Assembly (NCBI RefSeq): GCF_037902255.1
Contig: NZ_CP147990.1
Location: 3,210,001-3,242,000, forward strand
Reading direction: 5' to 3'
DNA length: 32,000 bases
DNA from: Candidatus Electrothrix sp. GW3-4
GTDB taxonomy: Bacteria; Desulfobacterota; Desulfobulbia; Desulfobulbales; Desulfobulbaceae
Under the pieces are notes generated by a model, which worked only from the letters and a program-made list of their open reading frames with translations, was not told where the DNA came from and ran no database searches. The position numbers and the translations under genes were made by a program. Each line of letters begins with the position of its first letter. Positions within the stretch are counted from its first letter, which is position 1. Positions 1 through 32,000 of the stretch are shown here, piece after piece.

Positions 1-271
1 GAAACCCTGTTGAACAGAAGCAATGTGTTTTTGATATCGCAAACTATATTATTTGGATCATATTCATTAATAGAAAATTCGGTTTCCAAAGCAACAAGTG
101 CCCATACTGTAACTCTATTAATTATGGGAATAGTTTTAAATATAACATGGGGTTACACTAGCTATAAAATTATCTTTAAAACACAGCTGAACGCAAAATC
201 AATGCTAATAAATAAAGATAGTCCATATTATTTTCATGCATATGTGGCGGGAAGAGAGAAACGTAAAGAGC
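1..271 (+). pseudogene. 5' fragment of a small AT-rich predicted membrane-protein ORF interrupted by the IS66-family insertion
   Basis: The frame of ORF 10..351 is open to the window edge. It has hydrophobic stretches (VFLISQTILFGSYSLI, TLLIMGIVLNITWGY). Host DNA ends at 271, where the IS inverted repeat begins, so 272-351 of the tracked ORF is read-through into the IS. Confidence 0.4.
264..271. repeat. Target-site duplication, left copy (TAAAGAGC)
   Basis: The same 8-mer TAAAGAGC directly abuts both IS ends (264-271 and 2005-2012). An 8 bp duplication is the size expected for IS66-family elements. Confidence 0.85.
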
Positions 272-295
272 GTAACCGTTCAGACCCCTCTCATT
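272..295. repeat. IS66-family left inverted repeat
   Basis: gtaaccgttcagacccctctcatt compared with the reverse complement of 1981-2004, gtaaccgttcatccccctcattcc. Confidence 0.8.
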
Positions 296-298
296 TTT

Positions 299-1891
299 TT
301 ACGCAGCAAGAGGCAGAGGAGGTACATCCAGCCCCTGACGCCGAGCCGTGATAACCTCGGCGAGATATTTCCACGGACAGGCGTTGCGCTTCCTACACGT
401 ATCAATCACGCTCGCAAGTATGGCGAACACATGACTACCTTGACCATTACGGGTACCGTGGCTTAATTTGCGCGCAATAACCCAATGACGTAACGCTTGC
501 TCCGCCTCATTATTGGTCAGGGGCCACGTCGGATTCGACAACACATGAAAAATCGTGTCCCAGTCGTTGAGAAATTCTCTGGCCAGCTCGCGTGTTTTTT
601 TATGGTCTGAATCGCGATATCTCATGCAGCACGCCTTAAATTCGGCCAGAAATTCTCTGTATATTGGCAAAAGATCCGTGGGTGGTCCCTCGCGAGCCTT
701 GTAAATTACATCCATCAACTCGGTGAGCACCGCATGGGCCTCGGTGCCGAATGTGCGGGGATCATCGCTCAGGCTCTGTTTCAAGCCTTTTGTCTTGCGC
801 AGTAAATGCGCCCAGCAGCGGAGCCTGTTGAGGAACTTACGATAGGCCTTGTAGCCGTCGCTCATCAGCACCCCCTTAAAGGTTTGGCCGAGCACATAAT
901 CAAGTACTTTTTGGCTGCGAAGGCCAATGATGTAAAAGGTGACTTTCAGCGAGGTAAAGACCCATAACCATCGTTTTTCGGCCCACTCCTTCCAGGATGT
1001 CTCATCCACGAACAGGATCAGTGATTCACGCACCTCCTCAAGAAACTCATCGCTAAGGGGAGAAGCGGCGCGGCCAGCTTCATGGATACATTGATTGATC
1101 GTGCCGATGCCCAAATCCAATCGCAGCCAATCTTGCAAAAATTCCCGGATGCGGCGGCGGGAAAGGCGCATGCGCTTGGAGAGGCACACGATCAGAGCGG
1201 TCAATTTTGGGCCGACCATGTGCCATTGGCTTATTTCAACCCCCCAGTCTTCGTTTTTTTCGAGACGATGGGGCATAAGCCGATTGACATGACCACAGCC
1301 GCCGCACGTCGTGTCTCCGTAGATATGCTTGGTGTTGATCACCTCTATTCCCGGACCGGTGGCATCGCCCACCTCAATATCAACGACATAATGACCGGTG
1401 CGAGCGGTGAAGTCGCATGTTTCGTCCAGCTCAAGGTTACAAGCCGAGCAGGTGCCTGCTTTGTGAATGATGGTGTCGTGTACGGGAAGTTTTTGCGTTC
1501 GACCATGCCCGGTGGCACCGGGTTGCTTGCCGGGTTTGTTGCCCTTGGGGCGATCATCAATATTTTTGGGGGAATCCTGCTGGTCGGACTTGTCCGCATC
1601 TTCATCATGCTCGGCGGACTCCTCGTCAGAATCGTCGAGTTCTATGTGCGTGGCTTCGACTTGCTCTTCATCCGGTTCCTCCTCGTCGGCTTGAGCGTCG
1701 GCATCAAACCGGGCCCAGGGGAAATTTGAGCTGGGAGGCATGGAGCTGTTTTCGGAATTTTGACCCATCCGTTCATGAAGTTCTTTGAGGTCATCAAGAA
1801 AGAGCAGGCACAGCTCCTTTGCACTCTTACCGGGCAAGGTGTCAATAAACTGCTTATCTATTTTTAGCAACTCTTCTCTGGACAGGTGCAT
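299..1891 (-). CDS. IS66-family transposase
   Basis: 530 aa. The N-terminal helical region ends in ...NSENSSMPPSS. It has Cys pairs (CSACN...CGGCGH), an FVDETSW motif and LRCWAHLLRK, all typical of IS66 TnpC-type transposases. Confidence 0.92.
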   Translation of the reverse strand: MHLSREELLKIDKQFIDTLPGKSAKELCLLFLDDLKELHERMGQNSENSSMPPSSNFPWARFDADAQADEEEPDEEQVEATHIELDDSDEESAEHDEDADKSDQQDSPKNIDDRPKGNKPGKQPGATGHGRTQKLPVHDTIIHKAGTCSACNLELDETCDFTARTGHYVVDIEVGDATGPGIEVINTKHIYGDTTCGGCGHVNRLMPHRLEKNEDWGVEISQWHMVGPKLTALIVCLSKRMRLSRRRIREFLQDWLRLDLGIGTINQCIHEAGRAASPLSDEFLEEVRESLILFVDETSWKEWAEKRWLWVFTSLKVTFYIIGLRSQKVLDYVLGQTFKGVLMSDGYKAYRKFLNRLRCWAHLLRKTKGLKQSLSDDPRTFGTEAHAVLTELMDVIYKAREGPPTDLLPIYREFLAEFKACCMRYRDSDHKKTRELAREFLNDWDTIFHVLSNPTWPLTNNEAEQALRHWVIARKLSHGTRNGQGSHVFAILASVIDTCRKRNACPWKYLAEVITARRQGLDVPPLPLAA

Positions 1892-1980
1892 GCGAACTCA
1901 GAACGTGGATAGATCTCGTAAAAAACGTTGTGACCGTTAAACTATCGTGATCCTCTTTTTTGTCCAGTTCTTTTTTGTGT

Positions 1981-2004
1981 GGAATGAGGGGGATGAACGG
2001 TTAC
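1981..2004. repeat. IS66-family right inverted repeat
   Basis: Reverse complement matches the left end (see 272-295). Confidence 0.8.
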
Positions 2005-2012
2005 TAAAGAGC
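2005..2012. repeat. Target-site duplication, right copy (TAAAGAGC)
   Basis: Identical to 264-271. Confidence 0.85.
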
Positions 2013-2098
2013 TGGTTTCAAGTGGGCCGTTAATCGGTATTGGGCTCCCTATATCCTTTATCGTTGCATGGATATCAATGGTTTTTCTTGTCAACTAA
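2013..2098 (+). pseudogene. 3' fragment of the IS-interrupted small membrane-protein ORF
   Basis: Removing the IS and one TSD copy joins c271 to tg2013-2014. The frame then continues as LVSSGPLIGIGLPISFIVAWISMVFLVN and stops at TAA 2096-2098. This tail is hydrophobic and TM-like. Confidence 0.4.
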
Positions 2099-2125
2099 TG
2101 CCAAGAAAATAAGTCGCTATTTTCC

Positions 2126-3169
2126 TTAATCACGGAGCATTAGTTGCGCCGCCTGTTCCACTTCCTCCACCGTGATGGCTTCCATGCACTGGAAATGGCC
2201 CTTGGGGCAATGGGTCTGCATGCAGGGACTACAGTCCACAGGTTGGCGGACAATGGTTGCCTTTTCAGAATAGGGACCAGTGGCGATGTGATCGGTGGAG
2301 CCGAACACGGCCACCAGCGGGGTATTGAGGGCCGCAGCCACATGCATAAGGCCGGAGTCGTTGGTGACAAAGACCGAACAGCGGGCAATACAGGCTAAGG
2401 CCTGGGCCAGGGTGGTCCGGCCGGTCAGGTCCAGGACCCGTTCACCAGCCGCAGCGCTGATCTCAGTCGCAGCCTCCTGATCAGCAGCGGTTCCGAAGAT
2501 AACAATCAGGGCCCCGGTTGCTTGAGAGAGCCTGCCAGCCAGTTCAGCGTATTTGGTGGGGGGCCAGCATTTGGCCGGGCCATAGGCGGCCCCTGGATTG
2601 AGGCCGATGATGGGCCCCTCCGCGCCCTGCTGGGCCTCCCTGAGCAGGGCATCTGCCTCTTGCCTGGCAGGAGGATCAAGAAACAGCTCCAGGCTATTTT
2701 CACTGCGCCGGAGTCCCAGCCCTTCGATCATCTCCTGATAATAATGGACCTGATGCTTGGTCTTGATCTCCGGGTCTTTGCGCACCCCGTGGGTGAGGAG
2801 CAGGCCCCGGCCGTCGGTGGTATAGCCGCCCCGCACCGGAATGCGGGCCAAAAAGGTGATCAGGGCTGCCTCAAAGGCGTTTTGCAGAAGGATGGTGAGG
2901 TCGTAGTTTTGCTGGCGTAGCTCATTAGCCAGGCGCAGTTTGCCTCCCAGTCCCTGGTGCCGTCCCTGCTTATCATAGATGAAGATCTGGTCGATATAGG
3001 GGCAGGCCCTGAAGACATCTGCGACCCAGGGCAGGGCCAGCAGGGTGATCCGGGCCTCGGAGAAGTTATGGCGGATGCTGCGCACAGCCGGGGTGGTCAT
3101 GATGGCGTCGCCGATCCAATTGGTGGAGCGGATAAGGATGTTGCGGGCGTTTTTGGGGATAGGGGGCAT
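2126..3169 (-). CDS. waaF: Glycosyltransferase family 9, ADP-heptose:LPS heptosyltransferase II-like
   Basis: 347 aa. N-terminal ILIRSTNWIGDAIMTTPAVRSIR and C-terminal VTNDSGLMHVAAAL motifs are typical of RfaF/WaaF-type heptosyltransferases. Confidence 0.78.
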   Translation of the reverse strand: MPPIPKNARNILIRSTNWIGDAIMTTPAVRSIRHNFSEARITLLALPWVADVFRACPYIDQIFIYDKQGRHQGLGGKLRLANELRQQNYDLTILLQNAFEAALITFLARIPVRGGYTTDGRGLLLTHGVRKDPEIKTKHQVHYYQEMIEGLGLRRSENSLELFLDPPARQEADALLREAQQGAEGPIIGLNPGAAYGPAKCWPPTKYAELAGRLSQATGALIVIFGTAADQEAATEISAAAGERVLDLTGRTTLAQALACIARCSVFVTNDSGLMHVAAALNTPLVAVFGSTDHIATGPYSEKATIVRQPVDCSPCMQTHCPKGHFQCMEAITVEEVEQAAQLMLRD

Positions 3170-3456
3170 GGGTGTTGTGTCTTTGTAAATTTTTTAATGT
3201 TCACTGCGGGGGACAGAATACAGCCTGATGGGGGAGGATGCAAGGGAGGATTGACGTTCTCTTATGCCACGAACACGGGCTCGGCCGGGCAAGTAAACTC
3301 CTGTACGGTTGCTCACCCCTCCTCCTCCCCGATAAAATTGAGGAGCCTTGCTGATGGACAAAAAATATAAACTCGGGTACCCTTCCATCCACATATGACA
3401 TCATGAATCGCTGTACGATAACGGCATGATATAATCGAATAAGGACAGAACATCCC

Positions 3457-4383
3457 ATGAACAAAATACGACTGGCCCTGATCGCTGGAGGCACCTCCGG
3501 TGAACGAGAGGTCTCCCTGAAAGGCGCCACAGAAGTAGAGCAGGCATTAAGCAAAGAAAAATATGAGGTGGTACGCTACGATGCGGCCACAGATCTGGCC
3601 CGTTTGGCCGCTGATGCACGACAGTTGGATGCCGCCTTCATCCTCCTGCACGGCATCCACGGTGAGGATGGGACAGTTCAGGGCATGCTGGAGCTGCTGG
3701 GCATCCCCTACCAGGGAGCCGGGGTGCTGGGCAGTGCCCTGGCAATGGATAAAAACCTGGCCAAGACCATGTATCGCCTGCACGGTCTGCCGGTTGCTGC
3801 CTGGGAAATGGCCAGCAAGGAGCATATCACCGACCCTGCCCCCTTGCTGGCCCAACTCTCCCTGCCCGTGGTGGTCAAACCTATCCGCCAGGGCTCCTCC
3901 CTGGGCATGTCCGTTGTCCGAACAGCAGAGCAACTCTCCCCTGCCCTGGCCACTGCCTTTGAGCATGACAGCCAAGTCATGGTGGAGGAGTTCATCCAGG
4001 GCCGGGAGATCACGGTAGGCGTGCTCGGTAACGAGGAGCTGATGCCCCTGCCCCTGGTAGAGGTCATCCCGGCTGCGAAATACGAATTCTTTGACTACGA
4101 GGCCAAGTACCAACCCGGTGCCACCCAGGAGGTCTGTCCGGCAGAGGTGGACGACAGCATCCGCGATAGGGCCCAGCAGTATGGGATCAAGGCCCATCAG
4201 GCCTTGCAGCTGCGGGGCTACAGCCGTACCGACATGATTGTCCGGGAGAATGAGATCTTCCTCCTGGAGACCAACACTATTCCCGGCATGACCCCGACCA
4301 GTCTCCTGCCCCAAGCAGCTGCCCAGGCCGGGCTCGACTTTCCGGCCCTGCTGGATCGCTTGATTGGCCTGGCAATGGAATAG
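3457..4383 (+). CDS. ddl: D-alanine--D-alanine ligase
   Basis: 308 aa with GGTSGEREVSL, LHGIHGEDGTVQGMLELLGIPY, GSSLGMSVV and LETNTIPGMTPTSL motifs (ATP-grasp Ddl). An AAGGA ribosome-binding site lies upstream. Confidence 0.93.
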   Translation: MNKIRLALIAGGTSGEREVSLKGATEVEQALSKEKYEVVRYDAATDLARLAADARQLDAAFILLHGIHGEDGTVQGMLELLGIPYQGAGVLGSALAMDKNLAKTMYRLHGLPVAAWEMASKEHITDPAPLLAQLSLPVVVKPIRQGSSLGMSVVRTAEQLSPALATAFEHDSQVMVEEFIQGREITVGVLGNEELMPLPLVEVIPAAKYEFFDYEAKYQPGATQEVCPAEVDDSIRDRAQQYGIKAHQALQLRGYSRTDMIVRENEIFLLETNTIPGMTPTSLLPQAAAQAGLDFPALLDRLIGLAME

Positions 4384-4412
4384 CCACAACAGGTTTCAGC
4401 TTGCAGGAGAAT

Positions 4413-4940
4413 TCAGGAGTTCTTGCCGTTCCGAGAGGAAAAGGCAGATAGTATGGTCGGACCCTCGTTATGCACTGTTACCACCTCGGCCTTACGGAGA
4501 ACCCGCTTGCCCGCAATATCCAGGTAACCTTTTTTCTCCACCGAAATAATCTCTTCGTTTGCCCGAACAGGATCCTTTTCAGTGGCAATGATCCGACACT
4601 GCTCCATCCTTGCCTTGTTGTCTGGAAATTCCAGCGGCTCAACATGGCGGGATCGGAGCAGACGCAGGAGTTTTCGCTGAATAGCGCGGGTGCTCTGGAC
4701 AAAACGCTGCCCGGTCTTATCCAGGAACCCCTCCTTGCCCTGAATATTCTTTTCCAGGTTATCAAAGGCATCCAGCACCTCAAAGAGCCCCAGCAGCAAC
4801 TCCTGCTCCCGTTGTTCAGCTACGTCCTTCTGCTCCTGCTTGATTCGCTTCAGCTCAGCGATCTCCCGCTGAAACCCGATCAGCTTTTCCCGCAAGAGCG
4901 CATCCGGGGCCTTTTCTCCTCCCTGTTCCGCCATGGTCAC
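4413..4940 (-). CDS. GrpE-like nucleotide exchange factor (paralogous, part of the Hsp70 module)
   Basis: 175 aa. An N-terminal coiled coil is followed by LLLGLFEVLDAFDNLEKN (compare GrpE LLPVLDNLERA) and a C-terminal KKGYLDIAGKRVLRKAEVVTV (compare GrpE GY..RVLRPA.V.V). The GTG start at 4940 overlaps the upstream stop; an alternative ATG lies at 4934. Confidence 0.72.
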   Translation of the reverse strand: MTMAEQGGEKAPDALLREKLIGFQREIAELKRIKQEQKDVAEQREQELLLGLFEVLDAFDNLEKNIQGKEGFLDKTGQRFVQSTRAIQRKLLRLLRSRHVEPLEFPDNKARMEQCRIIATEKDPVRANEEIISVEKKGYLDIAGKRVLRKAEVVTVHNEGPTILSAFSSRNGKNS

Positions 4941-5224
4941 ACCTGGTTATCAAAAATATCCCATCCTTCAAAACGGGTAATAGCTTCTTTTTCCACTCCT
5001 TCCAGCTCCCCCAAGCCCTTTCTTACCTCATTGAGGAGCGGCTCAAGATCAACCGTATGGATAAAATCAAGAAGACGCCTGGTTGCGGGGTTCATCAGCT
5101 GTTTTCTTGCTTCCGCAATATCACGGGCAGAATGCTTGTCTTCCCGCAGGGCCCGGGCCGAGGCCTGGACAATCTCCCGAGATGTTGCCTGGGGGCTGAT
5201 ATTCAGGATCCTGTAGGGATTCAT
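4937..5224 (-). CDS. Small J-domain-like protein lacking the HPD tripeptide
   Basis: 95 aa. NPYRILNISPQATSREIVQASARALRE resembles J-domain helices I-II, but the expected HPD position reads DKHSARD. ATGA start/stop overlaps occur at both ends (5221-5224 and 4937-4940). Confidence 0.6.
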   Translation of the reverse strand: MNPYRILNISPQATSREIVQASARALREDKHSARDIAEARKQLMNPATRRLLDFIHTVDLEPLLNEVRKGLGELEGVEKEAITRFEGWDIFDNQV

Positions 5225-6654
5225 AGGATCCCCAACCGTTCTTCGAACTCGTCCAGGAGCAAGGCAATGTCCTCGATTATTCGGTGTTCTGGATCGACCT
5301 CAACAGCACCCTCCAAGAGCTGCCGGACCATTAAACAGGCTGATTCATCATCAGGATAATCCCCCATTTCGATCTGTTCAAGGACCTGAGCAACAAAGAT
5401 AAAAAACTGATCCACAACCCCCTGGTACGCACTCTGTTGCGCAATCCGGGAGGCCTTGCCCAGCTTGCCAGCACTCATGGTCTGGTGCAGGGCATGGATC
5501 TCTGCATCCATTTGGGCATCATCAAGGGTCATCCGGGCAAACGCATCACCAGGATTCAGACAGACCGCCTTTTTCATTGAGGTCAGCAAAACCTTACTTT
5601 CAATGGCCCCCTCATTATGAAGCAACACTGCCTGATGAGTCAGCACGGAACAGAACGCCCTTTTCACCGACGGGGGAGAAGAATTCCTGTGTAATTCACT
5701 CAAAACATGCACAGAGACTGCCAGCCAATCCGGGTCCAGGTACCTGTCTTCCCGATCCAGGGCGACAAGCAGGCCTCGTTCAAGCATGGAAGAGTGCAGA
5801 GGCAGGGGCAGGAGATCGATGAGCATTTTCTCTGCCTCCTCATAACGGCCCTGTTGCAACGAGTGCAAGCCACATGCCATCTTCACCTGAGCAAGGCCAT
5901 AAGCAAAAAATGGGTCACCGTTGTTTTCCTCGTCTTTTTTCTCCAGAGAAGCAAACTGTTCTTTTGCTGCGTCGTATTGCTCCATTCGAATCAGCAGAAG
6001 AGCAGGACCAGCGGCAGAATACAACGCACCGGCAGCAAGAAAATCTTCCTGGCCTGGAAAGACGTCCTGATGACCTTGCACCAACCTGAAGATTTGCTCG
6101 GCAATACCAGCCTGCCAGGCCAGGGCCGGGGTATACAGGGGGACCTCCTCTTTATCCTTTCCTGCGGCGGAAAGGGTCTTGAGCAGGGCAAAATCCTCCT
6201 CCCAATGCCGGATGAACGGTGCACCGTTCTCCCCTTGCTGCTCACTATATTTCCTGACCAGCTTCTCGCCAGCTGCAAAAATCTCCAGGCGATACGACTC
6301 CGCCCCCTCCTGTTTTCCCGGCAAAGAATAAAACAGAGCCGGATGAAAGAGAAAAGAAAGCCAACAATCGATGAAATGGTTGACCTCAACAGGTTCTGCT
6401 CGCCTGCCCTCTTCCTTGAGCACCAAATAAGAGGCCTTGGCGTGCAGCTCCAAGACAACAGGATGCAAGAGGTCTGGCCCCGAACTGAGTGTCCTCATCT
6501 CCCGGACTCGTCCCGCCTGCCAACATCGGGCCAAAGAAAGAGATCGACAATGCGATTGATAAGAGGCTGCAAGGGAATCCGAGGCCTCATTTTCTTCTGA
6601 AAACAACGATGCGTTGTCTTTTTTTTCTCCTACCATCCTGCCTAACCTACTCAC
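5221..6654 (-). CDS. Hypothetical all-helical protein with TPR-like segments (Hsp70 module)
   Basis: 477 aa ORF with no catalytic motif I recognise. One TPR-like stretch is AYGLAQVKMACGLHSLQQGRYEEAEKML. The tracked start at 6654 is GTG and lies inside a hairpin, so ATG at 6636 (MVGEKK...) is the more likely start. Confidence 0.6.
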   Translation of the reverse strand: MSRLGRMVGEKKDNASLFSEENEASDSLAASYQSHCRSLSLARCWQAGRVREMRTLSSGPDLLHPVVLELHAKASYLVLKEEGRRAEPVEVNHFIDCWLSFLFHPALFYSLPGKQEGAESYRLEIFAAGEKLVRKYSEQQGENGAPFIRHWEEDFALLKTLSAAGKDKEEVPLYTPALAWQAGIAEQIFRLVQGHQDVFPGQEDFLAAGALYSAAGPALLLIRMEQYDAAKEQFASLEKKDEENNGDPFFAYGLAQVKMACGLHSLQQGRYEEAEKMLIDLLPLPLHSSMLERGLLVALDREDRYLDPDWLAVSVHVLSELHRNSSPPSVKRAFCSVLTHQAVLLHNEGAIESKVLLTSMKKAVCLNPGDAFARMTLDDAQMDAEIHALHQTMSAGKLGKASRIAQQSAYQGVVDQFFIFVAQVLEQIEMGDYPDDESACLMVRQLLEGAVEVDPEHRIIEDIALLLDEFEERLGIL

Positions 6655-6674
6655 AGGCCAGCAATGTGGCCTGT
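6653..6674 (-). promoter_or_regulatory. Intercistronic stem-loop (8 bp perfect stem, 6 nt loop)
   Basis: acaggcca-gcaatg-tggcctgt lies between the stop of the Zn-ribbon/LysM gene (6705) and the start of the 477 aa gene. No U-tract follows on the transcribed minus strand, so it is not a canonical terminator. Confidence 0.3.
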
Positions 6675-6704
6675 TCTCTCTCTTCCTTTTTGCCTTTTCT
6701 GACG

Positions 6705-7766
6705 TCAGTGCAAGATAACCCGAACCGTTGCACCGGGTTGAATATCGGGCGTTTGCTCGTAGAATACCCTTTCAGATGATCCTGGTGCAGCAAAGCGCTC
6801 CTCTATGGTTTGTTGCGTTTCTCCGCCCCACACCGTATGCTTCCACAACACCAGACCATCTCGCCATTCTATCCGGCGGGTATAGATATCCGTCAACACG
6901 GTGCGATCATTAAACAGACGCAGGCTCTCTTCGTCATGGATATCACTGATAACAAGCCCTGGATTCTGTTCCATGATCACGGGATAATACTTGCCGTTAC
7001 CGTAAAAATGCTCGGCAATGTCCCACAAGGTATCGGTTTCCTTTATCAGATATAAAAAAGTTTTTTCCGACCATTGTTCTTCAAACAACACATCAGACAT
7101 AAGCTCGACCGATGGTTCGTCAGTGTTGCTCACAGTTTCGGTTTCCTCTGCCAGTACAACCTCTGCATCCTCGGGCACTGGCTTTTCCGAAGCATTCTCC
7201 CTCACCTCAAACGCTTCTGTTCCTCTTTTGTTCCCCGGTTCCCCGGTCGTTAAACTGGCAATCCGGAACTCGCCAGTTTGCTCAACCTGCTGACCTTCCT
7301 TTGAAGCAGAAGCACCATGTCCTTCCGCCATGTCCTTGTCCTTAGCGCTCGCCTCGAGATCCTCCTCATAGATAAGCGGATCATCCTCTGCAAAAGTCTC
7401 CTCTTCTTCGCCCCCCACCTTCTCAGACTCAGGCAGAACACAGAGCACCTGCTTTGCCTGCTCGCTGTTCTGCTCTGCTACCTGAAGATCCGTCTGCAAG
7501 GCAACCATACGTTGCTTTAAGGCTTGCACCCGTCCCTTTGCCTTCAAAGAAAAATAGAAAAAACTCGTCCCAATAAGGACCAGGAGCAAGAAAAGGAGGA
7601 GGACAGCGCGCCGGGTGCTGGAGCGATCCTCCTTTCCTGCCTCTTTCGCAGCCAGCGTCTCTAAGACCTGAAAACAGGTCAGATCAGCATCGCATTGCGG
7701 GCAGTTTTTACTGTCAGGCGGTATACCCGGTCGTTCACAGACAGGACAGGTTAACTGGTCAGACAT
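6705..7766 (-). CDS. Zn-ribbon / single-TM / coiled-coil / acidic linker / tandem LysM-like protein
   Basis: 353 aa. The N-terminus has CPVC-x11-CPQC and a TM segment AVLLLFLLLVLIGTSFFYFSL. The C-terminus has YLIKETDTLWDIAEHFYGNGKYYPVIMEQNP (a YgaU-type LysM signature) and a second, degenerate LysM-like unit. Its ATG overlaps the Hsp70 stop (TAATG at 7764-7768). Confidence 0.7.
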   Translation of the reverse strand: MSDQLTCPVCERPGIPPDSKNCPQCDADLTCFQVLETLAAKEAGKEDRSSTRRAVLLLFLLLVLIGTSFFYFSLKAKGRVQALKQRMVALQTDLQVAEQNSEQAKQVLCVLPESEKVGGEEEETFAEDDPLIYEEDLEASAKDKDMAEGHGASASKEGQQVEQTGEFRIASLTTGEPGNKRGTEAFEVRENASEKPVPEDAEVVLAEETETVSNTDEPSVELMSDVLFEEQWSEKTFLYLIKETDTLWDIAEHFYGNGKYYPVIMEQNPGLVISDIHDEESLRLFNDRTVLTDIYTRRIEWRDGLVLWKHTVWGGETQQTIEERFAAPGSSERVFYEQTPDIQPGATVRVILH

Positions 7767-10111
7767 TATTTCCGAATATCCCTATGGATTTTCTGGGTGC
7801 TCATGGCATAATTCTCCAGGACCTCATCCACCTCTGGCAGGACAGCATGCAGCTTGTCTGCCACAGAATCATCCTGTTTTTCTGCGGCCTCCAGGACCTC
7901 TGCAATGACCCGCAAAAACTTTTTTGCCTTGCCCGGATCTGTTTTAAAACAGATCTCACTGGCGTTTTCTATCTGCATCAGGGTATTGACCTGGGCCAGC
8001 CGCTTATCATCCAGGGCAGCGGCCAGGGCTGCGGATGCCCGCATCGTCTCCTCGTATGAGCCATTCTCGTCAACCTGACGCAGTTTTTCTATCCTACTCC
8101 GAAGCAGTTCCTGCATCCTGGGGTCAATCAGCACGCCGTAATCATCCAGCATACTTTCGGCGTAGTAGAGTTGGGTCAGGGGAGCCTCTTCATTGGCCGC
8201 AATCTTGATGGCCTTATGGATCTGGTTGCGGGCCTGTTCATATCGTGTTTCATCCACAGACTCGTCTTGCGGATCAACCACCCCATGAATAGATCCGATG
8301 AGGGATCGTGCCCGATTCTGCAAATCGATAATCGTATAGGTAGAATACTGTGCTTTATCAGCATCAGCAATTGCTTGTTCAAGCGCAAGAAAAAGTTTTT
8401 CATCGGCCTTGCCCCGGGACAGGGTTCGTGAGATAGCCACCTCAGGATGATTCAGGAGAGCTGCATTGACGGAGACGAGATTGTTTTCATCAATATTCAG
8501 GGTGATTTCTATCCGAGCAGGCATCTGTTTTTTTCGCGATGTCTTCTGCGATGTTTCCAGCTCCTCCTCTTTTCCTCTCTCTTTCTCCTGATCAATGCCC
8601 AGCCACAGATCCCCGATACCCTGCTCTCTCCTGTTAACCACATTATAAAACTTCATATGGACCAGTTCCTGCTCAGGATCAACCAGCTGAAAGACCTCTG
8701 TGCTGGAGCAGGGCAGCGGAGTATTTTTCTCCACCATCAAAAAACGCTGATCATTTTCCAGCTTGATATAATAATCATGGGCAGCAGCATGGACGATCTC
8801 CACTACCCCGTGTTCCACCGTATGCCCTTCCAGATCAAAGCCACAATGGGAACAGGCAGAGGCATTCTGGGCCGTATTCCTGGTACATTGAGGACATTCA
8901 ACGGTATCTGCAAGACGATGACTGAGAATAGCGGCCCCTTCCGCAATAGCGAGCATAGGGCGCTCATGGAGAAGAACTTTCCCCTGACCAAACTCCTCCT
9001 GCAAGACCTGAATAACGCAGGGGATACGGGAGCTCCCCCCGACGAGCAGTACATTATCGATCAGATCTTCGGTAAAATGAACATCAACAATCACGCCCCG
9101 AACCAGCTTCAGCATGGATCGCAACAAAGGAGTCATCATGCTCTCAAAGCGGATACGAGGCAGTTCCACCTCCACATCAAAGGGATCCCCATCTTTATCC
9201 TGCAAAACACCAAGAATTTCAATACAGGTCTCCTCCTGATCGCTCAGGGCTATCTTGGCCTTTTCCACAGCGGTCTTCAGCTCAGCAAGAAACTTATTCC
9301 GCCGGGCAGGCTTCTGCTGCTCAATCAGGGCACGGATATCCTCAACATCCTCTTCCCGTGCGGTCTCTTGCAGGACATAGTCTATCAGCAGCTGGTCAAT
9401 ATCCTCGCCACCCAGCCACATATCACCGCCCTTGCCCATCTCGATGATGCGGCCACCGCTGATAGTCAGGATGGAAAGATCCAGGGTTCCGCCACCAAAG
9501 TCAAAGACCAGCACGGTTCGCCCATCATCACCGGAGATCTTATCCACCCCAAAGGAGATCGCGGCGGCAGTGGGCTCGGGGAGAAGACGACGCACCTTGA
9601 GTCCTGCTAAGGCAGCTGCCGTCCTGGTCGCGTGTTTCTGCTTATCATTAAAATAGGCAGGTACTGTGATCACAGCAGCGTCCACCTCATCACCTAATGC
9701 GGCCTCGGCGTCTGCCTTCAGCTTGGCCAGGATCTTGGCTGAAATCTCCTCTGGGGTAAATTCCCTGCCATTAATCTGGAGAGCAAGACTATTGGCCGAG
9801 CCCCGGGAGTGGGTGGCAAGCTGATAATGCAGGCTCTGCTTCGTGATCAACTCCTGCACCTCTTGCTCATGAAAATTCCGACCGATGAGCCGCTTCACTG
9901 CGGTTATGGTATGCTCTGGTTCCTGGCGGATCCACTCCAGGGCATCACGGCCCACAATAAACTCCGGCCTGCGCATCAGGCGTTTCTTCACCATCACGCA
10001 GGAGGGGGTGATGTATTCGCCTTCTGCGTTCTTCAAGACCTCTGTGCTCACCTTTTTGACGGCAACAACAGAGTTGGTGGTTCCGAGATCTATACCTATT
10101 GATTTTTTCAT
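7766..10111 (-). CDS. Non-canonical Hsp70-family ATPase with an inserted zinc ribbon and a long helical C-terminal region
   Basis: GIDLGTTNSVVAV, DFGGGTLDLSIL and VLLVGGSSRIPCV are actin-fold Hsp70 NBD motifs. CPQC-x10-CSHC follows the NBD. I place the start at ATG 10111 (MKKSIGIDLG), because the tracked start at 10198 would overlap sdhB. Confidence 0.85.
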   Translation of the reverse strand: MKKSIGIDLGTTNSVVAVKKVSTEVLKNAEGEYITPSCVMVKKRLMRRPEFIVGRDALEWIRQEPEHTITAVKRLIGRNFHEQEVQELITKQSLHYQLATHSRGSANSLALQINGREFTPEEISAKILAKLKADAEAALGDEVDAAVITVPAYFNDKQKHATRTAAALAGLKVRRLLPEPTAAAISFGVDKISGDDGRTVLVFDFGGGTLDLSILTISGGRIIEMGKGGDMWLGGEDIDQLLIDYVLQETAREEDVEDIRALIEQQKPARRNKFLAELKTAVEKAKIALSDQEETCIEILGVLQDKDGDPFDVEVELPRIRFESMMTPLLRSMLKLVRGVIVDVHFTEDLIDNVLLVGGSSRIPCVIQVLQEEFGQGKVLLHERPMLAIAEGAAILSHRLADTVECPQCTRNTAQNASACSHCGFDLEGHTVEHGVVEIVHAAAHDYYIKLENDQRFLMVEKNTPLPCSSTEVFQLVDPEQELVHMKFYNVVNRREQGIGDLWLGIDQEKERGKEEELETSQKTSRKKQMPARIEITLNIDENNLVSVNAALLNHPEVAISRTLSRGKADEKLFLALEQAIADADKAQYSTYTIIDLQNRARSLIGSIHGVVDPQDESVDETRYEQARNQIHKAIKIAANEEAPLTQLYYAESMLDDYGVLIDPRMQELLRSRIEKLRQVDENGSYEETMRASAALAAALDDKRLAQVNTLMQIENASEICFKTDPGKAKKFLRVIAEVLEAAEKQDDSVADKLHAVLPEVDEVLENYAMSTQKIHRDIRK

Positions 10112-10172
10112 GAGTGTTTCTTCAACGCCTTGTCCAGAGGTTCCTGCCTGTTCTTCTTTCACTCCAGCCAGT

Positions 10173-10934
10173 TTACTCGCCAAACAAGGTCGCTGCAAGG
10201 TACTCTCGGTTCATTCGGGCAATATGGCGGATAGAAATCCCCTTAGGACAGACCTGCTCGCATTCCCGATGATTACTGCACGAACCAAAGCCCTCCTTGT
10301 CCATAGCCGCCACCATGGACAAGGCACGCTGCTTCCGTTCCGGCTGCCCTTGGGGCATAAGGGCCAGCTGAGAAATCTTGGCAGAGGTAAAAAGCATGGC
10401 TGCTGCATTAGGGCAGGCGGCAACGCAGGCACCGCAGCCGATACAGGCCGCTGCATCCATGGCCTGCTCAGCCTGGGGCTGACTCACCGGCACGGCATTG
10501 GCATCCGGGGCAGAACCGGTATTCATAGAGACAAAACCACCGGCCTGGATGATACGATCAAAGGCGGAGCGATCCACCATCAGGTCTTTCACCAAGGGAA
10601 AGGCCCTGGTGCGGAAGGGCTCAATACAGATCACCTGCCCGTCCTGAAAATGGCGCATGTGAAGCTGACAGAGCGTGGTTCCCTGCTCCGGCCCATGCGC
10701 GATGCCATCAACCACGGCTCCGCACATGCCGCAGATCCCTTCCCGGCAGTCATGGTCAAAGGCCACGGGCTCTTTTCCTTCTAGGGTCAGCTGCTCGTTC
10801 AGGACGTCCAGCATCTCCAGAAAGGACATATCCGTGCTGATCTCTTGCAGCGTGTAGGTTTCCAGGCTGCCTTCCGCTGTTTCGCTCGCCTGTCGCCAGA
10901 CCTTGACTGTAATGGATATCTTCTTTGCTGACAT
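10173..10934 (-). CDS. sdhB: Succinate dehydrogenase / fumarate reductase iron-sulfur subunit
   Basis: Cys clusters CREGICGMCG, CIGCGACVAACP and CSNHRECEQVCP match the 2Fe-2S, 4Fe-4S and 3Fe-4S ligands. ATG at 10934 is preferred; the tracked start at 10955 is TTG. Confidence 0.9.
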   Translation of the reverse strand: MSAKKISITVKVWRQASETAEGSLETYTLQEISTDMSFLEMLDVLNEQLTLEGKEPVAFDHDCREGICGMCGAVVDGIAHGPEQGTTLCQLHMRHFQDGQVICIEPFRTRAFPLVKDLMVDRSAFDRIIQAGGFVSMNTGSAPDANAVPVSQPQAEQAMDAAACIGCGACVAACPNAAAMLFTSAKISQLALMPQGQPERKQRALSMVAAMDKEGFGSCSNHRECEQVCPKGISIRHIARMNREYLAATLFGE

Positions 10935-11096
10935 TGCTTTTTTTTTTGTCTGCAATTATTCTTGGTCGTCCTGCTGTAGCTGCTCAATCATCTCTGGAGC
11001 AAGCCCGATAAACAATGGCAAGATTCGGAATGATGATCACAGGTTGCTCAAACTCTATTTATGACTCGCTGTGCAGATGGGATAGCCTACAATCGA

Positions 11097-11513
11097 TTAA
11101 GAAAAAATATCCTCAACCGCAACCTCAAGATCAATCACCGGGTCACTAAACCGCCCGCTTGAACAAGATAGGGGATGCTGAATATCCTGAAAAAGAACAA
11201 TGGTCTTGGTCGGCGGGATCACAAGCCAGCAGGATTTAACCCCAGCTTGCAAATACACTTCAAACTTCTCAGTGACTTCATTGACTGCCTGTTTCGGAGA
11301 CAGTATCTCGACCAACAGAAGGGGAGGTTTGTCCGCTTTAATTTTATCATGAAGAAAATCAATCTGTTCCTTTTTATACAAGGCAATATCAGGAATATAA
11401 TCAGTTCCATTGATGTCCAATGTCATTTCAATGTGCAGATTATATTTGTCGTCTTGATCCAAAACCTTGGCAATCCTATACGCAAGATAGGAATGATTAT
11501 ACGATGGGGTCAT
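11097..11513 (-). CDS. Uma2 (DUF820) family putative endonuclease, short form
   Basis: 138 aa. YIPDIALY ... PPLLLVEILSPKQ ... VKSCWLVIP follows the PD-(D/E)xK-like Uma2 pattern. A GAGAGGA ribosome-binding site lies 16 nt after the sdhA stop. The gene is visibly more AT-rich than the flanking sdh genes. Confidence 0.65.
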   Translation of the reverse strand: MTPSYNHSYLAYRIAKVLDQDDKYNLHIEMTLDINGTDYIPDIALYKKEQIDFLHDKIKADKPPLLLVEILSPKQAVNEVTEKFEVYLQAGVKSCWLVIPPTKTIVLFQDIQHPLSCSSGRFSDPVIDLEVAVEDIFS

Positions 11514-11529
11514 CCTGAATCCTCTCTGT

Positions 11530-13458
11530 TTATTTATAACTCCGCTGCGACGGCGTAACCGCCTCGAACTGCAACGGCTCCTGATGGAGAAAAGGCGGCT
11601 GCCCGGCCCCTCTATGCTCCCAAACCGTCACATGCGAATACTGCGCATCATCCCGCTTGGCCTCATGCTCCTCAGTCTGACTTTCCTCCCGCAGATGACA
11701 ACCGCAGGACTCTTTCCGCTCCAGGGCATCCATAACCATGACCTCAGCAAACTCCAGGAAATCCGCCACCCGTCCAGCGCGTTCCAGAGACTGGTTCAAC
11801 TCCTGTCCGGTCCCAGGCACATAAACATTGCTGTAAAATTCTTCGCGAATCGCCGGAATCTCAGCAAGAGCCTTGTTGAGCCCCTCTTCGTTCCGGGACA
11901 TCCCGCAATACTCCCAAAGCAGGGCACCGAGCTTGCGGTGATAATAATCCACCGGCTGAGTGCCAGATTTCTTCCAGTCCCGATGACGCAATAGCCGGGC
12001 AACCCGCGCCGTCACCTCCTCCTTTGTCTCGCTAAAAGCCACATCCTCCGCTGCCGGACGATCAGAGCCAGCCTTAGCCAGGTAATTCCCCAAGGTCACA
12101 GGCAGGATAAAATACCCGTCTGCCAAGCCCTGCATAAGGGCACTGGCCCCGAGCCGGTTGGCGCCGTGGTCGGAAAAATTGGCCTCACCAATGACGAATA
12201 AGCCGTCTAACGAGGATTGGAGCTGATAATCTACCCAAAGGCCACCCATGCTATAATGCACTGCCGGGTAGATCATCATCGGTTCCTTAGCCGGATCAGA
12301 TGCAGTAATGCGCTCGTACATCTGAAAGAGATTACCGTATTTCTTCAAGATGGTAGCCACACCATCCCGCTCAATGGCCTCAGCAAAATTCAGATAGACC
12401 GCCTGCCCGGTCTCGCCCACGCCCTGCCCTTGGTCGCAGACCTCCTTGGCATTACGCGAGGCCACATCCCGGGGCACCAGGTTACCAAAGGCCGGATATC
12501 TGCGTTCCAGATAATAATCGCGCTCTGCTTCTGGAATATCCGCCGGGCTACGACGGTCATCCCTATTTTTCGGCACCCAGACCCGCCCATCATTACGCAG
12601 ACTCTCGCTCATTAGGGTCAGCTTGGACTGATAATCACCATGCACAGGAATACAGGTCGGGTGAATCTGAACAAAGCAAGGATTGGCAAAACCAGCTCCC
12701 CGCCGGTGCGCCCGCCAGGCCGCCGTGACATTGCTGGCCATAGCATTGGTGGACAGGTAAAAGGCATTGCCGTAGCCACCCGTGGCCAAGACCACCGCAT
12801 TGGCCGAATACCGTTCCAGTTCACCGGTAAGCAGATTACGGACAATAATCCCCCGTGCCTGCCCATCAACGACAACCAGGTCCATCATCTCTCGTCGAGG
12901 ATAGATGGTGACCTTACCCGCAGCCACCTGCCGCATCAGGGCAGAATAGGCTCCGAGCAAGAGCTGCTGGCCGGTCTGACCACGGGCATAAAAGGTACGA
13001 GAGACCTGGGCTCCACCAAAGGAACGATTAGCCAGCGTGCCACCGTATTCCCTGGCAAAGGGTACGCCCTGGGCCGCACAATGATCAATGATGGCGTTGG
13101 AAATCTGGGCAAGACGATAGACATTGGCCTCGCGGGAACGAAAATCGCCGCCCTTGATGGTATCATAAAAAAGGCGGAAGACTGAATCGCTGTCGTTTTG
13201 GTAATTCTTGGCCGCGTTGATTCCGCCCTGGGCTGCAATGGAATGGGCGCGGCGGGGGCTGTCCTGAATACAGAACGACTTGACCTTATAGCCAAGTTCT
13301 CCCAAAGAGGCCGCTGCTGAGGCCCCGGCCAGGCCGGTACCCACGACAATGATTTCATATTTACGCCGGTTTGCCGGGCTGACCAATTTATTGCTGAAAC
13401 GGCAGGCGTCCCATTTTTCGTGCAAAGAACCAGGTGGGATATGGGGATGAAGATGCAT
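11530..13458 (-). CDS. sdhA: Succinate dehydrogenase / fumarate reductase flavoprotein subunit
   Basis: 642 aa. [12 protein letters not shown] is a FAD-binding Rossmann motif, [11 protein letters not shown] contains the His used for covalent FAD attachment, and the family C-terminal domain is present. Confidence 0.92.
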
Positions 13459-13636
13459 GGGAATGCTCTCTAGTAAAAAGCGTAACGAAATTACCTCAAG
13501 AAGCCGCCTGTACAGGCATGCTCTGAAGAAAGGTGGAATAAATAAAGCAGAAGAGAGGGTATTTCCAGATTATCAGGAACAGACCAGTAAGGCTCTATCA
13601 CATTGACATATGATAAAAAGCAACTTGAGTCCTTCC

Positions 13637-14266
13637 CTACCATAGGGCCACAATAACTGCAAAAAAAACGAGACAGATGAGTACTGCTAACGCGCAGGCC
13701 CCAAGGCGGGTTACATTATGATACCGGGGATAATAAAGCCCCCAGGTCTGCAACAAGGACCAAAAGCCATGACTGGTGTGCAGAGTCAGGGCTGTGATGC
13801 CCAAAAGATACAACAGGGTATAGAGGGGGGTGGTCAGCGTCTGGTCCACGACATCCGCTATCGATCCAGAGTCTTCAACAAAGCGAACATTGCAAAGATG
13901 CAGCAGGAGAAAGGCAAGAATAATCAGTCCGGTCCACGGCATGGTTCGGGAGACCCAAGTGTCTCCTCCTGCGGAACTCGCTACAACATACCGACGACCA
14001 ATGGCCTTCCGATTCTTCAAAAAAAGGCTGATACCAAAAACGATATGAGTCAAAAAGATGATGAGCAGAAAAAATTCTACCGCAGGCACCAGCGGACCTA
14101 AGGAGTGTAACTGCTCCGCATAGGCGTTAAAGGCTGCCTTTCCCTGAAAGATAAAGCTGTTACCTACGGCGTGACTCAGCAGAAAGACACCAAGAAAAAA
14201 GCCGGTAAGGGCCATGGTATACTTTCTGCCAAGTGATGAGAGAGTCCCTTGCAGGAAATCGAACAT
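13637..14266 (-). CDS. sdhC: Succinate dehydrogenase / fumarate reductase cytochrome b subunit (single-subunit b558-type anchor)
   Basis: 209 aa with about five hydrophobic helices. N-terminal GRKYTMALTGFFLGVFLLSHAVGN and conserved His residues are present. It sits directly upstream of sdhA. Confidence 0.8.
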   Translation of the reverse strand: MFDFLQGTLSSLGRKYTMALTGFFLGVFLLSHAVGNSFIFQGKAAFNAYAEQLHSLGPLVPAVEFFLLIIFLTHIVFGISLFLKNRKAIGRRYVVASSAGGDTWVSRTMPWTGLIILAFLLLHLCNVRFVEDSGSIADVVDQTLTTPLYTLLYLLGITALTLHTSHGFWSLLQTWGLYYPRYHNVTRLGACALAVLICLVFFAVIVALW

Positions 14267-14275
14267 ACTATCGAC

Positions 14276-17200
14276 TTATCCTTTTTGCAGTTCTTTTCTC
14301 AGTTGGTTGAATTCCTCCATCATGGCCTCGCGAAGCTGAGAGAAGCCCTCCTTAACCTGATGAACCGCATCCTGACTACTGACACTAGGGGAAGAAACAG
14401 GTGCTGTAGGGGCCGCATGGTGAGCCATATCCTCCTCGTTGCGAGCTATGACCCAATGGAAAAACTCCTGCTGCCAAGCGGTGTAATGATGCACCAAGGC
14501 CGTGAGTTCAAACGGGTCATCAGCAGCAAGTTCAAGTCCAGCTGCCAGTTCTTGGACCACGACTTGATCTTCAGTCTCCAGCTCAGGCTTTTGCCCGATA
14601 AGAGCGGTTGCCGATTCCAGGAGATGGAGAATCACTGTCTGCTGTGGAGTTCCTCCGGCCCTTTTTTTGGCAGCAACGGCCAGCTCATGAACTTGCTGTA
14701 CATTATCAAGAGATGGATTCAATGCGATAGCGGCTGCCGCAGTCGAAAAAGACGCCGCATCAAAAAGCAGTTCAGCATCTTCAGCATCATCCGCTTCTAA
14801 GCCGTCTGTATCGTCCTCCTCTCCAAGATGTTCACCTTCTTCGTCGCTCTCTAAGAAAGAAACCGACTCCGTCTTCTGGGCTTTCTCAAATTCTCCAGCA
14901 ACGACATCTTCAGTCGACAAGAGCTCGCTCGCTCTCTGCTCCTCAGTGGTCTGTTGTTGCTCAAGCTCTTGATCAAGTAAAAGCTCACCGTCGTCCTCAT
15001 CCGGGACTGCTTCGGCGCTCGCCTCTGTGTCCGGGGTAATTGCAAAATGGCTTCCTAAAGCCACCTCAGCTTCCTGCTCATCAGTTTCCAACAGGTCCGC
15101 ATCAAGGTTCAGATCAACATCTTCATCTTCCGACCCTTCGCTGCTCAGGTCGCCTTCTTGGCCCTCTTCATCATCAAGTGTCAGAACAAGGTCTTCAGAG
15201 TCTTCCTCGACATCCTCTAAAGAGTCTGTCAAGAGAGAAGCATTTTCCTCATCAAGGGACAAGGCGAATTCGTCCTCGACATCACCCTCTTCGGCTACTT
15301 CAGCCTGCTCGGGCTCGCCAGCTGCCTCATCTTCCTCGGCAAAACCGAAGAAGCTTTCCTCTTCAGCTGCTTCTGAGGTCGACTCTGAAGCAACAGCACT
15401 GTCATCAGCATCAGCATCGCCAAAGGAAAAATCTGATAATTCGTCTTCACCTGAATCGTCATCATCAAGGGACAAGGCGAACTCATCTTCGACATCACTC
15501 TCGGCGGCTACTTCAGCCTGCTCGGGCTCGCCAGCTGCCTCATCTTCCTCGGCAAAACCGAAGAAGCTTTCCTCTTCAGCTGCTTCTGAGGTCGACTCTG
15601 AAGCAACAGCACTGTCATCAGCATCAGCATCGCCAAAGGAAAAATCCGATAATTCGTCTTCACCTGAATCGTCATCATCAAGGGACAAGGCGAACTCATC
15701 TTCGACATCACTCTCGGCGGCTACTTCAGCCTGCTCGGGCTCGCCAGCTGCCTCATCTTCCTCGGCAAAACCGAAGAAGCTTTCCTCTTCAGCTGCTTCT
15801 GAGGTCGACTCTGAAGCAACAGCACTGTCATCAGCATCAGCATCGCCAAAGGAAAAATCCGATAATTCGTCTTCACCTGAATCGTCATCATCAAGGGACA
15901 AGGCGAACTCATCTTCGACATCACTCTCGGCGGCTACTTCAGCCTGCTCGGGCTCGCCAGCTGCCTCATCTTCCTCGGCAAAACCGAAGAAGCTTTCCTC
16001 TTCAGCTGCTTCTGAGGTCGACTCTGAAGCAACAGCACTGTCATCAGCATCAGCATCGCCAAAGGAAAAATCCGATAATTCGTCTTCACCTGAATCGTCA
16101 TCATCAAGGGATAACGCGAATTCGTCCTCGACATCACCCTCTTCGGCTACTTCAGCCTGCTCGGGCTCGCCAGCTGCCTCATCTTCCTCGGCAAAACCGA
16201 AGAAGCTCTCCTCTTCAGCTGCTTCTGAGGTCGACTCTGAAGCAACAGCACTGTCATCAGCATCAGCATCGCCAAAGGAAAAATCCGATAATTCGTCTTC
16301 ACCTGAATCGTCATCATCAAGGGATAACGCGAATTCGTCCTCGACATCACCCTCTTCGGCTACTTCAGCCTGCTCGGGCTCGCCAGCTGCCTCATCTTCC
16401 TCGGCAAAACCGAAGAAGCTCTCCTCTTCAGCTGCTTCTGAGGTCGACTCTGAAGCAACAGCACTGTCATCAGCATCAGCATCGCCAAAGGAAAAATCCG
16501 ATAATTCGTCTTCACCTGAATCGTCATCATCAAGGGACAAGGCGAACTCATCTTCGACATCACTCTCGGCGGCTACTTCAGCCTGCTCGGGCTCGCCAGC
16601 TGCCTCATCTTCCTCGGCAAAACCGAAGAAGCTCTCCTCTTCAGCTGCTTCTGAGGTCGATTCTGAAGCAACAGCACTGTCATCAGCATCAGCATCGCCA
16701 AAGGAAAAATCCGATAATTCGTCTTCACCTGAATCGTCATCATCAAGGGACAAGGCGAACTCATCTTCGACATCACTCTCGGCGGCTACTTCAGCCTGCT
16801 CGGGCTCGCCAGCTGCCTCATCTTCCTCGGCAAAACCGAAGAAGCTTTCCTCTTCAGCTGCTTCTGAGGTCGATTCTGAAGCAACAGCACTGTCATCAGC
16901 ATCAGCATCGCCAAAGGAAAAATCCGATAATTCGTCTTCACCTGAATCGTCATCATCAAGGGACAAGGCGAACTCATCTTCGACATCACTCTCGGCGGCT
17001 ACTTCAGCCTGCTCGGGCTCGCCAGCTGCCTCATCTTCCTCGGCAAAACCGAAGAAGCTTTCCTCTTCAGCTGCTTCTGAGGTCGATTCTGAAGCAACAG
17101 CACTGTCATCAGCATCAGCATCGCCAAAGGAAAAATCTGATAATTCGTCTTCACCTGAATCGTCATCATCAAGGGACAAGGCAAATTCGTCATCAATCTC

Positions 17201-20095
17201 ATCATCTAACGGCAGAACAAACTCGTCGCTAAGCTCGACAGCTTCTTCTGACTTTTCGATAGAGGTTGAAGGTTCATCATCAAGCAATAGGGCAAACTCG
17301 TCTCCAAGCTCAACCTCTTCTTCTGCCTTATCGTCCGAACCTGCTGTACTCTCCTCTTCCAGCTCAAAGAAACCATCTAGGGAGTCAGCTTGTTCACCCG
17401 ACTCAGAGGAAATTTCGATCTCTTCCTCACTCTCGAAAGAGAAATCAGCAGACTCATCATCACCTGATTCGTCATCGTCTTCAAACGACAAGACGAAATC
17501 ATCATCAAGTTCGGTATCCTCTCCGGGTGTTTCATCGTCAAGTGATAAGGTAAATTCCTCATCAAGCCCGATATCATCGGCTGTCTCGTCCAAGGAATCT
17601 GGGTCTATCGATACAACCTCCTCAGCAGAATCCGAGAAGACATCGGTGAACTCCTCTTCCTCGCTGTCAGAGGAGAACGCGAGGACTTCATCTGCGTTTT
17701 CTTCTTTATCATCAAGTGAGACAACGAATTCGTCTTCTAACGCTGGAATATCTTCTGCTTCGCCTAAACGTGGTTTCTCAAATTCAGGAGTACCCTCTGT
17801 CTCATCGTCCAGATCGAAGATAGCATCCAGTCCTTCAATTTCTTCTTCTGAATCGGAGGAAAACGCATCGCCTTGATCAATAGTTGCGCTATCCTCTTCT
17901 GTTTCTTCTGTATCAAGAGAAAATCCAGCAATATCTCCATCAAAATCATCTTCGCCACCAAACAACAACTCAGAGCTCTCTTCCTCTGTCCCTATGCTTA
18001 TCTCATCTTGACCTTCATTGAGTGCATCTGATTCAATAAGAGTTTCAGTGGTGCCCCCCTCTTCGCCAACAACAACTTGGTCTTCAGTGGAGTCTTCCTG
18101 GGTATCCTTATCCAACTCAAAAAAGAAATTCAGCTTTTCATCAAGCTCAGCCGCCTTTTCGTCATCAATACCAGAGGCCATCTCATCTTCGTTAAAGCCG
18201 CCCTCTTCATCAGCATCTGCCAGGGCAACAGCTATCTCTTCGCTCTGCTGCCCGTCGTCCATATCGTCCAGGGAAATATCAAGCTCATCAACGTTGACAG
18301 CGGGCGTGTCATCGTCAGCTTCGGTTTCCTGCTCATCCAACAGAGCCCCAACCTCATTTTCGTCACTGTCAAAATCAAAAAACGAATCGTAATCCTCTTC
18401 CCCCTCTAACAGGGCTTCCTCTTCTCCATCAGATCCATCAAAATCTGCTGCGAGCATCTCCTTTTTCCACGACTCAGCACGCGTCTTTTCCTCTTCTTGC
18501 GTGTCCTCATCTTCAACCACATCATCGGAAAAGTCAAAAAACGAATCAAGCTCCACCTCTGATTCACCCAGCTCGCTATCTCCTTTTTCCCCCTCGCCCT
18601 TCAGCGATTCATCAGCAACACTCTTACTCTCTTCTGAGGCAGCCGTCTTTTCTTCTTTGGGTTCTGTTACTTCGTTGGGGGTATCATCAAATTCAAAAAA
18701 AGAATCCAGTTTTTCATCAAGTTCAGCAGTTTTTTCTTCGTCTATTCCGGCAGATACAAGCTCTTCATTAAAGCCGCCATTCTCATCGGCATCGGTCAAG
18801 GCAGGAAGAATGGCCTCTTCTTCTGCAACGTTATCGTCCAGGACGAATTCCTGATCTCCTGCCTCTGTCTCATCTGCAAAGAGGTCTTCATCAAGCCCAC
18901 CCTCTTCCTCGTCGAAGTCAAACTCTTCGACAATGCTTTCCTCATCATCAAGAAAAAATTCACCCGCACTTTCCCCTTCAGCGGAAAAATCAGCACTTGC
19001 ATCAAAATCTTCTGCAAACAAATCCAGGTCTTCATCATCGTCGGCCACAGGAGAATCAAACTCTGCATCGTCTTCAGAAACATCATTTTCAGCCTCTTGC
19101 CCGGGTGTAGCTATTTCAGCAGTTTCTGTGAGTTCCTCTTCATCCCGCTCTTTTTCTTCTTCTCCAGCGCTTTGTTCTGCTGCTCGCTCTGCAGCCGACT
19201 TGGCGATAATAGCCTTCAGACTGTTAAGACTGCCGATCTGCTCAAGCAAAACCCGCTTCCGTTGTTCGTCAGTCAGGTTTGTATCCTGAATCAGCAGCTT
19301 TAACGCGTCATAAAACGCATGCAGAATGGTAAACGAGTCGGGATGGGCGTTTGTCTTTTCCTCTCGTATATATGCCCCTAAGGCCTGCAAGCCCTGCACA
19401 AGAATTTGTGCATCACGATTATCAGTGAGATACTCTCGCAACTCTGTGGCTTCTGCATGAAACTTTTCCAACCCCTCTTGCGTGACCTCCCATTCCAAGC
19501 CAAGAATGGTCGCCTCCATGCTCGTCAGCGGGTCGTCAGCTTCCTCATGTAGCACAGGTGCAGCGCTCTCAAGGTCTCCTGAAATTCTCTCTTCGGGTAG
19601 TGGGGTAGCTTCGGTACGATCTTCGATATAATCCTCGACCTGTTCCCTGTCACCTGTTGTACCGATCTGGTATTGCAGAACTTTAAATTTACGGACATCG
19701 GCCTTGAGCATAGCAGCTATTAACTCACTGCCGAGGTCTGTCGAAGATATTATTTTTTCATAATTATAAAAGAGGGTAAGAAGAAGTTTAATGGCGTTAG
19801 GATGGGCATAGGCGCCCTCTTTCTGAAGATACTTACCGATATTATCCATCCCCTGAAGATAGATCTGCGCTACCTTATCTCCATCCCACAGGGAACGCAG
19901 ATGAGACAACTCCTCGGTCAGCTCTGACAGAGTATCCTCGGTGATATCCCAATCCAGTGAGAGAACTATCGACTTCAGACGAAGAAGGGGCGACTCCTCA
20001 TCGTCGGTAAATTCAAACAAATCAACTTCATCATTATCAAACGACTCATCTGCAAATTGTGTGAGGTCTTCAAATTCGTCTATTGCTGGGGGCAT
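14276..20095 (-). CDS. Giant hyper-acidic repeat protein (1,939 aa) of unknown function
   Basis: An uninterrupted 5.8 kb ORF, co-directional with mglBA. Non-repetitive helical domains occupy both termini, and the core is extremely D/E-rich. The ATG at 20095 is 67 nt after the mglA stop, and the TAA at 14276-14278 is 9 nt before the sdhC ATG. Confidence 0.85.
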   Translation of the reverse strand: MPPAIDEFEDLTQFADESFDNDEVDLFEFTDDEESPLLRLKSIVLSLDWDITEDTLSELTEELSHLRSLWDGDKVAQIYLQGMDNIGKYLQKEGAYAHPNAIKLLLTLFYNYEKIISSTDLGSELIAAMLKADVRKFKVLQYQIGTTGDREQVEDYIEDRTEATPLPEERISGDLESAAPVLHEEADDPLTSMEATILGLEWEVTQEGLEKFHAEATELREYLTDNRDAQILVQGLQALGAYIREEKTNAHPDSFTILHAFYDALKLLIQDTNLTDEQRKRVLLEQIGSLNSLKAIIAKSAAERAAEQSAGEEEKERDEEELTETAEIATPGQEAENDVSEDDAEFDSPVADDDEDLDLFAEDFDASADFSAEGESAGEFFLDDEESIVEEFDFDEEEGGLDEDLFADETEAGDQEFVLDDNVAEEEAILPALTDADENGGFNEELVSAGIDEEKTAELDEKLDSFFEFDDTPNEVTEPKEEKTAASEESKSVADESLKGEGEKGDSELGESEVELDSFFDFSDDVVEDEDTQEEEKTRAESWKKEMLAADFDGSDGEEEALLEGEEDYDSFFDFDSDENEVGALLDEQETEADDDTPAVNVDELDISLDDMDDGQQSEEIAVALADADEEGGFNEDEMASGIDDEKAAELDEKLNFFFELDKDTQEDSTEDQVVVGEEGGTTETLIESDALNEGQDEISIGTEEESSELLFGGEDDFDGDIAGFSLDTEETEEDSATIDQGDAFSSDSEEEIEGLDAIFDLDDETEGTPEFEKPRLGEAEDIPALEDEFVVSLDDKEENADEVLAFSSDSEEEEFTDVFSDSAEEVVSIDPDSLDETADDIGLDEEFTLSLDDETPGEDTELDDDFVLSFEDDDESGDDESADFSFESEEEIEISSESGEQADSLDGFFELEEESTAGSDDKAEEEVELGDEFALLLDDEPSTSIEKSEEAVELSDEFVLPLDDEIDDEFALSLDDDDSGEDELSDFSFGDADADDSAVASESTSEAAEEESFFGFAEEDEAAGEPEQAEVAAESDVEDEFALSLDDDDSGEDELSDFSFGDADADDSAVASESTSEAAEEESFFGFAEEDEAAGEPEQAEVAAESDVEDEFALSLDDDDSGEDELSDFSFGDADADDSAVASESTSEAAEEESFFGFAEEDEAAGEPEQAEVAAESDVEDEFALSLDDDDSGEDELSDFSFGDADADDSAVASESTSEAAEEESFFGFAEEDEAAGEPEQAEVAEEGDVEDEFALSLDDDDSGEDELSDFSFGDADADDSAVASESTSEAAEEESFFGFAEEDEAAGEPEQAEVAEEGDVEDEFALSLDDDDSGEDELSDFSFGDADADDSAVASESTSEAAEEESFFGFAEEDEAAGEPEQAEVAAESDVEDEFALSLDDDDSGEDELSDFSFGDADADDSAVASESTSEAAEEESFFGFAEEDEAAGEPEQAEVAAESDVEDEFALSLDDDDSGEDELSDFSFGDADADDSAVASESTSEAAEEESFFGFAEEDEAAGEPEQAEVAAESDVEDEFALSLDDDDSGEDELSDFSFGDADADDSAVASESTSEAAEEESFFGFAEEDEAAGEPEQAEVAEEGDVEDEFALSLDEENASLLTDSLEDVEEDSEDLVLTLDDEEGQEGDLSSEGSEDEDVDLNLDADLLETDEQEAEVALGSHFAITPDTEASAEAVPDEDDGELLLDQELEQQQTTEEQRASELLSTEDVVAGEFEKAQKTESVSFLESDEEGEHLGEEDDTDGLEADDAEDAELLFDAASFSTAAAAIALNPSLDNVQQVHELAVAAKKRAGGTPQQTVILHLLESATALIGQKPELETEDQVVVQELAAGLELAADDPFELTALVHHYTAWQQEFFHWVIARNEEDMAHHAAPTAPVSSPSVSSQDAVHQVKEGFSQLREAMMEEFNQLRKELQKG
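15250..17194 (-). repeat. Nine tandem 213 bp (71 aa) near-identical repeats plus a partial tenth, inside the giant ORF
   Basis: The period is shown by nine alternate-frame ORFs spaced exactly 213 bp apart (15295, 15508 ... 16999) and by direct reading. The unit is DEFALSLDDDDSGEDELSDFSFGDADADDSAVASESTSEAAEEESFFGFAEEDEAAGEPEQAEVAAESDVE. Confidence 0.95.
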
Positions 20096-20162
20096 AATTT
20101 TTGTCCGGACTCTTCTGAGGTGCCAGTACTCAACAGCGTACCTATACCGTTATTTTATCCCT

Positions 20163-20768
20163 TTACAAGAGTTTCTTCTGTACCGACACCACTGTGGATG
20201 AAATTATCTTTTTCAGTGTTTCAGGAACATTATACCCTGTCAAGGCGCTGGCTTCAAAGGAAGGAACTTTCAATTTACTGTTCAGATCCTTCTCCAAAAC
20301 CGCTGTTGGCAATACCGGGATTCCCTGATTTCGCAGATCCACCTTATTGTACTGCATAACAAGAGGAATCTTAAAGATAGACTCCTTATAGCTCTTGAGG
20401 TTTTCATGCAGCTGATTCAAAGAGCGTATGTTCTTTTCCCGCATGGCCTCCTGGGCGTCAGCAACAAAAACCAAGCCATCCACCCCTTTCAAAACCAGCT
20501 TACGAGTCGCGTTGTACTTGACCTGACCAGGTACAGTATAAAGCTGTATTTTCAACTCGTATCCCTTAATCTTCCCCATATCAAAAGGAAGAAAATCAAA
20601 AAATAAGGTTCGGTCGCCATGGGTCTTCAGGCTGACCATTTCCGACTGGATCTGCTTGCTAAATTTACGATTGATATATTCAAGGTTAGAGGTCTTTCCA
20701 CCCCTGCCTGGACCGTAGTAAACGACTTTTACCTGTACGATTTTCTCGCGTAGATTAATAAAGCTCAA
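20163..20768 (-). CDS. mglA: MglA-type Ras-like small GTPase
   Basis: 201 aa. MSFIN..., P-loop YYGPGRGGKTSN, DRTLFFDFLP, the MglA-specific LYTVPGQ motif, LKGVDGLVFVAD and NKVD closely parallel Myxococcus MglA. Confidence 0.92.
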   Translation of the reverse strand: MSFINLREKIVQVKVVYYGPGRGGKTSNLEYINRKFSKQIQSEMVSLKTHGDRTLFFDFLPFDMGKIKGYELKIQLYTVPGQVKYNATRKLVLKGVDGLVFVADAQEAMREKNIRSLNQLHENLKSYKESIFKIPLVMQYNKVDLRNQGIPVLPTAVLEKDLNSKLKVPSFEASALTGYNVPETLKKIISSTVVSVQKKLL

Positions 20769-20840
20769 TGCTTTTCTCCTGCTGTGTAGGGATTAATGCT
20801 ATTGAAGAGACGAGACGACTCCCTGAAGGCATGATAAATC

Positions 20841-21239
20841 TTACTTACCAGCCCAGAGTTTTCTTATCTGTTCCAGTGCCTTAACAACATTCAGCCTGAG
20901 AAAACCAAGCGAAATATGCTTACCGAACATGGTGATCAGCAAAAGTTCCTCGTCGATTTTCGAAAAATGGATATTACAATCCGTGCCCTTATGAAAGAGT
21001 AAGGAAAACTCCTGCTCTCCGACCAATTTCGCCATAGCATCTACTGTGGCGAAGTTACCGGCTGCCAGAGCTGCGAATGAATAAACATCATATTTGGAAG
21101 TGCCATTGTCCTTAGCCGTAATAATGTTCCCTGCCATGTCAATAATGATGACACAGTCCACTCCTATCTTGATGAGCTGCTCCGACAGGATTTCATCAAT
21201 CTTTTCTAGCTGTTCCTGGCTGACTACACCGTAATTCAT
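20841..21239 (-). CDS. mglB: Roadblock/LC7-domain protein, MglB-like GAP
   Basis: 132 aa. Size, position directly upstream of mglA (the mglBA order, as in Myxococcus) and the roadblock-like pattern (IIIDMAGNIITA...AALAAGNFA) support the call. Confidence 0.8.
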   Translation of the reverse strand: MNYGVVSQEQLEKIDEILSEQLIKIGVDCVIIIDMAGNIITAKDNGTSKYDVYSFAALAAGNFATVDAMAKLVGEQEFSLLFHKGTDCNIHFSKIDEELLLITMFGKHISLGFLRLNVVKALEQIRKLWAGK

Positions 21240-21352
21240 CTGATTTCCTCATTAACATTGCATTGTTTGTCCGGCAGGGGTGAGCCGACCGGCATCTCTC
21301 CATTTTTTGACTATACGCCAGATAATCACAGATATGAAGCTGTTTTTAATGA

Positions 21353-23148
21353 TTATAGTATTTTTTTATTTTTCACCCTATCTCCTTGCAAAGGGACTCT
21401 GCTGAATTTGAGCACATCAACAAGGCCTTTATCCGTAATTTTCAACTCTGGAATAACGGGCAGAGCAAGAAAACTGAGGAGCATGAAAGGATTTTTCACT
21501 GTCCCCCCCAGCTGACCAGCAGCCTTCTCAAGCCCCTGAAGCTGAATGCAGACCTTCTCAGCAGGCTCTGTTGTCATCAGCCCGGCAACCGGCAAGGGAA
21601 GGGCCTCAAGGACTCGTTCTTCTCCTGTTACCACCAGCCCCCCCTGCATCTCAAATATCTTTTTTATCGCCAGCATCATGGAGGCATCATCGACACCAAC
21701 GACGATCAAATTATGAGAATCGTGGGCAATAGTAGAGGCTATAGCCCCCTGCTTAATGCCAAAACCCTGAACAAAACCGATCCCCACATTACCGGTGGCA
21801 TGATGTCGCTCAATAACCGCAACCTTCAAGATATCGCGATCAGGATCAGCAACCACCATCCCCCCCTGACTTTCGCTTTCAGAAAGGCCTGGCCAGTAAT
21901 AATCTGTCCATCAGCACAAGTCATCACCCGTATTTTCCCTGACGTTCCCAGGTCGGCAGGCTTGCTAAGGTCAATCCGATCAGGACGAATCCTCACCGTT
22001 GCCTGCAGAGCAAAAACAGAGGCAGAGGCTTCCTCCTGGTCCGTGATTTCCGCGACCATTTCTCTGTGTTCAGCCACGCATGCACCGGCACAATACACCT
22101 GGCTGACCTGGAACTGCTGCAGATCCTCAAGCACCACCAAGTCAGCCCTATATCCCGGGGCAACAGCACCGAGATGGTTTAGCCTGAAATGACGAGCAGG
22201 GTTCACCGTGACCATCTGTACAGCTGTCACAGCATCTGCACCGAGTTCCACTGCTCGACGGAGCAGGAAATCCATATGTCCGTGTTGTACCAAATCATCG
22301 GCGTGACGATCATCAGTGACCAGCAGGCAACGGTGAGCAGCCGCACTGCGAAAAAGAGGGAGCAACGCCTCCATATTACGGGCGGTTGAACCTTCACGGA
22401 TAAAAACCGCCATTCCTGCCCGCAACTTTTCCCAGGCCTCAGCCAAGGTCGTACATTCATGATCCGAACTGATCCCAGCAGCTACATAGGCCTGCAAGGC
22501 CTTCCCACTCAATCCAGGTGCATGACCATCAGCAAGTCGTCCCAGCCTGCGAGCAGAAAAAATTTTTTCCAGCACCTCAGGATCCCCAGCAATCGTGCCA
22601 GGGAAATTCATCATCTCCGCCAACCCGATAATATCCTGGCGTTCCAGCAACTCCTCTATATCATCAACGGACAACTGGGATCCGCTGCTCTCCATATGGG
22701 TTGCTGGCACACAGGAAGGTGCCAGCCCATACACCGTAAGGGGAGACGATTGAGAGAGCATATAGTCAATCCCGGACATCCCGCAGACATTGGCAATTTC
22801 ATGCGGGTCACAGATGACAGTGGTTGTCCCACAGGGCACAACAGCAGCCGCAAATCGGCAAGGTGTGAGCAGGGAGCTTTCAATATGAATATGCCCATCA
22901 ATAAACCCCGGACAGACATAACGGCCAGCGAGATCAATTTCTTCCTTCCCCTGATATTCGCCTTGCTGATCAATCCCGGCAATACAGCCGTTAATGACAG
23001 CGATATCTCCCTGAGCTACCTCCCCGGTAAAGACATGGACAATCCGCCCCCCTCGCAATACGAGGTCAGCCGGTATCCGGCCAGCAGCACAATCAATCAA
23101 CTGCTTATACAAAGCCTTATCGCTTCCTAATGCTGTCCAGTTCAACAT
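21353..23148 (-). pseudogene. ade: Adenine deaminase, split by a -1 frameshift in a G7 run (C7 on plus strand, 21860-21866)
   Basis: The N-terminal ORF (GFIDGHIHIESS metal-binding motif) and the C-terminal ORF (VAVIERHHATGNVGIGFVQGFG..., AHDSHNLIVVG) overlap at 21826-21859. A G8 tract would read ...KAKVRGGMVVADPD... and give about 598 aa. Confidence 0.85.
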
Positions 23149-23175
23149 TCAGTCTTCTGGAAGTAGGCATAAGGG

Positions 23176-23220
23176 GATAAAACAAACACGGCTCTGTTCA
23201 TCCCTTCAGAACAGAGCCGT
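23176..23220 (-). terminator. Rho-independent terminator after lptE
   Basis: Perfect 12 bp stem (acggctctgttc / gaacagagccgt, 23188-23220) with a 9 nt loop, followed on the minus strand by GUUUGUUUUAU. Confidence 0.7.
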
Positions 23221-23291
23221 ACGAGTATCCTTGTATCTCCTTGCAGCCGCAAATAAAAAAAGCCAACACTGTTACGCAAAACAAGAAAATA

Positions 23292-23843
23292 TTATCTATC
23301 CTTCGCCTCGTCAAGCAACAGCTCTCTATTCATCTTCCGTATTTTTGTCAGCGTTCCAAGATAAATTTTCTCTGAAACCTCATCAAGGATCTCTTCAACC
23401 GCCTCGTCTTCCGTGTCTGCCCGGTCTGTCAAGGTATTATAATTCTCTGTCCAGATGTCATTGGGCACTTCCCAAAGAATCTTGCCGGTCTTGAGATTTT
23501 TGAGCACATAGCGCAAATGCAATTCAACCTTCACATCCGTTGTCTGCGCATCTGTATCCCACCCTATCCCAGGGAGATCAATAGAGATAATTTCCCCGGC
23601 AAGCACCAGATCAGCAGCCTCCCGCTCCTTAGTCAGATTAATTTTTTCCGACTTCTGAAACCAGGCAGACAGGGATTGGTACATACTGTTATCAATACCT
23701 AATTTATCCGTACGATTTTTCCAGTTCGGCATGTACACCAGCATCTCAGGGCCGGTATATACATTGGGGAAATAATACCCACAGCCACCGAGCAAGAGAA
23801 AAATACAGAGAAAAAACAGCAAGCTTCGTATTTTACCAGTCAC
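23292..23843 (-). CDS. lptE: LptE-like LPS-assembly lipoprotein
   Basis: 183 aa. It has a lipoprotein signal peptide with an LLGGC lipobox. The position immediately downstream of leuS matches the conserved leuS-lptE arrangement. Confidence 0.6.
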   Translation of the reverse strand: MTGKIRSLLFFLCIFLLLGGCGYYFPNVYTGPEMLVYMPNWKNRTDKLGIDNSMYQSLSAWFQKSEKINLTKEREAADLVLAGEIISIDLPGIGWDTDAQTTDVKVELHLRYVLKNLKTGKILWEVPNDIWTENYNTLTDRADTEDEAVEEILDEVSEKIYLGTLTKIRKMNRELLLDEAKDR

Positions 23844-23957
23844 GCCTTCGTCCCCTATTTCTTTAAGATTATATCTTCCATGCTAACATGTCAAACACTT
23901 GCAGGCCCATTCGCTTGAAGCAGATGTCATGAGCAGCAAGTTTCTTGTCCGCGAATT

Positions 23958-26471
23958 CTAGATGACAATATTAACAAGTTTCCCCTTAACCACAATAATT
24001 TTTTTCACAGGATTATCACCAATAAAATTCTTTATCCGTTCATCATCTAACGCCTTCTGCTTGATATCTTCCTCGCCAATGTCCGCTGCGACCTGTAAAC
24101 GGGAGCGCACCTTGCCATTTATCTGCACCACAATGGTCAACTCGTCTTCCTTAACCGCCTCTGGATCATATTCAGGCCATTGTTGCTGGTCCAAGGCTTG
24201 ATGATGACCTGTGCTCTCCCAGAGTTCTTGGCAAAAATGGGGGACCATCGGAAAAAGGAGCATCAGCACGGTCTGCAGGGCTTCTCTGAGCACTGCACTT
24301 TCAACAGGCTTTTTTGCCCCGCCCCCCGTAGCAGCAGTAATTTGATTTACCAGCTCCATCACCCCTGAGATGGCGGTATTAAAATGAAAATTCGTTTCAA
24401 TACTATCGGTAACCCGCTGAATGGTCTGATGAGTCTTGCGATGAAGCTGTCGATCGGACGATGCCAGTACATCTCCTTGTACTGCGTCTCCTCCTTCTCT
24501 CTCCCTGTCTGAAGCAGCAAAACAATCCAGGTTGGCCTGAACCAGGCGGAACACCCGATTGAGAAAACGGAAACTGCCCTCAACCCCTTGCGCATTCCAT
24601 TCCAAATCCCTCTCCGGTGGAGCTGCGAACAAAGAAAAAAGACGGACGGTGTCGGCACCGTACTGGGTTATCAGGTCATGCGGATCTACCACATTACCTT
24701 TGGACTTAGACATCTTGGAGCCGTCCTTGATCACCATGCCCTGGGTAAGGAGATTATTAAACGGTTCATCAATATTGAGATAGCCAAGATCACGCAGGAT
24801 CTTGGTAAAAAAACGGGCATAGAGGAGATGAAGGATTGCGTGCTCCACCCCACCGATATACTGGTCCACGGCCAGCCAGTATTGGGCGGCCTCCTTATCA
24901 AGAGGTGCGTTCTCATTACGCGGACTGGTGTAGCGCCCAAAATACCAGGAAGATTCCATAAAGGTATCCATAGTATCGGTCTCCCGTTGTGCAGGCTGGC
25001 CGCATTTTGGACAGGTTACGCGATAAAATTCCTCCTGTTGATGCAAGGGGGCATGGCTACCATAGGGCGGCTGGGAGCCTGGCAAGAGCACAGGAAGTTG
25101 TTCCGCAGGAACCGAAACTACTCCGCAGATATCACAATGAATAACCGGAATAGGGGCACCCCAATAGCGCTGCCGGGAAATTCCCCAGTCCCGGAGGCGA
25201 TAGGTGATATGCGCCTGACCGAAGCCCTGTTGTTCTGCATGCTCAATAATGGCCTTTTTCGCCTCTGCCGAAGCCAGGCCGCTGAATTCCGCTGAATCAG
25301 CCAAGACACCATCGCCTTCCCATGCTGCGTCCATACTGTTGCCATCCAGCTTGTCCTCCGGCTGCACCACCGGGCGCACAGGCAACGTATATTTACGGGC
25401 AAACTCAAAGTCCCGTTGATCATGGGCAGGCACGGCCATAACAGCGCCAGTGCCGTACTCCATGAGCACAAAATTGGCCACATAGATGGGAATCCGATCG
25501 CCGTTAAAAGGATTGATACAGTATTTCCCGGTAAAGACACCGTGCTTTTCCGGTTCCTGATCCACAGCCATCCGCTGTTTTTCCACCAGGGTCTGCTCAA
25601 TGAATGCGCGAACCGGCTGTTCATGTTCTGTTCCGGTAATCAGGGTGTCGACAAGGGGATGCTCCACAGCCAGGGACATAAAGGTGACCCCGTAAATAGT
25701 GTCAGGCCGTGTTGTGAAAATCTTGATCTTCTCTTCCTCTCCTTCTACCTGAAAATCACAGGCAAGGCCTTGGCTCCTCCCGATCCAGTTGCGCTGCATG
25801 GTGACCACCTTTTCCGGCCACCCGCCGAGCTGCTCAAGATCCGCCAGAAGCTCATCAGCATAATCGGTGATTTTGAGGAACCAGCCATACATATTTTTCG
25901 GCACCACCTGCTGATCACAACGCCAGCAGCAGCCGTCAATAACCTGTTCACGGGCCAAAACTGTGGCACAGTCCTCACACCAATTCACCGTGGTCTTTTT
26001 CCGATAGACCAACCCTTTTTCCAGGAGCTGCAAAAAGACCAGCTGCTCCCAGCGATAATACTCAGGATGGCAGGTGGCGATCTCTCGATCCCAGTCATAA
26101 CTTAGCCCCATTGCCTTGAGCTGCTCGCGCATATAGCTGATATTCTCATAGGTCCACTGCGCAGGGTGCACACCGTGCTTAAGAGCGGCATTTTCCGCAG
26201 GCAGACCAAAGGCATCCCAGCCCATAGGATGGAGCACATTAAAACCCTGCATCCGTTTATAACGAGCAATCACATCACCGATGGAATAGTTGCGGACATG
26301 TCCCATGTGAATCCGGCCAGAGGGGTAGGGAAACATCTCCAGCAAATAATATTTCTCCCGATCCGGGTCTTCACTCACCTTGTACGATTTTGTTTCCTGC
26401 CAGTGCTGCTGCCATTTGGCCTCAATGGCCTTAAAGTCGTATTTTCGGGGTTCCTGTGCTGTGTTACTCAT
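23958..26471 (-). CDS. leuS: Leucine--tRNA ligase
   Basis: Class I motifs [12 protein letters not shown] (HIGH) and KMSKSKGN (KMSKS) are present, along with CP1 and zinc Cys motifs. I place the start at ATG 26471 ([13 protein letters not shown]...); the tracked 26564 start adds an implausible 31 aa. Confidence 0.95.
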
Positions 26472-26587
26472 ATTTATCTCTTCTCTATCAATCCCAAATC
26501 CTGGAAAAACCCAAACACCTTCTTTCTGAGTAAAGTAGATTACCTGGCTGGGAAATATTGTCAATCAAAGTTTCCGGCAGCGCGTTA

Positions 26588-27988
26588 CTACTCATACCCC
26601 ATAGGTGGATCTTGATTCGTATAACTTTCAAAGGTGGTAATATGGCCGAGAAAGGTCAATTTCACCGTGCCAATTGGGCCGTTACGCTGTTTCCCGACAA
26701 TTAACTCGGCAATGCCCCGATTAGGATTATCTTCAGCTTTATTATAGACCTCGTCTCTATAGATAAACATAATAACATCCGCATCCTGCTCAATAGCTCC
26801 CGACTCGCGCAGATCAGAAAGCTGGGGCCGCTTATCCGTTCGACTCTCCAGGCTTCGGTTTAACTGGGACAGGGCAATAACCGGGACATCCAGTTCTTTG
26901 GCCATCGCTTTAAGAGAGCGAGAAATATCACTGATCTCCTGGGTGCGATTTTCAATCTTGGACTTTCCCTGCATGAGCTGAAGATAATCCACCACCACGA
27001 GACCAAGATCGTGCTCGGATTTCAAACGTCTGGCCTTGGCACGCATCTCCAGGACCGTCATGCCAGCGGTATCATCAATGTAAACAGGGGAGTCAGCAAG
27101 CATACCTGTGGCCCGGGTCAGCTTGGGCCAGTCATGCTCTTGCAAATGACCAGTACGGATCCGTTGCGCATCAATCCGGCCCACCGAGCAGAGCATACGC
27201 AGGGCAAGTTGCTCCATAGACATCTCCAGGCTGAATACCGCCACCGGCACCTTGTTAATCAGGGCAGCATGCTGCACCATATTCATAGCCAAGGCGGTCT
27301 TTCCCATTGACGGTCGGCCAGCCAGGATAATCAGGTCTGCGGGCTGAAGCCCTGCGGTCATTCGGTCCAACTCATCATATCCGGTTGAGATACCGGTAAT
27401 ATGCTCCTTGCGCTCTGCCAGTTTTGTTACCCGATCAAAGGCCTTAGGAACAATCTTTGACATGGGCTCAAACCCCTGCTTTTTTTTGGCCTGAGCTATT
27501 TCAAAAATCGTTTGCTCGGCCTTATCCACGAGGGCCTCAAGGTCATCTTGCGCATCATAGCAGCGGGCCGCCACATCGCTACTGGTCGCGATAAGCCTCC
27601 TCAGGATGGACTTCTCCCGTATAATCCTGGCATGATGGACGAGCATTCCGGTAAAGGGTATAACATCAGTAAGCGATGTTATATACGCAGCACCTCCGAT
27701 CTGCTCTAATCGATTCTGATCACGCAGCAAGCTCGTCACAGTCACTAAGTCATGCGGTTCACTACGTTCAAAGAGACTGACCATAGCTTCAAAGAGCAGC
27801 TTATGGGCATCCCGATAAAAATCATCAGGGGAAAGGAGTTCGACCACTTTTAACAGAGACTTATCCTGAATCAGGATAGTACCGAGCAAGGCCTGTTCCG
27901 CTTCCACATTTTGGGGCGGAATCATTTTGGGGGCAGGAGAAGCAGTTGAGGAGCCTCCATTTTCAAAGAAGGCTGAACTATCAGACAC
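26588..27988 (-). CDS. dnaB: Replicative DNA helicase DnaB
   Basis: 466 aa. PPQNVEAEQALLGTIL is the N-terminal domain signature, GRPSMGKTALAMN is Walker A, and VVVDYLQLM and QLNRSLE are also present. The start is GTG with an AAGGA ribosome-binding site. Confidence 0.95.
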   Translation of the reverse strand: MSDSSAFFENGGSSTASPAPKMIPPQNVEAEQALLGTILIQDKSLLKVVELLSPDDFYRDAHKLLFEAMVSLFERSEPHDLVTVTSLLRDQNRLEQIGGAAYITSLTDVIPFTGMLVHHARIIREKSILRRLIATSSDVAARCYDAQDDLEALVDKAEQTIFEIAQAKKKQGFEPMSKIVPKAFDRVTKLAERKEHITGISTGYDELDRMTAGLQPADLIILAGRPSMGKTALAMNMVQHAALINKVPVAVFSLEMSMEQLALRMLCSVGRIDAQRIRTGHLQEHDWPKLTRATGMLADSPVYIDDTAGMTVLEMRAKARRLKSEHDLGLVVVDYLQLMQGKSKIENRTQEISDISRSLKAMAKELDVPVIALSQLNRSLESRTDKRPQLSDLRESGAIEQDADVIMFIYRDEVYNKAEDNPNRGIAELIVGKQRNGPIGTVKLTFLGHITTFESYTNQDPPMGYE

Positions 27989-28044
27989 GGTAGGCGTCCT
28001 TGGAGGGATGTGACACCTGCAAACAAATCACAGGCAGATATGTA

Positions 28045-28090
28045 CTCTAAACAAAGGGCGGCGAGCTGCCAGCGAGACAACACGCCGCTC
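28045..28090 (-). terminator. Weak candidate terminator after rplI
   Basis: Imperfect GC stem (gggcggcg ... cgccgctc, 28056-28090) with a long loop, followed on the minus strand by UUUGUUUAG. Confidence 0.3.
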
Positions 28091-28115
28091 AAAAAACTGC
28101 GAGCCAGCCAGGAAA

Positions 28116-28577
28116 TTAATCCTCTTCAGCTTCTACTTCAGGAGCAACCTGCACCGTGATCTCAGTACTCATCTGATAGCCGACCTTGACGGTAATCCTT
28201 GTCGCACCAGTATTTTTAATAGGATCAGCCAGCATGATCGCCCGCCGATCCAGGGTAACACCCTGCTCTGCCAGCTGAGCTGCAATATCCCCGGCACTCA
28301 CAGAGCCGAACAGACGTCCTTCACGGCCCACTTTGCGGGTGATCACAACGGTCATATTCTCAAGCTGGGCGGCAAGCTTTTCTGCATTCTTTTTTTCTTC
28401 TGCACGGCGCTTTTCAATAGCCTCCTGCTCTCGCTGCAAACGGGCCAGACTGGCCTTGTTCACCGTAGCAGCCATATTTTGCGGAATAAGATAATTGCGC
28501 GCATAACCGGGCTTCACGTTGACAATTTCCCCTTCTCGCCCGAGGGTATCAATTGTTTTTTTCAGTATAACTTCCAT
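28116..28577 (-). CDS. rplI: 50S ribosomal protein L9
   Basis: MEVILKKTIDTLGREGEIVNVKPGYARNYLIP is the canonical L9 N-terminus. ATG at 28577 has a TGAGGA ribosome-binding site 9 nt upstream; the tracked GTG at 28592 lies within that site. Confidence 0.93.
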   Translation of the reverse strand: MEVILKKTIDTLGREGEIVNVKPGYARNYLIPQNMAATVNKASLARLQREQEAIEKRRAEEKKNAEKLAAQLENMTVVITRKVGREGRLFGSVSAGDIAAQLAEQGVTLDRRAIMLADPIKNTGATRITVKVGYQMSTEITVQVAPEVEAEED

Positions 28578-28611
28578 TATAACTATCCTCACTCAAGTAC
28601 AGGATTATTAA

Positions 28612-29589
28612 TCATTCTGTTTTATCTTCTTGGTCCAACTTGCGAAAATCAGCCCAGGTATCAGCTAGTCCGACAATAGCCACCAACAGCACGCCATAGC
28701 GCTGGAACGCGAGAACCACATAGGCAAAAAGACGAAAAGCGCGCGGGAGATGCCAGCGATTCAGGGTATGCATAACAACAGCTACGCCCTGAAAAAAATA
28801 CAAGAGCCCTGATACGAGGAGTAAACTGGTGCCTGCATTTTTCCCTCCTGCTTTGCCAACAAGAAGTAGGGCAAAGGCGAGAATAAGGAGCCATGCTACC
28901 TTATCCGGCAATCGCCACGCACTGTATGGCGGCCAACAGGCCTTTTCCGGTGCCAGCTTTTTGAGCAAGCCTCTACAGATAACCATGTTCATACAGACGG
29001 TTATCAGGACCATGCCTCCAAGAAGGCCAGGCAGGATCTTCGGCAGAAGCATACGCACCCCCGCTATCATCTGCTCAAAACTATAGAGAACATCTGCGGG
29101 CAGGTCAGAACTCGTCCGATACACCACAACGACCTGCTCCATAAAGGCGTCCATATCAGTAAGCAGACCGATATAGGGATTCGTCCCGGACAGGATGCCA
29201 TAGGCAGACCAAAAGGAGAGCCACGTAATACCCAGCACCATAACTCCGGCCCCCCCGGCTTCTGCCAGGCTTTTTCGTCGTGCTAAGCTCTGATGCAAGC
29301 TGTATCCCAAGGGAACCATCGTCAATGTAAAGAGAAACATCGAAAAACGCCCCAGCAAGAGGGAACCAAGACCTGCCAGCAACAGCCCATTTCCGATCAG
29401 CCGCCCTGTCTTCCTTTCATCAGCAGCTGTTTGGAACAGCAGAAAGATCGGCACGGCAAGCAGGCCGTTCAACCAGCCAATCAAGCCAGGAAGGGCTATC
29501 GGCAAAAAAAAGAAAAAAGCCACCAACAGTGGCCGGGCAGCTAAAAAAGGGCTCTTCTGCTGCGAGGTCTTGCCATTGCGTCCCATCAC
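28612..29589 (-). CDS. DUF2232 (YybS-like) polytopic membrane protein
   Basis: 325 aa with multiple TM helices. The position between rpsR and rplI is the conserved context of YybS/DUF2232 genes. Confidence 0.6.
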   Translation of the reverse strand: MMGRNGKTSQQKSPFLAARPLLVAFFFFLPIALPGLIGWLNGLLAVPIFLLFQTAADERKTGRLIGNGLLLAGLGSLLLGRFSMFLFTLTMVPLGYSLHQSLARRKSLAEAGGAGVMVLGITWLSFWSAYGILSGTNPYIGLLTDMDAFMEQVVVVYRTSSDLPADVLYSFEQMIAGVRMLLPKILPGLLGGMVLITVCMNMVICRGLLKKLAPEKACWPPYSAWRLPDKVAWLLILAFALLLVGKAGGKNAGTSLLLVSGLLYFFQGVAVVMHTLNRWHLPRAFRLFAYVVLAFQRYGVLLVAIVGLADTWADFRKLDQEDKTE

Positions 29590-29715
29590 ATCACGAGGTA
29601 CGGTCTACTCTCTCACAACAAAGGCGCACTACGAGCTCCAAGCATGCTATTTCCTTGTCGCCGCAGCAGGTGGACAACATCAAAGAAAACAGATTATTTT
29701 TTCTTAGTTTTTCTC

Positions 29716-29955
29716 TTAGTACTGAATAGAACCGGTATAGGGCATCAGGGCAAGATGACGAGCCCGCTTGATGGCCTCGGTCAGCTGGCGCTGGTGCGCT
29801 GCACAGGTGCCGTAAATCCGTTTTGGAATAATTTTGCCACGTTCTGTCACAAAACCTTTCAGGACCTTCACATCCTTATAATCGATGGTCAGCTCTTTAT
29901 CAGCACAAAATCTACAAACTTTTCTTCGGTAAAATACTTTCTTACGGGGAGCCAT
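29716..29955 (-). CDS. rpsR: 30S ribosomal protein S18
   Basis: [13 protein letters not shown]...[35 protein letters not shown] is canonical S18. The AAGGAG ribosome-binding site is spaced 9 nt from ATG 29955. Confidence 0.93.
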
Positions 29956-30005
29956 AATCATTTTCTCCTTATGATTGTTTTTTTCGATACAAGAGAAGAA
30001 GAGCC

Positions 30006-30485
30006 TTATTCAGCTGCATCATCTTGCTGTTCTTGTTTCGGAGCATCGCTCTCCTCGGAAACAGCCTTCTCTTCTGGCTTGTCGCCCTCGTCATTAGCCT
30101 CTTCATTCTGCTTGGCAAGTTCTTCTGCCTCAGCAGCCTTCGCAGCAGCAACAGCGGCAATTCGCTCTTTTTCCTGATCTATCCCCTCAGCATCTATTTC
30201 TTCTGCCAATTTCACGGTCAGATAGCGGAGCACCCTGTCATCAATGCGGAAAATACGCTCAATCTCCTGAATCGTGCTTCCAGGAGCAGCGTAGCTCATA
30301 TAGACATAGTAGCCCTGCGTTTCCTTTTTGATCTCATAGGCCAATCTTTTCATGCCCCAGCGATCAATATCAATAATTGAACCCTTATCATCCTGCACAA
30401 TGGCGTTGGTTCGTTCAATAATCTCTGTAAACTGCTCCTCGCCCAGATTAGGACGAAGAATGTACGTTGTTTCGTAATGACGCAT
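30006..30485 (-). CDS. rpsF: 30S ribosomal protein S6 with a long acidic C-terminal tail
   Basis: [12 protein letters not shown]...[10 protein letters not shown] is canonical S6. A GAGGAGG ribosome-binding site is present. Confidence 0.93.
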
Positions 30486-30567
30486 GGATCCTCCTCGCGG
30501 TCATAATGGCCCTCACTATCTTTTAAGAGAGAGCGGGAAGGTTAACAATAAAAAAAGTTAAAAGGGT

Positions 30568-30597
30568 TATATACCACCCGACTTGCGACGATGTCAA
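30568..30597 (-). promoter_or_regulatory. Candidate sigma70-type promoter of the rpsF operon
   Basis: On the minus strand, TTGACA (30597-30592), an 18 nt spacer and TATATA (30573-30568). This lies about 80 nt upstream of the rpsF ATG. Confidence 0.5.
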
Positions 30598-30623
30598 TAG
30601 AAATACGCCTCACCCCGGAGCAA

Positions 30624-31109
30624 TCAGCAGGCAGAGCCAGGTTGAATCTCCACGACTTCAAATTCCCGAACACCGCCCGGCGTCTTGGTCACCACCTCGT
30701 CCCCTACTTCTTTCCCTAAGATGGAACGTCCCAGGGGAGCCAAAACCGATATGGAGCCTTTTTTCACATCCGCTTCTTCTGGACCGAGCAGCTGATAGGT
30801 CACCTCGTCATCGCTCTCCATGTCCATCAGGGTGACAACCGCGCCAAAGACAGCCCGATTGGTGCTGACCTTTGTGCAATCGATCACTTCAGCCCTGCCG
30901 AGCTTATCTTTCAGTTCCATGATCCGCCCTTCGATCATCCCCTGCCGCTCTTTGGCTGCATGGTACTCGGCGTTTTCTTTCAGGTCTCCGTGGGCACGAG
31001 CACTTTCAATCGCCTTGACAACTTCATGGCGCTCCACCTTTTCCAACTGCTCAAGCTCTTCTTTCAACTGTACGTGTCCGGTTTTGGACATGGGGATACG
31101 TTCAACCAT
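30624..31109 (-). CDS. greA: Transcription elongation factor GreA
   Basis: 161 aa. MVERIPMSKTGHVQLKEELEQL parallels the GreA N-terminal coiled coil, and the protein has ENAEYHAAKE and a C-terminal globular domain. Confidence 0.93.
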   Translation of the reverse strand: MVERIPMSKTGHVQLKEELEQLEKVERHEVVKAIESARAHGDLKENAEYHAAKERQGMIEGRIMELKDKLGRAEVIDCTKVSTNRAVFGAVVTLMDMESDDEVTYQLLGPEEADVKKGSISVLAPLGRSILGKEVGDEVVTKTPGGVREFEVVEIQPGSAC

Positions 31110-31147
31110 GCTTGTTCCTCTACTGCTTTGAATAAATTATGCCTTTC

Positions 31148-31184
31148 ACTAAAAACAAAGTGCCCCGTCCAAAAGGGCGGGGCA
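31148..31184 (-). terminator. Rho-independent terminator between the DegT-family gene and greA
   Basis: The minus-strand RNA reads UGCCCCGCCC-UUUU-GGACGGGGCA (9 of 10 positions paired), followed by CUUUGUUUUUAG. Confidence 0.7.
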
Positions 31185-31279
31185 GCAAAACGAAAAATAC
31201 TTCACGATACATGCATAATGCACTTGCACTCTGCGAGCAGGCTGACTCCAGGAAGAGCCAGAAAAGCGGGGGACAACTG

Positions 31280-32000
31280 CTACGAACGGAAAAAATCAGC
31301 TATGGTCTCGACAACATACTCCTGCTGCTCATTACTCAGTTCTGGATAGATCGGCAGGGCCAGGGATTCTCTGCTTGCCTGCTCTGCCACGGGCAGCGAC
31401 AAAGCATTATAAGGACCGTATAACTCAAGACATTTTTGTTGATGCAGACAGACCGGATAATAGACCTCGCAGCCGATATCTTTTTCCTGCAAGTATTTCC
31501 GCAGGGCATCGCGACGTGCTGTCCGAATAACAAACTGGTTATAGATATGAATATTATGCTGTTCCGCAGCTGGCGCCTTGCTATACACCGCTTCCGGCAA
31601 GGCAATCTGCTCTCTGGTCAATCCGGCCTGAGCAAAAAGCTCTCGATATTGCTCGCTATTCTCCCGGCGCTGCCTATGCCATCCTTCCAGACAGGACAAC
31701 TTCACACTGAGTACAGCGGCCTGGATGGGGTCAAGGCGAAAATTGCCCCCGATCTTCGAGTGATAGTATTTCGGTTTCGCCCCATGATTGCGATAGCAAC
31801 GCAAGGTCTCGGCAAAACCAGGGTCACAGGTGGTAATCATACCACCGTCCCCTATCCCACCGAGATTCTTGGAGGGGAAAAAGGAAAAACAACCTGTAAG
31901 CCCCATAGAACCGGCCTTTTTCCAGACAACCTCGCCGCCGTTCTCTGTTTCAACAAAGGGGTACTCTGCCCCGATAGCCTGGGCAGCATCTTCAATAACC
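31280..32000 (-). CDS. DegT/DnrJ/EryC1/StrS-family PLP-dependent aminotransferase (N-terminus outside the window)
   Basis: The frame is open to the window edge (VIEDAAQAIGAEY...). SFFPSKNLGGIGDGGMITT contains the family PLP-lysine motif. Confidence 0.85.
   Translation of the reverse strand, partial: VIEDAAQAIGAEYPFVETENGGEVVWKKAGSMGLTGCFSFFPSKNLGGIGDGGMITTCDPGFAETLRCYRNHGAKPKYYHSKIGGNFRLDPIQAAVLSVKLSCLEGWHRQRRENSEQYRELFAQAGLTREQIALPEAVYSKAPAAEQHNIHIYNQFVIRTARRDALRKYLQEKDIGCEVYYPVCLHQQKCLELYGPYNALSLPVAEQASRESLALPIYPELSNEQQEYVVETIADFFRS

Follow-up and report, generated by a model that had tools for sequence, protein, structure and literature searches.

What work is done by five closely packed genes of Candidatus Electrothrix sp. 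GW3-4 that bring together an Hsp70, a GrpE-like protein and a J-like protein with two further components, and is it the work of the housekeeping DnaK-DnaJ-GrpE system or of a separate machine? The genes are located in the stretch of DNA analysed here (the window; 32,000 nt, NZ_CP147990.1, positions 3,210,001-3,242,000), where five minus-strand ORFs, named g1 to g5, span 4413-10111 in window coordinates. The genes and their features are as follows.

7766-10111, minus strand: g1, 781 aa, ATG start, N-terminus MKKSIGIDLG
8912-10111, minus strand: g1 nucleotide-binding (ATPase) domain, residues 1-400, with aligned catalytic residues
8822-8905, minus strand: g1 zinc ribbon of the Cys4 type, residues 403-430, lying after the ATPase domain and ahead of the linker/substrate domain
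8423-8800, minus strand: g1 divergent substrate-binding beta-sandwich, residues 438-563, from a weak Pfam match and the AF2 model
7769-8407, minus strand: g1 C-terminal helical region, residues 569-781, eight helices in AF2 with pLDDT about 90
6705-7766, minus strand: g2, 353 aa
7647-7766, minus strand: g2 N-terminal region, residues 1-40, made up of a zinc ribbon and an LxxL tail, with invariant residues, predicted cytoplasmic
7545-7607, minus strand: g2 hydrophobic segment, about residues 54-74, AVLLLFLLLVLIGTSFFYFSL, the only one and predicted to span the membrane, read from the translation
6939-7052, minus strand: g2 putative LysM domain, residues 239-276, predicted periplasmic
6653-6674, minus strand: stem-loop in the g2-g3 spacer, perfect 8-bp stem and 6-nt loop, overlapping the g3 GTG start
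5221-6654, minus strand: g3, 477 aa with the GTG at 6654 as start, 471 aa with the ATG at 6636
4937-5224, minus strand: g4, 95 aa
4413-4940, minus strand: g5, 175 aa

The five reading frames and the overlaps between them were all found exactly where the original prediction had placed them. Read directly, the g1-g2 junction is TAATG at 7768-7764, the g3-g4 junction is ATGA at 5224-5221 and the g4-g5 junction is GTGA at 4940-4937, and the junctions are tight in the whole family, with a median gap of 0 nt for g1-g2 and of -4 nt for g4-g5. The frame of g1 is open upstream to a TTG at 10198, and the ATG is used as start in 57 homologues. The stem-loop that had been pointed out in the g2-g3 gap is present but is not conserved in Electrothrix relatives, being deleted in one of them and degenerate in others; when the 71-nt region was shuffled, 17 of 200 shuffles folded as well or better (z = -1.5), and the structure is probably incidental. 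An ATG at 6636 is conserved with AGGCAGG just upstream, and it is a likelier start for g3 than GTG 6654, giving a protein of 471 aa and a g2-g3 gap of 68 nt.

The ATPase domain of g1 is matched by Pfam HSP70 (PF00012) with E 1.4e-102 over residues 5-400, and residues 1-395 are 39% identical to E. coli DnaK by BLASTP. D8, K73, E179, D204, T209 and D211 of g1 align to D8, K70, E171, D194, T199 and D201 of DnaK and are invariant across 57 family members, which establishes g1, at the level of sequence, as a member of the Hsp70 superfamily with the full set of catalytic ATPase residues. The zinc ribbon, in which C406, C409, C420 and C423 are invariant in the family, gave weak Pfam zinc-ribbon matches and appears as short strands in the AF2 model; it is homologous to the zinc ribbon of g2 (hhalign probability 82%, E 1e-5) and is missing from more distant family members. 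A protein of about 780 aa with a zinc ribbon and a helical tail had been predicted, and all of these are present, but the beta-sandwich at residues 438-563, which precedes the tail, had been overlooked. This domain was undetected by BLASTP against DnaK and matches Pfam HSP70 profile positions 406-574 weakly (E 0.013), and its invariant residues in the family include H445, D446, Y447, P465-P467, G500, D501 and W503. In the AF2 model of g1 (pLDDT 83) the beta-sandwich aligns with Hsp70 structures that hold the substrate domain, and Foldseek comparison with full-length DnaK and BiP gave TM 0.84-0.86 (for example 6zmd_A, TM 0.86, rmsd 3.1 over 576 columns). The substrate-binding beta-sandwich is real, very divergent and invariant within the family, and g1 has, by the weak sequence match and the model, both the beta-sandwich and the helical lid of the Hsp70 superfamily. 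An I-x-K-D-I-x-K motif is present at the extreme C-terminus, with I775, D778 and I779 nearly invariant. When the C-terminal 381 aa of g1 were used as query, 109 representative proteins were matched and no canonical DnaK was among them, while g1 as such retains 54-57% identity across orders.

The second gene encodes a protein with a Cys4 zinc ribbon, one predicted membrane helix and a putative LysM domain. Its N-terminal tail is the best-conserved region, carrying an invariant CPxC...CPQCDxDLxCF motif (C7, C10, C22, P23, Q24, C25, F32 and L35 invariant); the hydrophobic helix is flanked by basic residues on both sides, homologues have a hydrophobic stretch in the equivalent position, and the region between the helix and the LysM domain is acidic/coiled. 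The window copy scores under the Pfam LysM cut-off (PF01476; 16.2 bits against 20.9, E 0.01), residues 225-271 match NCBIfam LysM at 1.5e-7, the top solved-structure match is the LysM region of TsaP, and 43 of the 52 family members have a LysM match (best E 6e-14), so that the predicted LysM domain is supported at the level of the family. Domain logic suggests that g2 sits in the inner membrane, with the LysM domain on peptidoglycan in the periplasm and the zinc-ribbon tail in the cytoplasm, and that it probably grips the cell wall.

The g3 protein is all-helical and corresponds to the C-terminal two-thirds of a family of TPR proteins of about 690 aa, whose counterparts were matched by phmmer at nearly all loci. 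Pfam TPR matches occur in 24-25 of 40 family members, all in the N-terminal module, and the family profile matches consensus TPR structures at 1e-15, again in that module. In the family alignment the window copy sets in only after about 200 residues, and its matches to TPR models are weak (E 0.008-0.45); the description of this copy as TPR-like is not supported, the N-terminal TPR module of its relatives being missing from it, as it is lost in cable bacteria. A possible g3-g4 fusion occurs at one distant locus (L085).

The presence of a J-like protein lacking HPD was supported by both profile and model. The g4 family (n=53) matches J domains in hhalign with probability 90% and E 1.6e-6, the alignment being gapped over about 10 residues where the HPD loop would be, and weak Pfam DnaJ matches occur in 24 of its 53 members, the window copy scoring 18.4 bits, under the cut-off of 27.8 (PF00226). 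The AF2 model reaches a pLDDT above 90 over residues 1-57, which form helices at 3-6, 15-28, 33-44 and 46-57, and the top 50 Foldseek matches are nearly all J domains with weak E-values of 0.045-1. Taken together, profile and model place residues 1-57 in a true J-domain fold from which the HPD loop is deleted. HPD is missing from every one of the 57 sequences aligned, which comprise the window copy plus 56 relatives, and about 4 residues (consensus R-K-Y-S) are left of the loop that joins helices II and III, so g4 is a J-like protein and not a strict J-domain co-chaperone. The basic face of helix II is mostly alanines, with the result that g4 might not associate with g1 in any way, and a C-terminal motif L-x-x-L-x-I/L-F-D is conserved. 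None of the five genes of the cassette encodes an HPD-bearing component.

The g5 protein scores 40.9 bits with Pfam GrpE (PF01025; E 2.1e-10, residues 23-155), above the threshold of 25.8 and in line with the prediction, and covers profile positions 37-163 of 165; its homologues are also above the cut-off (38.2 bits), and its 175 aa compare with a family norm of about 151-160 aa. Although its score falls well short of the NCBIfam equivalog for housekeeping GrpE (18.5 bits against 137), g5 is, as judged from the profile match, a GrpE-family nucleotide-exchange factor.

The five-gene operon was found in about 90 other species, and when 185,579 species representatives were covered by a pattern-limited scan, at least 87 of them matched, this being a lower bound. 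The carriers are mainly Desulfobacterota and sulfur and methane Gammaproteobacteria with scattered other phyla, and the same order also occurs in Elusimicrobia, Spirochaetes, Myxococcota and Kiritimatiellia bins. Among the carriers that can be cultured are Desulfobacter latus, Desulfonema magnum and Thiorhodococcus mannitoliphagus. Gene order was compared at 44 loci from other species having at least 4.3 kb downstream, and the identical five-gene order was present at 41 of them, in several phyla. No conserved flanking gene was found, no family being common to more than 5 of 72 loci. Such a patchy distribution with variable flanks would also suit an accessory or conflict module. The gene g5 is lost in one relative, and this loss together with that of the TPR module in cable bacteria indicates that the machine tolerates missing parts. 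More distant Hsp70s without zinc ribbon still adjoin a zinc-ribbon membrane protein (with LysM at locus L087), and one of these loci (L085) also has a GrpE. By reading frames, profiles and order, the genes form a conserved and self-contained Hsp70 operon with the predicted parts. No description of it was found in the literature, and it seems to be undescribed so far.

An Hsp70 encoded in a single operon with a GrpE and a J-like protein could suggest the housekeeping system in an odd form, and yet the chance of this is practically nil. A canonical DnaK of 644 aa is encoded on the same 4,642,691-bp contig of Electrothrix sp. GW3-4, which rules the housekeeping reading out; canonical DnaK also coexists in Electrothrix YB6 and Electronema halotolerans, and at one locus (L011) a canonical DnaK scoring 1000-1057 bits against DnaK equivalogs lies 1 kb from the cassette. 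In contrast, g1 reaches 339 bits against 822.55 for TIGR02350 and 346 bits against 648 for NF001413, g1 and g5 both lie far below the NCBIfam equivalog cut-offs, HPD is lacking and the carriers found by the pattern-limited scan number at least 87 among all the species representatives. Against the HscA models g1 is likewise below all cut-offs (277-280 bits against 620-708). The original view that this is not the housekeeping system therefore stands. Loss of the gene order in relatives, this being the only Hsp70 system of the genome, or failure of the J-like and GrpE-like assignments in profile searches had been named as outcomes that would speak against it; the order is kept, a separate DnaK exists and the GrpE and J-fold assignments are supported, so none of the three occurred. 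A link with motility, in which the module regulates motility or exopolysaccharide with nearby MglA/MglB in the manner of Myxococcus SglK/GrpS or StkA, had been suggested from the closeness of mglBA and is very improbable. MglA-like and MglB-like genes do occur in the window (20163-21239), and Hsp70 paralogues do serve Myxococcus social motility (PMC4319316, PMC11019930), but the mgl genes are 10 kb away, with a 1939-aa ORF and the operon for fumarate reductase/succinate dehydrogenase (frd/sdh) in between, mgl linkage is seen in no other lineage among the 72 loci and many carriers are not gliding organisms. Nor is the analogy itself supported in terms of architecture, SglK (MxDnaK2) being described as a DnaK paralogue of canonical type that is paired with a GrpE (PMC11019930).

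Two further readings take the membrane protein as a sensor. In one, g2 would report the state of peptidoglycan and the Hsp70 cycle would hold or release g3 or another regulator, the client being a component of the cassette. The nearly invariant substrate-binding domain and both zinc ribbons suggest fixed partners, the I-x-K-D-I-x-K terminus of g1 and the L-x-x-L-x-I-F-D terminus of g4 could be internal ligands, and it is known that native regulators, sigma-32 for example, can be held by Hsp70s (PMC8215388); on the other side, the cassette has no output domain (kinase, DNA-binding, cyclase) and no regulator is found among conserved neighbours, and a signalling or assembly switch of this kind appears unlikely. 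In the other, a conflict or anti-phage module would use LysM as a membrane sensor of wall damage while an NTP-driven chaperone core sets the threshold of response. Its patchiness across phyla and lack of conserved flanks agree with this, as do a Desulfonema cassette near a RAMP (CRISPR-associated) gene, another (L002) with a reverse transcriptase and the toxin-antitoxin pair MazEF in its vicinity, and published conflict systems combining HSP70, GrpE, J domain and TPR (PMC7159879). It is nevertheless quite unlikely: the five proteins gave no match in PADLOC-DB 2.0 at E <= 0.1, the cassette encodes no effector domain, be it GTPase, nuclease, protease, pore or another kind, no relatives were found in viral contigs, the proteins are strongly conserved rather than diversifying (as the identity of g1 across orders indicates), and the locus of the window lies among housekeeping genes.

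The cassette resembles the DnaK-DnaJ-GrpE system in the ATPase domain and its catalytic residues, in the beta-sandwich with helical lid and in the joint coding of a GrpE-family factor and a J-fold partner with the Hsp70. It differs from it in the zinc ribbon inserted before the linker, the helical tail of about 210 aa, a substrate domain invisible to BLAST, a J-like protein without HPD loop, G/F region and client-binding domains, and two extra obligatory genes, one for the protein with zinc ribbon, membrane helix and LysM and one for the TPR/helical protein. The mitochondrial presequence translocase motor consists of mtHsp70, Tim44, Pam18, Pam16 (J-like without HPD), Mge1 and the zinc-finger protein Hep1/Zim17. 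By analogy only, it shares with the cassette a membrane tether for the Hsp70, which here is predicted, a GrpE-type factor, an HPD-less J-like subunit and a zinc-finger element associated with the Hsp70; however, the cassette has no Tim44 or Pam18 homologue, HPD-bearing J partner or translocation channel gene, its zinc ribbons are parts of g1 and g2 and not free proteins, and the homology shown is that of the Hsp70, GrpE and J folds. E. coli HscC with DjlB/DjlC is similarly a specialised Hsp70 encoded beside its own partners, one of them membrane-anchored, pointing to a job at the inner membrane; HscA and HscC work without GrpE, and the partners of HscC are membrane-anchored J proteins (Mayer review, PMC8215388). 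DjlB and DjlC carry tail anchors along with functional HPD J domains, whereas here the anchor is the zinc-ribbon/LysM protein, the J-fold g4 is soluble without HPD and GrpE is in the operon. The GAP1-N2 GTPase systems of Actinobacteria and Firmicutes, with HSP70, GrpE and FNIII-DnaJ/TPR proteins (Kaur, Burroughs, Iyer, Aravind 2020; PMC7159879), are also accessory operons with HSP70, GrpE and J-domain/TPR partners outside housekeeping, but our cassette has no FNIII repeats or effector and occurs mainly in Desulfobacterota and Gammaproteobacteria; no TRAFAC GTPase is present in it, and the sole GTPase of the window is the MglA-like protein, 10 kb away and not a conserved neighbour. SglK, which has its own GrpE, and StkA are alike as Hsp70 paralogues with non-housekeeping roles and are set apart, by their descriptions, as canonical-type or truncated DnaK proteins without zinc ribbon, LysM anchor, TPR or J-like protein.

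We therefore favour, with moderate confidence, a dedicated Hsp70 machine on the cytoplasmic side of the inner membrane, anchored to the wall and acting beside the housekeeping DnaK on a specific client. In such a machine the zinc-ribbon tail of g2 would recruit g1, possibly via the related zinc ribbon of g1, and g3 may scaffold the complex or present the client. Being unable to trigger hydrolysis by the canonical HPD-dependent route, g4 would more likely be joined to g3 and have a regulatory or adaptor role. The dedicated exchange factor g5 would reset the cycle of g1 through ADP release, and its presence suggests that g1 binds ADP tightly like DnaK and unlike HscA and HscC. Cycling between ATP and ADP states, g1 would then act on one specific client or partner, as its invariant binding domain suggests.

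The five open reading frames of the cassette were found on the minus strand at exactly the positions given in the original prediction:

7766-10111, minus strand: g1, Hsp70
6705-7766, minus strand: g2, zinc ribbon-membrane helix-LysM protein
5221-6654, minus strand: g3, helical protein
4937-5224, minus strand: g4, J-like protein without HPD
4413-4940, minus strand: g5, GrpE-family protein

The start/stop overlaps of the same prediction were borne out by direct reading, with TAATG at 7768-7764 for g1/g2, ATGA at 5224-5221 for g3/g4 and GTGA at 4940-4937 for g4/g5. The ATG at 10111 is the true start of g1; the pattern M-x-K-S-I-G-I-D-L-G-T-T-N-S forms the N-terminus in 57 of the 57 aligned homologues, and 61 nt lie between the stop codon of the upstream frdB and g1. 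The stem-loop predicted in the gap between g2 and g3 is present, as a perfect 8-bp hairpin at 6653-6674, but it is not conserved, being absent in one Electrothrix relative and degenerate in others. When the 71-nt spacer region was compared with 200 shuffles, 17 of them folded as well or better. A regulatory element was rejected because the hairpin is not conserved and the fold is no better than that of shuffles, and the hairpin looks incidental. Within the spacer, conservation falls on AGGCAGG and the ATG at 6636 after it, which makes this ATG the likelier g3 start, with a product of 471 aa.

The g1 protein (781 aa) carries an Hsp70 ATPase domain (Pfam E 1e-102), and its residues 1-395 are 39% identical to a manually entered sequence of E. 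coli DnaK. Across the family, the counterparts of the DnaK catalytic set are invariant, as are all four cysteines of a Cys4 zinc ribbon which follows residue 400. Beyond this ribbon no BLASTP alignment to DnaK was obtained, no solved structure was retrieved by sequence for the C-terminal half, and the Pfam HSP70 profile matched only weakly over its substrate-domain part (E 0.013). An AlphaFold2 model, made with 57 homologues as input (pLDDT 83), places a beta-sandwich at 438-563 and eight helices at 569-770, and by Foldseek it aligns with two-domain Hsp70 structures such as BiP 6zmd_A (TM 0.86, rmsd 3.1 Å, 576 columns). Together with the modelled beta-sandwich, these matches make g1 a complete two-domain Hsp70 rather than an ATPase alone. 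The substrate domain has diverged strongly and is yet almost invariant within the family, and the protein scores under every NCBIfam cut-off for DnaK and HscA.

The g5 protein (175 aa) passes the Pfam GrpE threshold (40.9 bits vs 25.8) and is far from the housekeeping GrpE models of NCBIfam. The g4 protein (95 aa) lies under the Pfam DnaJ threshold, and weak DnaJ matches were obtained in 24 of 53 family members. The profile of these 53 members was aligned to a small, manually entered J-domain alignment with a probability of 90% (E 1.6e-6), and the lone gap of the alignment sits precisely at the HPD loop; against solved structures by sequence the profile gave nothing significant. The AlphaFold2 model of g4 was built from a shallow alignment, as the homologue search gave Electrothrix relatives only, and shows a four-helix J topology with pLDDT above 90 over residues 1-57. 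J domains make up nearly all of its top 50 Foldseek matches in the PDB, with weak E-values of 0.045 to 1, as expected at 60 residues. Several tests thus agree on a J fold for g4. HPD is missing from every family member, and alanines occupy most of the helix II face that is basic in J domains; g4 is therefore classed as J-like, as Pam16 is, and not as a canonical co-chaperone. A conserved L-x-x-L-x-I/L-F-D motif is found at its C-terminus. A hidden HPD-bearing J domain in g3 or elsewhere was rejected, as no conserved HPD was found.

The g2 protein (353 aa) has an invariant N-terminal zinc ribbon (CPxC-x11-CPQCDxDLxCF), followed by a single hydrophobic helix (about residues 54-74), an acidic variable stretch and LysM. 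In the g2 of the window LysM is below threshold; 43 of the 52 family members do show it, the best with E 6e-14, and among solved structures the best match is the LysM region of TsaP. The ribbon inserted in g1 (8822-8905) and the N-terminal ribbon of g2 (7647-7766) share the pattern CPxC-x10/11-CxxC-x-x-D-L and align with an hhalign probability of 82% (E 1e-5), and by this comparison the two are deemed homologous. The g3 family is about 690 aa long, with true TPR repeats in the N-terminal 200 residues. This module is lost in the Electrothrix copies, whose remaining 470 aa gave no significant Pfam match. In cable bacteria (window 5221-6654; loci L003, L004, L007, L008 and L009) the TPR module is progressively lost: from the usual length of about 690 aa, g3 is down to 641 aa in Electronema, 576 aa in strain YB6 and 471-534 aa in Electrothrix. 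An acidic insert has been gained in their g2.

The C-terminal 381 residues of g1 retrieved 109 representative proteins out of 1.84 billion searched, and canonical DnaK was not among these matches. With one genome scanned for each GTDB species, at least 87 matches were confirmed, and 80 of them were kept; two peptide patterns were used, so the count is a lower bound. Most carriers are Desulfobulbia and Desulfobacteria (Desulfonema magnum, Desulfobacter latus and Desulfamplus magnetovallimortis among them), with a more divergent gammaproteobacterial group (Thiorhodococcus, Chromatiaceae, Thiotrichales, Methylococcales, Achromatium) and single bins of Elusimicrobia, Spirochaetes, Sandaracinaceae and Kiritimatiellia. 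The large or multicellular carriers (cable bacteria, Desulfonema, Achromatium, Desulfamplus) echo the Bbp actin story (PMC10580974), but the cassette also occurs in many ordinary Desulfobacterales.

Of the 44 loci that extend 4.3 kb or more downstream of g1, 41 have the order g2-g3-g4-g5 on the same strand, and all 35 shorter contigs are compatible with it. The three exceptions are a Ca. Electronema halotolerans cassette missing the GrpE gene, an orphan g1 and a fragmented copy. In the Electronema locus (L009:14290-18804) a 1460-aa ORF follows g4 in place of the GrpE gene. The junctions are tight throughout the family (median 0 nt for g1-g2 and -4 nt for g4-g5). The five genes, with this list of parts, are inherited together. 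More distant relatives of g1 that share its C-terminal region and lack the zinc ribbon stand in reduced cassettes (L085:765-4875; L087:443-3153; L084:8001-11088), adjacent to a small membrane protein with a zinc ribbon. That of L085 comprises Hsp70, a zinc-ribbon protein, a 300-aa protein and GrpE, and that of L087 comprises Hsp70 and a zinc ribbon-membrane helix-LysM protein. A C-terminal segment of the 300-aa protein aligns to the g4 profile (hhalign probability 52%), a weak hint that it might be a g3-g4 fusion.

Six cassettes (L022, L027, L037, L032, L066 and L078) lie in archaeal, spirochaete, Elusimicrobia and Kiritimatiellia bins and are as similar to the Desulfobacterales copies as those are among themselves, which points to horizontal transfer or mis-binning. 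L022, a 2.6-kb contig binned as Promethearchaeota, is most likely mis-binned.

A canonical dnaK elsewhere in the genome, named as a check in the original prediction, was found on the same contig. In a Desulfobulbaceae bin, the gene for a true DnaK (L011:5866-7806, minus strand; 1057 bits vs a cut-off of 648) stands about 1 kb upstream of the cassette, in divergent orientation. With this protein as query, DnaK was retrieved from Electrothrix communis, Electrothrix YB6 and Electronema halotolerans, and the Electrothrix communis cluster contains the 644-aa DnaK of Electrothrix sp. GW3-4, encoded on the window's own 4,642,691-bp contig. As canonical DnaK is on the same contig, the cassette was rejected as the housekeeping Hsp70 system.

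The neighbourhood of the cassette in the window is as follows:

299-1891, minus strand: IS66-family transposase, 2.5 kb from the cassette end, beyond ddl and a heptosyltransferase gene
10173-10955: iron-sulfur subunit of the fumarate reductase/succinate dehydrogenase operon
11097-11513, minus strand: Uma2-family (putative restriction endonuclease) ORF inside this operon, between its two listed subunits
11530-13458: flavoprotein subunit of the operon
14276-20095, minus strand: 1939-aa ORF, no Pfam match at E <= 1e-5
20163-20768, minus strand: MglA-like GTPase gene, 67 nt upstream of the 1939-aa ORF
20841-21239, minus strand: MglB-like Roadblock gene
21353-21859 and 21826-23148, minus strand: adenine deaminase in two ORFs (an Amidohydro_1 part and an Adenine_deam_C part) overlapping by 34 nt

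The apparent split of the adenine deaminase may reflect a frameshift, a pseudogene or a sequencing error, and the 1939-aa ORF is a candidate for a large, uncharacterised protein partnering the polarity GTPase pair. A motility role of the cassette together with MglA/MglB, proposed originally from their proximity, is not borne out by linkage, as the mgl-like genes stand 10 kb off and are not conserved neighbours. When the flanking ORFs of 72 loci were clustered, no family occurred in more than five loci and those were close relatives only, and links to mglBA, frd/sdh or ddl were rejected on this ground. The variable flanks, along with the patchy distribution and defence-type neighbours at occasional loci, have also suggested a conflict system, for which published GTPase systems with HSP70, GrpE, J and TPR components are a precedent (PMC7159879). 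The cassette, however, has no GTPase or effector and its sequences are strongly conserved; a known defence system was rejected, since PADLOC gave no match and no relative was found in viral contigs. The cassette may also be a signalling switch whose ligand is one of its own components.

By membership, the cassette proteins belong to the Hsp70 and GrpE superfamilies and, at family level, to those of LysM and TPR, and the cassette probably works in the manner of a specialised Hsp70 machine. Tested against the defining features of canonical DnaK, HscA, J-domain co-chaperones (no HPD) and GTPase conflict systems, it failed in each case. The closest system in spirit is HscC with its membrane-anchored J proteins. 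Its parts list resembles that of the mitochondrial import motor, in which a tether and a J-like subunit without HPD are combined with GrpE and a zinc-finger factor.

Cys4 zinc sites suit the reducing cytoplasm and LysM binds the cell wall; for this reason g2 would cross the inner membrane, keeping its zinc ribbon cytoplasmic and exposing LysM towards the peptidoglycan. Its strictly conserved tail would recruit g1, perhaps via pairing of the two related zinc ribbons, and g1 would perform an ATP-driven binding cycle on a specific ligand. ADP would be released from g1 by g5, and the retention of a dedicated exchange factor suggests DnaK-like tight nucleotide binding by g1; HscA and HscC work without GrpE (PMC8215388). 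Having no HPD, g4 would be a regulator or adaptor and not the trigger of hydrolysis, and g3 would be a scaffold. The stimulator of hydrolysis is the main gap of this model, and the candidates are host DnaJ in trans, the client, g2 and a non-canonical action of g4.

DnaK, HscA and HscC were the sole recognised prokaryotic Hsp70 types in a 2021 review (PMC8215388). We consider it rather improbable, arguing by analogy, that the cassette would be a fourth, undescribed class, a wall-anchored, membrane-tethered ratchet with the logic of the mitochondrial import motor. Such a ratchet would use ATP for pulling, extracting or holding a specific polypeptide at the inner membrane, and it would dock by pairing the zinc ribbon of the Hsp70 with that of the anchor. 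No description of the cassette was found in a literature library that covers few subscription journals.

The cassette alone settles no long-standing question. The remaining DnaK derivatives have been called unexplored 'dark matter' in a 2026 review (PMC13580251), and one of them now has a defined, conserved partner set and becomes an experimental system. The questions raised are what drives a GrpE-retaining Hsp70 whose sole J-fold partner has no HPD, and how a cytoplasmic chaperone benefits from a tether reaching the peptidoglycan. These are testable in culturable carriers such as Desulfobacter latus, Desulfonema magnum, Desulfamplus magnetovallimortis and Thiorhodococcus mannitoliphagus.

Follow-up and report, generated by a model that had tools for sequence, protein, structure and literature searches.

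MglA and MglB form the best-studied bacterial Ras-like polarity switch, and what is known of it comes almost entirely from Myxococcus. Polar hubs have been described in other bacteria. PopZ of the Alphaproteobacteria, a soluble acidic protein in which an acidic disordered linker joins an interaction motif at the N-terminus to a helical oligomerisation region at the C-terminus, is a polar hub without a membrane anchor. HubP of Vibrio and Shewanella, FimV of Pseudomonas and TspA are very large and strongly acidic proteins whose long cytoplasmic region contains acidic tandem repeats, and are tied to the organisation of polar flagella, type IV pili or chemotaxis. In Myxococcus, RomR/RomX, RomY, MglC, SgmX, FrzS and AglZ act with the MglA/MglB switch; RomR, a polar scaffold, has low-complexity regions rich in Pro and in Glu alongside a folded domain. 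The C-terminal helix of M. xanthus MglB contacts and regulates MglA (PMC6785124, PMC6876712), and a survey of MglA neighbourhoods found group 1 MglA to be without a conserved gene neighbour (PMC4316618).

We analysed a window of 32,000 nucleotides from the genome of Candidatus Electrothrix sp. GW3-4 (contig NZ_CP147990.1, positions 3,210,001 to 3,242,000), in which mglB and mglA are followed by a giant open reading frame, here called X (Table 1). The Desulfobulbales, including the ecologically important gliding cable bacteria, possess X as an invariant third gene beside mglBA at the loci checked. A literature search found no paper joining MglA with cable bacteria or with Desulfobulbus.

Table 1. 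Features of the mglB-mglA-X region, with positions numbered from the first nucleotide of the window.
Feature	Positions	Strand	Description
Sigma-70-like match	21310-21338	(-)	TTCATA-17-TATAGT, 9/12, in the 113-nt gap upstream of mglB
mglB	20841-21239	(-)	132 aa, Roadblock/LC7 GTPase-activating protein, Roadblock domain only
mglA	20163-20768	(-)	201 aa, Ras-like GTPase, TTG start, AGGAG ribosome-binding site
mglA-X spacer	20096-20162	(-)	67 nt, highly conserved among Electrothrix genomes
Sigma-70-like match in mglA-X spacer		(-)	TTGTAA-16-TATAGG, 8/12, weak
X, giant acidic protein	14276-20095	(-)	1,939 aa plus stop
X residues 1-35	19991-20095	(-)	Conserved acidic Phe-rich N-terminal peptide (EDLTQFADESFDNDEVDLFEF), ending VDLFEF; alignment
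X residues 36-147	19655-19990	(-)	Bundle copy 1, five helices; AlphaFold2 pLDDT 83-89
X residues 189-309	19169-19531	(-)	Helical bundle copy 2; AlphaFold2 and domain alignment
X residues 310-1779	14759-19168	(-)	Hyper-acidic, presumed disordered; net charge -578, 7% Phe
X residues 426-470	18686-18820	(-)	Family-wide module copy 1 (LPALTDADENGGFNE…ELDEKLDSFFEFD)
X residues 618-662	18110-18244	(-)	Family-wide module copy 2 (AVALADADEEGGFNE…ELDEKLNFFFELD)
Tandem array in X	15249-17182	(-)	9.1 copies as assembled, 213 nt (71 aa), 98% identity
X residues 1780-1892	14420-14758	(-)	Diverged bundle copy 3; hhalign and AlphaFold2
X residues 1907-1938	14282-14377	(-)	Long terminal helix (…FSQLREAMMEEFNQLRKEL), conserved in most of the family

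Identity of the MglA and MglB homologs

The Ras-like GTPase aligns end to end with M. xanthus MglA (E 9e-51 over residues 1-194, structure sequences) and with a second solved MglA, 3t12_A (E 4e-48), and its GPGRGGKT, DRTLFFDFLP, YTVPGQ and NKVD motifs match those of M. xanthus MglA column for column. It possesses the P-loop GxxxxGKT, the Thr of TxPGQ (the position where Ras has Asp; PMC3000849), the catalytic Gln, the Arg of DRTLFFDF and the N/TKxD motif. The start codon is preceded at 7 nt by the AGGAG, and the cognate mglB lies 72 nt upstream of mglA, in agreement with the initial annotation of an MglA ortholog preceded by mglB. MglA of the Desulfobulbales clade is unusually basic: the protein encoded here has a net charge of +14 and a pI of 9.8, and across 65 loci of the clade the values run from +10 to +16, compared with +3 for residues 1-189 of M. 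xanthus MglA.

The mglB product matches Pfam Robl_LC7 (28.6 bits against a cutoff of 23), the M. xanthus MglB structures (E 1.7e-16, PDB sequence alignment) and the NCBIfam MglB equivalog (E 3.7e-15, 56 bits, under the cutoff of 200). It aligns to residues 8-130 of the 160-aa chain 6h5b_B and ends three residues later, and in this alignment the C-terminal extension and helix of M. xanthus MglB are absent. An MglB without the C-terminal helix would leave room for a further regulator or partner.

Conservation of the mglB-mglA-X unit

It had been proposed at the outset that the neighborhoods of X N-domain homologs be checked for mglBA, and a complete lack of such neighbors was named as refuting the hypothesis; the association was found from both directions. 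With loci anchored on the N-domain and having upstream DNA on the contig, mglA is directly upstream of X on the same strand in 63 of 63, and mglB is seen in each case where the contig extends that far; with loci anchored on MglA, a member of the X family is directly downstream of mglA in six of six. The mglB-mglA-X arrangement is a conserved three-gene unit across the Desulfobulbales, adjacency being found in all 69 related loci that could be checked (63 + 6). Since X directly follows mglB-mglA both here and in every one of those loci, gene order makes it a strong candidate for a partner of the MglA/MglB switch. MglA is 84-100% identical across the Desulfobulbales loci, and the linkage is still kept where the X N-domain falls to 35% identity and MglA stays at 83% or more. 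All 120 matches listed in an MglA outgroup search were at least 87% identical and so belong to the same clade.

The same-strand gap between mglA and X is 0-136 nt across loci, 0-60 nt in most lineages other than Electrothrix, and 0-12 nt in several lineages. The outer flanks are variable: sdhCAB is restricted to Electrothrix, its place elsewhere being taken by convergent transporter genes or by other genes. A flagellar cluster, composed of fliC-flaG-fliD-fliS-pilZ-pilZ-fliK-like-flhB-like or of flhA-flhF-flhG-pilZ, is directly upstream of the mglBA-X unit in 21 non-cable loci, with flhF and flhG nearby in one relative; the flagellar linkage is missing in cable bacteria, in the Desulfocapsa group and in several Desulfobulbus loci. 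The gap between X and sdhC in Electrothrix is only 8-9 nt, and consequently close spacing alone need not imply a common function.

The 67-nt spacer is free of terminator-like sites, as had been noted initially. Across positions 13400-21600, promoter-like and terminator-like matches are at or below shuffle expectation, and the number of sigma-70-like matches in the region is likewise not above it. The match upstream of mglB is a weak candidate for the promoter of the three-gene unit. The unusually conserved Electrothrix spacer, together with the weak sigma-70-like match that it contains, suggests that X could also be transcribed separately. A sigma-54 reading of TGGCAC in the spacer was rejected by eye owing to the lack of a -12 TTGC element, and Rfam detected no RNA family in the window.

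X is a coding gene

The three open reading frames described initially were recovered at the same positions, all on the minus strand. The X protein (~211 kDa) has 20.2% Glu and 15.4% Asp (Asp+Glu 35.6%) and a net charge of -628. An open reading frame of this kind could be an artefact, arising by chance in repetitive GA-rich DNA or through misassembly of a repeat: long open reading frames of 949 and 730 aa lie antisense to X, a neighboring gene contains a homopolymer frameshift, and most database homologs of X are labeled partial because assemblies break within the repeats. We regard this explanation as having a negligible chance of being correct, and for the gene as a whole it is refuted. Differences between orthologs are concentrated at third codon positions in the X frame (e.g., 25/20/92 for the three positions), homologs were recovered from 65 genome loci and from 939 clusters of proteins, and complete orthologs with both termini conserved are encoded in 46 loci. 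Judged by this codon-position bias and the homologs elsewhere, X is a real coding gene under purifying selection.

Domain architecture and repeats of X

Both ends of X are helical in the AlphaFold2 models, as the initial annotation had anticipated. The N-terminal peptide is predicted to be disordered (pLDDT about 40) and is followed by two copies of a helical bundle that are ~25% identical to each other; the alignment of bundle domains contains conserved LDWE, LQG, Y and AHP positions. The third copy, at the C-terminal end, matches the N-domain profile over 100 columns (hhalign probability 93%, E 3.3e-7), and AlphaFold2 models it as five helices with the same length pattern (pLDDT 85-96). The terminal helix (pLDDT about 60-67) may have a role in oligomerisation.

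Between the bundles is the extremely acidic core that had been recognized from the start, and its layered repetition was also found. The two ~45-aa module copies are 56% identical (E 2e-14, pairwise comparison) and represent a ~40-aa module (PALADxDEEGGF…KLDSFFG) that is present one to five times per protein across the family, with 84 instances in total. A second layer is formed by the tandem array, whose 71-aa unit is DEFALSLDDDDSGEDELSDFSFGDADADD…EESFFGFAEEDE…, and a third by degenerate DEFxLxLDD and FFxF motifs, of which there are many. Outside Electrothrix nothing corresponds to the nine near-identical 71-aa repeats, and motif counts and total X length vary between Electrothrix genomes, which indicates a recent lineage-specific amplification of the unit. 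Derivation of the 71-aa repeat from the ancestral 40-aa module is unsupported, with a BLASTP E value of 3.4 and only the FFxF core in common.

The N-terminus of X is acidic and without signal peptide character, and a 19-residue Kyte-Doolittle scan detected no transmembrane segment, the highest mean being 1.4. In some homologs the value rises to 1.7-1.8 within bundle 3, in a first helix that is rich in Ala and Gly and that corresponds in the alignment to helix 1 of the soluble bundle. X is predicted to be soluble.

X homologs are found Desulfobulbales-wide and range from 580 to 2,268 aa. The X protein analysed here exhibits each family trait: the VDLFEF peptide, two bundles, an acidic region with at least one module, a C-terminal bundle, and mglB-mglA directly upstream. 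On the basis of these sequence traits, we define the mglBA-linked acidic three-bundle proteins as a new family. The initial impression that X belongs to no recognisable family was borne out: Pfam and NCBIfam gave no match at E values up to 10, whether searched with whole X, with the individual bundles or with 29 sequences of the domain, PDB sequences gave none to the bundle-domain profile or to whole X, and Foldseek against the PDB gave none at E ≤0.001 for the N-terminal or C-terminal AlphaFold2 model. Weak Foldseek matches to CheA P1 (Hpt-like), the vinculin head and designed bundles raised the idea of an Hpt-like fold, which was dropped because the matches were not significant and the Hpt motif was absent. 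A word-indexed search with the C-terminal domain recovered only Electrothrix relatives, and the wider kinship came from comparison of loci. Some family members are labeled "pilus assembly protein FimV" in databases, a label unaccompanied by any domain match.

Proposed function of X

The initial annotation suggested a polarity scaffold or MglA effector. The genetic tie to mglBA on which the suggestion was built has been strengthened by the synteny, and the comparison with HubP and FimV that accompanied it stands as an analogy only, there being no LysM domain, transmembrane segment or FimV domain in X. We give about an even chance to the reading that X is a hyper-acidic scaffold or effector, soluble in the cytoplasm and multivalent, that works with MglA/MglB. 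Binding of X to MglA or MglB, its polar localisation and the identity of its clients are what we infer within that reading. The three five-helix bundles and the terminal helix would tether or oligomerise X; the bundles and terminal helix, or else the acidic tracts, would engage the basic MglA and/or MglB, and the nucleotide state of MglA would set where X accumulates. The acidic disordered region would display many Phe-rich acidic motifs, allowing several clients to be recruited at once. Two of the motifs displayed, the PALAD-GGF…KLDSFFG module and the VDLFEF peptide of the N-terminus, are conserved, and Electrothrix would add the amplified 71-aa unit. Likely clients would be, for flagellated relatives, the polar flagellar proteins and PilZ proteins whose genes lie just upstream and, for cable bacteria, drivers of gliding such as type IV pili. 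A scaffold is consistent with the charge complementarity between X (-628) and MglA (+10 to +16). Against it, conserved operon membership is no proof of physical contact, X has no membrane anchor or known polar-targeting domain, and hyper-acidic disordered regions can have unrelated roles.

It is possible, if unlikely, that X instead regulates the nucleotide cycle of MglA as a GEF, co-GAP or sequestering factor, a role taken in Myxococcus by RomR/RomX, RomY or the MglB C-terminal helix. The strict co-occurrence of X with mglBA, the lack of the C-terminal helix in MglB and the pairing of a basic MglA with an acidic X would all fit such a regulator, and RomR too has a Glu-rich tail (PMC3441718, PMC9481161). 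However, X lacks a receiver domain and has no similarity to RomR, RomX or RomY, and a catalytic regulator would be a poorer fit than a scaffold to its size range, its multivalent motifs and the fast evolution of their copy numbers. One role does not preclude the other.

We consider it quite improbable that X is a general cytoplasmic polyanion without a specific MglA link, adjacent to mglBA merely through inherited operon structure. Such a polyanion might buffer divalent cations or polyamines, act as an entropic spacer, or mimic nucleic acid or polyphosphate. The acidic composition and net charge of X would suit it, as would the rapid expansion of repeat number, the greatest length of X being found in large-celled cable bacteria, and the close juxtaposition to sdhC in Electrothrix. 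A pure polyanion would nevertheless have no need of three conserved folded domains, a conserved peptide at the N-terminus and a 40-aa module whose spacing is fixed, all kept order-wide, and the mglBA link is invariant while every other neighbor changes.

A more elaborate form of the scaffold reading, which we offer as a long shot, is that X is a membrane-free, condensate-forming polarity hub positioned by a Ras-like GTPase. The bundles would bind acidic LxxFF-type modules, either its own or those of clients, to build a multivalent matrix that MglA-GTP nucleates and MglB dissolves, and in cable bacteria the expanded repeats would adjust the size of the matrix to that of their large cells. If this were so, X could help to coordinate the direction of gliding along the multicellular filament. 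The X family, being unannotated and possessing an undescribed domain and conserved interaction-type motifs, represents a concrete, testable candidate for the wiring of MglA to flagella or gliding outside Myxococcus.

Comparison with known polarity proteins

The link of X to the MglA/MglB switch comes from gene order. X resembles none of the Myxococcus partners of MglA in sequence or in domains (no REC, TPR or Roadblock domain) and is far larger and far more acidic than they are; a receiver domain of the RomR type was sought and gave no Response_reg match, the N-terminal domains being all-helical. X is invariably adjacent here, in contrast to the lack of a conserved neighbor in the group 1 survey (PMC4316618), a comparison subject to the proviso that this MglA may or may not belong to group 1.

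The conserved KLDSFF core of X has the L-x-x-F-F form of PIP-box and related motifs, in which two aromatic residues are inserted into a hydrophobic pocket. The likeness is limited to form; in X the first position is not Gln, and nothing links the protein to replication. The string LDSFF also appears in the matched text of papers on archaeal PCNA-binding proteins returned by a literal text search. With PopZ, X has in common a soluble acidic character, an N-terminal motif, a disordered acidic linker and C-terminal helices. PopZ, however, is about 180 aa, is not repeat-rich and has no GTPase link, and Pfam detected no PopZ sequence match in X.

HubP, FimV and TspA also invite comparison with X. 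Its acidic core with tandem repeats corresponds to their acidic repeat regions, and in flagellated relatives X adjoins flagellar genes including flhF and flhG. That X truly belongs to the HubP/FimV/TspA family, as a divergent member, is nonetheless very improbable. The reading would draw on the large acidic repeat region, on the FimV label attached to some homologs and on the flhF/flhG genes near X in one relative. It is effectively refuted by the domain searches, in which no periplasmic LysM-like domain (Pfam and NCBIfam, E 0.01-10) and no TPR-like C-terminal FimV domain was found, by the hydropathy and acidic N-terminus, and by the C-terminus being a copy of the family's own bundle. Without LysM, transmembrane and FimV domains, X is not homologous to HubP/FimV, and its likeness to them is one of analogy. 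It differs from those hubs in having its own three-copy helical bundle and in that its gene shares an operon with those of a Ras-like GTPase and the cognate GTPase-activating protein, and if the scaffold reading is correct, X would exemplify an acidic hub of the HubP-like kind operating without a membrane anchor.

The mglB-mglA-X unit

The giant acidic ORF, here called X, is the last of three successive minus-strand ORFs, preceded by mglB and mglA. The initial annotation had described this layout, and it was borne out in every detail, as was the identification of the GTPase as a clear MglA orthologue: the protein contains the GPGRGGKT, DRTLFFDF, YTVPGQ and NKVD motifs, solved MglA structures match it end to end (E 9e-51), and mglB lies directly before its gene. 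The mglB product, which aligned with the MglB structures of M. xanthus at E 1.7e-16, consists of a bare Roadblock domain. It is without the C-terminal extension that M. xanthus MglB (160-aa chain) and another MglB chain of 163 aa, 1j3w_A, possess; in M. xanthus the C-terminal helix touches MglA (PMC6785124, PMC6876712). The Electrothrix MglA proteins are 99-100% identical, yet comparison of three genomes showed 55-81 differences at the third codon positions of their genes.

A search with the N-domain, the N-terminal helical-bundle region of X, found mglA directly upstream of X on the same strand in 63 of the 63 loci that include upstream DNA, and mglB before mglA wherever the contig was long enough. 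Conversely, all six loci retrieved with MglA have, immediately after mglA, a gene whose product of 836-1,334 aa is N-domain-positive, so that the association with mglBA, for which a neighbourhood comparison had been suggested, is upheld from both sides. The gap between mglA and X ranges over 0-136 nt; most lineages have about 36 nt, and several have 0-12 nt. Adjacency is still held where N-domain identity falls to 35%, with MglA at 83-100%. The outer flanks change: upstream in the cable bacteria (Electrothrix and Electronema) they consist of leuS-lptE-(adenine deaminase), whereas downstream sdhCAB is present in Electrothrix only and is replaced elsewhere by convergent ABC-transporter or other genes. 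Together, mglB, mglA and X therefore behave as one conserved unit of three genes. In a published survey of prokaryotic MglA neighbourhoods, those of group 1 were said to "vary widely", and no partner of this kind was named (PMC4316618), although the window MglA may not belong to group 1. Our literature search found no paper joining MglA with cable bacteria or with Desulfobulbus. Some assemblies contain two family-member contigs (L042/L047 in BMS3Bbin14, L062/L063 in NORP205, and L021/L064), representing either paralogous units or strain variants within a bin; both contigs of the first two pairs encode mglB-mglA-X, and L064 is without upstream DNA.

No terminator-like site was seen in the 67-nt spacer between mglA and X, in agreement with the initial annotation, and across 13400-21600 promoter-like and terminator-like matches were no more frequent than in shuffled sequence. 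It is likely that X is co-transcribed with mglA in the window genome. The spacer is about 94% conserved in the alignment among Electrothrix (A4), compared with about 82% for neighbouring coding DNA. It has a TGGCAC element and a weak TTGTAA-16-TATAGG match, the latter overlapping the mglA stop. The conservation and the weak match together make an internal promoter or translational control element possible.

In Electrothrix, and there only, the X-sdhC junction is conserved at 8-9 nt (the window, L003, L004, L005 and L052), so the polarity unit appears to be fused to a respiratory operon. Such proximity also means that tight spacing alone is no proof of shared function.

Features of the window, with residue numbers for positions within X
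Feature	Coordinates	Strand	Details
IS66-family transposase ORF	299-1891	-	530 aa
GrpE-like	4413-4940	-	
ORF in Hsp70-like/GrpE-like cluster	5221-6654	-	477 aa, no Pfam match
ORF in Hsp70-like/GrpE-like cluster	6705-7766	-	353 aa, no Pfam match
Hsp70-like	7766-10198	-	810 aa
Iron-sulfur subunit	10173-10955		After cytochrome b gene
Flavoprotein subunit	11530-13458		After cytochrome b gene
Cytochrome b gene, succinate dehydrogenase/fumarate reductase	13637-14266		ATG 9 nt from X stop
X-sdhC junction	14267-14275		
X	14276-20095	-	1,939 aa; start 67 nt past mglA stop
40-aa module, two copies	residues 426-470 and 618-662		Within X
Antisense ORF	15027-17876	+	949 aa
Antisense ORF	15040-17232	+	730 aa
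213-nt tandem array	15249-17182		9.1 copies, 98% identity
mglA-X spacer	20096-20162	-	
mglA	20163-20768	-	201 aa; TTG start, AGGAG 7 nt before
mglB	20841-21239	-	132 aa; Roadblock/LC7 domain
Adenine deaminase, two overlapping ORFs	21353-23148	-	21826-23148 and 21353-21859
dnaB	26588-27988		466 aa, no intein

X is a bona fide gene

The possibility that the X ORF is an artefact of its repetitive composition is refuted by three lines of evidence. Nucleotide differences from orthologues in the N-terminal 930 nt are concentrated at third codon positions (25/20/92 by codon position against locus L003 and 81/48/188 against L010), showing selection on the protein; complete orthologues with conserved N- and C-termini are encoded at 46 loci; and 1.84 billion cluster representatives, searched with a profile, yielded 939 clusters at E <=0.001, of which 248 were at E <=1e-30. 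Matches start within about the first 30 residues of nearly all of the 150 clusters listed, a few fragments starting later. Two long plus-strand ORFs opposite the acidic repeat region are regarded as by-products of the GA-rich codons of X and not as genes.

The closest relatives of X are encoded by Candidatus Electrothrix (85-87% identity over the N-terminal 310 aa), followed by Ca. Electronema, Desulfobulbus, Desulfogranum and Desulfocapsa, all of the order Desulfobulbales. Binning errors probably account for two matches labeled Marinimicrobia and Bacteroidales, whose contigs measure 1-3 kb. Because the repeats interrupt assembly, most of the database entries are partial. Length varies from 1,421-2,268 aa in Electrothrix and 1,275-1,472 aa in Electronema to 582-1,078 aa (median 887) in 33 other complete members.

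Architecture and repeats of X

Structured helical ends had been proposed for X, and AlphaFold2 predicts them at both termini. Residues 1-310 (mean pLDDT 73, with 83-91 within domains) are predicted to form two five-helix bundles, residues 36-147 and 189-309, with a disordered acidic linker between them. The bundles are about 25% identical and have conserved LDWE, LQG, Y and AHP positions in common. A highly conserved acidic peptide, EDLTxFADESFDTDxVDLFEF, predicted to be disordered, precedes bundle 1. The last ~160 residues represent a third, diverged copy of the bundle: hhalign of the N-domain profile with an alignment of 47 C-terminal sequences gave a probability of 93% (E 3.3e-7, 100 columns), and the predicted C-terminus has five helices with the length pattern of the N-bundles (pLDDT 85-96) and, after them, a long conserved terminal helix. 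With 19-residue hydropathy peaking at 1.4, X has no predicted transmembrane segment, and its N-terminus is not a signal peptide.

The ~211-kDa protein is 20.2% Glu and 15.4% Asp, with a net charge of -628, and the region between its folded ends accounts for -578 and is 7% Phe. The three layers of internal repetition described initially were all found. Tandem Repeats Finder identified a 213-nt unit, encoding nine 71-aa copies that vary only at AAESD/AEEGD; an older unit is present in two copies (56% identical, E 2e-14); and many degenerate DEFxLxLDD and FFxF motifs surround the repeats. Other Electrothrix genomes differ greatly in their number of acidic motifs related to the 71-aa repeat, and the array, whose exact copy number depends on the assembly, is therefore read as a probable recent, lineage-specific amplification. 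A module of ~40 aa with fixed spacing, xPALADxDEEGGFxE-(~19)-E[IL][DE]xKLD[SA]FFGxD, is present in one to five copies per protein, with 84 instances spanning Electrothrix to Desulfobulbus; a looser form is seen by eye in Desulfocapsa. The module exhibits no significant similarity to the 71-aa repeat (E 3.4). By eye, it shares a Φ-D-x-F-x-F core with the N-terminal VDLFEF peptide.

That X fits no recognized family was likewise sustained. Searches of Pfam and NCBIfam with the whole protein, either end or separate bundles gave no match at E up to 10, PDB sequence searches gave nothing significant, and Foldseek comparison of the N- and C-terminal models with the PDB gave no match at E <=0.001. Some sources label X homologues "pilus assembly protein FimV"; however, descent from FimV/HubP is effectively refuted, as X is without the LysM, transmembrane and FimV-TPR domains that define those proteins. 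The REC domain of the RomR type was also sought in X and not found.

Genomic surroundings

At 21 non-cable Desulfobulbales loci a flagellar cluster immediately precedes mglB-mglA-X and shares its strand (flagellar-linked loci listed: L021-L035, L043, L048-L051, L066, L069, L070, L073 and L074). Its order is fliC-flaG-fliD-fliS-pilZ-pilZ-fliK-like-flhB-like, the last gene being small, and adenine deaminase is sometimes interposed; a Desulfobulbus propionicus assembly (L070) has flhA-flhF-flhG-pilZ upstream instead. Flagellar genes were not found in the cable-bacterial loci or the window. Cable bacteria glide, possibly by type IV pili (PMC10580974).

Upstream of mglB, a frame switch at a seven-G run divides the window adenine deaminase gene in two, with the junction near 21856, indicating either homopolymer indel errors of assembly or ongoing pseudogenization in this region near X. 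Relatives encode a single ORF of about 576-612 aa (L003, L066, L067), L001 has the same frame, and only remnants exist in several other cable-bacterium loci (L004, L005, L008). Elsewhere in the window, the cluster at 4413-10198 possibly represents an atypical chaperone module. In the Electronema-like OW818638 (L071, 1-3056), an intein with Intein_splicing and LAGLIDADG domains is present in dnaB, which lies upstream of leuS; this is not so in the window dnaB.

A model for X function

Some form of functional link between X and MglA/MglB is highly probable. Our preferred reading is more specific: X would serve the MglA/MglB switch as a soluble, multivalent scaffold or effector, a proposal for which we consider the chances about even. 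MglA of the Desulfobulbales clade has a net charge of +10 to +16 (median +14, 65 loci; the window protein has a pI of 9.8), compared with +3 for M. xanthus MglA residues 1-189. This charge complementarity fits electrostatic matching of MglA to a polyanionic partner, although it falls short of proof. In the scaffold model, X would be tethered or oligomerized through its three bundles and terminal helix. Contact with basic MglA and/or MglB would be made by the bundles or by the acidic tracts, and the place of X, presumably polar, would in this way depend on the GTPase state. Many Phe-rich acidic motifs, presented by the acidic region, would recruit several client molecules. In swimmers these clients may be flagellar and PilZ components, and in cable bacteria the apparatus for gliding or type IV pili. 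Gene order, architecture, selection, the complementary charges and the lack of known domains were observed directly, and the protein contacts, the polar position and the clients are inferred. Alternatively, X may regulate the nucleotide cycle of MglA, which is compatible with the scaffold reading. A further rival explanation is that X acts as a non-specific polyanion.

In its proposed working X can be likened to the HubP/FimV or PopZ-type polar hubs and to the RomR scaffold, although it is a member of none of these types. The description that suits it best is that of a new protein family, offering a new form of the theme "acidic polar hub / MglA partner".
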